A DNA stretch of 64,000 nt from a virus: IMG/VR virus record IMGVR_UViG_3300011977_000001. One strand, written 5' to 3'. Below are positions 1 through 64,000 of the stretch, piece after piece. Positions within the stretch are counted from its first letter, which is position 1. Each line of letters opens with the position of its first letter. The position numbers were made by a program, and so were the translations under genes. Under the pieces are notes generated by a model. The model was given only the letters and a program-made list of their open reading frames with translations. It was not told the DNA's origin and ran no database searches.

Positions 1-170
1 GGCTGTGCGGATGGCAATTCTAGCAACGCCCCTTCCATCACATCACTGTAAACAGCTTCGGCACTCCACGCCACATGACCCTCGCAATTCTGTTCTTCCG
101 CAAACGTAAGACGAAATGTGTTTTTCTTAACTGCATCAATCGCCGCCTGTCTGCTGATTAAGTCACTCAT
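1..170 (-). CDS. hypothetical protein, LISRQAAID...LPSAQP family (first 56 codons; 3' end beyond left edge)
   Basis: ATG at 170 overlaps stop of ORF 167..457 (ATGA). Frame stays open to position 1: MSDLISRQAAIDAVKKNTFRLTFAEEQNCEGHVAWSAEAVYSDVMEGALLELPSAQ. Shares N-terminal and LPSAQP motifs with ORF 2589..2876. Confidence 0.6.
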   Translation of the reverse strand, partial: MSDLISRQAAIDAVKKNTFRLTFAEEQNCEGHVAWSAEAVYSDVMEGALLELPSAQ

Positions 171-457
171 TCCTTATCCTCACTTTCTGCCTGTGCTAAC
201 CCTATATAATTCCATCCTCGTGGTTGCATCCCAATGATGCAGTATCCATCTTCAAGACCATATTGTTTGCAATTTCGTAAGATGTAGGTTATTTCACGGC
301 GTACATGATGCCCAGTAAATTTTTCGCCATCCCATTCTTTTAAGTCAAGAATGTCACCTACTTTGTAATCTCTATCATCTTTACGCAATTCAAAAGTTTT
401 CTTTTCACATGGAATTTTCCAATAATACTCTGAAAGAACCTTTAATTCATGAGTCAT
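167..457 (-). CDS. DUF3850 / ASCH-like (PUA-fold) domain protein
   Basis: 96-aa ORF; HELKVLSEYY..KKTFELRKDDRDYKVGDILDLKEW pattern typical of DUF3850/ASCH proteins; GAGGATAAGGA RBS before ATG. Confidence 0.7.
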   Translation of the reverse strand: MTHELKVLSEYYWKIPCEKKTFELRKDDRDYKVGDILDLKEWDGEKFTGHHVRREITYILRNCKQYGLEDGYCIIGMQPRGWNYIGLAQAESEDKE

Positions 458-466
458 TCCTTATCC

Positions 467-523
467 TCACTTTCTGCCTTGTAGCGCTTCAATCGCCGCC
501 TGTCTGCTGATTAAGTCGCTCAT
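467..523 (-). other. 18-codon truncated LISRQAAI leader ORF (remnant of the family's 5' end)
   Basis: ATG 523, MSDLISRQAAIEALQGRK, stop at 467; own RBS (AGAGAGGGGG). Sits between the C5-methylase stop and the DUF3850 start. Confidence 0.5.
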
Positions 524-1853
524 CCTGTTCACGCCCCCTCTCTTTTATCCTATCTTCTGGAAAATGTCGCTTTGTTACCGCTATCGGGAATTCTTCTATC
601 TCGCTTGCAAATATCGCTGTCCCCGGTCCGTTGCATCTTTCCCACGCAAGCGGAAAGCCGCCGATACCGTCAAACAGGCTCCCCAGCGTGGCGGGTCCGA
701 TGTACTGCGCAGAGATACGCCGCAGGAGCCAGAACCAGAATGGAAGGGCGATAGAGTTGCCCAGCGCCTTATAGCGTGGGCTGTCAGCGTCCTTGTGACG
801 CTTGCCCTTGCTGTCTACCCACTCGCCGATGTCCGTCCAGCCGTCCGGGTAGCCCTGTAAACGTTCGCATTCCAGCGGCGTCAAGCGGCGGACAACGGAT
901 GGAGTTCTCACGGGGTTCTGATAGTTCAAAGAGTAACCGCCGTTCTCCTTGCTCTGAAGCGTCCCGCTGACTTCCTGATGTTCATTAAGGTTCCTGCAAT
1001 CAACCGCTGAAATCATCACCGCCGGTTCATGTCCGTGACTTTGTGCCCTTAACGTCGCCGTGCTATCGTGTGATACGTCCATCACACTGCCGCCCTGATC
1101 GTTCAGAACCATCACCGCCTGTTGATCGTGCATCGTGTCCAGGGTGTTTGCCTGCTCCGCCATGCTGACCTGATTTAACTGACCATTTCCGATGCACAGT
1201 GCCGTATAATCCGTCACCCGGTTTTGATGATCGCCCGTCATAGTGGGGGCAGTCTGTCCGTCGCCGTTGCCTCTGGCGTCGTAGACGGCTGGGCGGTCAA
1301 TCGTGTTCAGCGTGTAACTGACATCCTTCCTCCAACCTTTACCGTTGCATCCGGCGGTATCGGCTCTGTCAATGCCGTTTCCTTGCAGACAGAACACGCT
1401 GTCTCTGCTTTGTCCTCCGTTCTCGTTTGCGTTGAGGCTGTGCCACACTCCGTCATCTGGGTACACTCTTGCGGATTGGCTGTCCCACAGGTTATAGGCT
1501 CCGCTTGCGCCCTCAGTGCCGTCTCCAACTGGCTCTATTACAAAGTTTCCGCCGCTGTAAGCTCCGGCATTCCCGTTCCACTTTGTACCGTATGTTGCTG
1601 TGATTGTGCTCGCAACGCCGCCTCCAGCTGCTCCGGCAGTTTCTTCCCTCGCCGTTCCGCCCGGTTCAAAATCCCCTGACAAGCCTTTGCGCTCAAAGAG
1701 TATTTCTGGGGCGGATTGTCCTCCAAAATCGCAGACAACCGAGATTCGACGGCGACGCTGGGGCACTCCCCAAAACTGCGCATCGTGTACTCGCCAAGCA
1801 ACAGACCATCCGCCCAACTCATCGTACAGGCATCCGGACTTCGACCATTTTTT
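489..1853 (-). CDS. C5 cytosine DNA methyltransferase, downstream reading frame (motifs VIII, TRD, IX, X, then I and II)
   Basis: Frame open from 1853 (listed ORF starts at TTG 1817). WRVHDAQFWGVPQRRRR (VIII), long variable region, RRLTPLECERLQGYPDGWT (IX), YKALGNSIALP (X), then LFDGIGGF (I) and ASEIEEFPIAV (II) at the C-terminus, with no stop or start between. Confidence 0.8.
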   Translation of the reverse strand, partial: KKWSKSGCLYDELGGWSVAWRVHDAQFWGVPQRRRRISVVCDFGGQSAPEILFERKGLSGDFEPGGTAREETAGAAGGGVASTITATYGTKWNGNAGAYSGGNFVIEPVGDGTEGASGAYNLWDSQSARVYPDDGVWHSLNANENGGQSRDSVFCLQGNGIDRADTAGCNGKGWRKDVSYTLNTIDRPAVYDARGNGDGQTAPTMTGDHQNRVTDYTALCIGNGQLNQVSMAEQANTLDTMHDQQAVMVLNDQGGSVMDVSHDSTATLRAQSHGHEPAVMISAVDCRNLNEHQEVSGTLQSKENGGYSLNYQNPVRTPSVVRRLTPLECERLQGYPDGWTDIGEWVDSKGKRHKDADSPRYKALGNSIALPFWFWLLRRISAQYIGPATLGSLFDGIGGFPLAWERCNGPGTAIFASEIEEFPIAVTKRHFPEDRIKERGREQDERLNQQTGGD

Positions 1854-2197
1854 TCAGGCAGAGGCACATCTGGGGCATCTGGGTCTGCGATCCTGACGAT
1901 TTCCGTGAGGACCGCCTGGAAGTCTTTTCCTCCGTTACTGGAGAAGGCCCCAGGAACATTTTCCCAGACCATATATCGAGGTCGAAGATACTCAACTGCC
2001 CTTCCATTTTGTCTGTCACGCTCTCTCATCTCCTTTACTATCCGTATCTGTTCCATGAACAGGCCAGACCGCTCACCTTTCAGCCCGGCGCGTAGGCCTG
2101 CGACCGACAAATCCTGACACGGTGATCCGCCTGTAATACAATCAACCGGCGGTAGGTCGTATCCGTGCAGTTTGGTGATATCGCCGTAGTGTTTCAT
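1538..2197 (-). CDS. C5 cytosine DNA methyltransferase, upstream reading frame (motifs IV and VI)
   Basis: MKHYGDITKL.., GGSPCQDLSVAG (PCQ catalytic loop), MVWENVPG (ENV). No FxGxG motif upstream. After the A7 tract it continues about 100 codons in its own frame to stop 1538, overlapping the downstream frame. Confidence 0.8.
   Translation of the reverse strand: MKHYGDITKLHGYDLPPVDCITGGSPCQDLSVAGLRAGLKGERSGLFMEQIRIVKEMRERDRQNGRAVEYLRPRYMVWENVPGAFSSNGGKDFQAVLTEIVRIADPDAPDVPLPEKNGRSPDACTMSWADGLLLGEYTMRSFGECPSVAVESRLSAILEDNPPQKYSLSAKACQGILNRAERRGKKLPEQLEAALRAQSQQHTVQSGTGMPELTAAETL
1847..1854 (-). other. A7 homopolymer / A_AAA_AAT heptamer at the junction of the two methylase frames
   Basis: Plus-strand T7 at 1848-1854. 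The -1 frame opens exactly here (its last stop TGA is 1854-1856) and immediately encodes KWSKSGCLYDELGGWSVAWRV.. leading into motif VIII. Confidence 0.6.
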
Positions 2198-2253
2198 GCC
2201 GCCATCCTCTCTAGCGCATCAATCGCCGCCTGTCTGCTGATTAAATCATTCAT
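2194..2253 (-). other. 19-codon truncated LISRQAAI leader ORF
   Basis: ATG 2253, MNDLISRQAAIDALERMAA, stop overlaps the methylase ATG (ATGA at 2194-2197). Confidence 0.5.
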
Positions 2254-2599
2254 CGGTTCTCCTTTCCCATTCATCTTGAATCGACCTAACAAATGCCTTT
2301 ATCCGTTCCTTGTCATTGTCGTTAATCGTGTATACTTCTCTGTCTCCAAACATCTCTTCCAAAACATCGTGTGCTTCTTTCTCGCCTATCTTTGCAAGGT
2401 TTTTTGCTTCGATTGCTCCGTGATAGTTGTTCTGTAAATCAATGATTTCTTTACATCCACGGCGAAGGATTCCGCTTAATGCCCTATATCCAAGTCCAAG
2501 TTCTTCAAAATAAGGCTTGTCTACTTCGCCACGCTCATCTGCAACATTGGCAATATCCAAACAAATCTGCACAAGTTTTGTTATATAATCAGTCCTCAT
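2246..2599 (-). CDS. hypothetical protein
   Basis: Start moved to MRTDYITKLV (ATG 2599) behind GAAAGGAGAA RBS; 117 aa, protein-like composition. Confidence 0.6.
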   Translation of the reverse strand: MRTDYITKLVQICLDIANVADERGEVDKPYFEELGLGYRALSGILRRGCKEIIDLQNNYHGAIEAKNLAKIGEKEAHDVLEEMFGDREVYTINDNDKERIKAFVRSIQDEWERRTDE

Positions 2600-2876
2600 C
2601 AGTTCTCCTTTCCGCCTTACTGCAAAAATCATTGCTTTTAGTGACCCATGCTAGTCTTGTGCCGTATACGCAATAATCGCCGACACCTCTATATTTGCAG
2701 TCCTTACACCATATGATTTCCGGCTGTGCGGATGGCAATGATTCAATCATCGTTTTTGCAAGTGTCTTATCCCACTCAACGCCCCATGCGCCTTTGTCAA
2801 GTTCATCAATCGCCGCCTGTCTGCTGCCATCCTTCTCCGTACTGATCAATGACTTTGGTGAACTCTTCCAGGTCAT
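2589..2876 (-). CDS. hypothetical Cys-containing protein, LISRQAAID...LPSAQP family (full length)
   Basis: ..SLISTEKDGSRQAAIDELDK...LPSAQPEIIWCKDCKY..C..; 5' end overlaps the metallopeptidase 3' end, so the true start is uncertain. Confidence 0.6.
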   Translation of the reverse strand: MTWKSSPKSLISTEKDGSRQAAIDELDKGAWGVEWDKTLAKTMIESLPSAQPEIIWCKDCKYRGVGDYCVYGTRLAWVTKSNDFCSKAERRTDED

Positions 2877-3219
2877 GAGGTACGATGAAATATTTCACAT
2901 TTCCATCATCCTTTTCCTCGACTCCTACATGAAGAAGCTCGTGATAAATCAGAATCTCCATCTGCTTGTCATTGAAACCGGTCACATTCTGGTCGTAAAC
3001 CGTAATAATGAAGTCAAACGGGATGAATCTCTTATCTCGGTCCTGGACCTTTCGGCAGTCTGCGAACACGGTCTTTCCACCGGAATGCTTTTTCTTGTTC
3101 GAAGACATATATCCGATACTCACCTCGGCGTATTTCATCCATGAAATGTCCTTATGCTCTTCGATCACTTTTGCAGCGATCTGTGCATATTCCTCAGAAA
3201 TTTCTGTCTGTTCTTTCAA
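2806..3219 (-). CDS. putative phage metallopeptidase (HExxH)
   Basis: 137 aa, IYHELLHVG zincin motif in a context resembling the small phage metallopeptidase family; AGGAGG RBS. Confidence 0.6.
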   Translation of the reverse strand: MKEQTEISEEYAQIAAKVIEEHKDISWMKYAEVSIGYMSSNKKKHSGGKTVFADCRKVQDRDKRFIPFDFIITVYDQNVTGFNDKQMEILIYHELLHVGVEEKDDGNVKYFIVPHDLEEFTKVIDQYGEGWQQTGGD

Positions 3220-3409
3220 TTCTTCCTCCTATTCTTGATTGATAAATCATTTATGTGCGTTTCTAAGTGCCGTTTCTACAAATATTTTAGCGTACTTGAT
3301 GCGTTATTGGTATTCGTAATAGTGCACAAATGTGCGTTTTTTTTCAGGATAGTTTGCTATATTTTTGAATGATATAGGGAACTGTTGATCTTATCATCCT
3401 CCTCAACCA

Positions 3410-3940
3410 TCATTCTTCCTTTTCCAGTGTAAGCATCATCCTTTCAGCAGCTTTCAACCTGATTCTTACGTTTCTCTTTGCCGGGATAGCAAGCAGTACA
3501 ATCACCATCCCAAGAATCGACACCAGGGCGAATCCTGGCACTGATACCATCGCTATAAACCCAAGAATAATGTCTAATAATCCGATAACAAGATTGCAGT
3601 TCACGTTCTTCTGCTGCTTTTTCAGGTCTGCTATATCGTCTTTCGTTAAAGTTCTCACATCCTCACTTGTCTTGAGCTCCGATGTGTCCACGGCTTTCCC
3701 GGATAATGACTCCATCATCCTCGATTTTGAACCTGAAGTTGCCGTTCCGATTAGGTCATCCATTGATACAGTTGTGGCGTGATACACTTTGTTTTTCAGG
3801 GCCTTTTCCGGATTCTTGATGCAACCAATTCCCTTCTTCCCGTAGGTTGGAACAATTCTTCGTCTGACCGCTCTCTTAGCCATCCCAGTTGTCCTGGATT
3901 TGACTCTACTCTTGAGTCTCACTGTCCTGACTGATCTCAT
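3410..3940 (-). CDS. membrane-anchored hypothetical protein
   Basis: Basic N-terminus, C-terminal hydrophobic stretch VIGLLDIILGFIAMVSVPGFALVSILGMVIVLLAI; AGGAGGAAG RBS before ATG 3940. Confidence 0.6.
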   Translation of the reverse strand: MRSVRTVRLKSRVKSRTTGMAKRAVRRRIVPTYGKKGIGCIKNPEKALKNKVYHATTVSMDDLIGTATSGSKSRMMESLSGKAVDTSELKTSEDVRTLTKDDIADLKKQQKNVNCNLVIGLLDIILGFIAMVSVPGFALVSILGMVIVLLAIPAKRNVRIRLKAAERMMLTLEKEE

Positions 3941-3957
3941 TGATCTTCCTCCTGATT

Positions 3958-4923
3958 TTATTCACCATCAGTTCCGTATCGATTTCTATACGCCTGGCCT
4001 GCCAGCTCATTCAGGCATTCTTTAATGAACGGGTCCAGCTGATCTATCCATCGTCTCGGAATCGAATTGTACCCGTACCATGCGCCAGCAATTCCTCCCG
4101 CAATCGCTCCTATCGTATCTGCGTCACCGCCTCTTTCCACTGCGTTTCGCAGTGTTCCCTCAAAGGTGTGCTTCTTGTAGAAAGCCTCCAGGGCGTTTTT
4201 TAGCGAGTCTACTACCCATCCGGTAGGTTCTGCCTTCAAGTCCAAATAAGAGGAAATACCCGGTTTGCACCAGCTTGTGTGCACTCTTGCAGAGATTAAA
4301 TCTTCCTGTATCTGATCTTTCTGAGGACGCTTCCCTAGCTGTGTACAATCGTGAATAAACTGCGTATAGACCATGACTGCCAAGTCGCTCTGTTCGTCCC
4401 AGTGCGTGATCCTACCTAGCTGAATCGCTGTATTTGATGCCTGGTTCCGCATTTTATAGAACAGTCCAGGATAGATTGACCGCATCAGTGCGCCGTTCCC
4501 ACAGGCTCTGTGCGTTTCTGCATAAGTCTTTGACAAATTCATCCACTGATCAGTCGTCAGCATTCTTCCCTGCTTTATCCGAATTTTTTCAGCGGCAGTC
4601 AGGACATTGCAAATCGTGATTCCGATTCCGAAACCATCATCGATCATCCAGTTGATAAACCGATCTCCTGCCAGCGGAACCGGGTCATCCGGATCCTCAG
4701 CGATCGCATAAGCCTCCTCGATCGTCATCATCGTATCGTCTGTGCATTTTCCTGCAGTACAGCGCAGCACTCCTCCTCCCTGCAAATTATTTGCAGGGCC
4801 GTACTCATCCATCGCCTCCTCCCTGGAAAGAAACTCTCTCGGGGCTCCAAGTGCATCTCCGATCGCAACTCCGTACAGTGCGCCTTTGATATGGTTGAAA
4901 ATCATGTCTTCTTCAACAGTCAT
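3958..4923 (-). CDS. ADP-ribosylglycohydrolase (ARH/DraG family)
   Basis: GALYGVAIGDALGAPREF near the N-terminus and GGDADTIGAIAGGIAGAWYG near the C-terminus, the two metal-binding signatures of the family. Confidence 0.8.
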   Translation of the reverse strand: MTVEEDMIFNHIKGALYGVAIGDALGAPREFLSREEAMDEYGPANNLQGGGVLRCTAGKCTDDTMMTIEEAYAIAEDPDDPVPLAGDRFINWMIDDGFGIGITICNVLTAAEKIRIKQGRMLTTDQWMNLSKTYAETHRACGNGALMRSIYPGLFYKMRNQASNTAIQLGRITHWDEQSDLAVMVYTQFIHDCTQLGKRPQKDQIQEDLISARVHTSWCKPGISSYLDLKAEPTGWVVDSLKNALEAFYKKHTFEGTLRNAVERGGDADTIGAIAGGIAGAWYGYNSIPRRWIDQLDPFIKECLNELAGQAYRNRYGTDGE

Positions 4924-4938
4924 CTGCCTCCTCCCCTC

Positions 4939-5481
4939 TCATCGCCATGCAAACGCTCTTCTTCTGAATCCGTAGCTCTTACTGGTCCAGAAGTTCACAA
5001 GCTCCTGTCCTTCCTTTTCTCCGGTACTCAGGCTCAAACCATGAAGCAGCAGCTTCGGGTCGAATCCAAAGCGTCTGTATCCTTCCAAGCAGGTGTTGTA
5101 GTATTCCCCGGTCGGGATTCCCATGCTGCGTTCTTCATGCATGATGTAAATAATGCCATCCACCTCCGGTCCCAGTCTTCCGGTCAGCAGGTTGCGTACT
5201 TTTACCGGAATCCTAGTTTTGTAGTAGAACCGAGGACAGCCCTCATACCGATCGAGATTTTTTTCATCCTCAGCGCTGATTCTCCAAACAGCTACCGGCA
5301 CCATGGAACCCGTATTTTTCTCAATCGTCAGATAGCTTCCGGTCTTCGAGCCTTTGAAAAGCAGCTCGTAACCATCGATTTCTGCAGTTCCTACATAGAT
5401 AGCGTTTGGACATCTGTAAAGCATCTGTCCAACGCTCAGGTTGCTTCCATATGCGAGATAGAAAGTATTTCTCTCTTCCAT
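4939..5481 (-). CDS. gamma-glutamylcyclotransferase (GGCT), AIG2/GGACT-like
   Basis: Start moved to MEERNTFYLAYGSNL (ATG 5481, AAGGAGGAAG RBS); YxxYGSN motif and size (180 aa) fit the GGCT fold. Confidence 0.7.
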   Translation of the reverse strand: MEERNTFYLAYGSNLSVGQMLYRCPNAIYVGTAEIDGYELLFKGSKTGSYLTIEKNTGSMVPVAVWRISAEDEKNLDRYEGCPRFYYKTRIPVKVRNLLTGRLGPEVDGIIYIMHEERSMGIPTGEYYNTCLEGYRRFGFDPKLLLHGLSLSTGEKEGQELVNFWTSKSYGFRRRAFAWR

Positions 5482-5491
5482 GACTTCCTCC

Positions 5492-5785
5492 TTACTGTCT
5501 GAGTGCACTCTCCGCTCTCTTCTTATGCTCGTTGTCGGCTTCTCGATACATTCTGAGCATTTTTCTTTCCTCAGAAGTAATCGTGTCCTCAATACCAAGA
5601 ATGTCCAGCATCCCTGTATCCAGGGCTTTTGCTGCCTTCGCCACGATTTCAATCGGAATCTCTTTGATTACGTCCATCTCGTACTTGTACATCAACTGCT
5701 TTGTGATCCCGATCTTATTAGCCAGTTCAGTCTGCGTCATACCATTTTCTGATCTGGTTTTCCTGATATTCTGACCGATGCTCAT
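5492..5785 (-). CDS. XRE-family helix-turn-helix regulator
   Basis: IRKTRSENGMTQTELANKIGITKQLMYKYE canonical HTH_XRE pattern. Confidence 0.8.
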   Translation of the reverse strand: MSIGQNIRKTRSENGMTQTELANKIGITKQLMYKYEMDVIKEIPIEIVAKAAKALDTGMLDILGIEDTITSEERKMLRMYREADNEHKKRAESALRQ

Positions 5786-5789
5786 TCCA

Positions 5790-5948
5790 TCACCATCCGT
5801 TTCTCTCTTCGATCGACTCTTCTCCTCGCATCATCCAATCTAACCGTTCTGCGTTATCGGGGTCTTCGTAAAGCCTTTCAAGTTCCTCAGGATCACCATC
5901 CTCTGCCTTTTTTATCGTCTCAATCATCCACTTGTCTCTGTAGCTCAT
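5790..5948 (-). CDS. small acidic hypothetical protein
   Basis: Start moved to MSYRDKW (ATG 5948) behind AAAGGAGGAA RBS; 52 aa. Confidence 0.5.
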   Translation of the reverse strand: MSYRDKWMIETIKKAEDGDPEELERLYEDPDNAERLDWMMRGEESIEERNGW

Positions 5949-6015
5949 AATGTCTATTCCTCCTTTTATTGTTCTCACAGAGCCTCTCTGATAGGCCCTG
6001 TGAGGTTTTTGTAAG

Positions 6016-7005
6016 TCAGGCTGCCCTATTCCCGCTGTAAGCAGCGTTCCCGCTCAGTCGGCGTGTCAGAACGTCTCTTGCCGTCTCGAACTCTTTCCCG
6101 ATAAATCCCAGACGCAGAAGCCAGCAGCGCATTGCGTATTTGTGGTTGCTATCCAGGTTCTCGTTCGGGGTCGTCCTAGTGACTTCCTTAGAATACTGAG
6201 ACATTGCCAGGCAGAGCTGAATGTAAGCCTTTACCATACCAGCGTGTATTCCGCCCTTCCGGTCCTGACTCGGGTTGTCGAACTGGAAGCACCGGAACTC
6301 GATCGTCCCGTGCCCATGCGGGTCGAATAAGCTGTGGAGATTGAGCATGTGGTATCTGGTTTCGTTGTAGTGGCGAATATTGCCATCAGGGTCCTCACCC
6401 TGCGATTTATACCAGCAGCGCCTAAACTCCTCGATTGTCTTCGGCTTCTGCTTATTGACTGCCTCAACCCAGCGGCTATCAGTTGTCTTGCAATACCTTC
6501 TTCTGTTCCAGGGAATGCTGATCGATTCGATCAGAATCGATTCATGAGCTTTCATCAGATTTGTCAGATTTCGAAGTGACTGGGGTGTGTGTCCTCCCTC
6601 TTTTCCCAGGTCCGCTCCAATGTGGACGTGGATTCCGCATGAATTTTCAGGATTGGACTTAGCTCCCTCTTTACGCAGCATTCTCAGCACTTCCTGAAGA
6701 GTCGGTATGTCGTCATAAGTCAGAACCGGCGTATTGAGCTCGCACTTCAGGTGCTGCGGATAATTGCTCACCTGCTGTCTGATCGAACAGTCGTAAGCGT
6801 ATTTCCACTTGCGTCCCTGCTGATCCAGACAGTAGTAAACATCCAGGTGCTGTTCCCATCCGATCGAGCTGTCATCGACATAAGTCCCAAAGAACTTTGC
6901 GGTCAGAACAGCTGCTCTCTTTCGGTTGATGCCAAACATCTCAACTTCAACCCCTATCGTCTGCTGCTTCATTCTCTCAATGAAACTGTTTCTCTCAATC
7001 CTCAT
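6016..7005 (-). CDS. amidoligase (glutamine synthetase-like fold, Amidoligase_2-type)
   Basis: Start moved to MRIERNSF (ATG 7005, GGGAGAA RBS); GVEVEMFG, CELNTPVL, CGIHVHIG and GTIEFRCF strands typical of GS/GCS2-like amidoligases. Confidence 0.7.
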   Translation of the reverse strand: MRIERNSFIERMKQQTIGVEVEMFGINRKRAAVLTAKFFGTYVDDSSIGWEQHLDVYYCLDQQGRKWKYAYDCSIRQQVSNYPQHLKCELNTPVLTYDDIPTLQEVLRMLRKEGAKSNPENSCGIHVHIGADLGKEGGHTPQSLRNLTNLMKAHESILIESISIPWNRRRYCKTTDSRWVEAVNKQKPKTIEEFRRCWYKSQGEDPDGNIRHYNETRYHMLNLHSLFDPHGHGTIEFRCFQFDNPSQDRKGGIHAGMVKAYIQLCLAMSQYSKEVTRTTPNENLDSNHKYAMRCWLLRLGFIGKEFETARDVLTRRLSGNAAYSGNRAA

Positions 7006-7199
7006 ATCAAATTCTCCCAAATGCTGGCAGCTCCCGGCTGCAAGATAATAGTAACGCACATATGTAATATTATCTATGTCACTAAAGCACAAATATTTAA
7101 CCGTTCGGTTAGATATAATTATCACTTATGTGCGCTACTTGTGTATAATTATGAGGATTTGAGTTGTTTATGAGCTCCGTTTGTGTATATTTTCAGAGC

Positions 7200-8582
7200 T
7201 TAATTCTGATCATCTCCCAGGATTTCAACGTCCTCCATATCACCCTTCTGAGGATCATCGACTGAGCCGTCTTTATACGCATAATCCTGCTCAGTTGGTA
7301 CGTAAACCTGCTCACAGTCCATCGTTTTACCGTATCTGATCACTCTAATGTCACCGGTACTCTGCTTATAAGCCAGATAACGGCGGACGATCGTAGATGC
7401 GAATTTCGGGTCGATCTCCATGAGATATGCGGACCGGTTTAGCTGCTCTGAAGCGATCATTGTCGTTCCGCTTCCGCCGAAGAGGTCCAGGACAATACCA
7501 TTCTCCTGAGATGAATTTCTGATAGGGAATCCGATCAGTGAAAGTGGCTTCATTGTCGGATGTAGCTTAGCTTTTCTCATGTGATCGAACTTCCAAATTG
7601 AAGATTTGTTTCTTCCACCATAGAAAGTGTGTTTTGCAGTTGGTTTGAAAGAATAGATAACCGGCTCATGCTGCGCCTGATAATCGTAGTTGCCCAGGAT
7701 AATGAAATCTTTTTCCCATATACACATCTGCGAATAGTGCAGCCCACTAGCATTGATCGCCCCAATGAAGCTATCAAGATACTTGTCGGAAGCAAAGCTG
7801 TACACAGCCCCACCATCCATCACATTGTCGTAAGCACTCTGAAATGCAGCCGTCAGAAATTCCAGAAAATGCTGCTTTGACATGTTGTCGTTTGAAATTC
7901 CACGAGCAACGGTCTGCCCACGCAGCACTTCGGTTGCTCCGTAATCGACATTGTACGGCGGGTCCGTGATCACCATGTTTGCCGTCTCTCCGTTCATTAG
8001 TTTCTTTACCTGCTCCGGGTCCGTTGAATCTCCGCACATCAGTCTGTGGCGGCCGAGTAGCCAGATGTCACCAGGCTCAACAAAAGGCTCAGGTTCTTCA
8101 AAGTTCCCGTCTCCAGAAGATTCACCATCAAATCCTCCTTCTTCGTCATCCAGGTCATCTTCCAGACTGTCAAGAAGTTCCTGGAACTCCTCTTCAGAAA
8201 ATCCAGTAAGTGTGTAATCATATCCGTCCTCTTCCAGCTCTTTCAAAACGTCTGCAAGCTGCTGCTCATCCCATTCGCCACTGATCTTATTTAGGCCGAT
8301 GTTTGCCATTTTCTCGCTAACTTTATCCATGTCAACGACATTGACCAGAACTTCTGGTATCCCCATATCTTTCAAGACATAGTATCTCTGATGTCCTGAA
8401 ATGATCGTCATGTCTTTATTGACAATGATAGGGTCAATGTATCCAAATTCTTCAATACTCCGTTTTATGTCCTGATATTCTTTATCCTCAGGTGTCAGAC
8501 GTTTTCTCGGGTTATAGTCTGCAGGAACCAGCTTATCGATACTGATCTTCTGCATGTTGATGTTCTGCTTAAACGGTTTCAT
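7200..8582 (-). CDS. ParB-like nuclease domain fused to N6A/N4C DNA methyltransferase
   Basis: Start moved to ATG 8582 (GAGGAGG RBS). N-terminal DKLVPADYNPRK...ISGHQRY (ParB/Srx-like), then VITDPPYNVDYG (motif IV) followed by LDLFGGSGTT (motif I), i.e. beta-class order. Confidence 0.85.
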   Translation of the reverse strand: MKPFKQNINMQKISIDKLVPADYNPRKRLTPEDKEYQDIKRSIEEFGYIDPIIVNKDMTIISGHQRYYVLKDMGIPEVLVNVVDMDKVSEKMANIGLNKISGEWDEQQLADVLKELEEDGYDYTLTGFSEEEFQELLDSLEDDLDDEEGGFDGESSGDGNFEEPEPFVEPGDIWLLGRHRLMCGDSTDPEQVKKLMNGETANMVITDPPYNVDYGATEVLRGQTVARGISNDNMSKQHFLEFLTAAFQSAYDNVMDGGAVYSFASDKYLDSFIGAINASGLHYSQMCIWEKDFIILGNYDYQAQHEPVIYSFKPTAKHTFYGGRNKSSIWKFDHMRKAKLHPTMKPLSLIGFPIRNSSQENGIVLDLFGGSGTTMIASEQLNRSAYLMEIDPKFASTIVRRYLAYKQSTGDIRVIRYGKTMDCEQVYVPTEQDYAYKDGSVDDPQKGDMEDVEILGDDQN

Positions 8583-8598
8583 AAATCCTCCTCGTATC

Positions 8599-8626
8599 AA
8601 AAAAGGAGCGGTATTTCTACCGCTCC
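8599..8626 (-). terminator. rho-independent terminator
   Basis: 9-bp stem GGAGCGGTA/TACCGCTCC with 4-nt loop, followed on the minus strand by TTTTTT. Confidence 0.7.
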
Positions 8627-8692
8627 CAAAACTAGGAAGAATTGTGCGCAGTCGAGTGCTCACATTTGCATCTTAGCTTAGTGGAAACGACT

Positions 8693-9460
8693 TCACAATA
8701 CCTCCGGTTTCAATTTCACCATGCGATCGCAGTTTTCCCAGACCACCCGGCTTTTGCTTTTCCTCTTGGCTTCTTTCATATATCCGATGCACGCCGGCCA
8801 GAACTCTCTGGTATCATCTGCTTCTATCCACTGTGACCTCGGAATTTTCATCCACACTGATCTGCCGGTTTCTTCTTCCACACCATGAATCGGTATCAGC
8901 TTGCTTAGATAAAATTCATAAGTGCAGGTTTTGTGGCAGCTGTACCGGTGATGAATGCAATTTTTGTTAAAGTCGCAGTTTTTCAAAATGTATTCGTAAT
9001 CAGGAAATTTCATCTTGTTCGATACGTAGTATCTGCAGGCTTCCATTTCCGAACCGAAATGCGCAATATTCCCGACTACCAGTTTTCTTCTGCTGCAAAC
9101 GAGAAGCGTTTCACCATCCTTCTGGTATTTCTTACAGTTCTGGCAAGTGCGACACCTCAGGATTAAGCCTCCCAGTTCTTCGAACTCGCATCCCTCGCAT
9201 AAGCCATCGTAGTAGTAATTGTGTATATAGGTCTTGCAGCTGGCTAATCCCTCTCTGGTAAATGGAAAAACTTCTTTATGTTTGAACGGAAATTGCTGAT
9301 AGAACACCTCAGCATTGAAAGTATAGGACCGTTGCGGTGTCTGGCAGTAATAGGTTGATTCGCCATCGTGTTCCTGCACTTCTTCAATCTTCGTTCCGAA
9401 TGGTTCCCAGGAATATTCAAGTGCGTTTGGAACATAGACGTAATCCCCAGTTTTATACAT
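8693..9460 (-). CDS. Cys-rich hypothetical protein
   Basis: 255-aa ORF with many CxxC pairs (CEGCEF, CRTCQNC, CHKTC); no family recognised. Confidence 0.6.
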   Translation of the reverse strand: MYKTGDYVYVPNALEYSWEPFGTKIEEVQEHDGESTYYCQTPQRSYTFNAEVFYQQFPFKHKEVFPFTREGLASCKTYIHNYYYDGLCEGCEFEELGGLILRCRTCQNCKKYQKDGETLLVCSRRKLVVGNIAHFGSEMEACRYYVSNKMKFPDYEYILKNCDFNKNCIHHRYSCHKTCTYEFYLSKLIPIHGVEEETGRSVWMKIPRSQWIEADDTREFWPACIGYMKEAKRKSKSRVVWENCDRMVKLKPEVL

Positions 9461-9472
9461 ATTCCCTCCCAG

Positions 9473-9658
9473 TCACAACATTTTTCTCAGAATAATTGTT
9501 TCGGCAATCCCAACCATGACTCCAATCAGTGCGGCGCACTTGATCACTGTTAAAGCAGGAAAGAAGAAATAGAACGGGAATGACATTACGCAAAACACCA
9601 TCATATTCATCACAATCAGTACAGCTGCCTCAGCTAGTAATAATTTCCACCCCTTCAT
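9473..9658 (-). CDS. small membrane protein
   Basis: 61 aa, two hydrophobic segments. Confidence 0.5.
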   Translation of the reverse strand: MKGWKLLLAEAAVLIVMNMMVFCVMSFPFYFFFPALTVIKCAALIGVMVGIAETIILRKML

Positions 9659-9673
9659 TCCTGCCTCCTACAG

Positions 9674-10141
9674 TCAAATCTTTCCAGTTCTCTGATAATC
9701 CGCTACCAGTGTATTCATGTCCGCTTCAGTGAAGTTATATCCTCGGTTGATTGCTCTGGTATATTCCTTTGGAGCGATGCCGAACGGCATTTCCAGTTTT
9801 TTATCGAATACCCAAAGGTGATAAACATCGCTTACATCTACCAGGTTTTTCTGCTTCGGATAAACTTCGATTGCAAATCGGTTCTCTCCGAAGAGCTCAT
9901 TCTTTATCTGCATTTTCTTAGCCCAGGAAATTTCTCCTGAACCATCAGATGTCCGTTGCCCGTGAGTGATCGTGACGTGTTCCACGTTGCCGAACTTTGT
10001 CCGAATCAGGCGAGAGCAAACGCATATGTTTTCATCGTTGTCAATCCAGCATCGGTCCATTTCGGAATGCCAGCTGTCTTGCTGGTACATTCCGAAACGA
10101 TCTTTCAGAGCCTTCGGTGGAATAGCTTTGACCCAGTTCAT
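9674..10141 (-). CDS. hypothetical conserved phage protein
   Basis: 155-aa ORF, VEHVTITHG...IKNELFGENRFAIEVYP..YHLW pattern seen in phage early proteins; family not named. Confidence 0.6.
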   Translation of the reverse strand: MNWVKAIPPKALKDRFGMYQQDSWHSEMDRCWIDNDENICVCSRLIRTKFGNVEHVTITHGQRTSDGSGEISWAKKMQIKNELFGENRFAIEVYPKQKNLVDVSDVYHLWVFDKKLEMPFGIAPKEYTRAINRGYNFTEADMNTLVADYQRTGKI

Positions 10142-10150
10142 ACCATCACC

Positions 10151-11110
10151 TCATTCAAAGCGGATCCCGCTATCGATCATGTACTGTCTCAGGTCGATCA
10201 GCTGCTGCTTTGTACCGATTGCAATAAACTTTGCTCGATAGAGCTCTACAGCTGGTTCCTCCTGCTTTGGTTCCGGAGCTGTGGCTGTTACCTCTTCTGC
10301 TGCCGGCAGTGCGTTGACTGGTGCTTCTGGCTGCTGAAGGAACGGGTCAACTGCCTGTTCATACTGCTGTGCGCTATTATTTGCCGTTTCTACCGTTTCT
10401 GTGCGTTCGCTGGCTGAATTTACTGTCTGAGACGTTTTAGCGGCTTCCTGCTGCTCCTGGGCTCGTCTGCTGGCCTCCTCCGCCGCTTTTCTTCTCTCGG
10501 AGAGTTCATGCATCTCACGAATAACTTCGGCTACATCAAATGTGGCCAGGTATCTTTCCTGTGCATATACCATGTCCTGTTCTTCAACGCTCATTTTCAG
10601 GGTGTCAAGATCAGCCAGGATTTTCTGTTTTGCCTCATCCAGCTCACTGATCGCTTTTTTCTCGGTCTTAGAGGCCAGAAGCATTTTGTCATTCAAGAGT
10701 CTGTCAAAGCCGACCATGGAGCGGAAATCCTGGTCGTAAGTCTCATAGTGCTTTTCCAGGGCTTCTCTGCGTTCCTTCTTCTTCTGAGCTTCAGCCCCTT
10801 TTATTGTGGCATCGATCTCAGTGATTGCCTCATCGATCGGGGCCAGGATTTCTTTCACGCCATCCTCGAACTCGTTATACGGAGCCAAGATTGCGTTCTT
10901 GACCTCAATTCTGCGAGCGGAGATGGATTTCTTCATCTTGTTCAGGTACGCTCGGTCCGCCTTTGCGTCTTTTATCGTGTCCTCAGTGTAGACAACATTC
11001 TTGTAGTCTTTCACCTTCTGCTCGATAAAGCTCTTGATTTCGTCTTTATTCCAGACGATGTTTGTGATGAACGATTTCGGCTGCTGAATCACTAAGCTAA
11101 GTTCTTCCAT
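10151..11110 (-). CDS. DUF1351-like phage protein
   Basis: Lys/Glu-rich coiled-coil N-terminal two thirds (DAKADRAYLNKMKKSISARRIEVKNAIL..) and position near RecT, as in Firmicutes phages. Confidence 0.55.
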   Translation of the reverse strand: MEELSLVIQQPKSFITNIVWNKDEIKSFIEQKVKDYKNVVYTEDTIKDAKADRAYLNKMKKSISARRIEVKNAILAPYNEFEDGVKEILAPIDEAITEIDATIKGAEAQKKKERREALEKHYETYDQDFRSMVGFDRLLNDKMLLASKTEKKAISELDEAKQKILADLDTLKMSVEEQDMVYAQERYLATFDVAEVIREMHELSERRKAAEEASRRAQEQQEAAKTSQTVNSASERTETVETANNSAQQYEQAVDPFLQQPEAPVNALPAAEEVTATAPEPKQEEPAVELYRAKFIAIGTKQQLIDLRQYMIDSGIRFE

Positions 11111-11136
11111 TTTTCTTCCTCCTAGTTTTGAATCTT

Positions 11137-11289
11137 TTATGCTCTCGGCATCGTATTCAGGCGATAAATCACCATCATTATCAGCGTTGAGCTATATGCG
11201 ATTGACAGTCCGATTTCTCCTAACGAGTCTGATTCTCCCAACATCGCTATGAAAAGTAGAACCGTCATAATCACCAGTGCTACGAACAT
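11137..11289 (-). CDS. small membrane peptide (50 aa)
   Basis: Not in ORF track (<60 aa). ATG 11289 right after RusA stop with GAGGAG RBS: MFVALVIMTVLLFIAMLG.. Confidence 0.4.
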   Translation of the reverse strand: MFVALVIMTVLLFIAMLGESDSLGEIGLSIAYSSTLIMMVIYRLNTMPRA

Positions 11290-11290
11290 T

Positions 11291-11722
11291 TCACTCCTCT
11301 CGGACTCTCTCGATCTCTTTCAGTGTCACCATCGTTTTAGGTATCTCTCCGTATTCTTTCGTGATATGAATCTCAGCCACCTGGGAATCGTCATCATAAG
11401 CGACTTTATTCAGTGCATCGCAGATTGATTTGATCAGATTATCCAGGTCTGGACGTTTTGTTACGGGATACCGGCCTGTAAGCCATTTGGTTCGGTTCTT
11501 CTTTGTTGCCGACTTCGGTATCTGGAAGAATACTCGTATCTCCATCGCCAGCGGTCCGCTCAACACAACGTCCGGATAGCTCTCTGTGTACATGAGCTTA
11601 ACCAGGTTCTCGAAATTTGTTGTCCTCTTCGGAGTGTACGTTCTGGAAAACCCGTGAACATTGACTACTCTCGGCCTGGCTTTTGGAACTGCCTCACCAG
11701 GGATTTCAAACTTCACCATCAT
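11291..11722 (-). CDS. rusA: RusA-family Holliday junction resolvase
   Basis: MVKFEIPGEAVPKARPRV..., DLDNLIKSICDALN motif. Confidence 0.85.
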   Translation of the reverse strand: MMVKFEIPGEAVPKARPRVVNVHGFSRTYTPKRTTNFENLVKLMYTESYPDVVLSGPLAMEIRVFFQIPKSATKKNRTKWLTGRYPVTKRPDLDNLIKSICDALNKVAYDDDSQVAEIHITKEYGEIPKTMVTLKEIERVREE

Positions 11723-12032
11723 TGTCGTTTTCCTCGTCCCAGATATAGTTCTTCCCGAATATTTTCATGAACTCTTCTCTGGAATGCGTTTCCTCGAACT
11801 TATTTTGAGCAGCCCGCTTTACTTTCAAGTCTGATTCACGATTTTTGTGAACCGCATTCGGTCCATTTCGGTGACAGGTCTCCCCGCAAAGCCAAACCAT
11901 CAATCCGTATTTGCTGGACCATTTGCGATTCGGTCCTCCGAATACGTGGTGAAGTTCCAGGTGATTCCATCCATGCAGCTGAGTGCTCCCGCAAAGGAAG
12001 CACTGCCGCTTATCTTGCAAAATGCTTTTCAA
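11706..12032 (-). CDS. Cys/His-rich zinc-binding hypothetical protein
   Basis: CFLCG...LELHHVFGG...LCGETCH pattern; family not assigned. Confidence 0.6.
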   Translation of the reverse strand: MKSILQDKRQCFLCGSTQLHGWNHLELHHVFGGPNRKWSSKYGLMVWLCGETCHRNGPNAVHKNRESDLKVKRAAQNKFEETHSREEFMKIFGKNYIWDEENDNDGEV

Positions 12033-12667
12033 GCCTTCTCCTTCTCAGGCATCTTTCCGAACTGCTTATACAGTCTCCTGGTGAAGTCGTTGCTCATATC
12101 AGGCGAGGCTAGCTGTTTTTCGGTTTTCTGTATCAGAAGCTCAACGTTTTTTTCAGCATCAGGCTTCTTCTCGATCTCGTTGCCGGCCGCCACCGGTGTG
12201 AGTCTTCTCAGCTCTCTCTCCCGTCTCAGCGTATTCCTGTAGTTCCTGGAAAAGTTGCTCTGAACAACGGATTCAACCGTCTCGATGTCCATCATCGCCC
12301 ATTCACGGAGATTATCGCTGCTTCCTACGGCTTTCTGGACGGTCTGCGGAAGCAGCTCAAACTCTTTGGCTGCTCCGTAGCTTCCGTTTGCGATCGCCTT
12401 ACGGACCATCGCCCACGCCTCCATCTCGTTTGAGTCGGTGTCGTCCTGGGTCGTATGAATGATATTGATGATCTGGCTCGGAATCGGTGCAAAACCGCTC
12501 GTATCAGACACCATGTATCGTCTCAGCGCCTCTCCAACATCTGCTGCTGAATAATCTTTCAGTAATCTCAACCAGACTTCCAACGTCAGCTTAGCGTCCT
12601 TTGGATGCCAGTTGACGTACACGTTGTCGATCACTGCCAGAACCTTTTGCATATCCTCCCGTGTCAC
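12029..12667 (-). CDS. G39P-like replicative helicase loader/inhibitor domain protein
   Basis: N-terminus KVLAVIDNVYVNWHPKD..LEVWLRLLKDYSAADVGEALRRYM..FAPIPSQII resembles SPP1 G39P. Confidence 0.6.
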   Translation of the reverse strand: MTREDMQKVLAVIDNVYVNWHPKDAKLTLEVWLRLLKDYSAADVGEALRRYMVSDTSGFAPIPSQIINIIHTTQDDTDSNEMEAWAMVRKAIANGSYGAAKEFELLPQTVQKAVGSSDNLREWAMMDIETVESVVQSNFSRNYRNTLRRERELRRLTPVAAGNEIEKKPDAEKNVELLIQKTEKQLASPDMSNDFTRRLYKQFGKMPEKEKA

Positions 12668-12688
12668 ACCATCATCCCCTTTCAGTGC

Positions 12689-13588
12689 TTATACCCGGCT
12701 CCAATCAATCGCACCGTTTCGTGCGTTGCCTCTACCTTCCTCGGACTTGAGCGCATAGATATTTGTCCAGCCATTGATAACCGATTCATCCAGGATCCTT
12801 GCAGCCGTCTCCGGGTCAAACCTCCCGAACGGGTCAGTGGCCAAGATGTTCAGCCGTTTCTGTACCATCTTCTGGGCTCGCTCTGTAAACGGTTTCTTCA
12901 TCCGTTTCCGCATCTCGACATATCCTGAGTACGCCTCATTCAATCTCGGGTCCTCGTAATACTGCTGCGGCATTTGTACGATTTCACCATCACATTTCTT
13001 TGGAGCCCTGCTGGCCGGTTTCTTCTTCTCCCTTTTCTCTTCCTCCTCCTTCTTCCCCTCAGACTCCCTATCTACCACTACCTGTTCTTTACCCTTATCT
13101 TTTTCTAAATCAGAAGCATATACAGTAACAGTATCAGTAACAGTTGTATCCATAGGGTAGGGATACGGTATCCATACCGTATCCTTACTGCTTCCAGAAT
13201 CCCGTATTTTAGCGATATTTAGAGCAAGAAACTCTCTGAAATGATTGCTTTTTACCTTAATGATTTCATTCTCACAAGCAGTAAGGAATTTCTCTGAAGA
13301 GGTCCAGTTGAACTTGCACCAGTTTGTGACCAAGATTTCTTTTGTATCAGAATCGTAGTCAATCACCTTGTGTACGTCTTTCATTCGGTTAAGGAGCTTA
13401 TTGATCGTGTCCTGAGTGTATCCCAGCTCTGATTCAGCTCTCTTGAAGCTAAAGTCGTAGCAGCCACAAAGATTTGTGTTTGGATTTGTAAGCAGATAAA
13501 GATAGAAATATTTGTCTTCCGGTGTAAAGTCATCGGCGACTTTTGAATCCGTCCAGAAGCTGAGCTGGATAGTGCGATAGATTGCCAT
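12689..13588 (-). CDS. replication initiator / replisome organizer with DnaD-like C-terminal domain
   Basis: FWTDSKVADDFTPEDKYFYLYLLTNPNTNLCGCY.. N-terminal wHTH-type pattern; Lys/Glu linker; C-terminal ..ILDESVINGWTNIY DnaD-like. Confidence 0.65.
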   Translation of the reverse strand: MAIYRTIQLSFWTDSKVADDFTPEDKYFYLYLLTNPNTNLCGCYDFSFKRAESELGYTQDTINKLLNRMKDVHKVIDYDSDTKEILVTNWCKFNWTSSEKFLTACENEIIKVKSNHFREFLALNIAKIRDSGSSKDTVWIPYPYPMDTTVTDTVTVYASDLEKDKGKEQVVVDRESEGKKEEEEKREKKKPASRAPKKCDGEIVQMPQQYYEDPRLNEAYSGYVEMRKRMKKPFTERAQKMVQKRLNILATDPFGRFDPETAARILDESVINGWTNIYALKSEEGRGNARNGAIDWSRV

Positions 13589-13715
13589 GTTCACTTATCC
13601 TCTCAATCCGAAATTTTAGTGCTTAGAGGCAGCTTTTGCGCTGCCCCTATTGTGCACTTATGTGAATCCATCATATCACACAACGTTCTTATGTGCGTGC
13701 TGATCTTAAAATAAA

Positions 13716-14528
13716 TTACACTGCGATCTGCCCGCAAAGTTCATCGAGAGAAATCGGTTTCGAAAGTTTCCGGTAATGCCGGCAGCAATCGCAGGTCTCA
13801 CAATGATCAGGTTCCACCTCTCCACTTTTCACCATCAGGGTTCTCGGCATCTTGCTTTCTACCAGACTCAGGGCTTCATCCAGGTAATTCTGCGTGATCT
13901 GAATGATTCTAAGGTCGGGCTCATTCTCTTTCGTTGTGGCGGCGATATAGAACGGCAGTCGTTTGCCTGTATTCTGGCGAACGATTTCCTGGTAAACAGC
14001 TCCCTGAACATCGTAATTCCAGAACCGAATTGTATCGATGTAACCCATGTCTTTCACCCAGTGAAGTTCTGAGATTGAGCGCATGACTTTCAGGTCAACG
14101 ATTGCTACGCCTGGTATGTAAGAATCCATCTTGATCTTCCACCTGGCTCCGAATAGATTTCCCTCCATGATCGTCTGTTTTTCTCCTGACAGATAGGTCA
14201 TGAAGTATTTATCCGACTCCATCCGCTGGATGATCTGTTCGGCTTTCACATATTCTGCTCTCAGCGTCCCATCTTTCTTGAAGATTTCCGGATTTGCCGC
14301 TTTGAACTTATCCAGGGTTCCTTCAACATATGCGTCAACATACGAGCCGACCATCAAAGCTGTGCCTTTCGGTTCTACCCACTCTCCGGAGAGCTTTTTC
14401 AGTGCCTGGAACTCACACCCGTGATGCGCCCATGTCCCATTAAAATCTTTCCACTGCGAAACCGACATGAGGACTTTATTCGCTTCCGGAGAATAGTAGT
14501 TGTCCGATGTAAGTTTGAAATCAACCAT
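13716..14528 (-). CDS. PD-(D/E)XK family exonuclease with C-terminal Cys cluster
   Basis: AIVDLKV core motif, C-terminal HCETCDCCRH; immediately downstream of recT (recombination pair). Confidence 0.6.
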   Translation of the reverse strand: MVDFKLTSDNYYSPEANKVLMSVSQWKDFNGTWAHHGCEFQALKKLSGEWVEPKGTALMVGSYVDAYVEGTLDKFKAANPEIFKKDGTLRAEYVKAEQIIQRMESDKYFMTYLSGEKQTIMEGNLFGARWKIKMDSYIPGVAIVDLKVMRSISELHWVKDMGYIDTIRFWNYDVQGAVYQEIVRQNTGKRLPFYIAATTKENEPDLRIIQITQNYLDEALSLVESKMPRTLMVKSGEVEPDHCETCDCCRHYRKLSKPISLDELCGQIAV

Positions 14529-14544
14529 CGCTCGCCTCCCTCGA

Positions 14545-15513
14545 TCATCCAGTCACCATGTTAAATTCCTTAAATTCCTTAAATTCCATCTGGTGCGGCT
14601 GCTGCGCTGGCTGCGAAATTGGCTGACGAGCCGGCTGTTGGCGAATTACCTGCTGCGGGCTCTGCTGTGGCTTGTTCGGAAGGGCTTTGGTTGTGCTCTG
14701 GATTTGGTTAGCCACGTCAACCACCTCAGTTTCTGCTGCCGGCTGATCAGTTCCTCCGAAATCTGCAACGCCAGATTCCTGAAATGCCTGCATAGCCTCG
14801 ATATTGTCAAAGTTCAAGTCAATGTACTTCAGAAGTCGTCTCAGGCAAGTTTTCTTTGCCATCTCACCGTAAGAGTTTAACCATGCCTGGCTGTTCTTTG
14901 CTTTAGAGTAATTGTTCCGGACCTTATCGACCTCCTCTTTCGACATTGTTTCATACATCATCGAGCCATCTTTGTACTTCACGATTGCGAACACGCCGAT
15001 GATCTCCGAATTTGAGAAAGGCTGCGGTCTAAAAACGATCTTCTGATCTCCGGAATCGACTTCCTCATAAAACTCGTCTCCCTTATGAACCACCTTAGCA
15101 AAAATGTCTCGAATCTCGTTTGTACTGTACCGTTTACAGAGCTTGATTTCGCCCTTGTAATCGGTTTGGAACGTCATCTGGGTACCATATGGGATTGCGT
15201 AGCATTCCCCGTTGTAAAAATCCAATCCAAGGTATGCGCCTTTGATCAGGGTTGTCACAATCGAGTCAATGCTAATTCCGGCCAGGCTCTGTGCCCGTTT
15301 GCTATCGTTCAAGATGTCTCTAATCACAGCCAGGCAGTTCAAGCTGAATCTCTTTTTGTTGAACCCTGGCGGGAGCGCTCCGTCATTTTTCACCAGCTCA
15401 GCCATGAGCCTGTCATTGATTCTCTGCAGGTATTCACGCTGAGTAGCAGGAAACGCTTCTGTCACCTGCTGAACCTGCTGTACCTGCTGTACCTGTTGCA
15501 TCACTTCTGCCAT
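14545..15513 (-). CDS. recT: RecT-family single-strand annealing protein
   Basis: Start moved to MAEVMQQ (ATG 15513, ACAGGAGGAAG RBS); ..FSLNCLAVIRD..IKGAYLGLDFYNGECYAIPYG..FQTDYKGEIKL RecT core. Confidence 0.8.
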   Translation of the reverse strand: MAEVMQQVQQVQQVQQVTEAFPATQREYLQRINDRLMAELVKNDGALPPGFNKKRFSLNCLAVIRDILNDSKRAQSLAGISIDSIVTTLIKGAYLGLDFYNGECYAIPYGTQMTFQTDYKGEIKLCKRYSTNEIRDIFAKVVHKGDEFYEEVDSGDQKIVFRPQPFSNSEIIGVFAIVKYKDGSMMYETMSKEEVDKVRNNYSKAKNSQAWLNSYGEMAKKTCLRRLLKYIDLNFDNIEAMQAFQESGVADFGGTDQPAAETEVVDVANQIQSTTKALPNKPQQSPQQVIRQQPARQPISQPAQQPHQMEFKEFKEFNMVTG

Positions 15514-15649
15514 AATTCTTCCTCCTGTTTTGTGTAAAAATAGCGATGTTAATGCCATGATTTGTAGCCATAGCAGCTTTCAGTTCATCAATCGACTGAA
15601 TCCCGTAATCCCGCTTCAAGATCTTCCACATTTCTTCGACATTAGCCAT
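15434..15649 (-). CDS. small hypothetical protein (3' part overlaps recT start)
   Basis: ATG 3 nt after the XRE stop; first ~40 aa protein-like (MANVEEMWKILKRDYGIQSIDELKAAM..); tail is the alternate frame of the recT 5' repeat. Confidence 0.4.
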   Translation of the reverse strand: MANVEEMWKILKRDYGIQSIDELKAAMATNHGINIAIFTQNRRKNYGRSDATGTAGTAGSAGDRSVSCYSA

Positions 15650-15652
15650 CGC

Positions 15653-16144
15653 TTAGTTCCCTAAAATCTTAGTGCCGGCCAGTTTCAATTCGCTTGCTGC
15701 CAGAATGATTCTGTCCAATTCCGAAAGAATCTTTTTCAGCTTCGGTTTCTCGTTCTCTCCAATATGACCATCGCTGGCGATATTGATCAGAGTACGCTTC
15801 ATCTCATCGATCTCCTCTGTATCCAGGACTCTCAATAGCCTCAGAGCGATTCCATCCATCGTACCAACTTCGGTCTTAACCGGATAATCTCGTCCGATCG
15901 GACATTCATTCTTGCAGTACCAGGTCTTTAGCTCTGGTGCTCCGTACAAATCAGCCATCAGGACCACTTTATCGACTGGAACGACTTTCGTTACACCGAG
16001 TTCATAATCAGCCAGTGTTGAAGTAGAAACCCCGATCAGTTCTGCTGCACGGTCCCTGGAAAATAGTGCCTGATTGTACGCTGAAGCCTTTTTTCTCGCA
16101 CCAAAGTAGACGTTTTCATTCACTTTTGTGCACTTATCTCCCAT
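15653..16144 (-). CDS. XRE-family HTH protein with C-terminal extension
   Basis: RAAELIGVSTSTLADYELG HTH; 163 aa. Confidence 0.75.
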   Translation of the reverse strand: MGDKCTKVNENVYFGARKKASAYNQALFSRDRAAELIGVSTSTLADYELGVTKVVPVDKVVLMADLYGAPELKTWYCKNECPIGRDYPVKTEVGTMDGIALRLLRVLDTEEIDEMKRTLINIASDGHIGENEKPKLKKILSELDRIILAASELKLAGTKILGN

Positions 16145-16173
16145 TCCGATCTCACCTAACCCTTGTTACAATC

Positions 16174-16383
16174 TTAATCATAAACATCCTTTCCCTCGTT
16201 CGGGATGTTCAGATAGTCAGAAATGAGTTTTTCCATTTCAGGCGACTTGACTCTCTGACACACTACCGCACTGAGGTACTGCGGTGAGCGGCCGATATTC
16301 TTTGCCAGCTGCCCCCGGCTCAAATTCTGCTTGATCATAGCGATCTGGACAGATTTACTCCATCGAGATAGTTTCTGCTTCAC
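16174..16383 (-). CDS. Cro-like small HTH regulator
   Basis: 69 aa, GTG start behind AAGGAGGTG; NLSRGQLAKNIGRSPQYLSAV HTH; divergent from the CI-like gene. Confidence 0.7.
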   Translation of the reverse strand: MKQKLSRWSKSVQIAMIKQNLSRGQLAKNIGRSPQYLSAVVCQRVKSPEMEKLISDYLNIPNEGKDVYD

Positions 16384-16424
16384 TCAATATTCACCTCCTT
16401 GTGAGCTTTTCTGTTCTGGGATTG

Positions 16425-16433
16425 TGCTATAAT
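16425..16433 (+). promoter_or_regulatory. extended -10 promoter (TGcTATAAT) for the CI-like gene/integrase operon
   Basis: TGCTATAAT at 16425-16433; no good -35. Confidence 0.45.
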
Positions 16434-16461
16434 GAACACACATATTTAACTTACAATTTTA

Positions 16462-16489
16462 ATTATACTCATCATAGTGCGTTCGTCAA
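16462..16489 (-). promoter_or_regulatory. near-consensus sigma-70 type promoter for the Cro-like/early leftward operon
   Basis: Minus strand TTGACG (16489-16484), 16-nt spacer, TATAAT (16467-16462). Confidence 0.6.
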
Positions 16490-16536
16490 CACGTAACATA
16501 TCATTTTTGCACGTTTTTATTTTTGGGAGGGTTCTT

Positions 16537-16929
16537 ATGTTCTGGGATAATTTTGTAAAGGCTTGCAGCGTGAAAGGTCTAACGCCCACCGGCGCTATGA
16601 AAAAAATGGGGGTTTCTACTGGAAACATCCATCGCTGGCAGAATAGTTCTGGGCCGTCTGCTGAGCTTCTTATGACTGTATCGGAGTACCTCGGTGTCTC
16701 GATCGATTATCTCTTGACCGGAAAAGCATACAATCAGAATGACGAGAGAGTAATCAGGACCGATGCAGAATATACCATGATCACTCTTTTCCGCAAACTG
16801 CCGCACCAGCTTCAGAGTAATGCTGTCGTTTATCTGCGTGGTCTGTCAGATGCGTACCTCGCAACCAAATCAGAGGGAACACAGTCGCAGACACAAAAAT
16901 CATCCGATTCAGAGCAAGGGATAGCTTAA
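16537..16929 (+). CDS. CI-like XRE-family repressor
   Basis: Start moved to ATG 16537 (GGGAGGG RBS); GLTPTGAMKKMGVSTGNIHRWQN HTH; directly upstream of the integrase. Confidence 0.7.
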   Translation: MFWDNFVKACSVKGLTPTGAMKKMGVSTGNIHRWQNSSGPSAELLMTVSEYLGVSIDYLLTGKAYNQNDERVIRTDAEYTMITLFRKLPHQLQSNAVVYLRGLSDAYLATKSEGTQSQTQKSSDSEQGIA

Positions 16930-16930
16930 A

Positions 16931-18655
16931 ATGCAGCCATCAAATGCTAAGGTCGCAATCTACTGCCGAGTCTCCACGCTCCACCAAGTTGATAAAGATT
17001 CCCTTCCGATGCAGAGAAAAGACCTGACCGCTTATGCACAACTCATCCTGCATACCACGGATTATACCATCTTCGAAGATGCTGGCTATTCTGGGAAGAA
17101 TACCGAGCGGCCCGAGTTTCAGCGGATGATGCGAATGATCAGAGCTGGAGCATTTACACACCTGCTGGTCTGGAAAATTGATCGTATCTCCCGTAATTTG
17201 CTGGACTTTGCAACCATGTATGCCGAGCTGAAGAAACTGGGAGTCACGTTTGTTTCTCGAAATGAGCAGTTCGACACTTCAACCGCCATGGGAGAAGCAA
17301 TGCTCAAAATTATCCTGGTCTTCGCTGAGCTTGAAAGAAATATGACCAGTGAGCGAGTCACGGCCACAATGATTTCCAGGGCAAACGCTGGCAAATGGAA
17401 TGGAGGCCGCATTCCATTCGGTTATGATTATGACTTCGAAACCATGCAGTTCTCGATCAATGATCAGGAAGCAGAGCTGGTCAGGCGGATTCACGATGAT
17501 TACGAGCGGAAGAAATCTCTTCTTATCGTTGCCAGGCAGCTCAACCATGAAGGATACACAACCAGGGCTGGCGGACTTTGGAATCCGGTATCTCTTCGAA
17601 TTATTCTTGTAAATAAGTTCTATGTTGGGGATTATGTCTACAACAGGCTGAAGGGAGGAACCGGTAACAGGGCTGATCAGAAAGATGAATCTGAGTGGGT
17701 AACAATTCCTGACCATCACTCGGCGATCATATCCAGGGACCAGAAGGAGAGGATTATCACGCTGTTGCACCAGAACAATCGATTTGACGTACAGAGAAGG
17801 AAGTCCAATGTACACGGAACTGTGCATATCTTCGCTGGCCTGCTCTTCTGCGGAAATTGCGGAGAAATGTTCCTGGCTCATTCTTCAACGCCCAGGAAAG
17901 CCGGCTACCGGTACTCAAATTACAGCTGTCCCATGAAGCGCAAGTCAACAGACGTTTGCAATTCCAGAGGGACCAGTGACCCAGTTGTGGGAGATGTCGT
18001 GATCAATTATATTCTGAATATGCTTAACGCACAGAAGAGGATTTCAACCATAACTTCCACGCAACAGCTAGAGCGGATCCTTCTGCGAGGCGATACATTC
18101 TCCTACATCGATCACATAGCCCCTGCCGGCCTGGAAGACCTGTTCTCTGTATTGCAATCAGGGGAAATATCAGAAGACGTTTACGGGGCCAAATTGAAGC
18201 TCACACCATCATCGGCCAAAACATCTGAAATTACAAAACTGAGGAGAGAGATCGACAAGATCAGGAAATCACTCGACCGTCTAAGGAATCTCTATCTTAT
18301 AGACGAGACAATGAGTGAGAAAAACTTCATCCTCGAAAAGCAGAAATACACAGATAAGATGTCTTCGCTGCAAGCTCAGTTAGACGCTCTGAGTGATGAT
18401 CATTCGGTCCCAGGGGTGAGTGATGAAGAGTTTTTGGAAAAGGCTTCGCAATTCATTTTGTCTCAGCAGCTGGCGAATCGAAATTATATCAGTTTTAACC
18501 GCCTGCTGCTCGAACTCGATCATTCGGTCCTAAGAAACTTCTTTCTGTCAGTGATTGACCGAATCACCATCACGAACGGAAAAGTATCTAACATCACTTT
18601 CCGGAACGGCCTATCACATTCCTTCATACTCAAAGAGTCAGAGATGACGAAATGA
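16931..18655 (+). CDS. large serine recombinase (phage integrase)
   Basis: VAIYCRVSTLHQ catalytic Ser region, resolvase domain, recombinase domain, Cys-rich zinc ribbon (CGNCG..C..C), C-terminal coiled coil; 574 aa. Confidence 0.9.
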   Translation: MQPSNAKVAIYCRVSTLHQVDKDSLPMQRKDLTAYAQLILHTTDYTIFEDAGYSGKNTERPEFQRMMRMIRAGAFTHLLVWKIDRISRNLLDFATMYAELKKLGVTFVSRNEQFDTSTAMGEAMLKIILVFAELERNMTSERVTATMISRANAGKWNGGRIPFGYDYDFETMQFSINDQEAELVRRIHDDYERKKSLLIVARQLNHEGYTTRAGGLWNPVSLRIILVNKFYVGDYVYNRLKGGTGNRADQKDESEWVTIPDHHSAIISRDQKERIITLLHQNNRFDVQRRKSNVHGTVHIFAGLLFCGNCGEMFLAHSSTPRKAGYRYSNYSCPMKRKSTDVCNSRGTSDPVVGDVVINYILNMLNAQKRISTITSTQQLERILLRGDTFSYIDHIAPAGLEDLFSVLQSGEISEDVYGAKLKLTPSSAKTSEITKLRREIDKIRKSLDRLRNLYLIDETMSEKNFILEKQKYTDKMSSLQAQLDALSDDHSVPGVSDEEFLEKASQFILSQQLANRNYISFNRLLLELDHSVLRNFFLSVIDRITITNGKVSNITFRNGLSHSFILKESEMTK

Positions 18656-18688
18656 AAATTCTGCATAATCAATTTAAGCACAACAAAA

Positions 18689-18713
18689 GGCACCAACCAT
18701 GACAGTCGGTGCC
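18689..18713 (+). terminator. hairpin downstream of integrase (possible terminator, no U-tract)
   Basis: GGCACCAAC/GTCGGTGCC stem (one mismatch), 7-nt loop, 34 nt after the int stop. Confidence 0.35.
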
Positions 18714-19049
18714 TGGGGTTGTCAGTAAAGTCATCACAAGGGGATGTGAAGCACACTTTCGTGTACCGGATTGAGAGGATCCCCGTGATCAGACTCCCTG
18801 ATTGATGATTCGGCTTTGGGAGCAGCCATCCGCACCCTGTCCGGTTCTGGGAGACAGGAGCTTATCTCATCCTGCATTAAGATACCGCACATTCGTGCGT
18901 TTTGCAAGTGTTTCACGCACAGTTATGAAATCGGCATAATACAGCAGTCGTTAGTAGTCAAAATGGTAGTAAGGGGCGGGTGTGTTACTACCGATGCTGA
19001 TAGCCGTCCTGAAATCAGCCGAAAATATCGTCAAAGATTAGACAATGCC

Positions 19050-19077
19050 TTGACAGTGGGCCTTTCTTTGCTATAAT
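19050..19077 (+). promoter_or_regulatory. consensus sigma-70 type promoter
   Basis: TTGACA (19050-19055), 16-nt spacer ending in TG, TATAAT (19072-19077). Confidence 0.65.
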
Positions 19078-19083
19078 AAGAAC

Positions 19084-19148
19084 ACAAGAACTCATCTAAC
19101 ATGTTTAGAAGGAGAATCCGGTTTTCGCATAGCGATTACCGGTTTTTT
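19084..19148 (+). ncRNA. candidate ~65-nt small RNA (promoter-to-terminator unit)
   Basis: Starts ~7 nt after the TATAAT; ends at hairpin CCGGTTTTCGC-ATA-GCGATTACCGG (19118-19142) followed by TTTTTT; no RBS-preceded ORF. Confidence 0.4.
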
Positions 19149-19210
19149 ATTGCTTCTTTTGCGAATGCACATATGCATTATAGTCATTATCATAATCACG
19201 TTTAGCACTT

Positions 19211-19384
19211 CTAAAGAACACTGGAAATGCGGTTGGAGTCAAGTGGAAATGCACATGATTTGGTTTCCGTATCGATTACCAAAAGGTTATGATATTCATC
19301 GATTTCGATAATCGGATATTCTACTCTATAGACAGCTTTCAACTCATCTTTATATACAAGTCTTTTACTGATTGGCTCATGCAT
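19211..19384 (-). CDS. small hypothetical protein (57 aa)
   Basis: Not in ORF track; ATG 19384 after AAGGAAGTGAG RBS: MHEPISKRLVYKDELKAVYRVEYPIIEIDEY.. Confidence 0.4.
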   Translation of the reverse strand: MHEPISKRLVYKDELKAVYRVEYPIIEIDEYHNLLVIDTETKSCAFPLDSNRISSVL

Positions 19385-19442
19385 ATTTACTCACTTCCTT
19401 TCTCGAAATGCTGATACAAATCTTCCTTTAGTACAATATTTT

Positions 19443-19631
19443 TCATTTCGTAATTATGTGATCGAAAATATTGGAATGTACCATGTTCGCAATTTTCTTT
19501 TGGCAGTCAATGCATAAATCAAATGTACGCTCCGAATCATAAGCAGGTCTTGCTTCTGAAATCCATATCCATTGGACATCATTTATACTCAATTCTTTTC
19601 CGCATATATCACACTTTTTTACACTGCTCAT
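19443..19631 (-). CDS. small zinc-ribbon protein
   Basis: CDICGK...CIDCQK pairs; AAAGGAGGAA RBS. Confidence 0.6.
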   Translation of the reverse strand: MSSVKKCDICGKELSINDVQWIWISEARPAYDSERTFDLCIDCQKKIANMVHSNIFDHIITK

Positions 19632-19649
19632 GTTGTTCCTCCTTTATCG

Positions 19650-19805
19650 TCACGAAAAATTATCCGAATCCCCTTTATACCATCCTCTTGAACATGATTT
19701 ACACTCAATCGGCTCTTCTCTTTCGTAATATTTACACCCATAGCATGGAGATTCTTTTAATTCTTCTAAAAAGTCCTCATAATCAGTGCATTTACCTTCT
19801 CCCAT
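19650..19805 (-). CDS. small Cys-rich protein (51 aa)
   Basis: Not in ORF track; ATG 19805 after AAAGAGG: MGEGKCTDYEDFLEELKESPCYGCKYYEREEPIECKSCSRGW.. Confidence 0.4.
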   Translation of the reverse strand: MGEGKCTDYEDFLEELKESPCYGCKYYEREEPIECKSCSRGWYKGDSDNFS

Positions 19806-19828
19806 AAGAATTACCTCTTTATCTTCCC

Positions 19829-20035
19829 TTATTGATGATCATCTATCATACGCTGGCGAATCGCTTCCAGGATATAAGCGTTGACGCTTTCACCGGCAGC
19901 AGCCGCAGCTTCTTTCAATTTTTCCCGATCACCCTTATGTAAGGTGACATTTATTCGATCATATGCCTTTTTCAAATATTTATTCGTTGCCCTCTGCTGG
20001 GCTTTGCTGACTTTCGGCTTGGTCTGTTCTTCCAT
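19829..20035 (-). CDS. ribbon-helix-helix (Arc/CopG-like) regulator
   Basis: Start moved to MEEQTKPK (ATG 20035, TAGGAGT RBS); YDRINVTLHKGDREKLKEAAAAAGESVNAYILEAIRQRM is a typical RHH beta-strand plus two helices. Confidence 0.7.
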   Translation of the reverse strand: MEEQTKPKVSKAQQRATNKYLKKAYDRINVTLHKGDREKLKEAAAAAGESVNAYILEAIRQRMIDDHQ

Positions 20036-20105
20036 GGTCAAACTCCTATTCTGCAATCTGAAACGCATAATTTCTTTTTCGTTTATTCTACATCAAACAT
20101 ATACT

Positions 20106-20195
20106 TACATCAATATAAAAATGCACAAATCCTAAAATATATTGATGCAAATATAGTAGAGACTGTGTATAGATATAGTGATGCAAGTATAGTAG
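20106..20195. promoter_or_regulatory. operator-like repeats in the divergent RHH / 20255 intergenic region
   Basis: Inverted repeat TACATCAATATA (20106-20117) / TATATTGATGCA (20138-20149), 11 of 12; direct repeat TGATGCAA[A/G]TATAGTAG at 20143-20159 and 20179-20195. Confidence 0.5.
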
Positions 20196-20254
20196 TATAT
20201 AGATGAAGCCAGGAGGCGAGTGCCTCACATAATACGAGGGAAGGAGAAATAGCT

Positions 20255-20590
20255 ATGAAGAGATACGATCTGTCAGCGATCATGACCAGAGCTTGGGAAA
20301 ATTTCAGAAAGAATAAGAATATTGCTTTCGGTGAAGCTCTTCATCGTGCCTGGATGTCCGCTAAGGCTCGTCCGATCAATGCGGAGCGTATTGAAACAGC
20401 TAAGCGGGCAGCTGGAATCACCGAGGAGACTCACACCTGGTCCGACTGGAAGAAAGCTGGATTTGAGGTTATGCATGGCAGCAAAGCCCTCTTCGGATGT
20501 GATCTGATATATGGAAGTAAGGGTGACGGAGCTATCTACAAAGCTCGTTTCTTCGGTGCCTCTCAGGTGAGACCGTTGGAAGCAGCCTGA
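20255..20590 (+). CDS. hypothetical protein (weak resemblance to ArdC-N/DUF1738-type ssDNA-binding domains)
   Basis: AAGGAGAA RBS; THTWSDWKKAGFEVMHGSKALF resembles the W..W...G..V.KG.K signature, but this is weak. Confidence 0.55.
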   Translation: MKRYDLSAIMTRAWENFRKNKNIAFGEALHRAWMSAKARPINAERIETAKRAAGITEETHTWSDWKKAGFEVMHGSKALFGCDLIYGSKGDGAIYKARFFGASQVRPLEAA

Positions 20591-20726
20591 TTCCCTGGAT
20601 TCAAACGGTTGATGGAAAACCGCTCTTCAGCGCTTTGAGCAATCGGACCTGACTTATTGAATAATGCCGGTCGGGTACAGTAAGCTGTAAGAAAATGCTC
20701 GGAATGCTGAGGAGGGTATTCTGCCT

Positions 20727-20903
20727 ATGTTATTTCGCTTCCTGATATTTTTATTATTGATGGTTCTCTCTCTGTTTCACTGGTTCGGTGTCTACCTGGT
20801 TGCCAGGTTCTGGCGTAGAGGAAAAGACTGCGATAAGGCAATAATGGTTGGACTATTCAGCGACTGGATAATCCTGCTCATTATTGCCTATTTTGTTCTC
20901 TGA
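20727..20903 (+). CDS. small membrane protein (58 aa)
   Basis: Not in ORF track; GAGGAGGG RBS, MLFRFLIFLLLMVLSLFHWFGVYLVARFW..., two hydrophobic segments. Confidence 0.5.
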   Translation: MLFRFLIFLLLMVLSLFHWFGVYLVARFWRRGKDCDKAIMVGLFSDWIILLIIAYFVL

Positions 20904-20915
20904 TTGGAGGAATGA

Positions 20916-21248
20916 ATGGAGTTTGTAGTCACTCATGCGAATTTCAAAGACCAGGTGGTTAAATCAAAAATCCCGGTCCTCTTGTTATTCTATCTCGATG
21001 GGGAAGATGCCAGTAAAGAAGAACGAGTCGAGTTATCCAGGTATGTGCTCGGACGAGATGATATTGCAGCTGGGTGTGTATGCAGTAATAATCAAAATTT
21101 TCTTACCAGGCTTTTCCAAATCAAAGAAACTCCGACAATCATAGTGGTTTATCGAGGAACGGCCGTTGATGGTATTCGAGGACCAGCAGGGCGGAGAGAA
21201 ATAGACGATCTGGTAAAGAAAATAAAAAAACGCTATCAGATACACTGA
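20916..21248 (+). CDS. thioredoxin-fold protein lacking the CxxC motif
   Basis: NFKDQVVKSKIPVLLLFY...IKETPTIIVVYRGTAVDGIRG layout of thioredoxin-like proteins; no active-site CxxC. Confidence 0.5.
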   Translation: MEFVVTHANFKDQVVKSKIPVLLLFYLDGEDASKEERVELSRYVLGRDDIAAGCVCSNNQNFLTRLFQIKETPTIIVVYRGTAVDGIRGPAGRREIDDLVKKIKKRYQIH

Positions 21249-21607
21249 AGTTGTGTGTTATAGTAACCGTGCCCCCCTTGCTTACAATAGTAAGAAGTGC
21301 ATTACCTTTTGTCTCATGGGGGATGCAATGTTTATTTTTTGAATCAAAATCTTACTTTTGTAATATGGATTGACTGCTAATAGCCATGTGTTCACACATG
21401 GCGCGCTGCTCAGATATGCTGCCTCTTCGTGGCGAACAGCAGGCAACGAGATCCTGTCAAAGAGATATGTATCCATCGTGATAGCAACACCGTAGAAGTC
21501 AGTATTGTGGAACGCATCGCTCCGCTAATGTATTAGTAAAATAGGGTCCGTGTATGGGTCAGTAACTTTTATCGCATCAATAAAGGAAGAAAAGAAGGAG
21601 ATGGAAA

Positions 21608-21784
21608 GTGACTTTATTATTTTCACAGAGGAAACATCTCGCTGATGAGTGTGAAAAATGGGAAGAGCAGAATAACCTTGGTAACTGTGTCTTGAATACA
21701 ATAGCGTTTCTATCCAAAGAAGGACTTCTTGATGAAGAAAAGATAAAAGAGATGTTTCCTTTGAAGATCAATTTACACCAGTAG
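21608..21784 (+). CDS. possible small protein (58 aa, GTG start)
   Basis: AAGGAG 7 nt upstream of GTG 21608; more protein-like than the antisense ORF 21577..21771. Confidence 0.3.
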   Translation: MTLLFSQRKHLADECEKWEEQNNLGNCVLNTIAFLSKEGLLDEEKIKEMFPLKINLHQ

Positions 21785-21811
21785 GTGACACAGATTTACT
21801 TCACTAAAGGA

Positions 21812-21842
21812 ATAAAAAGAGCGGTCCACGCTTGGCCGCTCT
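21812..21842 (-). terminator. rho-independent terminator after the HU gene
   Basis: AGAGCGG/CCGCTCT stem, followed on the minus strand by TTTTATT. Confidence 0.6.
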
Positions 21843-21898
21843 GATTTCATGTTTAGTCAAAAAATACAGGGTTTAGTCGAAGATTTAGTCAAAGGCAA

Positions 21899-22171
21899 TC
21901 ACTTGATCATATTGTTCAGGTCCTTAGATGCCTTGAACTTGACATTCTTAGAGGCAGCGATCTCGATCGGCTCACCGGTCTGTGGGTTGCGGCCAGTACG
22001 TCCCTTTCTGCTGGATACAGAGAAAGTGCCAAATCCTACCAGCTTCACAGTTCCACCGTTCTGAAGATTCTCTCTGACTGTTGTGATAAAAGCGTTCACC
22101 ATCTTGTCTGTTTCTGCCTTTGTAGCTCCGGTTTTCTCTGCCATCTTAGCTACAAGCTCTGCTTTTGTCAT
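21899..22171 (-). CDS. hup: HU-family DNA-binding protein
   Basis: Start moved to MTKAELVAKMAEKTG (ATG 22171, AAGGAGA RBS); ..GFGTFSVSSRKGRTGRNPQTGEPIEI.. canonical HU/IHF arm. Confidence 0.9.
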   Translation of the reverse strand: MTKAELVAKMAEKTGATKAETDKMVNAFITTVRENLQNGGTVKLVGFGTFSVSSRKGRTGRNPQTGEPIEIAASKNVKFKASKDLNNMIK

Positions 22172-22241
22172 ACTGATTTTTCTCCTTTTCTTTTTAAATG
22201 CAATTTGTTCATAGTTTTTTCTATCGAAAACTAGCATTTCT

Positions 22242-22682
22242 TCAAGATTTTATTTTCACCATCAGGTCTTTGCCGGCCTTAATGTAATGCTGCTCTCGAT
22301 TTTTATCAACCCTAGTAAGAATTTCTTCCCGCTGCTCTGAATGAGATTCAAACCAGAATGTGACTTTTCTAGGGGACCATCCATCTTCTACCAGGTCATA
22401 GCTCCTGGCCAGCTTATAAAAGATAATTTCTTCGAGAAGCTGAGGCAGCTTTGAAAGTTCTTCACGAAATTCTTCTATGCTCATCTTCCCTTTGTACGTT
22501 CCGCATAGTGGGCATACCGGAAGCATGTTTTCAAGTGCATCGTCAGCGTCATTGCAAAGAGTCAGGTGATCGATCTGCATTTCATCAGGTTTGATCGAAT
22601 GTCCGCAATATGCGCAGCGTCCTCCGTACATCTTATAGACGATCTTCCTGGCGTTTTCAGGAATTTGATTATCCACCATCAA
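22242..22682 (-). CDS. HNH endonuclease
   Basis: CAYCGHSI...IDHL...N..PVCPLCGTYKG HNH/zinc pattern. Confidence 0.75.
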   Translation of the reverse strand: MMVDNQIPENARKIVYKMYGGRCAYCGHSIKPDEMQIDHLTLCNDADDALENMLPVCPLCGTYKGKMSIEEFREELSKLPQLLEEIIFYKLARSYDLVEDGWSPRKVTFWFESHSEQREEILTRVDKNREQHYIKAGKDLMVKIKS

Positions 22683-22883
22683 TCACCTCTTTTTATGCTT
22701 GCTGTTCTTCTCACTTCTCTTCGTGACGTAGTTCAAATACACACGATCACTGCTTGCTGCTTTGAAAATCTTCGTCTTTTCATCTCTTGCTTCTTCAACG
22801 TCTCTTTTATATTTCTCGCAGGTGCTGTGACATCCTACTTTTCTGTCTTTGCACTCACGGCAGCTAAAAAAAGGTTTGCCCAT
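22683..22883 (-). CDS. small Cys-rich basic protein
   Basis: CRECKDRKVGCHSTCEKY; 66 aa. Confidence 0.55.
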   Translation of the reverse strand: MGKPFFSCRECKDRKVGCHSTCEKYKRDVEEARDEKTKIFKAASSDRVYLNYVTKRSEKNSKHKKR

Positions 22884-23008
22884 GATAAATCGCTTCCCTT
22901 ATATCTGGATTTATTACATGTTCAGAATAAAGGTTACAGCAGGGACTTCTATCATAGCAATAGCCCCGGTCACAACGAGTACAGCCAGAGCTATTTTCAG
23001 GAAGAGCT

Positions 23009-23956
23009 TCACGATCTCACCTCCCAGGGAAATTCTTGCCTGAAGTCATCAGCCATCAGTGTCGCCAGGCTTTCCTTCATAAAAACTTTTGCTTTATTCC
23101 GGTCAGCGTTTTGAGTAATATGATCAACCCATTGCCGCTCTGGGATTATTTTCCCTGGCCGTTTTCCGGTCTCAGCTCCAATAATGTACCATTCAATATT
23201 CGACTGATAATTCAGCTTCATAATATCGCATAGCAGCGGCTCAAAGCTGATAAACCGGTGTCTTCCTTCCAGGTCAGGAAATACATTGCCTCCCGGCACT
23301 GTATTCCAGGTATACTGTGTTTCAGGATGAAGAAGATCCTCCGTCTGCTGATCATAGCCATCAATATCCGGTACGATAACTCGTCCGTGATTGTGCCACC
23401 TATCTGTCTCCCAGGTTGCTCCATACCAGAAATTGTCGTCATCTGGAAGCAAGTCGGATGACAGGAGTTTTATGTATCTCTTTGGGTTTTTGGTTAGAAA
23501 TAGATAGCGATGCTGCGGCGCTCTCCTGGCAGCAGAAAACACATGCCAAATCCACTCTGCCGGCACCCAGTCTCCAAACAAATCAGCCATCGAGCACACA
23601 AATATATTCTTCGGTGTTTTCCAGTGCTGTGGCTCTTCCAGTTTGTCATATCTGAATGTTGGAGCAAACCCGAACGGATACGGTGCAACGGATATTTCCG
23701 TCTTTTGAGTCTTATTGTTAAATCTCACATTGATCGGAGGACGATCTTTGCCGACTTCAAACATCGGTGCATTCACCATGTACGGGTTGATTCTACGCCA
23801 CTCCCTGCTGGTTCCGTATCCGTATGTGCTGCCCGTATCACAGCCTGCAAACCGTTCTGCAATCTTCTTCGCATAACAATAAGCACAGCCATGAAGGCAG
23901 CCCGTGACGGGGTTCCAGGAAGCGTCAGCCCAGTCAATCTTTGTCTTTCTTCCCAT
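23009..23956 (-). CDS. phage Gp37/Gp68 family protein (DUF5131)
   Basis: KIDWADASWNPVTGCLHGCAYCYA N-terminal signature of the family. Confidence 0.8.
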   Translation of the reverse strand: MGRKTKIDWADASWNPVTGCLHGCAYCYAKKIAERFAGCDTGSTYGYGTSREWRRINPYMVNAPMFEVGKDRPPINVRFNNKTQKTEISVAPYPFGFAPTFRYDKLEEPQHWKTPKNIFVCSMADLFGDWVPAEWIWHVFSAARRAPQHRYLFLTKNPKRYIKLLSSDLLPDDDNFWYGATWETDRWHNHGRVIVPDIDGYDQQTEDLLHPETQYTWNTVPGGNVFPDLEGRHRFISFEPLLCDIMKLNYQSNIEWYIIGAETGKRPGKIIPERQWVDHITQNADRNKAKVFMKESLATLMADDFRQEFPWEVRS

Positions 23957-24122
23957 ATTCTTTATCCGACCACTCTCTCCAAAGGAGCAATTCTGTAAGC
24001 CAGGCAGCTAACCGTGTATATTTGTCAGCTGTTTTTCTTCTGCCATGACGATCGCTGAACATCGCTTTCCTGATGCAGTGTTTGATCTCCTGCTTCAAAG
24101 ATTTCGTACCGTATCGGTTCAT
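23934..24122 (-). CDS. hypothetical protein
   Basis: 62-aa ORF in operon register; no motif. Confidence 0.45.
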   Translation of the reverse strand: MNRYGTKSLKQEIKHCIRKAMFSDRHGRRKTADKYTRLAAWLTELLLWREWSDKEYGKKDKD

Positions 24123-24694
24123 TATCCCGTCTCCCTCCTGCTTCTACTTTCTTCTTGCACCATCGCCCGAAGCTCTGGTGCAATCTGCGAAATGAAAATA
24201 TCCACGATCTTTTTCTCATCACTGGTGTAATCATCAATAACCAGGTCCCACGCTTCATCAATTTCCAATCCGTATGTATAATTCCGGTCTTCCAGGAGAT
24301 ATGATGCCAGGTCGATACTGTGTGTACAGTTATATTCTTCGAAAGTTGCTTTCAAACCATCGATTGCTGCATTTCGTTTCTTCCTGGGGAGCTCCATATC
24401 AGAAAGATAGTCTTTGACGTTCTCAATCGTTGCTTTTATATCGACCACAGACTTTCTAAACATTTTTTTGGTAAGATAATCAGCATGAAGTGTCGAACAG
24501 AACTCAACAAATGACTCAGAACTGTTTTCTGGCCATCCAAATGCTGCCGAACCGCAATCGCTCTGGATATTCAAAAGCCAGTGGTCTAAGTCAAAGTCAA
24601 AGTATGCCCAGAGGCATCTTCCTCTATGCCTATCGCCAGGGTCTGGCCTGTACTCGATTCTAAGGATCCTGGGGTTTTCCCTGTTTACCATCAA
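24122..24694 (-). CDS. hypothetical protein
   Basis: 190-aa ORF, protein-like composition. Confidence 0.6.
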   Translation of the reverse strand: MMVNRENPRILRIEYRPDPGDRHRGRCLWAYFDFDLDHWLLNIQSDCGSAAFGWPENSSESFVEFCSTLHADYLTKKMFRKSVVDIKATIENVKDYLSDMELPRKKRNAAIDGLKATFEEYNCTHSIDLASYLLEDRNYTYGLEIDEAWDLVIDDYTSDEKKIVDIFISQIAPELRAMVQEESRSRRETG

Positions 24695-24734
24695 ACCGCC
24701 TCCTTTTTGTTGCTCATCATCTGGTTTCCACTTA

Positions 24735-25043
24735 CTAACCTGTTTCTACCGGTGATTCAAGCGGCGAAATTTCAATTTCTTTCTTGCCCTGGACCAGGAT
24801 ATAGCGTCTAGCTGTATCCGTATCCACGATCACTGTGTATTTACAGCCATCAATGTATCCGCTGCTCACTACCTGCATTACGCCTATATTCTGTGATTCG
24901 TCCTGCTTTGTTTTTGAGTATTCGTATTTCAAGCCAAGTACAAGCATAAGTGGAAGCACAATATACGAAATAAACAATATTATCCAAATGGAGTATTGGA
25001 AAATATTACTCAGAGTCTTCGAGATCTTCCTCTTCAATGTCAT
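24735..25043 (-). CDS. membrane-anchored hypothetical protein (start uncertain)
   Basis: Hydrophobic segment IWIILFISYIVLPLMLVLGL; upstream part of listed ORF is the alternate frame of 25006..25239; ATG 25043 or TTG 25037 after GGAGG. Confidence 0.5.
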   Translation of the reverse strand: MTLKRKISKTLSNIFQYSIWIILFISYIVLPLMLVLGLKYEYSKTKQDESQNIGVMQVVSSGYIDGCKYTVIVDTDTARRYILVQGKKEIEISPLESPVETG

Positions 25044-25239
25044 CCTCCGAAAGCTCTTCAGCAAAGTCCTCGTCATCATCATCTGGTTCTTCCGGATCAA
25101 TCTGGCCGCCTGTCTCCATGCAGTTGATGAAATTCTCATATTCCAGAAATCCGTCCTGCGAGCTCTTTACCGCTCCGCTGCTTGCCAGGGCCACTACAAA
25201 ATCCCTAGCGAACTGCTCCACGTCAATTCTATCCATCAC
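25006..25239 (-). CDS. hypothetical protein with poly-acidic C-terminal tail
   Basis: ..IDPEEPDDDDEDFAEELSEDDIEEEDLEDSE. Confidence 0.55.
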   Translation of the reverse strand: MMDRIDVEQFARDFVVALASSGAVKSSQDGFLEYENFINCMETGGQIDPEEPDDDDEDFAEELSEDDIEEEDLEDSE

Positions 25240-25436
25240 TTGTCCTCCTGAGGGGCATTGATCAGTTTGCAGTTAGGATCATACTCAGTACGAATCCACT
25301 TTTTAAGCTCTTTATAGTCCATTACGCCTTTTCCGCCCTTCTCCATGAAGCTGCACATAGCGTGAATGCTGTACCACCAGAGTACAGAAGCAAGCTCGTC
25401 ATCCGCCATTTCTCTAAACTTTTCTCCGTAAGTCAT
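25236..25436 (-). CDS. hypothetical protein
   Basis: 66-aa ORF, AAGGAGGGAAA RBS. Confidence 0.55.
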   Translation of the reverse strand: MTYGEKFREMADDELASVLWWYSIHAMCSFMEKGGKGVMDYKELKKWIRTEYDPNCKLINAPQEDK

Positions 25437-25445
25437 TTTCCCTCC

Positions 25446-25961
25446 TTAGTAGCAGTAATAATGTCCCCAGTCAGTCAGAAGATATGTTCCTTCCCCTTGG
25501 GGAAACTGTGCTTGAAAGACAACATCGTCAGGAAGAACTGTATATCCATACGTATTATACGTATTTAGGACATATTCTGCTTCCTCCCAGTTTGCTTGGG
25601 TCGGTGTTTTGTACCAGTTCTGATCTCTTACGCATCCATATTGTCCAGGTTGATACACGACTTCTGCGATCGTGTCAGGGAATCGATCATCCATGACCCG
25701 ATTTAATACCACTGAGGCGACATATTCCATTTCAGTGCGATCACAATACTGTGCTTCGCCGCATACTACATGAGCCAGCAGCCAAAGGTCCGATTCCGGT
25801 TCAACCATGGAATAGTCTTTTGTCTCTCCTGCCTCGGCCTCTGTCTGCTGTGCTTCAGACTCTGTGACGATTGCGGGCATCTGCGGGGGAACTGCCGCTA
25901 CAGTCTGGCTTCCAATTCCGACCAGAACCATGTCCAGAATTATTGGCATCATCTTAACCAT
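25446..25961 (-). CDS. SleB-like cell-wall hydrolase with signal/anchor sequence
   Basis: LLAHVVCGEAQYCDRTEMEYVASVVLNRV..RFPDTIAEVVYQPGQY signature of the Hydrolase_2/SleB family. Confidence 0.7.
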   Translation of the reverse strand: MVKMMPIILDMVLVGIGSQTVAAVPPQMPAIVTESEAQQTEAEAGETKDYSMVEPESDLWLLAHVVCGEAQYCDRTEMEYVASVVLNRVMDDRFPDTIAEVVYQPGQYGCVRDQNWYKTPTQANWEEAEYVLNTYNTYGYTVLPDDVVFQAQFPQGEGTYLLTDWGHYYCY

Positions 25962-26293
25962 TCTCGAACTGTTCTTCCTTTCCTATTCGGTTTCCACTGA
26001 TGTTTTGATCGGCTTATTCCACCATGATAGCGGTGCCTAGTCATCTTTTGATAGAGCTTTATCCAGTGAGCTTTTCGCCCAATCCTGATTATTTTCCAAA
26101 AGGTTTTTTCATTGAACTCCGCATTTTCAATAGTGAATGAAAACGTTTCATCCTTATTGATCATTTGCTTTTCTGAGTAATCATCCTGCATCGATCGCTC
26201 ATCTAATTCAATGTTTTCGATTTCTTCCAACTCCGCCATCGGTTTGCCGTTCACATATAGAACTGCTTTAACCGGCTGCACTCCTCCTGGCAT
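25949..26293 (-). CDS. hypothetical protein
   Basis: Start moved to MPGGVQPV (ATG 26293) 4 nt after AAGGAGG. Confidence 0.55.
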   Translation of the reverse strand: MPGGVQPVKAVLYVNGKPMAELEEIENIELDERSMQDDYSEKQMINKDETFSFTIENAEFNEKTFWKIIRIGRKAHWIKLYQKMTRHRYHGGISRSKHQWKPNRKGRTVREWLR

Positions 26294-26531
26294 TTGTCCT
26301 CCTTGAGCTTTAATCACCTCCCCGGAGCCACGGTCTGGCTCCGATTGATTTGATGTATCGTTGCCAGTTGCAGTTGTTTGGACCGTAAGGCTCTTGTGGC
26401 AGCCACCTTACCATCGGCCCCACCCAGCCGAATCAATAATCATTGTGATGTAATCATTTCGCTTTGTTTGGTGGTAACAACCCCATAAGGAGATGTTTTC
26501 TTCAGAAACGCACTATTGTGCGCTCTATTCG

Positions 26532-26559
26532 ATTATAGCGTATTTATGCGCTTTTGCAA
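26532..26559 (-). promoter_or_regulatory. near-consensus sigma-70 type promoter
   Basis: Minus strand TTGCAA (26559-26554), 16-nt spacer, TATAAT (26537-26532). Confidence 0.6.
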
Positions 26560-26598
26560 GGAAATGGCGCATGTTTGTGCGCCTCTTTCCTATAATTT

Positions 26599-26754
26599 TT
26601 AAGAACCGAAACGGTAGTTGTAATATCCCTCCTCACAGAAGAACGCTCCGTCTCCTGGACCATCATCGTCCGGTTCCTCTAAGAATGATTCATCGGTGCA
26701 AGCATCAGCCTCAATATCCTTCTGGCAGTACCACTCGAAATCCTCTTCCGTCAT
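26599..26754 (-). CDS. small acidic Cys-containing protein (51 aa)
   Basis: Start moved to MTEEDFEWYC (ATG 26754, AAAGGAGAG RBS); upstream part of listed ORF overlaps 26771..27217. Confidence 0.45.
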   Translation of the reverse strand: MTEEDFEWYCQKDIEADACTDESFLEEPDDDGPGDGAFFCEEGYYNYRFGS

Positions 26755-26770
26755 ATCAATCTCTCCTTTC

Positions 26771-27217
26771 TCACAGCCTGGCAAGTGAATTTGCCGTATC
26801 CTGGTATGCCAGGTACTTTCCAAACGCCTCAGCGTAGGTTTTCTGAAGAGCTGGCGATTTCTCACATTCAAGCCTTTTGGCCTTATCGCCGTACCGGTCT
26901 TCCAGCGTTTTGTTCCACCGCTTCAGGTCGTTCAGATTTTCCCGATCTACCATGGAGTAAAACTTTGTTCCGGTGACTTCATAGTCTGTATCGTTGTAGC
27001 GCTGTTCTTCCTGATTCCAGCGGAAAATCTTTCCGTTTCGAATCATCTGATAAGTGAGCATGTGGTCCCTGGTGATCTGATCGATCACTACAAGCTCGAA
27101 TCCGAAGCGGCTCAGGTCCGCTGCAAGTCGTTCTGCGGCAGCCTTGCCAAGATTATCAACCTCGATGTCGTGAATCGGGTGAGACGGTTTTACAAATCCC
27201 CTTACTGAATAGCTCAT
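26771..27217 (-). CDS. hypothetical protein
   Basis: 148-aa ORF, GAGGAGGAAA RBS. Confidence 0.6.
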   Translation of the reverse strand: MSYSVRGFVKPSHPIHDIEVDNLGKAAAERLAADLSRFGFELVVIDQITRDHMLTYQMIRNGKIFRWNQEEQRYNDTDYEVTGTKFYSMVDRENLNDLKRWNKTLEDRYGDKAKRLECEKSPALQKTYAEAFGKYLAYQDTANSLARL

Positions 27218-27230
27218 ACATTTCCTCCTC

Positions 27231-27470
27231 TCAAAATCTTACCCACAACGCTTTTTTGCTCAGGGTTTCAAAGAAGCGGCTGAACATTATCTCTCTCACG
27301 CAGTTTTCCTTATCTGCCTCAATCTTAGCCGCTGCCTCCAGGCTATCCATGAAATCCCGGTTTGCTGCCCAGCTGTTATCGGTATTTCTCATCACCGTGT
27401 AGTAGTAGCTATGCAGGTCGATTGTGTCCCGGCAATCCCCCAAGCGAGTCATCATGTCACGTCTGACCAT
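27231..27470 (-). CDS. hypothetical protein
   Basis: 79-aa ORF; start overlaps upstream stop (TGATG). Confidence 0.55.
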   Translation of the reverse strand: MVRRDMMTRLGDCRDTIDLHSYYYTVMRNTDNSWAANRDFMDSLEAAAKIEADKENCVREIMFSRFFETLSKKALWVRF

Positions 27471-27595
27471 CAGTCATCCTCCTCATCTTCGCCCTCATTC
27501 TCGCCCTCCTCTTCTTCGTCATAGAGATACATGTTGATGTCATCGGCAGGTGTGTAGAACTCGTCAAATTCACCTTCGACAAAGTAACGTCTCAT
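27470..27595 (-). CDS. very acidic mini-protein (41 aa)
   Basis: Not in ORF track; GGAGGTTGAAGAG then ATG 27595: MRRYFVEGEFDEFYTPADDINMYLYDEEEEGENEGEDEEDD. Confidence 0.45.
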   Translation of the reverse strand: MRRYFVEGEFDEFYTPADDINMYLYDEEEEGENEGEDEEDD

Positions 27596-27610
27596 CTCTT
27601 CAACCTCCTA

Positions 27611-27799
27611 TCAATAAATTCCGATGCGTCTCTTCAGGTCTTGGATAGCAACCAGCATCTGATCAATGTCATGCTGCATTTCAGCTTTCGTTCTACTGGC
27701 TGCCAATCCATGATACCCGTGCTTCTCGATCTGATTTACATCATCCTTGATGTAGTCGATGCAATTCATAATGCTCAGCTCCACGATCTTAGTTTCCAT
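27611..27799 (-). CDS. hypothetical protein
   Basis: 62-aa ORF, GAGGAGGGAGA RBS. Confidence 0.55.
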   Translation of the reverse strand: METKIVELSIMNCIDYIKDDVNQIEKHGYHGLAASRTKAEMQHDIDQMLVAIQDLKRRIGIY

Positions 27800-27809
27800 A
27801 TCTCCCTCC

Positions 27810-28148
27810 TCACTGCACCTTAGAAGCCTCGTATTCAGGCTTAATGTAGTTCTTATACAGATGTTTCAGGCCCTTTATTGTCAGGGCTGCGTAATACTGC
27901 TGGCCTCTCTGGCGGGCCTCCCAGGAGCTACGCTCGATCTTGCGCATGTACTTCTGCTCGTACATCCACTCAATATCGTCAATTCCATTGACCCTGAACC
28001 AGCCGTCCGCTTTCGCATCTCCGAAGAAATACTGCCAAGCGATATGAACAAACTCGTATGTTCCGTCCGGGTACTGCGGGTTGATTCTCTCAACCATAAC
28101 CTGGTGGCGTTCATCATACTGTTTCTTGAAAAACTCAAATCCTTTCAT
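27810..28148 (-). CDS. hypothetical protein
   Basis: 112-aa ORF, first gene after promoter-like element 28179-28237. Confidence 0.6.
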   Translation of the reverse strand: MKGFEFFKKQYDERHQVMVERINPQYPDGTYEFVHIAWQYFFGDAKADGWFRVNGIDDIEWMYEQKYMRKIERSSWEARQRGQQYYAALTIKGLKHLYKNYIKPEYEASKVQ

Positions 28149-28178
28149 CTCATATTCTCCTGAAAACCTGATCTCCTG

Positions 28179-28237
28179 TACGCTTATAGATTACACTATT
28201 TACCGTGGTTTTGTCTATCTAAATAATGCACAAAAGT
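28179..28237 (-). promoter_or_regulatory. copy c of a repeated ~60-bp promoter-like element
   Basis: Plus strand TACGCTTATAGATTACAC..CCGTGG..AATAATGCACAAAAG aligns with the elements at 35004 and 37864. Confidence 0.5.
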
Positions 28238-28421
28238 ACGTTACTTATTAACGAAAGATGTTGATAACTGCACAATCAGGCCAAATATGCTCACTATCCA
28301 ATATACTTCGTTTTCAGAATGCGTCTGTATGCTCGTATTCGCCTCATTTATCCTTTCTTCCAACATATAAGGAGACTTTATTGTGATCAGCGCCAGGAGC
28401 CGTGTCTGCCGTCCTCATAGC

Positions 28422-28454
28422 ATAAAAAATCCCCGCTGCGTATTGCAGTGAGGA
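28422..28454 (-). terminator. rho-independent terminator
   Basis: 11-bp imperfect stem ATCCCCGCTGC/GCAGTGAGGAT, followed on the minus strand by TTTTTTA. Confidence 0.65.
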
Positions 28455-28478
28455 TTTTCTAAACAGATTTGAAGTTGA

Positions 28479-29318
28479 TTAGCTCTCAGCAGCTTTAACC
28501 ATCAGCTCACCAAGGAATGCAAGAAAGTGATTCTTCGACTGTTCCAGTGGCTGGTCGTTTCGGTACTGATAGTCATACAGGAAATCGTCAACATTGTCAT
28601 CCGCTTGATTGCCGTAATGAGCTCCGAATCCAGGTCGTGTGATCAGCAGTGTGATTGCTTTGCCATGAACAGCGTCTAAGAACTTTCGAATCTCCTTTGG
28701 CTCTCTGATATGAACAAACAGGATTTCTGCATCACTATCCATGAACTCCCTATATTTGCCTTCCAGGTATTGAGTCGGATAATTGTTATAATGGATTGAC
28801 AGTTCTTTCAGATATGAAAGAAATCTTCGATCATCCGGTTCCTTTTGGCCTTCCCAGCCCAGGAACTTTGCTGCCTGCTTAATAGGATCGATTGAGGAAA
28901 CCACCATCGTTTTGAACAGTTTGCCTGCCGCCTCACACATAGTGTCTTTTCCGACACCGCCCCTTCCGTTAATCACGATCGTCAGTTTCATTTTCTTTCT
29001 TTTCCCTCCTCTATCTCCATCATCCTCTAATTTTCCTTTGTAAACTGCCTTCGGTTGCTTCTGGCCGCATCTGTGACAGTATATTTCGTTTGTTTTGACT
29101 CTCTCACCGCATTTTGCGCACACTCCTGTGTAATGATCTGACATAGGGATTTCTTTCTTCAGTGCATTCTTTCCTCTGCGAGCAGCAGAGCTATCTGGGT
29201 AGCCCATTTTCCCAGCCATGAAGCCTAATCTTTCAATGCTTTCCTCGACAGTAGGTACGACAAACTTGATCTGAACTTCCTCAGGCGGCATAATCGGTTC
29301 TTCAATATTTACGCTCAT
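28479..29318 (-). CDS. zinc-ribbon N-terminal region fused to P-loop (d)NMP-kinase-like domain
   Basis: CAKCGERV..CHRCG zinc ribbon; INGRGGVGKDT Walker A. Internal ATG (MKLTIVING..) could give a separate kinase product. Confidence 0.6.
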   Translation of the reverse strand: MSVNIEEPIMPPEEVQIKFVVPTVEESIERLGFMAGKMGYPDSSAARRGKNALKKEIPMSDHYTGVCAKCGERVKTNEIYCHRCGQKQPKAVYKGKLEDDGDRGGKRKKMKLTIVINGRGGVGKDTMCEAAGKLFKTMVVSSIDPIKQAAKFLGWEGQKEPDDRRFLSYLKELSIHYNNYPTQYLEGKYREFMDSDAEILFVHIREPKEIRKFLDAVHGKAITLLITRPGFGAHYGNQADDNVDDFLYDYQYRNDQPLEQSKNHFLAFLGELMVKAAES

Positions 29319-29320
29319 TC

Positions 29321-29563
29321 CTACTGCCTCCTCTTGCGTGGGAGTGCTGGAACAGGTACCGGTATATACACATATTTCGGTAGTTCCCAGTTCCTAGGTA
29401 TTTTCTCTCCCTGGCAAAGATTTCCTTTCCCCAGCGGGCATTCCATCACGCATTCCTTGATAGAACAATTTGAACAATAGTCACGAATCAGCTTCGCTGC
29501 TTCCAATACTTCCTTCCGGTTTGCCATCCTCTTCCCCGTCTTCGTTCTCTTCTTCATCGTCAA
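29321..29563 (-). CDS. small Cys-rich protein (start uncertain)
   Basis: CSNCSIKECVMECP..C; 5' end overlaps 29481..29915, so MANRKEV (ATG 29527) may be the real start. Confidence 0.5.
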   Translation of the reverse strand: MTMKKRTKTGKRMANRKEVLEAAKLIRDYCSNCSIKECVMECPLGKGNLCQGEKIPRNWELPKYVYIPVPVPALPRKRRQ

Positions 29564-29915
29564 TACGGTCCAGCAGGCTTTCGTCCATCAGCTCGTCTTC
29601 ATCTTCATCAGGGAGTGATTCTTTATATGTGGCGATCTGGATCCCGTAATCCTCTGCTGCCCGGTACTCAATTCGGCATCCTCTTGCATCTTTCCAACCT
29701 GGTGCAAGTACCATCAGGTCTGCTCCTGCCAAAAGCTGAAGAGACCTTCCCAGCTTCCACAATGCATCATTTATGTCTTTCGGAGTGTCGTCCGAGATTA
29801 CCGAATCAATGAACGTGGCTCCCTCACCATCAAATGCCTCTTTGATCTCCTCACGCTGTTGAAGAATCTCCTCTTCTGTCTTGCCTCTCATCGGCTGAGA
29901 TATAAAAACTCGCAT
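29481..29915 (-). CDS. DUF4406 / nucleoside 2-deoxyribosyltransferase-like protein with acidic tail
   Basis: MRVFISQPMRGKTEEEI...LLAGADLMVLAPGWKDARGCRIEYRAAEDYGIQI matches the DUF4406 pattern; C-terminus DEDEDELMDE..DDEEENEDGEEDG. Confidence 0.65.
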   Translation of the reverse strand: MRVFISQPMRGKTEEEILQQREEIKEAFDGEGATFIDSVISDDTPKDINDALWKLGRSLQLLAGADLMVLAPGWKDARGCRIEYRAAEDYGIQIATYKESLPDEDEDELMDESLLDRIDDEEENEDGEEDGKPEGSIGSSEADS

Positions 29916-29923
29916 GATTCCTC

Positions 29924-30145
29924 CTATTCCTCATCCAGCCGGTGAATCACAATCGGTCCGTCTTCACCCATATAGGGTAGTGCCCGAAGCGTGTTGTACT
30001 CTATCCACTCGACTGCATCTGCATATTCCCACTTTTGTGCATTCATAATGCACTCAACCATCAGGTCGTAATCGTACACAGCTCGGTTATCTGTTGTGAT
30101 TGCGACCAGAGCGTCATCATAAGAAACGTCTGTGAGAAGTTTCAC
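29924..30145 (-). CDS. hypothetical protein
   Basis: 73-aa ORF in operon register. Confidence 0.55.
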   Translation of the reverse strand: MKLLTDVSYDDALVAITTDNRAVYDYDLMVECIMNAQKWEYADAVEWIEYNTLRALPYMGEDGPIVIHRLDEE

Positions 30146-30203
30146 ATCCTCATAACCGCTTCTCAGAAGTTTTTCTTACACAGAGTCCATCGGCTCTCTC
30201 CTT

Positions 30204-31118
30204 TCAACCGCTTACGTTAGCGATCGCCTGCTTCTCAAACATCTCCTGCTCAATCAGTGGAAAGATATTGTCCTCCCGGAGCAGCTCATACAGAAAAAGC
30301 CGGCCTTTCTGCGTCCAGTAAGTGTGCACAGTAGTGTGAAGCGAACCATCCCCGCCCTCGTACTGGATAGTCTTCGTGCTGGTGTAGCCCTGGGCTGCGT
30401 ACTTCTGGTAAAGCAGCCACACATCTCCCTGTCGGAACTGTACTTTTCGGTCATGAAGATAGGAGTTCATGCGGACTGCGGACCATCCGTAGTCTTTTGC
30501 GATCACAGTGATTGAAACCAGGTCTTTGCAGTTAAGAACAATATCGTAGTAGGACGCTTTCGGCCTCATCTCGGCGATCTGCTGCGTCTGAACCATCACC
30601 TGGTCCTGAAGCTCGTTATTCCACTTTGAAAGATGCATATTGCGCTCTTCCAGTTTCTTTGTTTTCGAGCGTTCTTCTTTCAAAGCGGTCAATGCCGCAA
30701 TCATCGCATCCGGGTCGTTCAGCATTTCATCTATTGCGAATACACCATGCTTACGGATTGACGGAAGAACATCAGAAGTCACCCAGTGCTTAAAACGTTT
30801 GATCTTATCAATTCTCTGCTGGACCTCTTCGGGGTACGCATTTGACACACCATCACGGTTCGCTCGCTGCGGAGTCATCGCAAAAAGAACAGAATACATA
30901 CCGCTTTCATTGATCACAACTGTATGCTGTTTTCTTCCTTTGGCATCCTCAATATCGATCAGGGAACGATCTTCAGCCTCAACTCTCTTCAAAGTACGAT
31001 TCGGGTTACTATCTCCAAATGCAAGACACACATCTCGGCCTACGAACCATGGGTTTCCGTCTCGATTGATCACTCTTACAGAAGAAAACTCTGATTCACC
31101 ACTAGCGAGTGTTTTCAT
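30204..31118 (-). CDS. phage antirepressor (Bro-N plus KilA-C/ANT domains)
   Basis: Start moved to ATG 31118 (GGGAGGTG RBS); VRVINRDGNPWFVGRDVCLAFG (Bro-N), C-terminal ..ITVIAKDYGWSAVRMNSYL..YTSTKT (KilAC-like). Confidence 0.75.
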   Translation of the reverse strand: MKTLASGESEFSSVRVINRDGNPWFVGRDVCLAFGDSNPNRTLKRVEAEDRSLIDIEDAKGRKQHTVVINESGMYSVLFAMTPQRANRDGVSNAYPEEVQQRIDKIKRFKHWVTSDVLPSIRKHGVFAIDEMLNDPDAMIAALTALKEERSKTKKLEERNMHLSKWNNELQDQVMVQTQQIAEMRPKASYYDIVLNCKDLVSITVIAKDYGWSAVRMNSYLHDRKVQFRQGDVWLLYQKYAAQGYTSTKTIQYEGGDGSLHTTVHTYWTQKGRLFLYELLREDNIFPLIEQEMFEKQAIANVSG

Positions 31119-31161
31119 AAGCACACCTCCCACTGGCTTATTCTGTTAGATTCCGTCTGGC

Positions 31162-31932
31162 TTAGTTCTTTCTTTTTTCCATGATTGCTTCTGCTGCTTC
31201 AATTCTCTGCTTTGCGATCTCGAAATATCCGCCATTCAGTTCTATCCCGGTAAATTCTCTACCGGTCATAGCCGCTGCAACACCTGTGCTACCAGAGCCA
31301 CACGTATTGTCCAGCACCATCATTCCTGGATTTGTGTATGTTCTGATCAACCACTCCAGGAGCTTCACCGGTTTCTGAGTTGGATGAAAGTTTTCTCCGT
31401 TTCGATGCTCTTTGTTGACTCTAAGAATTGACCTCGGATACTTTTCATCCATGATTCTCGCTTTGAACTGTTTGTACTCTCCGTAGCATTGATTCTCTAC
31501 TTTCTTAACGTTTCCCCTGGAATGTACTCTTTCAGTTGGCAGGCATTTCACCATCTGCGGGTTATAGACCGGCAAATGCTCATAGAATACGCAAATATCC
31601 TCGTGTGATCTGAGCGGCATTCGGTTTGCATTAAGGAATCCGCTCGGCCGGCCTTTGTCCCAAATCAGGTTGTATCTCCACCAGTTCTTATTGCTGTACA
31701 TCAGGTCTGCTGTAAACATTCCCTGAGCAAACATCACGATCGCTGCATTTGGCTTGCATACTCGTTTGTACTCTTTCCAAACTTTATCCAGTGGCAACAT
31801 CACATCCCACTCAGAGCTCTTGTTTGACTTATTCAGGGTTCCATAGGGCAGGTCCGCAAGTACCATGTCAACGGACCGGTCAGGAATTTCGCTCATCTTT
31901 TCCAGGCAGTCTCCAAGGATTAGTCTGTGCAT
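31162..31932 (-). CDS. beta-class N6A/N4C DNA methyltransferase
   Basis: VLADLPYG (motif IV variant) early, HPTQKPV, and VLDNTCGSGSTGVAA (motif I) late. Confidence 0.8.
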   Translation of the reverse strand: MHRLILGDCLEKMSEIPDRSVDMVLADLPYGTLNKSNKSSEWDVMLPLDKVWKEYKRVCKPNAAIVMFAQGMFTADLMYSNKNWWRYNLIWDKGRPSGFLNANRMPLRSHEDICVFYEHLPVYNPQMVKCLPTERVHSRGNVKKVENQCYGEYKQFKARIMDEKYPRSILRVNKEHRNGENFHPTQKPVKLLEWLIRTYTNPGMMVLDNTCGSGSTGVAAAMTGREFTGIELNGGYFEIAKQRIEAAEAIMEKRKN

Positions 31933-32429
31933 ATCTCATCTCCTCCTGAAACGAATCCGTGGATTGCTATGTCCTCTATCGTCAGGCTATTCTCACCATC
32001 AACGATCACGTTGTAATATTTGCCTTTCGGCTCTACTTTTTCCACCTCTACGACCGGTTTCCAGGTGTAATAGAAGTACGGTTCTGCAGGTGTGAGCACA
32101 GCAACAAAGTCGAATGGTGTGAGCTCTCTCAGTCTCTTCCAATGTGGCCTGCTTCGATCAGAACCATTGATCTTTGTGCTCACGAATACAGACAAATCCG
32201 GTGTTGCAACGACTGTTTCCAGGCTTCCAAATGCGGTCAGGCGAACCGCCTGTTTTGGGCAGAAAATACGAACTTCCTGAACTCTCTTCCATAAACCGGT
32301 ATGAGTCAGGACCACATCTCCCTGATGCAGATAACGTATCTCCCGGTATCCAGCCTCGGTTCTGACCATGCTCTGTGCCGAACAGTAAGATCCTTCCGGT
32401 GCAGTTTTTCTATCTGGTCGATCTCTCAT
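31920..32429 (-). CDS. stand-alone degenerate Hint (intein-like) domain protein
   Basis: C16-SAQSMVRTEAGYREIRYLHQGDVVLTHTG (intein block A-like) and YYNVIVDGENSLTIEDIAIHG (block F/G-like), but TPDL replaces TxxH and HG replaces HN. Confidence 0.5.
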   Translation of the reverse strand: MRDRPDRKTAPEGSYCSAQSMVRTEAGYREIRYLHQGDVVLTHTGLWKRVQEVRIFCPKQAVRLTAFGSLETVVATPDLSVFVSTKINGSDRSRPHWKRLRELTPFDFVAVLTPAEPYFYYTWKPVVEVEKVEPKGKYYNVIVDGENSLTIEDIAIHGFVSGGDEICTD

Positions 32430-32547
32430 TGATACTCCTGTGCGTTTGCATTTGCCTTATATGACACGTCTGTGCGTTTTATTGATAAAATAATAGGCCG
32501 TTCCCTCAAATCGTCAGGAAGCAGCTTCTACGCATCTCACGAGCTAT

Positions 32548-32970
32548 TTATCTGAACACAACTACCATGGACGGAAACGGGGCGTTATATACGCAGCCTC
32601 CGAATCTCAATCGGCCACGCACGAATCTGATCTCCGCTTTTCCGTAGCAATAGTCGTGGAACCATGACGTATCGGTCCTGGCCGGCAGCAGCATGACTAC
32701 GGTTGTTTTCGGCTTCTTTGATTCATTAAATCCTTTTTCAACCCATTTGGGAATCTGGCGGCCATACGGAGGGTTACAAAAAACACTGTGTCCTCCCCAG
32801 TCCTGGTTTAGTCCATCCTCTTCTTTCGTGAAATAGTTTTTGCACTTGAAATTTTCAGCGCTGGCGCACGGGTCCAGGTCGAATCGAAATTCTGCATTCA
32901 GGCCATCAAAGAATTTCTGAGGTGTGGACCACTCGTCCGTCTTGCTGCTAAACATTACATCCGTATTCAT
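32548..32970 (-). CDS. phage Dam-type N6-adenine DNA methyltransferase
   Basis: TDEWSTPQKFF..FDLDPCA..VFCNPPYG..LLPARTDTSWFH pattern of the small phage N6A methylase family. Confidence 0.8.
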   Translation of the reverse strand: MNTDVMFSSKTDEWSTPQKFFDGLNAEFRFDLDPCASAENFKCKNYFTKEEDGLNQDWGGHSVFCNPPYGRQIPKWVEKGFNESKKPKTTVVMLLPARTDTSWFHDYCYGKAEIRFVRGRLRFGGCVYNAPFPSMVVVFR

Positions 32971-32971
32971 C

Positions 32972-33400
32972 TCAGCGTCCGGATGAACCGAACCCGCCCT
33001 GGCCTCTGGTGGTATCGCTCAGCTCGTCTGTTTCATTCAGGTCCTCTGCGAAATACGGAATGATCACCATCTGCGCCACCCGGTCCCCGGTATGAATCGT
33101 ATATGCCTCATCCAGGTCATTATGCAGCGGGATTTGTACTTCTCCCCTGTATGAAGAATCGATCACGGCCACGCAGTTTGCAAGCCTGATACCATGCTTT
33201 GTAGAAAGGCCGCTCCTCGGGAATACACCGCCGAAGTATCCAGCAGGGATTTCAAACGCATATCCGGACGGAATCATAGCTGTCTTTCCAGGTTCAATCA
33301 CTATGTCACCATCAGTCGCTGCATACAGGTCGTATCCTGCTGCTCCCTCGTCCGCCCTGGTCGGAATGTGTGCATTTTCTCTGACTTTCTTGATGTTCAA
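32972..33400 (-). CDS. dut: dUTP diphosphatase (core; the same frame stays open upstream to 33694)
   Basis: TTG 33400 preceded by AAGGAAAGGAGC RBS gives (M)NIKKVRENAHIPTRADEGAAGYDLYA..RSGL..IDSSYRGE..GDRVAQMV..RGQGGFGSSG, all dUTPase motifs. Confidence 0.8.
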   Translation of the reverse strand: MNIKKVRENAHIPTRADEGAAGYDLYAATDGDIVIEPGKTAMIPSGYAFEIPAGYFGGVFPRSGLSTKHGIRLANCVAVIDSSYRGEVQIPLHNDLDEAYTIHTGDRVAQMVIIPYFAEDLNETDELSDTTRGQGGFGSSGR

Positions 33401-33545
33401 TTTTCTTTGCTCCTTTCCTTTGGATAAATATAGATAGATGATATTTTTGCACGTCAGGATAGCTTGCTCCATGACTGCTATCTCGTAAGAAGTGACTTTT
33501 GAAGACCAATCAATGATCTTCTTCGATCGATGAGACTCATTCAGT

Positions 33546-33845
33546 TCAGAGTCCAGCTTTCGGAAGATTTTTTCCAGTGTTCTCATCTTTTCTTCCGTCA
33601 GCATTTCCTGTCTGATTGGAATCAATATGTGCTGATTCTGCATCCGCATCCCTCTCAGTAGTCCGATTATTCCACAGCTGGACCGCTTCACCATGCTTCA
33701 TTGCTTCTGGGCCTCTGGCCCCGCAGCCGCCTCTCGCTATTGCACACTCTACTGCCAGGTAGCTCCCACGGTGTGCAAATTCTAGTGTTTCCTCTTTCCC
33801 GCAAAATGGGCAACGAAGTCCGATTTTCTTGTACATAGCCATCAC
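33546..33845 (-). CDS. Lar-like restriction alleviation zinc-finger protein (C-terminal third doubtful)
   Basis: LRCPFCGKEETLEF...ECA..GGCGARGP......AVQLWNNR matches the Lar family layout; the last ~40 aa overlap the dut-frame ORF. Confidence 0.6.
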   Translation of the reverse strand: MMAMYKKIGLRCPFCGKEETLEFAHRGSYLAVECAIARGGCGARGPEAMKHGEAVQLWNNRTTERDADAESAHIDSNQTGNADGRKDENTGKNLPKAGL

Positions 33846-34084
33846 ACCACCTTCCTGATCGTTGTTATGTAGTGTCTATGCGGTTTCCTTCCGCTTATGA
33901 TCTGAAGCAGCAGATGAATCATCAGACTTGTTCCCAGGAATATAGCTTCTTTCTGAAAAGCTGCTTTCCTGTTGCTTTTTGAGTAGATGATCAGGATCAG
34001 GCTCAGCAGCTCTGCCACGCCGAAAATTATAAAGGACTCTTCATCTATCTCAAGTTGATTTGGTAATCCTCTCTCATTTACCAT
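33842..34084 (-). CDS. small membrane protein
   Basis: Two hydrophobic segments (IIFGVAELLSLILIIY; IFLGTSLMIHLLLQII). Confidence 0.5.
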   Translation of the reverse strand: MVNERGLPNQLEIDEESFIIFGVAELLSLILIIYSKSNRKAAFQKEAIFLGTSLMIHLLLQIISGRKPHRHYITTIRKVV

Positions 34085-34142
34085 GTTTTGCTCACTTTCT
34101 TCTTTAGTGCAGCTAAATTGTAAGATTTCTTTTTCATAATAT

Positions 34143-34184
34143 CACTAAAGTGCCTGTCGAACAATCTCAACAGGCACTTTAGTG
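34143..34184. repeat. perfect 15-bp inverted repeat with 12-nt spacer
   Basis: CACTAAAGTGCCTGT (34143-34157) / ACAGGCACTTTAGTG (34170-34184); a third partial copy CTTTAGTGC near 34100. Confidence 0.8.
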
Positions 34185-34217
34185 CGCTATAAATCCATGA
34201 ATTTATGCGATCTCTAA

Positions 34218-34640
34218 TCATTCCCACTTAGCGTTCTGATATTCCTTGCTCTTGCCGATGATCGCCCGCCTGATGATATTTGCCAGTTGCTCAACGCCCT
34301 TATATGACTCTCTGGTGTCGACATCTCCCTCGCAGCACTGATAGAGGAAGCACTCAACCGTTTTCAGGGTCTGGTAGATATTCAGGTAAGCATCTCCCAG
34401 GTAGCCCTGCTTCGGCATCTTCGGGATGAAATCTTTCTCTCCGTATCTTGCGTCATAAGCATCGATGTTCATCTGATAGAGCTTATTGTAGATTTCCTCT
34501 ACACTCATGCCTATGTATTCAGCGGCCAACGGCCCGTTTGACGGGGCGTATATTCCGAACATTCCCTCGTGACTCAGTGTCTGATTGATTACCTCAGCAA
34601 TTTTCTTGACGCTCTTCGGTTCGACAATCCAGCAGCTCAT
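34218..34640 (-). CDS. hypothetical protein
   Basis: Start moved to MSCWIVEPKS (ATG 34640, GGGAGGAAAAA RBS). Confidence 0.6.
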   Translation of the reverse strand: MSCWIVEPKSVKKIAEVINQTLSHEGMFGIYAPSNGPLAAEYIGMSVEEIYNKLYQMNIDAYDARYGEKDFIPKMPKQGYLGDAYLNIYQTLKTVECFLYQCCEGDVDTRESYKGVEQLANIIRRAIIGKSKEYQNAKWE

Positions 34641-34641
34641 A

Positions 34642-34968
34642 TTATTTTTCCTCCCTGTCATGAATCTGAAGCGGATACTCGGAAAGTTCTCTGAATCTTG
34701 AATCGCAGGAGAAAGCGAGATTTCCTCCCGCCATGAACCAGTGTCCCTCACTCTGATACGGTTCGATGTGAAGATAATCCTTCCCGAAGAGATGTCTCTT
34801 CACGATCTTGACCAGCTGCGGGTCCTTCTCATCAACAATCAGGTTCCCGTCCTCACAAGCCAGATACAGCTCATTGAATCTGGAAGAAACTCCATGATTC
34901 GAGTAATCGTAATACCCAATCGAACTGTCTCTGTAAACATCGATCGAAAGTGCTCTGACGTTTGCCAT
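34642..34968 (-). CDS. hypothetical protein
   Basis: 108-aa ORF, GAGGAGG RBS, first gene after the promoter-like element 35004-35063. Confidence 0.6.
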   Translation of the reverse strand: MANVRALSIDVYRDSSIGYYDYSNHGVSSRFNELYLACEDGNLIVDEKDPQLVKIVKRHLFGKDYLHIEPYQSEGHWFMAGGNLAFSCDSRFRELSEYPLQIHDREEK

Positions 34969-35003
34969 TTCAAATCCTCCTCTTAACCAGGACTCCTCTC
35001 AGC

Positions 35004-35063
35004 TACGTCTATAATATAATATACTTGCATCAGTATATCAATATTGGAATAAAGCACAAAAAT
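35004..35063 (-). promoter_or_regulatory. copy a of the repeated ~60-bp promoter-like element
   Basis: Minus strand ATTTTTGTGCTTTATTCCAATA-TTGATA (35041-35036), 17-nt spacer, TATATT (35018-35013), ATAGACGTA. Confidence 0.55.
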
Positions 35064-35099
35064 ACAATTTTTAAGCCGATAAAAATGTACATATATGCG

Positions 35100-35582
35100 T
35101 CATTTGATTGTAAGACGCACTCCCCGGATTTCGTCTCCGGTCAGGGTTTTGACCTTGCATACCTCGCTGATCTCGCAGCCTCGATCAGTGAAGTCCATCA
35201 GACATTCAAATCCGTTCGGCCCTTTGCCTTCATAGAAGAATTTCTTCATCCCAGCCTGCTTCATTGTGTCCAAAAACTCATCAACCCAGGTCGGACCGAT
35301 ACTGTACAGATAGGGTTCATCGGCTCCTGCCAACCATGACTTAGCTGCCAGCTCTGCCCCTCTGGATACCGGTCTCTTGATCTTCAGCTTTTGTCTGTTC
35401 AACCATGCCAGCTGCGATCTCGCTGCTCTGGTTTGCAGCTTTTGTGCCGATCTATTGTTTGTCGGGATAACATCTCTGATCTCTCTTTCAATTTTCCTGA
35501 TCTTGTTATCGATTTCTGTCAGGTCTGTTCGGTATTTCATAACCGATTTCAGAATATCCTCCATGACTTCGTTATTCTTCAT
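35100..35582 (-). CDS. hypothetical protein
   Basis: 160-aa ORF. Confidence 0.6.
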   Translation of the reverse strand: MKNNEVMEDILKSVMKYRTDLTEIDNKIRKIEREIRDVIPTNNRSAQKLQTRAARSQLAWLNRQKLKIKRPVSRGAELAAKSWLAGADEPYLYSIGPTWVDEFLDTMKQAGMKKFFYEGKGPNGFECLMDFTDRGCEISEVCKVKTLTGDEIRGVRLTIK

Positions 35583-35772
35583 TCAAGTCCACCTCCGTAA
35601 CCTCTTCATGCCCGTTGATGTCCTTTTCAGACACCCATGCAGTCTTCAATTTCTTTCCTGACTTCTTCCAGTCTTTTATCTGGTCTATCGCATCCTCCCA
35701 CGAGAAAAAGCTGTCCTTAGCGGACAGTTTTTCCAGGCTTTCGGTCATTGCTGTTACATGATACAGTTTCAT
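35572..35772 (-). CDS. hypothetical protein
   Basis: Start moved to MKLYHVTAM (ATG 35772, GAGGAGGAAGAA RBS). Confidence 0.55.
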   Translation of the reverse strand: MKLYHVTAMTESLEKLSAKDSFFSWEDAIDQIKDWKKSGKKLKTAWVSEKDINGHEEVTEVDLNEE

Positions 35773-35782
35773 TTCTTCCTCC

Positions 35783-35986
35783 TCAATTCTCAATGATCTC
35801 AAAGCCACGGGTGCTTCTAATATCTTCCAGGAAGTGTACGCAGTCGCCTCCCGGGTATCGGTAGATTCCTGCATACTCATTCCCGCACAGGGGCTGTGCT
35901 CCTACCAGGTAGGCTTCATAACCATCATTTCCTCTGATCCTCAGCGGGTATCCCTGCTTCCTCATCTTCTCGACCACTTTGTTCAT
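35783..35986 (-). CDS. hypothetical protein
   Basis: 67-aa ORF, AGGAGGAAGAAG RBS. Confidence 0.55.
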   Translation of the reverse strand: MNKVVEKMRKQGYPLRIRGNDGYEAYLVGAQPLCGNEYAGIYRYPGGDCVHFLEDIRSTRGFEIIEN

Positions 35987-36005
35987 CTCTTCTTCCTCCT
36001 ATTCA

Positions 36006-36431
36006 TCAGATAGAGAATGCCTTTATCCATGCTCCGTCTTTCCACTCGTACATGCTGGCAAAATCGTTGTCCTCTTTGACTGCCTCGGCGATTTTGAGTG
36101 CATTGTCATATTTCTCAAATGCTTTTCCAACAGCCTTTCCGCTGCTTACTCCCAGGACCATCCATCTCACTTCCTCCGGAGCCGGCAGATACTTCTTGAA
36201 GTACGGCCAAAGGTCCACTTCCACTGTAACCTGCATCTTCCCTACTGGGACTTTGTAGATTTCAATCCATGTCTCATTGAGCTTCCATCCGTAGCCATTC
36301 GACCACACAATGAACTGCTGCATTGCTTCTCTCGGTTCGGTGACTCCACTGGATGTCCAGAGAGTTTTGTCTCTTTTCTCTCCGAACCTCTTCTGAGCCA
36401 TCGGCCAAATCACATAATCACTCAGTTTCAT
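36006..36431 (-). CDS. hypothetical protein
   Basis: 141-aa ORF. Confidence 0.6.
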   Translation of the reverse strand: MKLSDYVIWPMAQKRFGEKRDKTLWTSSGVTEPREAMQQFIVWSNGYGWKLNETWIEIYKVPVGKMQVTVEVDLWPYFKKYLPAPEEVRWMVLGVSSGKAVGKAFEKYDNALKIAEAVKEDNDFASMYEWKDGAWIKAFSI

Positions 36432-36631
36432 AGCAATCCTCCTTTGATCTCATCTGCCTTATTCATCTGCCGGCAACTTCTCAGAGCTTGCCATCGTTTT
36501 CCTATACTTCCAGGAACCGCTTCAGACGGTCTCCCGATCGGATGACAATACCAGATAGAAAAGTCTGCTCGGACCGTCTTCCCGTCCTGATCAACTGCGC
36601 CATTAAGGTGAGAAATCATATAACGGTTCAT
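36428..36631 (-). CDS. hypothetical protein
   Basis: Start moved to MNRYMISHL (ATG 36631, GAGGTGATCAGG upstream). Confidence 0.5.
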   Translation of the reverse strand: MNRYMISHLNGAVDQDGKTVRADFSIWYCHPIGRPSEAVPGSIGKRWQALRSCRQMNKADEIKGGLL

Positions 36632-36636
36632 CCTGA

Positions 36637-36804
36637 TCACCTCGTCCCTACCAGGGTGCCTGCGGCCACCATGTACAGCCAGCGGACCGCATAATCACGG
36701 CCGTTCTTTTCAGCTAGCTCCTCCATTTCTCTCTGAATCTCCGGGTTCTGTGTGAGTGATGCTGCCCTCTCTCCCCAGATTTTGAATGCTTGATCATCCG
36801 TCAT
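36637..36804 (-). CDS. small hypothetical protein (55 aa)
   Basis: Not in ORF track; ATG overlaps upstream stop (TAATG): MTDDQAFKIWGERAASLTQNPEIQREMEELAEKNGRDYAVRWLYMVAAG.. Confidence 0.45.
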   Translation of the reverse strand: MTDDQAFKIWGERAASLTQNPEIQREMEELAEKNGRDYAVRWLYMVAAGTLVGTR

Positions 36805-37427
36805 TATGCATCCTCCCAGTAAGTCCAGCTCTGTACCTTTGAAAGCCCATATCTCTTCAGGTACGTTCCCAGTCGTTTACGGAAGTCATTCCCGGTGGCC
36901 TCATACGCCTTTCTGACGGCCTCGAAATCCTCAGCGGTAATATCTCTGTCCGTCTCATTCGGAATGTCGTAATAGCGGTCAAGGCTGTGCAGGCAGCAAA
37001 TCCGGGAGTTCTTCGGTGAACCAGTGTACTGGACCATCGACTTGATCATCTCGCTGCGCTTCGGATGCGTGAATCTCTTCGCCTCTCTCTCGAATGCGTC
37101 CATGTTCTCTTTGATGAAATATTCCTCAGACTTCTGTGCGTGGTTTGCCATTCCGTTTGCCCGGTCATAATCATCTGTGTCGTATCTGCTGTCGTGATAA
37201 CCGAAGCAGAATTTCGTCTGAATGCTCGGCTTCTCGATCGCAATCATGCGGCCATCATGCAGCTCGACCACTCGATCGATCTTCTTTTCGAAATACTTCC
37301 TCATGCTCTCTCCGAATGACTCAGCGACAACCTCATCGATGTAAGCCTGCTTCAGAACCTTTTCTTCCTTATTCAGCATCCTCTCAATCCTCCTATTAAA
37401 TCCGATCATCAGGTCTCTCGCTTCCAT
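36804..37427 (-). CDS. hypothetical protein
   Basis: 207-aa ORF, protein-like. Confidence 0.6.
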   Translation of the reverse strand: MEARDLMIGFNRRIERMLNKEEKVLKQAYIDEVVAESFGESMRKYFEKKIDRVVELHDGRMIAIEKPSIQTKFCFGYHDSRYDTDDYDRANGMANHAQKSEEYFIKENMDAFEREAKRFTHPKRSEMIKSMVQYTGSPKNSRICCLHSLDRYYDIPNETDRDITAEDFEAVRKAYEATGNDFRKRLGTYLKRYGLSKVQSWTYWEDA

Positions 37428-37525
37428 TTTCCTGTCTTGCTACTCTTCAGCAGGTCTCCTGTCGCTCGGACCAGAAAACCTGCTTACTACTTCGCTTAAA
37501 CCAGTGGAAGCGCCCTCAGGGCCGT

Positions 37526-37825
37526 TCATGCGACCCTGAACTTCTTTGTGGTCCCGACCTTGAAGTATTTCACATAGACATCCGGAAGATCTTTCTTCAG
37601 TGCGGTGGTGTCCAGGTGGTTGCTCGCTACTGTCTGCCAGTAGACGGTGGAATCACCTACCTGCTTCGATTCCTCTCCCTGGATTTCCAGGCTTCCGCTC
37701 ATCTCGGCTTTCAGAGTCTCCTGTCTTGCATTGATCTCTTTCAGCAGAGCCTCATTCTTCTTCCACTCCTTAACCCTCAGGAGCATCTGTCTATCAGTAA
37801 GTTTCTCAGCAGCTTTCTTAGCCAT
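37526..37825 (-). CDS. hypothetical protein
   Basis: 99-aa ORF, GGGAGGTAAAAG RBS, first gene after the promoter-like element 37864-37923. Confidence 0.6.
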   Translation of the reverse strand: MAKKAAEKLTDRQMLLRVKEWKKNEALLKEINARQETLKAEMSGSLEIQGEESKQVGDSTVYWQTVASNHLDTTALKKDLPDVYVKYFKVGTTKKFRVA

Positions 37826-37863
37826 ATCTTTTACCTCCCTTAGAAGTGATCATCTGTCTTCCT

Positions 37864-37923
37864 TACGTCTATATAATTACACGTTTTAACGTGGTATGCA
37901 ATACTGGAATAACGCACAAAAAT
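37864..37923 (-). promoter_or_regulatory. copy b of the repeated ~60-bp promoter-like element
   Basis: Minus strand ATTTTTGTGCGTTATTCCAGTA-TTGCAT (37901-37896), 17-nt spacer, AATTAT (37878-37873), ATAGACGTA. Confidence 0.55.
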
Positions 37924-37971
37924 GAGTTTTCTGTTTTTCGAATATTATGCACGTTTTATAGTGGCGTTTTT

Positions 37972-37980
37972 TGCTATAAT
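37972..37980 (+). promoter_or_regulatory. extended -10 promoter (TGcTATAAT) for the plus-strand HTH gene
   Basis: TGCTATAAT 28 nt upstream of ATG 38008; same nonamer as at 16425 and 19069. Confidence 0.45.
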
Positions 37981-38007
37981 AATCGAAGAAAATTAGGAGG
38001 TACCGCT

Positions 38008-38253
38008 ATGCTCAAAGAGGGAAAAATAAGCTACGAGAGGCTTTTTATTCTTATGAAGAAGAAGGGACTTACTACCACCGAGATCCGGAAGCGCAATATT
38101 GTTTCAGAAGCAACCCTTACTGCCCTCAGGTCAGGCAACCATATAGGGGGAAATGTTTCGACAAATGCGTTAGCATCTTTGTGCGCTGCCCTGGACTGCC
38201 AGCCAAAAGACATCATCGAATATATTCCGAATGAAGAACTAGATGATATGTGA
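38008..38253 (+). CDS. XRE-family HTH regulator (opposite strand to its neighbours)
   Basis: Start moved to ATG 38008 (AGGAGG RBS); KKKGLTTTEIRKRNIVSEATLTALRSG HTH. Confidence 0.7.
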   Translation: MLKEGKISYERLFILMKKKGLTTTEIRKRNIVSEATLTALRSGNHIGGNVSTNALASLCAALDCQPKDIIEYIPNEELDDM

Positions 38254-38291
38254 CTTTCTTGCTATCAGAATAGAATTTCTTTCACGCACAG

Positions 38292-38324
38292 AAAAAGGGC
38301 TGACCACCATGATCAGCCCTTTTC
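38292..38324. terminator. bidirectional rho-independent terminator
   Basis: 9-bp stem AAGGGCTGA/TCAGCCCTT, 9-nt loop, T-runs on both strands; lies between convergent genes. Confidence 0.7.
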
Positions 38325-38422
38325 CTGAATTATAATAGAGTGCTTAGGGAAATAAGAGACTTCGCTACTCGTTTCTTATAATACCTCATGCATCTGGTCT
38401 ATCAAACGGTCCAGGTGCATTT

Positions 38423-39892
38423 TTATACTTTCTGAATGTACTTAGCGTACATAAAGCCGTAGATATTACCATGTATGCAAACGTAGTACCAGTTCTTCCC
38501 AGCTTTTGATTTCACCGTGTCGCATACATCAACCTGATCTCCTTTATTCAGAGAAGGAATGGATTTGAGTTGCGGATTCTCTGTTCCAGCCCAGGTCCGG
38601 ACTGCAACCTCGTCTCCGGTGCACACGCCATGAAACTTTGTTTTCTTGCTTGGAGCTCCTGCTGCCGGCTTAGCTGGTTCTGCTGGAGCTGTCGGTGCGG
38701 GTGTATTCGGCTTTGATGCCGTTTCTGCTACTAAAGACCAGTCAGGTGTACCATAGCCAGTGATAGCGTAGTATGAGCGGTTATAGGACTTCTTGCGTAC
38801 TCCCCCGCCATTCGGGACTACTCCGGATGCTCCGGAAGTGTTTCCCTCGATCGTTGTGATCGTTCCTGCTGCTACTGCAACGACTAGACCGGTATGCTGA
38901 CCATTCCGGAAGATTATCTGATCGCCAACATGTGGTGTCTTCCCCCAACGGCCTTTTGCCTTATAGTTCATCATCGCCTGATAGCAAGAAGCGGTGTATC
39001 CGTTGAGCATCTTCTTGCCCTTTTCAGCTCCAAACTCTTGATAGAAAAGCCAGTTATAGAACGTACAGCACCATGGTTGAGCCTGTGCCCAGGAAAGCGG
39101 CGCTACGTCCCTGGCATACTTCGTATAGTTTGCGGAACCGGCATTTAAGGTCTTGCTGTCCAGGTTCTTATTTGATCTCTTTTCCAGGTATCCGATCTCT
39201 GCGGTAGCCCGCTTTATGATCGCCTGTTTCGCTGATTCCTCAGTGTACATAGATTTACCCACCTTTACTTCTGAAACGGCTGCTGCGGCCGTCTGTGCCG
39301 CTGGTGTTGGCATTCCGATCGCTTCATTCTGATACTTATAGTAGAAATCCCAGGCTGATTTTCTTCGAGCTGCTTTCAGAGCTTCCGGATTCGCCGGGAT
39401 CTCAAATTTGGTCAGGACCGTATCTGTGCATGTATTTACATCGGTGCTTTCTGATACGACATTCCAGACCGATTTGAAAGAAGTTTTCAGTTCGGTGATC
39501 AACCATGCCAGCTGGCATTCCAGGTCTCCGATGCTCTTTCCTTTTTTCTTACACAAATCGTAAAGACCAGCTTTCCTGCTCGGATAAGTTAGCTGAGTCA
39601 GACCGTATCCATATTGCTTGCCGGCCAGTGGGTGAAGAAACGTATTTCCACCATCATTTCCAGCCTCGCTTCCTCTCTTGATCTTTCCGCTGTCAACTTC
39701 TGCCGTATATTGTTCATCGGTATATGAGATACCGTAAGTTTCCTTTATCCGTCTCCTACACAAATCTTCCAGGCGATTCGGTATAAGCCCGCTCTCGTGC
39801 TGCATGTTACCCATGAGGCCAGCAGCACCAGCCTTTGTACATCCTGCTTTTCTAAGGTATTTCCAAATCTGTATGCTGTTATCTTCCATCAT
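38423..39892 (-). CDS. multidomain endolysin (tail-lysozyme-like N-domain, CHAP, SH3)
   Basis: GAAGLMGNMQHESGL N-domain; Cys/His CHAP-like core (QPWCCTFYNW...GQHTGLVV..IEGNTS); C-terminal SH3-like GDEVAVRTWAG...GKNWYYV. Confidence 0.8.
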   Translation of the reverse strand: MMEDNSIQIWKYLRKAGCTKAGAAGLMGNMQHESGLIPNRLEDLCRRRIKETYGISYTDEQYTAEVDSGKIKRGSEAGNDGGNTFLHPLAGKQYGYGLTQLTYPSRKAGLYDLCKKKGKSIGDLECQLAWLITELKTSFKSVWNVVSESTDVNTCTDTVLTKFEIPANPEALKAARRKSAWDFYYKYQNEAIGMPTPAAQTAAAAVSEVKVGKSMYTEESAKQAIIKRATAEIGYLEKRSNKNLDSKTLNAGSANYTKYARDVAPLSWAQAQPWCCTFYNWLFYQEFGAEKGKKMLNGYTASCYQAMMNYKAKGRWGKTPHVGDQIIFRNGQHTGLVVAVAAGTITTIEGNTSGASGVVPNGGGVRKKSYNRSYYAITGYGTPDWSLVAETASKPNTPAPTAPAEPAKPAAGAPSKKTKFHGVCTGDEVAVRTWAGTENPQLKSIPSLNKGDQVDVCDTVKSKAGKNWYYVCIHGNIYGFMYAKYIQKV

Positions 39893-40062
39893 TTTCTCCT
39901 TTCGGTTCGGGCAGCTGCGTGACGGCCCAAATTTTTAGGTTTCATGCACGACACAAGATATTTGTGAAATTATCTAAATATGAATTTTAGCAGTATAGAA
40001 AGAGGGGTTCCTCCTTTCTCAATGTGGTGGGTCATTCACGCAGCTGTCAAAACGTTCATCAG

Positions 40063-40509
40063 TCAGGCTTCACCATCGATCTCTTCATCTGCCGTTTCGG
40101 CCGGCTCTGCTTCTGGCGTTGCCCCTGAATCTGATTCATTTGATACGGTTTTCTCTCCGGTCAGGACTAGCTTTTCTGCTGCCTCGTTTGAGTCCAAAAT
40201 ATCACGCATCTTATCGAGTGCACGGTCAACCATCATACTGAAGTATTCGAATGAGATGAACTTTGCTACTGCTGGAAATTTTGCCACGAACATGTCATAG
40301 ACATATCTCAGTTTCAACTGTCCGGTCTTCTCTCCGAGTTCGCCTTCAGCCTTTGTGACTGCCCACAGCAGCCATTCCTGGACCTTTGCCAACTGATTCT
40401 TTGTCGGAAGCTGAACGAACTGGATGATTGCCCAAATGACGACTCCAATCAGTGCGATTACTGCGATAATCAATGCCCAGTTCTGAATGAAAAAATTGAG
40501 TTTATCCAT
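40063..40509 (-). CDS. holin, LL-H-like
   Basis: Single N-terminal TM (WALIIAVIALIGVVIWAIIQFV) then ..LAKVQEWLLWAVTKAEGELGEKTG.. as in LL-H type holins; adjacent to the endolysin. Confidence 0.6.
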   Translation of the reverse strand: MDKLNFFIQNWALIIAVIALIGVVIWAIIQFVQLPTKNQLAKVQEWLLWAVTKAEGELGEKTGQLKLRYVYDMFVAKFPAVAKFISFEYFSMMVDRALDKMRDILDSNEAAEKLVLTGEKTVSNESDSGATPEAEPAETADEEIDGEA

Positions 40510-40511
40510 TT

Positions 40512-40760
40512 TTATCCCTCCAAACCATCGTCTTCTTCATTTACAATTTCTTCCGGTTCTGCCGGCTTCTTTTCCTGCTTCTTTCCGTGCTTTGTCTTGA
40601 CGTTCTTTATCCAGGCCATGCAACCTCCCTCAATGCCCATAAAAGCAAAGAAGCATGTGATCAACGTTGCAGGTTCTGACCCTTTTATGAAAAATCCGAT
40701 CGTCCACACGACTGTAAACGTAAACACAGTTGAAAGGACCATGATCACTGCTGCGTTCAT
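40512..40760 (-). CDS. two-TM holin-like protein
   Basis: MNAAVIMVLSTVFTFTVVWTIGFF..LITCFFAFMGIEGGCMAWI plus charged C-terminus; start could instead be GTG 40820. Confidence 0.55.
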   Translation of the reverse strand: MNAAVIMVLSTVFTFTVVWTIGFFIKGSEPATLITCFFAFMGIEGGCMAWIKNVKTKHGKKQEKKPAEPEEIVNEEDDGLEG

Positions 40761-40823
40761 AAAGTCGCCAGGTTCTCTCTTCTTTCGCTTTTTCTTTCTG
40801 AAAAGTACCATCCGAATCACCTC

Positions 40824-41270
40824 TTACAGGAGAAAATCATGTGTTGCTAAGCGTTTCTCATAATCTGCTGTGAGAAATGTAACCGTTGATATTGTCTGAT
40901 TATTCTTGAACTCAGGGTGTGACCGGCAGTAGTGGTTGTAAGTTGTTATGTCTGACATGCATTGATCGTATCTGTCCTTACTTGGCTTTTTGTTATTATC
41001 TACCAGCTCATCGCTGAATCTCAGAATCCGTACCCTTGCTGTTACCGCTTCTCGCTCATCTCCTTTGTCTTCCACCCGCTGTATCTTCTGGTCCACTGTG
41101 TCAAATCGCTTATGGACATCATCAAAGCGTTTGTCAATCTGATCAAATCGCTTATTGAACTCAGAATTTTGAGCTTTCTTTGCATCGTGCCTGGAAATCA
41201 GGAACTGGGCAAATCCTAAAACACCCATCCCTCCTCCAAGAAGAATCGATATTACTCCTGTCCAATCCAT
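40824..41270 (-). CDS. N-terminally anchored coiled-coil protein (lysis-cassette associated)
   Basis: TM VISILLGGGMGVLGFAQFLI then KRFDQIDKRFDDVHKRFDTVDQKIQRVE repeats. Confidence 0.55.
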   Translation of the reverse strand: MDWTGVISILLGGGMGVLGFAQFLISRHDAKKAQNSEFNKRFDQIDKRFDDVHKRFDTVDQKIQRVEDKGDEREAVTARVRILRFSDELVDNNKKPSKDRYDQCMSDITTYNHYCRSHPEFKNNQTISTVTFLTADYEKRLATHDFLL

Positions 41271-41325
41271 TTCTCTGTCCTTCTTTTTAATGTATTGTGA
41301 TTCTTCCCAGTTTCATCATGAGTGC

Positions 41326-49647: not shown

Positions 49648-50901
49648 TTATCGATAAAGCACAAATACTTCGCCAGGATAGATTTTGTCGATATTTCCAC
49701 CACTCCACTTATTCAATGTTGCAGCATTGTTCCTCTTGAACTTGCTGAAGTCAGCCGTTGTTGGGTAACGTCCTAAGAATTTTCTCAGGATCCCTGTTAC
49801 GGTGTCTCCGCTCTTTACCTTGTATTTGACTCCCTTGCCTTTGTTCGAGTTCTTTTTCTTTGAGGTCTTTTTGCTAGACTTCTTTGCGGACGGTCCTGTA
49901 ATTCCTGTTGCACTGCAGGTCTCTATATCCATCTCCTGCTTATCGGCATTGTGTTCTATATCCGTGATGATCTGGTATCCGTGGAACGTATCGGTTTTGA
50001 GGTATATCCGATCTCCCCTTTTCACCATCGGAATGTCAATGCAGGTGATCGTTCCGGTCTTCTTCGGTTTCGACTTCTCTTTCAGAATATAATTTGCCTC
50101 TTTCGTGGCCTTTTTCTTAGAAGTCTTTTTATCCTTGCTGATTTCATCTTGCAGCCGGCCATAGATTTTTACATTTTTCTTGACCGTCTTAACGATTTTC
50201 GGCTTTCCGCTTTTCGATGCCGGTCCCTGGATAACGACCTGAGTCACGACTTCATCCATCGTGGTTTCCATCTCGACTTTTACGGCGTTTTCCTTCTTCT
50301 TGATGTTGTAAATTGTGGCATTTGTACCGGTTCCGGTTACATGAAGCGTATTGCCTTTGAAGTAAATTTCGTACTTCTTCCCGGTCTGCTTCTTTACTTC
50401 ATCCAAAAAGTCCAGGAAAGTATCTGACAGGCACTTTGACCGGATTGCCCGTTTGTCGTGTTTGATCGATTTGTAATTGTAGGAAAGTCCGATTCCCCAC
50501 TTCTTACACATCTTCTTGAAGATACTCTTTGTCTGTCCGCCCAGATACCATGATGCCTTGCTCTTCTGCAAATAGATAGCGTAGTCGTAAATCAGAATCT
50601 GAAGAACATTTTCATCTGACTCAGATATTTTTACTGTCCATACCAGGCCCCTCATCTTTTCTTTCGGCCCGGAGCCCACATTGTAATAAACGTAGGCTTT
50701 GCAGTTGACTTTGATAATGTCACTTAGATATTTGCTTCCAACCATCAGGTTCACTAGATCCACCTGGCACTTCTGAGCGATCTGCTTATCTGGCTGCGCT
50801 ACACTGCAATTCATCATTGCATTATCGAGCTTGTAGATTCTTCCACCTGACACCACTTTTACGGTGTATCGTGGGTCTAACATACTTGCCATCAGGCCCA
50901 C
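49648..50901 (-). CDS. XkdQ-like baseplate hub protein with C-terminal LysM
   Basis: 417 aa; C-terminus YKVKSGDTVTGILRKFLG...IYPGEVFVLY LysM. Confidence 0.65.
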   Translation of the reverse strand: MGLMASMLDPRYTVKVVSGGRIYKLDNAMMNCSVAQPDKQIAQKCQVDLVNLMVGSKYLSDIIKVNCKAYVYYNVGSGPKEKMRGLVWTVKISESDENVLQILIYDYAIYLQKSKASWYLGGQTKSIFKKMCKKWGIGLSYNYKSIKHDKRAIRSKCLSDTFLDFLDEVKKQTGKKYEIYFKGNTLHVTGTGTNATIYNIKKKENAVKVEMETTMDEVVTQVVIQGPASKSGKPKIVKTVKKNVKIYGRLQDEISKDKKTSKKKATKEANYILKEKSKPKKTGTITCIDIPMVKRGDRIYLKTDTFHGYQIITDIEHNADKQEMDIETCSATGITGPSAKKSSKKTSKKKNSNKGKGVKYKVKSGDTVTGILRKFLGRYPTTADFSKFKRNNAATLNKWSGGNIDKIYPGEVFVLYR

Positions 50902-50905
50902 CTCC

Positions 50906-52138
50906 TCACCATCTCAGCTTTGCGTTCTTTTTTAGTTTGCAGGTCTTCTTTCTTCCAAAATTTCCTGCTTTATTCAATGCCTTCTTGTTCTTCTTATAAA
51001 GCGTTTTCCATTTCGAACCATCCTTATAGACGATCTTTGCAAGCTGATAAAGCGTCTGTCCTTTTTTACCTGGATACGGATTAGGCGTTTGCTTCGCAGC
51101 TCTGTGATTCCTGGACCTTGATTTCTGTGAAGTTATGCTAGGAAGTCTGGATGATAACCACTCAATGTCGTAAGTGTAATCACCCATAGGTCCTTTCTTA
51201 TAATTGAATGAGCTCACGTACACATTGCTGCTGAGCATACCATCGATTGTCAGTTTGACCGGCGTTTTATTCACCCGAAACGACTCAATGTTGTTAATGA
51301 TCTCATTCGGAGGAATGAAAGATTCCTCTTGGACCATGAATCCAAGTGGCTGCCAATATGCCGGCAATCTTCCTTCCCATGAGATTTTCTCCTGTTCTTG
51401 CCCATTCGGTATCTGGATTTCTCCCAGCCCGATGATCGTATGCTTTGCGAAAAGCATTGTCGTTTCGACCTTTACCTCAGGCGGTGATACTGGAAAAGGA
51501 AACTTATTGATAACACCGCCTTCAACATGAATCCAGTTAATTCCTGCTTTCGGGTTATAGGTTATGATCCCACTCGGGATCTTTCTTCTGGCTGCTGCCT
51601 CGGCTACGATCTGTGCATCATTCTTTGCGGCCTGCCTCTGAAATGCAGCTCTGATCTTTTGCGCCTTTTTTATCAGTCTCCTTGCTTCAGCTCTCAGGTC
51701 GTTCGCCTGATTCATCGCTTTTGTCCGTCTGGCCTTTGACATCTTTTTCGCCTGGCGAGACATTTCTTCGGCTTGTGCCATTAACGTATCTGCCTGAGTC
51801 ATGTAGGAAATAGCCTGTTTGCTCACATTGTTCCATGACCTTTCAAGCTCCTTCTGGAAACTTGTGTGAAGCACTTGCTTGGAAATGTCTGCGGCCGCTT
51901 TCGCTGCCTTTTTTTGGGCAACCATGATCGGAGTTTTTTTATTTTTCTGAGCGGCTGCGTTTCGTTTAATCTCTCGCTCTTCTCTCCGTTCCTCCTTACC
52001 ATGAGCTCGCATAATAGGATTTTCTATGACCTTCTGAACGGAGGCAGTTCTACGCTTTTTGGCTATTTCTGCCTTCCGCTGCCTGCGATACGCAGTCTGT
52101 ATAGTTTTGCCATTGCCTGCTTTGGCCATTGTAATCAC
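50906..52138 (-). CDS. XkdP-like LysM-domain tail protein
   Basis: Lys/Ala-rich N-terminus; C-terminal KKGQTLYQLAKIVYKDGSKWKTLYKKNKKAL LysM-like. Confidence 0.6.
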   Translation of the reverse strand: MITMAKAGNGKTIQTAYRRQRKAEIAKKRRTASVQKVIENPIMRAHGKEERREEREIKRNAAAQKNKKTPIMVAQKKAAKAAADISKQVLHTSFQKELERSWNNVSKQAISYMTQADTLMAQAEEMSRQAKKMSKARRTKAMNQANDLRAEARRLIKKAQKIRAAFQRQAAKNDAQIVAEAAARRKIPSGIITYNPKAGINWIHVEGGVINKFPFPVSPPEVKVETTMLFAKHTIIGLGEIQIPNGQEQEKISWEGRLPAYWQPLGFMVQEESFIPPNEIINNIESFRVNKTPVKLTIDGMLSSNVYVSSFNYKKGPMGDYTYDIEWLSSRLPSITSQKSRSRNHRAAKQTPNPYPGKKGQTLYQLAKIVYKDGSKWKTLYKKNKKALNKAGNFGRKKTCKLKKNAKLRW

Positions 52139-52144
52139 CTCCTA

Positions 52145-55100
52145 TTAGCCTGCTGCATACGGTGTGTTCTCATATGCCTGTTCAAGCGCATCTGCCAGGG
52201 CATTCGTAACGATCTCTGTAATCTCCGATGCTCTGCTCTGGACCTGAGATACAACGTCTCCTCCATTTCCATTGATCTGGAATGAGATATTTCCGACTGA
52301 AACGCTCCCGTTTCCTCCGGACTTTGGCTTAGCGTCCGAATTGCCGTTTTCACCATCACTCTTGCTACTCGGCAGCATTCCTCCAACCACGCCGCCGTTT
52401 GCGTGCTTCGAAATTCCCAGTGCGTCCTCTGTCTGAGACAGAAGTTCGAGTGCTCTGGACCTTCTATGCGGTGCGAACGGGATGATCATCTCCGGGTATC
52501 CTTCATCTCCTACCCATGTAAGTTCTGCAGAATCTACCAAACCACCATTCGCTTTCTTCTGCACGCCGCCGACCGTGACAGTTGCAGAACCGGTTCCTCC
52601 GCTTGTAGCTGCTACCGTTGCGGATGCGCTCTGTACATTCAGCTGCGGAACAACCGTAACTGGTACATACACAGTTCCTGCCGCCTGTGCATTAACCGGT
52701 ACCGTTGCGGATACCGGGGTTTCTGCTGCTGCTCTCATTGCTTCAGATACGGAAGTTGCATCGATCATACCAGGTACTCCAGTTGCGTCTACGACCGGAT
52801 TTGCGGTTGTAGTTGTTGAAGATGCCTGAGCAGCCACACTTGCTGCTGCTGACACGGTATCTGCCACTCCTGAAACTCCGCTTGTTACAGTCGGCTGAAG
52901 GGTCATATTGACTGGTTTGTCCACGTTTACAGGTTCACCGGCTGATTCCTGAACGGTGCTTTGAAGCTGTGTATTGTCTACACTTCCAGGTGTCAACTGC
53001 TGATTGACTACTACCTGCTGCGTTGTTTCAGCCGGTGCCACCGTTGTTCCGACTCCAACCATCGTTTCCGGTGCTACTGCTGCCGGCGTTGATTCTTTTA
53101 CAGTTGCTCCGGATGTCGGTGCTTCTGCTGCCTGTGCTGTAATTCCGAATCCAGGTAGTGTAAACCCACTCCACCATCCTTCCAGTCCGGTAACAATGCT
53201 TGACCAGAAACTTTCTTTCATTCCACTAGAAGACGAACTCGGAGCTTTTACTTCCCCACCGGAACCAACACCGACAAGAAGCTGATCTGCCGTTCCGTTT
53301 CCGCCTGCAGAAGTCGTTTTCCCATTTGCCATATCAATGTACTGCTGAAGCTCTGATGTTGCATCTGGGAGCTTACTTGCTTCTTCTTTTGTAAGCGTAT
53401 TGCTTTCTGCCTCTTTAAGTTTTGCATTCACTTCATCGGCGTGTTTTATTAAACCATCCGTATATTCGTCACTGACCTGAGGTATATTTAGAGCCTTTTC
53501 TATCTTTTGTCCTGCTTTTCCAAAGAATCCAACCACTGCCTGTCCAAAGGTCTCAGGTTTTGATGAAATCGTTCTTCCGTTTGAAAGCGTTCCATTTTCG
53601 CCATAGCGAGTCTCAATCATCTCCTGTTTCTTATCGTTCTGGACCGCTCCTGCCCCAGGTTTCTGGTTATTAAGGCCAACTTTTGATCTAATGTTCGCTT
53701 CCATTGTTCCAACATGAGACTTGTTATGCAGCTTATCCTCAGCGCCGTAAATATCTTCCGGTGTATTTTCAACCCACGGCTTCCCGGTAAGGTAATTCGT
53801 CCCAAATGTATGAATACCATTCCCAGTCGGGAGCTCTTTCTTTCCTCCTAATTTTGGCTTTTTCTTCTTTGTTGACTTAATCTGAGGAGAACCAGGTGTG
53901 AACCCTTCTTCAGTTGTTTCACCAGATTTTCCTCCCGAAATTGTGAACTTTTCCCCTGGGAATATCAGGTTAATATCTCCACCACTATATTTATCGAGCA
54001 CTTTCTGGTTTGCTGTCTGGAAGTTCTGAATATCTTCCTTTGTAGGCTCATGTCCCAGCAACTGCCTCAAAATTCCAATAACCGTGTCACCATGCTTTAC
54101 CTCATATTCCTGAGTCTTATCCGTAGTGCCGGTTTTTTCTGATTCTTTTTTGCTAAATTCGTGAGTTGCCTGTTTCTGCAGACCTTTGTATTCCTGGTCA
54201 GTCGTATCTGTCATTGCAAACTTCAATGCTTCTGTGAATGCCTGCTCAACATTTTCATTTCTGAAATAATGATCAGTATCACTCAGGATCTTTCCAACCA
54301 TGTCAACAGCTTCATCGTGATATTGGGAATTTTCATCATTCACGTCCTGAATCAGTCTGAATGCCTGCTGCTGGACCATAGCGTTGCTATAGCCTGCTGC
54401 TGCCATAATTTCAATCCCGCTCTTATAGCTCTCCATCATGCTCTGCGGAACTTCCATTCCTTCGGTTTTCATCTGGTTTATCGAAGTCTTGACTTCATCG
54501 ACCCATCCTGCGATTGATGCTCCGTAATCCTGTGCTGATGCCTGAAGCCCAGAATACTGCTTATTCCGATTCAGCTGCAGATTCATTGCTTCGCCAATCG
54601 ACTGAGTTCCCGTTCCAACTGCCGTGAATGTAGTTGCATCGTTTTCCAGGTTACTCATAGCTTTGTACCATGAGTCTGCATTATTGATATAAGAGCCAAG
54701 GTCGCTGCCGAGTGCATCATCGATCATACCGTTCAGCTGCGACAGAGAATCCACACGTTCTCTTGACTGATTGATGAATGTTTGAATATCTGCATTCTTC
54801 GCAAGCTGTGCATATTCATCAGATCCAAGTCCAAAGGCTTTTGCATATCCTAATTTGGCATTCGTTGAAGCAGTCCGGTATTGTTCACTATTTGCCTCAT
54901 CCATCTGTTTGAACGCTTCGGACATTTTCTCTACACTATCTGCATCAAAATTGCCCATAGAAGACACGGAAGCCGCCTTCTGCATACTGCTCTGCATACT
55001 GGTGAACTCGCTAGCAAGCTGCGTAGAATCAGCCACAAACGGAGTCGCCTTTTTAGCGAACTCGTCAAGTGTAATATCGCCTTTAGTATAAGAATCGTAG

Positions 55101-57607
55101 AGGCCCTTTACTTCCTCCTGATTTTTTTCAAGTTTCTCTTTCGTTGACTTGAACTGCTTTGAATATTCAGCGTTTGCCTGTGCTTCCAGGTCTGCAACGT
55201 TGCCTCCCGCACTCTGGAATGTCCCAAAGTTTTCAAGCATTCCTGCACCATAGCTCATTACAGATGAAAGGGAATTATCCATCGCTGACATAACCTGCTG
55301 GCCGTAAGTATCAGCCTGCTCCTGAGTCAGTGAAATTCCGTTCTGCATCTGTGTATTCATCCCTTCAACATTCTGTGCCGAGGTATTTGCCTGGGTGAAA
55401 TAATTCTGTCCTTCAACGATCTGCGAATTACCATGTACGAACGCATTTTGAGTTCCGTACACTTTTTCTACTGCTGAATTTACCTGATCAGTCGTAATTG
55501 AAAGTGTTGCCATATGCCTCTGAGCATAATCCGTTGCTTTCGCATACTCATCAGTTCCTTTCGTCAGGCGCTCCAAGCTCTTATTTGTGTCTTCTGCGTG
55601 TCTCTTCAGCTCATTACCCATGAACAAACTGATAAGTCCACCAGTAGCAGCGCCAAACAGAGCTCCAAGCGGTCCTGCGACTGCGCCTGCTGCTGCTCCG
55701 ACACCTACCGCTCCGAGTCTTGACCAACCAGAAGTTTTTGTCGCTCTTTTCTGAATTTCTGTATTCTGTTTCGATGCAGTTACCAGGTCCTTAATTCCAC
55801 CTGCCACTGCCAATGCTGCGACTGAAAATGCTGCTGCGTTTGCTACTGGAATCCCTGCATGTGGTTTTGGTGCGGTCAAGAAGCGATCAATGTCATAGAT
55901 GTTGTCACCCTCATCTACTAACCCACCATGAGCTGTGCTAAGAGCACTCACACGTCCCAGTGCAGCTGCGTATCTTTCCATTCCAGTAGCTGCTGTTGTT
56001 ACGTTTGCTACACCACCGCCTGTAAAGATGTTTCCTAATCCCTTGCCGCCAAACAATCCACTGAGAGTTTTGATTCCGCCCATCAGGTTCTTTCCACCGA
56101 ACCCGAGCAGTAACCCGTTTAGAATTGAAGTTCCGCTTAATTTTCCATCAACAAGGGAACTAAATACGCTTTTAAGCGCATTTGCAATCGAATCAGCAAT
56201 CGCTTTTGCAACCCCGGAACCATCAAATCCGTGAAGGAATCCCTGTGCAAATCCAGCTCCGATTGTTGTAGCTTGATTTGCAAGCTCCATATCTCCAGAA
56301 TTTAATCCGAAGATTCCTTTCATGATCGTAGAAAGTCCGCTTCCGATGTCCTCTCCAAGAGCATTTGCCTTTCCGATAAACAGGTCATGTCCTTTTGTAT
56401 CCCACCACTTGCTTAACGGATCTCCGATAACAGTGTCCCATGCGATCTTGAATTTCCCAAGAAGGTCAGCATTCTGAAATTCCTGGCTATTCATGACTGA
56501 GTTAAGATCCTGGATTCGATCAACAAGCCCAGCAAAAGCCTTATCCATGAAAGCGATTGCCTGCGGTCTGATCTGCCCGACAAAATTTCCGAGTGTTTCT
56601 CCAACTTCTTTCAGCGGTCCCTTTACAGTGTTCAAGTCTGTCTTATAAGCAAGCAGGAACTCATGTGCCTGGCCGGCCAAAGACTTCTGATCGTCAGACG
56701 CACCGATCAATGCTTCGCCAATTTTTGCGTAAGCTGCATGAATGTTGTCGATAACACCGGTGATAGTTGCATCACCCATTGCCTGAGCTGCTCCGTGAAT
56801 GTTTTCTTCTACGGCTGCTTGCAGCTGGGTAATGCCAATTTCACCATTCTTCGCCATAGCGGTTATCTGGTCTTCAGTTGTTCCCATCGTTTTGGCGAGC
56901 CACTGATAAACTGGGAGACCTCTTTCAGCTAACCTTTGCAGAGTATCGTTCTGCGCTTTACCGGTAGTTACGACTGCATTCATGATATTTCCCATATCAC
57001 CCATCGAAGTACCAGCAATACCAGCCAGGTCTGCAATATCTACCAGATATTTTTCTAGGTCTTTACCAGGTTTCAGCCCTGCTGCAACTGCTGATGCTGC
57101 TGCTGTGACTGCCTCATCGAGTCCGTATGCAGTACCATTAACAGCTGCCAGCGCATTATTCGAGATTTCGGTGATCGCTTCCGCAGAGTTTCCAAGACCT
57201 TTCAGCTTTGCTTTTGCTTTATCAATGTTGACGACACGGGACCAGCCTCTTGTTAGCATTTCATTGCCAAGTCCTTTTAGCTGTCCAAGTACCATCTGAA
57301 GAGGCTGAGTGACTTTATCCAGTATTTCAATACCAAACTTGATTGTGCCAATCCCAGATAGAGTTTTAACCCCACGCATGATTGTATCTAGCTTTTTCGA
57401 TGCATTGTCCTGAATGTCAAAAGAAGCCTGCATCTTCCCACCGTTTGGCATGTCAAATAGTGGACTCCCATTCAGAGAGTTCATCATTTTGTTTACTCGC
57501 TGCAAAGATTCTTCCAGTCTGTCAAGGGCCTTAGCAGATGCCTCAATTTGTGGAGACATGTTGTCCTGATAATTTGTCCTTACATCGATGATGATTGTTT
57601 CAGCCAT
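52145..57607 (-). CDS. tail tape measure protein (1820 aa) with embedded LysM-like segment
   Basis: Length, Ala/Gly/Ser-rich helical repeats, position after the chaperone; YEVKHGDTVIGILRQLLG..IFPGEKFTI near 53.94-54.11 kb. Confidence 0.9.
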   Translation of the reverse strand: MAETIIIDVRTNYQDNMSPQIEASAKALDRLEESLQRVNKMMNSLNGSPLFDMPNGGKMQASFDIQDNASKKLDTIMRGVKTLSGIGTIKFGIEILDKVTQPLQMVLGQLKGLGNEMLTRGWSRVVNIDKAKAKLKGLGNSAEAITEISNNALAAVNGTAYGLDEAVTAAASAVAAGLKPGKDLEKYLVDIADLAGIAGTSMGDMGNIMNAVVTTGKAQNDTLQRLAERGLPVYQWLAKTMGTTEDQITAMAKNGEIGITQLQAAVEENIHGAAQAMGDATITGVIDNIHAAYAKIGEALIGASDDQKSLAGQAHEFLLAYKTDLNTVKGPLKEVGETLGNFVGQIRPQAIAFMDKAFAGLVDRIQDLNSVMNSQEFQNADLLGKFKIAWDTVIGDPLSKWWDTKGHDLFIGKANALGEDIGSGLSTIMKGIFGLNSGDMELANQATTIGAGFAQGFLHGFDGSGVAKAIADSIANALKSVFSSLVDGKLSGTSILNGLLLGFGGKNLMGGIKTLSGLFGGKGLGNIFTGGGVANVTTAATGMERYAAALGRVSALSTAHGGLVDEGDNIYDIDRFLTAPKPHAGIPVANAAAFSVAALAVAGGIKDLVTASKQNTEIQKRATKTSGWSRLGAVGVGAAAGAVAGPLGALFGAATGGLISLFMGNELKRHAEDTNKSLERLTKGTDEYAKATDYAQRHMATLSITTDQVNSAVEKVYGTQNAFVHGNSQIVEGQNYFTQANTSAQNVEGMNTQMQNGISLTQEQADTYGQQVMSAMDNSLSSVMSYGAGMLENFGTFQSAGGNVADLEAQANAEYSKQFKSTKEKLEKNQEEVKGLYDSYTKGDITLDEFAKKATPFVADSTQLASEFTSMQSSMQKAASVSSMGNFDADSVEKMSEAFKQMDEANSEQYRTASTNAKLGYAKAFGLGSDEYAQLAKNADIQTFINQSRERVDSLSQLNGMIDDALGSDLGSYINNADSWYKAMSNLENDATTFTAVGTGTQSIGEAMNLQLNRNKQYSGLQASAQDYGASIAGWVDEVKTSINQMKTEGMEVPQSMMESYKSGIEIMAAAGYSNAMVQQQAFRLIQDVNDENSQYHDEAVDMVGKILSDTDHYFRNENVEQAFTEALKFAMTDTTDQEYKGLQKQATHEFSKKESEKTGTTDKTQEYEVKHGDTVIGILRQLLGHEPTKEDIQNFQTANQKVLDKYSGGDINLIFPGEKFTISGGKSGETTEEGFTPGSPQIKSTKKKKPKLGGKKELPTGNGIHTFGTNYLTGKPWVENTPEDIYGAEDKLHNKSHVGTMEANIRSKVGLNNQKPGAGAVQNDKKQEMIETRYGENGTLSNGRTISSKPETFGQAVVGFFGKAGQKIEKALNIPQVSDEYTDGLIKHADEVNAKLKEAESNTLTKEEASKLPDATSELQQYIDMANGKTTSAGGNGTADQLLVGVGSGGEVKAPSSSSSGMKESFWSSIVTGLEGWWSGFTLPGFGITAQAAEAPTSGATVKESTPAAVAPETMVGVGTTVAPAETTQQVVVNQQLTPGSVDNTQLQSTVQESAGEPVNVDKPVNMTLQPTVTSGVSGVADTVSAAASVAAQASSTTTTANPVVDATGVPGMIDATSVSEAMRAAAETPVSATVPVNAQAAGTVYVPVTVVPQLNVQSASATVAATSGGTGSATVTVGGVQKKANGGLVDSAELTWVGDEGYPEMIIPFAPHRRSRALELLSQTEDALGISKHANGGVVGGMLPSSKSDGENGNSDAKPKSGGNGSVSVGNISFQINGNGGDVVSQVQSRASEITEIVTNALADALEQAYENTPYAAG

Positions 57608-57647
57608 GGTGCAAGTCTCCGCTCCTTTTCATCGAAATTTTGCACAA

Positions 57648-58351
57648 TCATAAGTGTTCATGTAGCTTATCCTCTAACGCTTTAAGGGTTGAGGCTATTA
57701 AAAAAGCACGTTCCCCTGGTGTTCGGGTAAAGAACCATGACGGCTCTTTACCCTGCCACTGCCAAATGTAGTGCAATACCGTTGCTAGGGAACTGTGCTC
57801 AATCAGTTTTTTGCGTAATCTGTGAGGTCAACGTCATATCCGGAAAGCTGATCGATTGCATCAGATACTGCGTTCTTCCATCCGCCCGGAAGAAGAATAT
57901 CGACTGCTTCCCATCCTTCGAAAAGGTCAAACTTCTTCTTGATCGCCGGGTTGTCCCAGATTTTCTCACGATCCTCATCGATCGTTGCCTCATAAATCTT
58001 ACGAGACTTGAACTGCGGCCAGTTGACTTCGGTCTCGATCTTCGGAAGATTCTTGCCGGCCGGGTTTCTTGCGTACTTTGCAGATGCCTTTCTAATCTGA
58101 AGCACTTCATCCTCCGAAAGAGGTCTGATCGTAAACTCAAAGAGGAATTTACCATCACGTTTGATCTCAATCTTCTGGCGGCTGGACTCGTCCTCCTTAT
58201 AGTCAGCTGCTTCAAGCAGGGACTTTACCAGGTCGTACTGCTTGTCCTCCACGTTCTCCGGAAGTCCGTTCTTATCAACAAACTCTTCTTCGAGCTCCTG
58301 GTCCTTCTGCTCCACGTTCTCATCTGCAACCGTAGTAGTCTTCTTATTCAT
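57648..58351 (-). CDS. tail assembly chaperone, predicted -1 frameshift product
   Basis: In-phase A_AAA_AAC heptamer (57812-57806). The -1 frame then stays open 52 codons (LIEHSSLATVLHYIWQWQGKEPSWFFTRTPGERAFLIASTLKALEDKLHEHL) to stop 57648-57650, filling the gap before the tape measure. Confidence 0.6.
57803..58351 (-). CDS. XkdN-like tail assembly chaperone (0-frame product)
   Basis: 182-aa acidic protein between tube and tape measure genes; ends GCA AAA AAC TGA. Confidence 0.7.
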   Translation of the reverse strand: MNKKTTTVADENVEQKDQELEEEFVDKNGLPENVEDKQYDLVKSLLEAADYKEDESSRQKIEIKRDGKFLFEFTIRPLSEDEVLQIRKASAKYARNPAGKNLPKIETEVNWPQFKSRKIYEATIDEDREKIWDNPAIKKKFDLFEGWEAVDILLPGGWKNAVSDAIDQLSGYDVDLTDYAKN

Positions 58352-58495
58352 TTTTTCTCCTTATAGACCAGGCCACCATCGTAGCCCGGCAAGCGGATTC
58401 TAACCGCTTCTGTATGTATGAACCTCAGTTTTTTATTTCGTTTATCTACATCCCCACTCTAAGAGCTGTGCTCAAAGAGCGGAGACGCTTTCTGG

Positions 58496-58951
58496 TTATA
58501 CCAGGCTTGCCAAGTAATCCGGTACGGAGTTGATTCTGAACGAGAACGATCTCTTCAGAATGTCTCCTGGTGTCAGGTTCATCAGGTCGATCGAACCGTC
58601 CGGTACGCAGCGCTTGAATGTCATTCTCTGCTTCTGTCCATCCGGTCTCTCGCAAACGCCAGCAAAATCGAATGTCGGGATCTTACCATCCTTGATTGCA
58701 TCGATGATCGGCTTTGCAACGTACTGATCAGAAATAACTGCCTCAGAGAAAGTCAGGGAGAAGGAAACTCCGGTCGGCACTGCGTAGCTCAGGATTGAGC
58801 CAACAGGCTGATAATCGGTATTGGAAATGCTAGCCTGGACCTGGAAAGTATCAACCTGTGCCATGAAGAAGTCGGTTCCATCTACGTTAATGTACATGAA
58901 ACCGTCCTTCCCACTCATGAGCTGTCTGGTATCAAGAATCTGTCTTGCCAT
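58496..58951 (-). CDS. tail tube protein (XkdM-like)
   Basis: 151 aa directly after the sheath gene; ..SGKDGFMYINVDGTDFFMAQVDTFQ.. pattern. Confidence 0.75.
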   Translation of the reverse strand: MARQILDTRQLMSGKDGFMYINVDGTDFFMAQVDTFQVQASISNTDYQPVGSILSYAVPTGVSFSLTFSEAVISDQYVAKPIIDAIKDGKIPTFDFAGVCERPDGQKQRMTFKRCVPDGSIDLMNLTPGDILKRSFSFRINSVPDYLASLV

Positions 58952-58965
58952 TTATACTTCCCTCC

Positions 58966-60372
58966 TTAAACTGCGCTGTATCTGAATGTGTAATTCAGAT
59001 AAATCTTTTCCAGAGAATCGAGGTCGTCAAGAGCGATCAGGAACCATGCAGAGTCACCCTGATGCGGTCTGTCTGGATCCTCAATGAACGAATAGCCGGC
59101 CTGAATCTTTCCTTCTGCGAACATTGCATCCAGAACATCGGTTCCGAGCTTTATGACATTTGCAATTCCATCATCGTCATTGTCGATTCTTCCTGACAGC
59201 GGGTCGAGTGTTCTGTCGATACGGTCCATCGCTTCCTGACGAACCTTTACACGGCGAATCTTCTTCCAGCCTGCATCCTGATCACTGTTCGGATTGACCA
59301 GTGTAGTAACACCGGACTCAACTCTGACAGTGCCATCAGCAGCAGAGCTGAACATTACGCAGCCGTGCTGGATAGCCTCTATGTGCTGAGAATCGGTAAG
59401 GACCTCTCCCAGGTCTTCCATGTCAGTGACAGTCGCATGTACGATCGAGTCATTGGACGGAGTAGAAGCGATCATTCCAGCCACAATAGCCGCTGCTTCA
59501 TAACCCTCAACCAGGTCTCCGTCTGTGTCGATTGCGGAACCGCCGACATAAACCACGTTCTCATCATTGAATGCTGCTGAATGCTGGATTCTGGTCTTAA
59601 AGGCAACGCTCTTCGGTTCACCAACAACTGCGATAAACAGAGCTCCCAGGGACTTCATTCTTGTAACGAACGCATGAACCAGGGTGTGAACCGCCGGGTC
59701 GCCTGAATCTACACACAGAACATTGAAGCGATACGCTTCCAGAAGTGAAAGCGCAGTGCTGTAATTTTCTGTCTTAGTAGTCGGGTTCGTTCCTGCGGTA
59801 ATCGATGCCTGAGTAACATCAGCGATCTTTCCGGTCGCACCATCAGCTGTCTTTGCGGTGAATACTGCTGAATACTGATTGACTGCATCAACCAGGTTCT
59901 GAATTTCGCTGTCGCCGGCAACAAAATTGACCTTCTCGATCACAGTCGTTCCTTCATAAACGATCAGTTCCTTCATTCCTGCGTCTGCAAGAGTAGACTG
60001 AATCGTAACCTTGAAAGCACGATCAGACGGATACTTTGTGCTCAGGGTTACAGCAACCTTTTCGCCTGCCTTAACCTCATAACTTCCTGAAGTACCATCA
60101 GCGCCGACACGAACAACTCTCAGTTTGTTCGCTCCTGCCTGAAGTGCCCGGAACGCCACCTTCTTGACGCTATCGCTCTTGCCGTAAAGTTCTTCGAGCT
60201 CTGCCACGGTAGTGATCTCGTCACCAACTCCCAGAGGCCCCCAGTCTGCCTGGATGACTGCTGCGACAGTACCATCGTCTGCGCCTGCGACAACACCCAC
60301 GCTAGTGGTGGTGTATCTGCGGTACACGCCTGGTCTGACCTTTGTTTCACCGACTGTGTATAAAGATGCCAT
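58966..60372 (-). CDS. tail sheath protein (XkdK-like)
   Basis: 468 aa, gene order, ..PGVYRRYTTTS.. N-terminal pattern of sheath proteins. Confidence 0.8.
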   Translation of the reverse strand: MASLYTVGETKVRPGVYRRYTTTSVGVVAGADDGTVAAVIQADWGPLGVGDEITTVAELEELYGKSDSVKKVAFRALQAGANKLRVVRVGADGTSGSYEVKAGEKVAVTLSTKYPSDRAFKVTIQSTLADAGMKELIVYEGTTVIEKVNFVAGDSEIQNLVDAVNQYSAVFTAKTADGATGKIADVTQASITAGTNPTTKTENYSTALSLLEAYRFNVLCVDSGDPAVHTLVHAFVTRMKSLGALFIAVVGEPKSVAFKTRIQHSAAFNDENVVYVGGSAIDTDGDLVEGYEAAAIVAGMIASTPSNDSIVHATVTDMEDLGEVLTDSQHIEAIQHGCVMFSSAADGTVRVESGVTTLVNPNSDQDAGWKKIRRVKVRQEAMDRIDRTLDPLSGRIDNDDDGIANVIKLGTDVLDAMFAEGKIQAGYSFIEDPDRPHQGDSAWFLIALDDLDSLEKIYLNYTFRYSAV

Positions 60373-60632
60373 CAGCCTTCTACCTTCCTTTCTCCAAATT
60401 CCTCAACCATTCTCTTTGCTTCCTCAATCGTTGCCGCTCCTACAATTCCCTTATAGTGGAAAGCAGCCCAGACCATATCTTTCGTGCTTCCGATCACTTC
60501 TGGGTGTTCGTAGAAGTCTTCAAACGGATAGAGTTTGAGCGGCTTCTTCTCGGTTTCCTTCGGAACCTGTGCTTCAACAACGTCCTTCTGGACGGTTTCT
60601 GCTTCATTGCTCTTCTTCGACATAGCTTTCAC
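60372..60632 (-). CDS. hypothetical structural protein
   Basis: 86-aa ORF overlapping the sheath start (ATGA). Confidence 0.55.
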   Translation of the reverse strand: MKAMSKKSNEAETVQKDVVEAQVPKETEKKPLKLYPFEDFYEHPEVIGSTKDMVWAAFHYKGIVGAATIEEAKRMVEEFGERKVEG

Positions 60633-60642
60633 TCCATTTCGT

Positions 60643-61503
60643 TCATCGAACTATTATATTTTTAAGCGGTGTCCCACCGAACTGAGTAAGTATTCCGTAG
60701 GTACCGGTAATCGTGATTTGCCCGGTTTTCAGCTGATCTGCACCCATCTGAGTGTCTGTTCTGTTCACCATCATTGGCGAATCATCGGGCATTGTGATTC
60801 GCTGTCTTCTGATTGCGATTGCTTCCAGCAGCATTTTTGCGATCGTTGACCTGGTTGTCAGGTCCGGAGCTATGATATGAACCATCAGGGTTGCATCGTA
60901 CCACTGAGTGAAGTATGTATTCGGCCTGCTGCTGTCGCTGAGATTTCTCAGTCTCACATACAGGACCGGTTTCTCATCAGTCGCCTCGAACACTTCCGGA
61001 AGATTGTCCTGCCCAATTACAATGTAATCAGGGAAGAGCTTCTTCACGAATGAATCAACGGCTGTAACCGGGCACGGATAGTTCAAATGTTGTACAGGAA
61101 GTGCAACGACATCAAATACCATCGTGACTCCTGCGATCTGATCTCCCGATTCCGGGGTGGTGAACGGAGTATTTGTGCGCCAGTTCACTGCGATCGTGTT
61201 CTCCGCATCTGCAAAAAACTTCTGATCAAGTGCCTTATGCACAATCGGCTCGATGTTTTCCAGAAAAACGTCAGGTGTAATATACACATCCAGCGTCAGA
61301 GTTCCTGAAATTTCTCGTTCAGGGTCATCCTGCATATCGAGCCCAAAAATGATTCGTGGATATTGAGTCTGACCATCATTCCAATTCTCATCTATCGCTG
61401 CCGGTGCTTCTCGGTTGAAAATCGCCGGCGTATCAGCATACTTCGCAAGCAGGTCCGTGATCTCCGTATTTTTTGTTAGGTACTTGTAAATGACTTCATC
61501 CAT
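60643..61503 (-). CDS. tail completion/terminator-like protein
   Basis: 286 aa; N-terminal ..YLTKNTEITDLLAKY...YPRIIFGLD.. resembles DUF3168-type tail completion proteins; position. Confidence 0.5.
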   Translation of the reverse strand: MDEVIYKYLTKNTEITDLLAKYADTPAIFNREAPAAIDENWNDGQTQYPRIIFGLDMQDDPEREISGTLTLDVYITPDVFLENIEPIVHKALDQKFFADAENTIAVNWRTNTPFTTPESGDQIAGVTMVFDVVALPVQHLNYPCPVTAVDSFVKKLFPDYIVIGQDNLPEVFEATDEKPVLYVRLRNLSDSSRPNTYFTQWYDATLMVHIIAPDLTTRSTIAKMLLEAIAIRRQRITMPDDSPMMVNRTDTQMGADQLKTGQITITGTYGILTQFGGTPLKNIIVR

Positions 61504-61906
61504 AGTACGGTGCCTCGAAAATCTGCTTTATCATCGGTTCTGACTGATCTTTGATCTTCTGGAAATGCGGTCTCGCAGCAATCTTTGAATTACCATATTC
61601 CAGGTAAGTTGAAAGAAGATGACCATTGCGGACCGTTCTTCCGTTCTTAACCTGAATCACTACCGTAACAGCTCGATTGGATTCGCCGGCAACCCGGTTC
61701 TCACCTTTCATCGCCGCCCGGTATTGTCCGGTCCGGACACCAGGCGGATTCCCTGGTGCTGAAGGACTAGGGTTCGTTACAACCTGCTGTGCGGTCTGCT
61801 GAGTGTTCTGCGCAGCCTTAGCCGCCCTGGTCTTCACTCCCGAGATGATAGTCCTGTCGATTTTCTCCCTGATCTCCATCAGCTGCACTGACGGCCTTTG
61901 AGCCAT
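61496..61906 (-). CDS. HK97 gp10-like head-tail protein
   Basis: ..YLEYGNSKIAARPHFQ.. signature. Confidence 0.65.
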   Translation of the reverse strand: MAQRPSVQLMEIREKIDRTIISGVKTRAAKAAQNTQQTAQQVVTNPSPSAPGNPPGVRTGQYRAAMKGENRVAGESNRAVTVVIQVKNGRTVRNGHLLSTYLEYGNSKIAARPHFQKIKDQSEPMIKQIFEAPYYG

Positions 61907-62255
61907 ATTGCAGGTCCTTTCTCTCGTTCAGTCTGTACGCAGTGAAATGACCGAGTTCTCCGTGATCGTGGAATGTTTCTACCCGGAACATCCGATTTCC
62001 TTCCAACATGAACAGATAGTCATTTTGCTGCAACTGCGGGCCTCCGAACGTGACCAGTGTGTGTGAAACTTCGAGACCGTTCTGCTTGTAAGTTTCCCGT
62101 TCGGTCGGATTGATCTGAGACAACATTCCGTAAATTACGGTCCCGGTGTCTTCAAATTTCGCTGCCTTTCCGACCGCTCCCGCAGCAGAAACCATCGTTT
62201 TACGCTTCAGCAGCTTAAACTCTTTATGTCCCTGCCACGGTACAATGAACGGCAT
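61818..62255 (-). CDS. head-tail adaptor / head closure protein
   Basis: 145 aa; ..YLFMLEGNRMFRVETFHDHGELGHFTAYRLNE.. pattern; 3' end overlaps the next gene by 89 nt. Confidence 0.55.
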   Translation of the reverse strand: MPFIVPWQGHKEFKLLKRKTMVSAAGAVGKAAKFEDTGTVIYGMLSQINPTERETYKQNGLEVSHTLVTFGGPQLQQNDYLFMLEGNRMFRVETFHDHGELGHFTAYRLNERKDLQYGSKAVSAADGDQGENRQDYHLGSEDQGG

Positions 62256-62268
62256 TTCGTTTCACCTC

Positions 62269-62679
62269 TTAGTCTTCATGCGGATAATTCATGTTTGTCT
62301 GCATATTCTTGTGGAAGTAGTGCGGATCACTCGGGCCATAGTAAGAACCGTACACAGCTGTCGGCACTCCGCTGGAAAGTTCCTTTTTCAGCTCTTTTCG
62401 CATCTGCCTCCACCTTTCCGCTCTTGAATCGAGACTGTACGAGAGACCATCAACTGACGTATTCACCTCAAATGAAAGTCTCATCACGATTGCGTCCAGG
62501 CATTTCAGCTTTGCTCGCTTCCAGTTAGTCGGGTGCTCACTGATCATCTGTGCATATTCTTCATCACACAGTGCAGCAGTCGCCTTCCCGCCTTCCACAA
62601 TCGTGTCGCCCAGTTCAAATCTCATTCGGTTTACACCTCCTGAAATCTGAGACGGGTCATATGTGTACGTTCCAGCCAT
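62269..62679 (-). CDS. head-tail connector protein
   Basis: 136-aa ORF between capsid-associated and adaptor genes. Confidence 0.5.
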   Translation of the reverse strand: MAGTYTYDPSQISGGVNRMRFELGDTIVEGGKATAALCDEEYAQMISEHPTNWKRAKLKCLDAIVMRLSFEVNTSVDGLSYSLDSRAERWRQMRKELKKELSSGVPTAVYGSYYGPSDPHYFHKNMQTNMNYPHED

Positions 62680-62683
62680 GCCC

Positions 62684-62989
62684 TTATGCCCCTACTTTCT
62701 TCCTGCCGCCCCTCTTGCCGGTTTTGGCCGGCTGAGAGGGTACTTCTTTGGGTACATCGCTTTCAGGCTTTTCTGGGGCTTTCTGAGCGGTCTGAGCGGA
62801 ATCGGATTTCTCCTCCTCCGCCTCGTTTGCCTTTTCATCAGTCTTCGGCTTTTCACCATCGACCTCAGCGATCATGCCCCACCTGATCAGCGCAGAAACC
62901 CTCGATTTAACGATTGCCTCCTCCGGAATAGACTCTCCTACACGGAAAGTCTTTCCTCCGAAGTGGCACGGTTTCTTGGCAATATACAT
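62684..62989 (-). CDS. hypothetical head-associated protein with Lys/Glu/Pro-rich tail
   Basis: 101-aa ORF immediately after the major capsid gene. Confidence 0.55.
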   Translation of the reverse strand: MYIAKKPCHFGGKTFRVGESIPEEAIVKSRVSALIRWGMIAEVDGEKPKTDEKANEAEEEKSDSAQTAQKAPEKPESDVPKEVPSQPAKTGKRGGRKKVGA

Positions 62990-63008
62990 TTAATTCACTC
63001 CTTCACCA

Positions 63009-64000
63009 TCAAACGCAGTCAGACAGGAACGCACCCAGGTCCTGAGAAGTAACCTTCATATCCATAGACATAAGGCCCTCAATGTACTCGGAATGAGTTC
63101 CGTTCTCGCCGGTCCACTGCAGAACCGGAAGATAATTGCCATCTCCCAGCGGATCCCATGTGAAGATGTAGCCTGCGGACGGCTCTTCGATAGACGGTGC
63201 ATCGGTAGCGTACAGAAGCAGTGCCCCCTTCGGGTCGCAGATGAAATCCATCTGACCATCAGCACCGGTCTTTGCCTTATTGACGATCGAGTCAAATACG
63301 ACAACCTTATCGACTCCAAACAGGGTTGCGAGAACATTCTCGTTTGCCTGAGCCGGGTTAGAAGACGAGCCCTGGCCGGTAACACGCTCGATGATTGACG
63401 GATGATTGATCAGTGCGTTGTAGGTTTCCTCACCAAGACCCAGCTTATTCGGCTTGCGGCCCTTCTTCTTCAGGTCAGAAATCAGATTGCGGAAAAACGG
63501 AATCGGTTCAGAGTTGGAATCGCTGAACTTCACGAAGCTATTGGAAGCGGATGCGTTATCAGCTCCAGCCATGTCGGTTCCCCACACGCCCTTCTTGAAG
63601 AACTTCTCAGCGAAGAGAATATCCTGATGAATAGCCATCTGCTGAGAAATTGTCTTGGTCTTCATGTTCTGCTTGTTCATGAATGCCGGTGCATTGGTTC
63701 TTGCATAGTTGATCTGCTCAATCTGGTCAATGCCAAGGATGATCTGCTCAACGGTGCAGTCGTAAACGCCAGTCTCATGTGCGATCTGAGCCGGGTCAAC
63801 CTTGCCGAACTGAGGTTTTGCATGAACGTTGTCACGCAGCAGGTCTTCTTTGGACCAGATGTAGTAAGATGCGCTGGACAGTCTTACCGGAAGAATCGGG
63901 AACAGGGACTTTGCCGGTCTGTTCTGCTCATTCTGGAAATAAGCCATCGCCATAGTTGTCAGGTAAATATTGGGATTAAAAGCTCCCTTTGCGATTGCGG
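63009..64000 (-). CDS. major capsid protein (5' end beyond right edge)
   Basis: Frame stays open from 63954 to 64000 (..AIAKGAFNPNIYLTTMAMAYF..), so the listed ATG 63953 is internal; size, position and composition fit a major capsid protein. Confidence 0.7.
   Translation of the reverse strand, partial: AIAKGAFNPNIYLTTMAMAYFQNEQNRPAKSLFPILPVRLSSASYYIWSKEDLLRDNVHAKPQFGKVDPAQIAHETGVYDCTVEQIILGIDQIEQINYARTNAPAFMNKQNMKTKTISQQMAIHQDILFAEKFFKKGVWGTDMAGADNASASNSFVKFSDSNSEPIPFFRNLISDLKKKGRKPNKLGLGEETYNALINHPSIIERVTGQGSSSNPAQANENVLATLFGVDKVVVFDSIVNKAKTGADGQMDFICDPKGALLLYATDAPSIEEPSAGYIFTWDPLGDGNYLPVLQWTGENGTHSEYIEGLMSMDMKVTSQDLGAFLSDCV

Follow-up and report, generated by a model that had tools for sequence, protein, structure and literature searches.

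A probable phage copy of a circularly permuted, dual-coding C5-cytosine methyltransferase family

The window (the whole 64,000-nucleotide stretch of viral DNA analysed here) carries, with a probability that we put at about 0.8, a phage or prophage copy belonging to a large, single-origin clade of permuted C5-cytosine methyltransferases in phages of Clostridia. The gene would be dual-coding, and in this copy a homopolymer run, A7, would be one base short.

Motif order and permutation

Along the minus strand, between positions 489 and 2197, the C5-methyltransferase motifs succeed one another in the order III-IV-VI-VIII-TRD-IX-X-I-II, which departs from the canonical linear order from I to X. A preliminary description of the locus had located these motifs, and their placement on that strand is confirmed. 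The features are as follows:

489..2197, minus: permuted C5 methyltransferase gene, in two frames in the window copy; insertion of one A would join them into a 569-aa ORF
1538..2197, minus: ORF1, 219 aa, with the MKHYGDITKL start and motifs III, IV and VI
489..1817, minus: ORF2 frame, 442 aa, with motif VIII, the TRD region, IX, X, the linker, I and II
2195-2197, minus: methyltransferase start codon ATG (MKHYGDITKL)
2174-2185, minus: motif III, GDIT
2114-2131, minus: motif IV, GGSPCQ (catalytic PCQ)
1949-1963, minus: motif VI, ENVPG
1848-1854, minus: A7 homopolymer (minus-strand CCTGAAAAAAATGG), site of the methyltransferase frame break
1746-1778, minus: motif VIII, QFWGVPQRRRR (QxRxR)
about 903-1685, minus: variable region with several TRD-like modules
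834-890, minus: motif IX (RxxTxxE), RRLTPLECERLQGYPDGWT / RRLTPLECERLQG, aligning with HhaI
741-773, minus: motif X, YKALGNSIALP (GNS), aligning with HhaI
690-713, minus: junction linker SAQYIGPA between motifs X and I
654-689, minus: motif I, TLGSLFDGIGGF (FxGxG AdoMet loop)
555-608, minus: motif II, ASEIEEFPIAVTKRHFPE / ASEIEEFPIAVTK (ASEIEEF, acidic residue)
489-491, minus: methyltransferase stop codon, inside the leader-repeat copy 489-511

The junction between motifs X and I is made of 17 residues (FWFWLLRRISAQYIGPA) and, as had been reported, is open, with neither a stop nor a start codon. What had been taken for a single gene keeps this motif set and order; in the window copy it consists of two ORFs in different frames, split at the A7 run. 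Pfam PF00145 matches both of them, and the repaired protein reaches E = 2e-35 with Pfam and 114.7 bits with TIGR00675 (cut-off 100.65).

When compared with M.HhaI, the family profile aligns in permuted order, query residues 5-58 corresponding to HhaI 59-112, 129-156 to 143-170, 420-478 to 270-316 (motifs IX and X) and 492-534 to 16-56 (motifs I-II). The comparison with a canonical enzyme that the preliminary description had proposed was made by tblastn: the N-terminus of a canonical-order relative maps as two off-order pieces, residues 45-94 on 2197-2048 and residues 2-44 on 689-555. A motif I-II segment upstream of 2197, which according to the preliminary description would refute the permutation, was looked for with the same canonical N-terminus, and tblastn returned neither a second motif I-II nor a third piece in the whole window. 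The gene has the attributes by which Type B permutants are recognized (PMC5944983), namely a new N-terminus between motifs II and III, the old termini joined, unit length and no leftover duplicate. The HhaI alignment bears out the breakpoint first proposed, and a clean circular permutation of the 489-2197 gene, with its new ends between motifs II and III, is supported.

An AF2 model of the repaired 569-aa protein, run with a 23-row alignment, is poor overall (mean pLDDT 48, about 25 in the TRD region), with values of about 80-90 in the III-VIII part and in the I-II segment, where residues 490-530 (about 83-86) show a strand-helix-strand pattern. Foldseek matched M.HhaI, M.MpeI and M.HaeIII at E = 1e-7 to 1e-5; this search is order-dependent and aligned the III-VIII part only. 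The C-terminal motifs I-II would be expected to lie beside motif X in a normal AdoMet-binding domain. Modules of the TRD region (e.g. CLQGNGIDRADTAGCNGKGW..SYTLNTIDRPAV; LNDQGGS.M.VS.D...TLRAQ.HGH.P) recur in varied combinations among relatives, and a variable region as long and mosaic as this suggests an orphan methylase that has multiple specificities and evades restriction.

Distribution and origin

The best 120 database relatives all have the order III-IV-VI-VIII-...-IX-X-I-II. The permuted order was found in at least 582 IMG/VR viral stretches and in at least 568 stretches of bacterial genomes, mostly from Clostridia (Oscillospiraceae, Ruminococcaceae, Lachnospiraceae), in proteins that range from 382 to 841 aa. 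The N and C modules lie within a single open frame at 75 of the 88 loci of one set and at 55 of the 80 of another, L005 and L007 being examples of intact relatives, and motifs I-II are conserved as well as motifs IX-X across the family. Judged from these databases, the family is large and overlooked, and the permuted order characterizes the family as a whole and is no accident of this locus. At the nucleotide level, megablast of positions 1-20000 of the window against phage records gave no match, and distant blastn gave only relatives at about 70%.

These distributions bear on a reading that we consider scarcely credible, in which the C-terminal motifs I-II would be the remnant of another methyltransferase gene that had been truncated and lies behind the first by chance, with no functional permuted protein. 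The window copy is indeed frame-broken and flanked by recombination-prone repeats. Against this, the X-linker-I-II junction and the II/III ends are conserved in one open frame at well over 100 diverged loci, down to about 35-50% identity, motifs I-II are as conserved as IX-X, and the window holds no other motif I-II. The doubt raised in the preliminary description, that the 540-700 segment might be debris of this kind, is contradicted by its conservation across diverged loci.

In a tree built on the dual-coded core with midpoint rooting, 52 permuted and 18 canonical cores separate into two pure clades, with a Fitch count of one change. With all the permuted genes in one clade and the canonical-order relatives next to it, a single origin suffices. 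Canonical relatives contain ...RFPEMLHVGDITKL... and terminate in ...GNSVAIPCVDFVLRGIAYFLRK. The origin could be pictured as a tandem duplication of a canonical gene (I-II-...RFPE-M-x-H-x-GDITK...-IX-X) with in-frame fusion (X-linker-I-II), after which trimming would have made the internal Met just before GDIT the start and "...VTKxRFxE" the end. Recoding of TAG as Gln, considered for a TGT-TAG clade of relatives, was rejected because the frame that follows the TAG is not the methylase frame.

The gene is bordered by copies of a 23-nt leader repeat encoding LISRQAAID, of which there are four in the window (136-158, 489-511, 2219-2241 and 2806-2828) for a chance expectation of 0. Two of them lie in leader-only mini-ORFs:

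2194..2253, minus: mini-ORF MNDLISRQAAIDALERMAA*, containing repeat copy 2219-2241
467..523, minus: mini-ORF MSDLISRQAAIEALQGRK*, directly 3' of the methyltransferase, containing repeat copy 489-511

The stop codon of the first overlaps the methyltransferase ATG (ATGA). The repeats do flank both ends of the gene, as originally noted; their supposed part in creating the permutation is rejected. Within 2.5-4 kb of flanking sequence on each side of the gene, only the closest relatives, L170-L173, have a LISRQAAID-like leader, and repeats that flank the gene in one phage lineage only do not explain the permutation. Nor is it supported that the permutation arose at the window locus, as had been imagined, since the same order occurs in hundreds of loci and the permuted clade amounts to one change on the tree.

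An overlapping gene in the +1 frame

Over motifs VI-VIII, from codon 58 to about codon 200 of the methyltransferase, the +1 frame contains an ORF of about 150 codons (about 450 nt). In the window copy it appears in two parts, the first being ended early by the same A7 indel that breaks the methyltransferase:

1819..2019, minus: overlapping gene, first part, MTDKMEGQLSIFDLDIWSGK...CLCLKK, with a start at GTG 2017-2019 or ATG 2006-2008
1538..1847, minus: overlapping gene, second and most conserved part, ...LLLGEYTMRSFGECPSVAVESRLSAILEDNPPQKYSLSAKACQGILNRAERRGKKLPEQLEAAL..., over motif VIII and in frame with ORF1 here

The preliminary description had mentioned an overlapping frame, which does exist, and had overlooked that it carries a second conserved coding sequence. 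This frame, always +1, is open over 131-217 codons at 150 of the 168 loci compared, and at most of the other 18 it either continues in frame into TRD-IX-X-I-II or is broken by a frame shift. Given the methyltransferase protein sequence, the probability that it would be open has a median of 0.03 per sequence. Its start codon, ATG or GTG, stands at a fixed site behind an SD-like AAGGAG. The entropy at 4-fold sites falls to 0.94 bits within the overlap, versus 1.59 bits outside (p = 1e-9). Identity in the +1 frame reaches 0.535, about twice the 0.273 expected, and there are 0 stops, where control regions give 0.33-0.36 and 3.6 stops. On this sequence evidence the gene is demonstrably dual-coding, with purifying selection acting on a +1-frame protein of about 150 aa.

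That the ORF is untranslated, an RNA or DNA element within the methyltransferase gene suppressing synonymous change and the open frame being its by-product, seems improbable to us. Such an element would suit a product that has no known domain and whose N-terminal half is disordered. It would not account for the zero stops over 112 aligned codons in 29 diverged representatives, as compared with 3.6-4 in controls, for the start codon kept behind AAGGAG, or for the Type-2 loci, where TRD-IX-X-I-II is accessible only through the +1 frame. There is also a precedent, M.EcoHK31I, in which an essential subunit is encoded in another frame within a C5 methylase gene (PMC2836561).

At 50% identity the overlapping protein forms 4,523 clusters, and numerous clusters consist of proteins of 300-620 aa that join the new domain to TRD-IX-X-I-II; one locus, L088, is a clean two-ORF example (ORF-A 2896..3621, ORF-B 3179..4537), with the new domain and TRD-IX-X-I-II on a separate chain. 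Searches of Pfam, PHROGs and NCBIfam gave no significant match to a known domain, and neither a profile run against PDB sequences nor Foldseek of the AF2 model gave a significant structural match. The AF2 model is confident for three C-terminal helices only, and the N-terminal 85 residues are predicted to be disordered. With no recognisable domain or structure match and a disordered N-terminus, the role of the protein is a guess. In many relatives it is the +1 frame, not the methyltransferase frame, that leads into TRD-IX-X-I-II, which would yield a two-subunit enzyme, subunit A comprising III-VIII and subunit B the new domain followed by TRD-IX-X-I-II; for this reason the new domain most probably serves the methylase as an accessory subunit or module.

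The frame break at the A7 run

ORF1 is preceded by an SD-like GAGAGGA, and its protein has an identical entry in public data (P0001). Past the A7 run it encodes the conserved C-terminal half of the overlapping-gene product, not motif VIII, and the tail of ORF2, DRIKERGREQDERLNQQTGGD, continues into the leader repeat. The heptamer at the break is A_AAA_AAT, the downstream frame being the upstream frame -1; with eight adenines instead of seven the sequence would read PEKKW, and the methyltransferase and the overlapping ORF would both be whole again. As written, the window DNA would specify a chimera (III-VI plus the C-terminal half of the overlapping protein) together with an unstarted VIII-...-II frame, and the full-length enzyme would be obtained only via a -1 slip or an A8 revertant. 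Being out of frame, the window copy may be dead.

The same A7 is present in L170 and L171. At the same place, 107-160 nt past ENV, other loci have tracts of G7-G11 (47 of 128 loci). Length-variable homopolymer tracts (A7, G7-G11) share one site and are associated with out-of-frame states, as compared between loci or assemblies only. Differences in homopolymer length between assemblies could be sequencing errors.

Three readings of the break can be considered. There is an appreciable chance, though well short of even, that the window copy is a real pseudogene, in which a 1-nt deletion in an A8 run inactivated both the methyltransferase and the overlapping gene with no rescue. The same A7 occurs in three assemblies, and no A8 version was found among relatives, the nearest of which read VGKW or PEKDRW. 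The RNA fold of the 87 nt that follow the run, computed in search of a frameshift stimulator, is less stable than that of shuffled sequences (z = +1.9), while programmed -1 frameshifting usually involves a structure. A pseudogene accords poorly with the two halves, which apart from the break contain no stops and match intact relatives at 82-91% identity. In addition, the frame breaks of relatives cluster in homopolymer tracts at the same site, a pattern that resembles a reversible switch more than decay.

It is conceivable, though less likely than not, that the tract is such a switch, operating by slipped-strand mispairing (phase variation) or by -1 slippage of RNA polymerase or the ribosome on A_AAA_AAT (on G-runs in relatives). 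The outcome would then be a toggling between, or a mixture of, the full-length methylase and the chimeric product made of III-VI and the overlapping protein. Tracts of at least 7 at the same position, in the 47 loci mentioned, argue for a switch, as does their presence in 12 of the 16 out-of-frame loci, among which is the cultured phage FP_Toutatis with a G9 run; with tracts of at least 9, seven of nine loci are out of frame. PEKKW is recovered exactly when the frame moves by -1 at the A run, and the frame entered after the shift is itself coding. On the other side, A7 is short for efficient slippage, no stimulatory RNA structure was found in the 87 nt examined, and runs of G9-G11 are also error-prone places in assemblies.

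A homopolymer sequencing or assembly error, the true gene being an intact 569-aa ORF, is rather unlikely. It would explain why a single added A mends both overlapping frames together; it has to face the identical A7 in the JGI and Logan assemblies, which possibly derive from the same or related samples.

Comparison with known enzymes

In a 2018 study of engineered permutants, the Type B constructs, which begin between motifs II and III, showed the highest activity of those tested, and their topology was not found in nature (PMC5944983). The window gene has the same II/III N-terminus, and the engineered proteins, too, connect the native C-terminus to the native N-terminus, either directly or through a short linker; those were laboratory constructs derived from CG-specific enzymes (PMC5944983), whereas the window family is natural, abundant and phage-borne. 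The natural permuted C5 methyltransferases, of Type H (M.BssHII, M.Alw26I, M2.Eco31I, M.Esp3I and M2.BsaI), are presumed to have arisen by duplication and trimming (PMC5944983). Their ten-motif C5 fold is circularly permuted as it is here; the Type H break falls in the variable region (order IX-X-I-VIII) and leaves both domains whole, whereas the present one falls within the large domain, between II and III. The family profile also matches chains of plant DRM2 (domains rearranged methyltransferase), another C5 enzyme with a rearranged motif order. In DRM2 motifs VI-X come first, followed by I-V; unlike the window family, this enzyme is eukaryotic and RNA-directed, and with its different breakpoint it is not closely related.

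In M.EcoHK31I, a second polypeptide required for methylation is encoded wholly within the methylase gene, in another frame (PMC2836561; PMC3404938). The embedded ORF described here shares this location within a C5 methylase gene. The two differ in that the beta polypeptide of M.EcoHK31I, of 61 aa, has motif IX and sits in the variable region, whereas the present ORF overlaps motifs VI-VIII over about 150 codons and is devoid of C5 motifs, motif IX remaining part of the main frame. Homology between the two products was not detected. M.AquI is a C5 enzyme made of two polypeptides that divide at the variable region, one bearing motifs I-VIII and the other IX-X (PMC3404938). It is comparable to the Type-2 relatives (A, III-VIII; B, ...TRD-IX-X-I-II), while lacking the permutation, the long dual-coded stretch and the extra N-terminal domain on the second subunit. 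The Bacillus phages SPbeta, phi3T, rho11s and SPR have orphan multispecific C5 methyltransferases with a long variable region, several TRD modules and the canonical order. The window family has a comparable variable region of TRD modules, its multispecificity being only inferred, and differs by its permutation. A search of the open-access literature found no natural II/III permutant and no overlapping gene of the same kind; going by that search and the 2018 REBASE survey, the II/III topology would previously have been unknown in nature.

Biological significance

We would venture, with much reserve, that these genes represent an undescribed arrangement, perhaps common in phages of gut Clostridia, combining a Type B permuted methylase, an obligatory +1-frame accessory domain and a homopolymer switch. 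The accessory domain would be either free-standing or at the head of the TRD-IX-X-I-II subunit, and a reversible switch in the dual-coded zone would re-wire which N-terminal half joins which C-terminal half. If this is true, phage populations would be heterogeneous for DNA methylation.

The family offers a natural counterpart to the permutation topology that engineers found best tolerated and that had not been found in nature; with the permuted order in hundreds of genomes, ideas on why nature "avoids" breaks in the large domain become testable on real enzymes. It also brings to light, within a gene that is very common in phages, an overlapping gene that is long and strongly conserved. Gene-calling programs overlook this overlapping gene or, when they do predict it, truncate the methylase, so the annotation of thousands of phage and prophage genomes would be affected and a large unannotated protein family added. 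Finally, the homopolymer tract that lies in the dual-coded zone hints at a simple means of switching the methylation state of the phage, which would bear on how gut phages confront both methylation-blocked and methylation-dependent restriction.

Organization of the gene

The gene (489-2197, minus strand) is divided between two ORFs in different frames, both of which are matched by Pfam PF00145.

Features of the methyltransferase gene and its neighbours
2197..1538, minus: ORF1, 219 aa, ATG at 2195-2197, begins MKHYGDITKL (GDIT motif)
2114-2131, minus: GGSPCQ, ORF1
1949-1963, minus: ENVPG, ORF1
1817..489, minus: second ORF, 442 aa
1746-1778, minus: QFWGVPQRRRR, second ORF, followed by a variable region of ~260 residues
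834-890, minus: RRLTPLECERLQGYPDGWT, second ORF
741-773, minus: YKALGNSIALP, second ORF, followed by a 17-residue junction without stop or start
654-689, minus: TLGSLFDGIGGF, second ORF
555-608, minus: ASEIEEFPIAVTKRHFPE, second ORF
167-457, minus: DUF3850 (ASCH-like)
2806-3219, minus: putative phage metallopeptidase (PF18894)
3958-4923, minus: ADP-ribosylglycohydrolase-family protein (PF03747 match made on the copy in L170, a related locus)

The two frames join at an A7 run (1848-1854), downstream of which the frame is the upstream frame -1. Adding one A to the run yields a single ORF of 569 aa, reading ...PEKKWSKSGCLYDELGGWSVAWRV..., hereafter the repaired protein. The surrounding genes resemble a typical accessory or early region of a phage. 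The G+C content of the cassette (489-2197) is 55.6%, compared to 46.6% for the 64-kb window, which fits horizontal acquisition of the module.

A natural permutation between motifs II and III

The preliminary description proposed a clean circular permutation with its break between motifs II and III, and alignments bear this out. M.HhaI aligns with the family profile in four pieces, in permuted order: profile 492-534 corresponds to HhaI 16-56 (motifs I-II), 5-58 to 59-112, 129-156 to 143-170 and 420-478 to 270-316. The N-terminus of a canonical-order homologue from Caproiciproducens (L163) has two separate matches on the window, residues 45-94 at 2197-2048 and residues 2-44 at 689-555, 1.5 kb downstream of the first. 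No third match with an E-value <5 was found in the window, so that a motif I-II segment upstream of the gene, which had been named as one of the observations that would count against permutation, is absent. Judged from these alignments, the permutation of the window gene is real and precise. In an AF2 model of the repaired protein, pLDDT is ~80-90 for residues 1-170 and about 485-535, and the I-II segment forms a strand-helix-strand pattern; mean pLDDT is 48 overall and the TRD region is unmodelled. Foldseek matches to M.HhaI, M.MpeI and M.HaeIII (E = 7e-8 to 1e-5) extend over about 155-175 columns, and the modelled core and these matches are compatible with a permuted fold, in which docking of the I-II segment is a prediction.

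The order III-IV-VI-VIII-...-IX-X-I-II recurs in all 120 best matches to the repaired protein, at identities down to 48%. At least 582 matching stretches are present in IMG/VR and at least 568 in bacterial genomes (one per species), mainly from Oscillospiraceae, Ruminococcaceae, Lachnospiraceae, Christensenellales and other Clostridia. Both terminal modules lie within a single open frame at 75 of the 88 loci of a first, mostly viral set and at 55 of 80 genome loci; intact genes are found, for instance, in L001 (1322..3094), L005 (3823..5451) and L007 (3823..5382). Canonical-order homologues, known from relatives of the same genomes, read M(T)MGSLFDGIGGFPLAA...ASEIE.FPI.VTK.RFPEM.HVGDITKL...GNSVAIPCVDFVLRGIAYFLRK and then stop. 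Comparison with these places the cut exactly at RFPE/M.H.GDITK, making a former internal Met the start, and the old C-terminus is joined in frame to the old N-terminus (...RRISAQYxxPA-TLGSLFDG...). In a midpoint-rooted neighbour-joining tree of the motif IV-VIII core, which was built on the dual-coded region, 52 permuted and 18 canonical sequences form two pure clades, and one change is enough for the permutation. The core claim was right, and undersold: an entire family has the II/III topology, abundant and, on this tree, of single origin.

Four genome contigs (L117, L118, L138 and L142) carry close copies, 53-67% identical in the segment that matches best; their MAG bins are labelled Kiritimatiellae, Fusobacterium, Muribaculaceae and Staphylococcaceae, all outside Clostridia. 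These are probably mis-binned phage contigs; otherwise the host range is wider. Several genome loci (L113, L115, L117, L121, L135, L150, L158 and L168) have an N-terminal frame of 300-430 codons, with the IX-X-I-II module either in a further frame or displaced by 0.5-1 kb downstream, probably through extra frame changes or insertions within the TRD region.

A gene within the gene

Past the A7 run, ORF1 is non-methylase sequence (…LLLGEYTMRSFGECPSVAVESRLSAILEDNPPQKYSLSAKACQGILNRAERRGKKLPEQLEAAL…). Intact relatives have an ORF of ~150 codons beginning at methylase codon 58 and spanning motifs VI-VIII in the +1 frame (L005 4001..4456; L007 4001..4426; L001 1620..2051); the same segment forms its C-terminal half. 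At 150 of 168 compared loci the frame, always +1, stays open over 131-217 codons; in most of the others the ORF reads on in frame into TRD-IX-X-I-II, or a frame shift cuts it. In 49 of 56 intact genes examined, no other +1 ORF is longer and the start is the same. For each methylase protein with its own codon usage, the median probability of zero +1 stops is 0.03. An ATG or GTG start stands at a fixed position behind AAGGAG, directly after a conserved +1-frame TGA. Four-fold third-position entropy is 0.94 bits inside the overlap versus 1.59 outside (p = 1e-9), and near zero at methylase codons 154-191. Among 29 representatives, +1-frame identity is 0.535 and no stop occurs in 112 codons; synonymous randomisation lowers the identity to 0.273 ± 0.003. 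Control regions of higher methylase identity give 0.33-0.36 and ~3.6 stops. By these measures the +1 ORF appears to be coding, as a long, conserved overlapping gene inside the methylase. The canonical-order clade also carries it, indicating that it is older than the permutation.

A search with the repaired window version of the overlapping protein gave 1,137 clusters at 90% identity and an exhaustive profile search 4,523 clusters at 50% identity, none with a Pfam domain; sequence and structure searches found no sequence or fold match. AF2 predicts the free 150-aa protein to be disordered over ~85 residues and then to form three helices, modelled with confidence (pLDDT above 90). We infer that it serves the methylase as an accessory subunit or module. 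Public gene calls frequently choose the overlapping ORF and truncate the methylase. At L005 4001-5451 and L007 4001-5382, they comprise a 141-151-aa +1 ORF and a 173-273-aa 'DNA_methylase (faint)' fragment, missing the intact ORF of 519-542 aa, so that mis-annotation of the family is systematic.

About half of the overlapping-ORF proteins have no stop after ...LP..L..AL..Q, and their frame runs into the TRD modules; complete ones extend on into IX-X-I-II (P0247, 570 aa; P0383, 620; P0361, 535; P0298, 508; P0254, 404). In L088, a clean two-ORF case, ORF-A (2896..3621, III-VIII) and ORF-B (3179..4537, new domain plus TRD-IX-X-I-II) overlap by 443 nt, and the essential C-terminal half of the enzyme can be translated only via the +1 frame. 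Such wiring matches the two-polypeptide C5 enzymes M.AquI (PMC3404938) and M.EcoHK31I, in which the alpha gene also encodes the beta chain in a different frame (PMC2836561; PMC3404938).

The frame break

The A7 allele also occurs in two contigs, one from JGI (99.9% identity over 1,900 nt) and one from Logan (100%). In relatives, the A7 position, 107-160 nt after ENV, is taken by homopolymer tracts, mostly G7-G11; they reach 7 or more in 47 of 128 loci. Of the 9 loci with tracts of at least 9, 7 are out of frame. Among the tract-bearing loci is the cultured Faecalibacterium phage FP_Toutatis (G9), in whose record (MG711466, 6463-7874; L004) two adjacent 'DNA-cytosine methyltransferase' CDS are listed. 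Together these are one permuted gene, divided by the G9 tract at the site of the window's A7.

A one-base change at the tract would move the ribosome from the methylase frame to the other coding frame, producing chimeras such as ORF1 (identical to the public protein P0001), P0364 and P0373. That the shift lands in a coding frame, and that 12 of 16 loci with motifs VI and VIII out of frame have tracts of 7 or more, would fit a phase-variable or slippage-prone switch; however, no stimulatory RNA structure was found downstream of A7, and long homopolymers are also where assemblies fail. For the window copy every reading is tentative: a true pseudogene is weighted slightly above a switch or slippage, and a sequencing error lower than either.

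In 14 of 173 related loci, all outside the window, an in-frame TAG and one extra base come directly after the codon for the catalytic Cys (GGSPC-TAG-A/C-CAR-GAY), so that the remaining methylase continues in the +1 frame (L003 1509; L046 75; L103 107; position 3066 in L029, L031, L035, L036, L042, L057, L059, L073, L074, L075 and L079). These loci are mutually diverged, yet 13 share the exact 18-mer GGTGGTTCACCTTGTTAG. Recoding, frameshifting or conserved inactivation could each account for the site; reading TAG as Gln does not restore the frame and was rejected.

Leader repeats

A 23-nt repeat, coding the LISRQAAID start of consecutive small genes, has four copies in the window (0 expected by chance).

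Repeat copies and leader-only mini-ORFs
136-158, minus: repeat
489-511, minus: repeat
2219-2241, minus: repeat
2806-2828, minus: repeat
2194-2253, minus: mini-ORF flanking the methylase
467-523, minus: mini-ORF flanking the methylase

As first described, copies adjoin the methylase gene on both sides (489-511 and 2219-2241); these two form the mini-ORFs, of 18-19 aa. The window methylase extends ~20 residues beyond the usual family end, into the repeat. Genes upstream of the repeat terminate within it in another frame; both the methylase and ORF 2806..3219 (metallopeptidase) end there in ...QQTGGD. This points to the repeat being a cassette boundary or a module for translational coupling. The idea that the repeats gave rise to the permutation did not hold: LISRQAAID-like leaders stand beside the methylase only in L170 and L171 (near-identical contigs) and L172 and L173 (82%-identical), with none in other relatives within the fetched 2.5-4 kb either side of the gene. 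A regex match in L086 was unrelated. Given this narrow occurrence and the differing G+C of the cassette, the repeats may show how the cassette was acquired, or is shuffled, in this phage lineage; they do not explain the origin of the permutation.

Place among C5 enzymes

Natural permuted C5 enzymes include M.BssHII, M.Alw26I, M2.Eco31I, M.Esp3I, M2.BsaI and 22 others from REBASE (Slaska-Kiss et al. 2018, PMC5944983). Engineered Type B permutants, whose N-terminus was moved to a point between motifs II and III, were the most active among all permutants tested (PMC5944983). The window family has the same break but is natural, and no later report of a natural II/III type was found in the open-access literature; on sequence grounds, it would be the missing natural Type B. 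From its motifs, phage context and mosaic TRD region, its putative function is that of an orphan anti-restriction methylase, probably multispecific.
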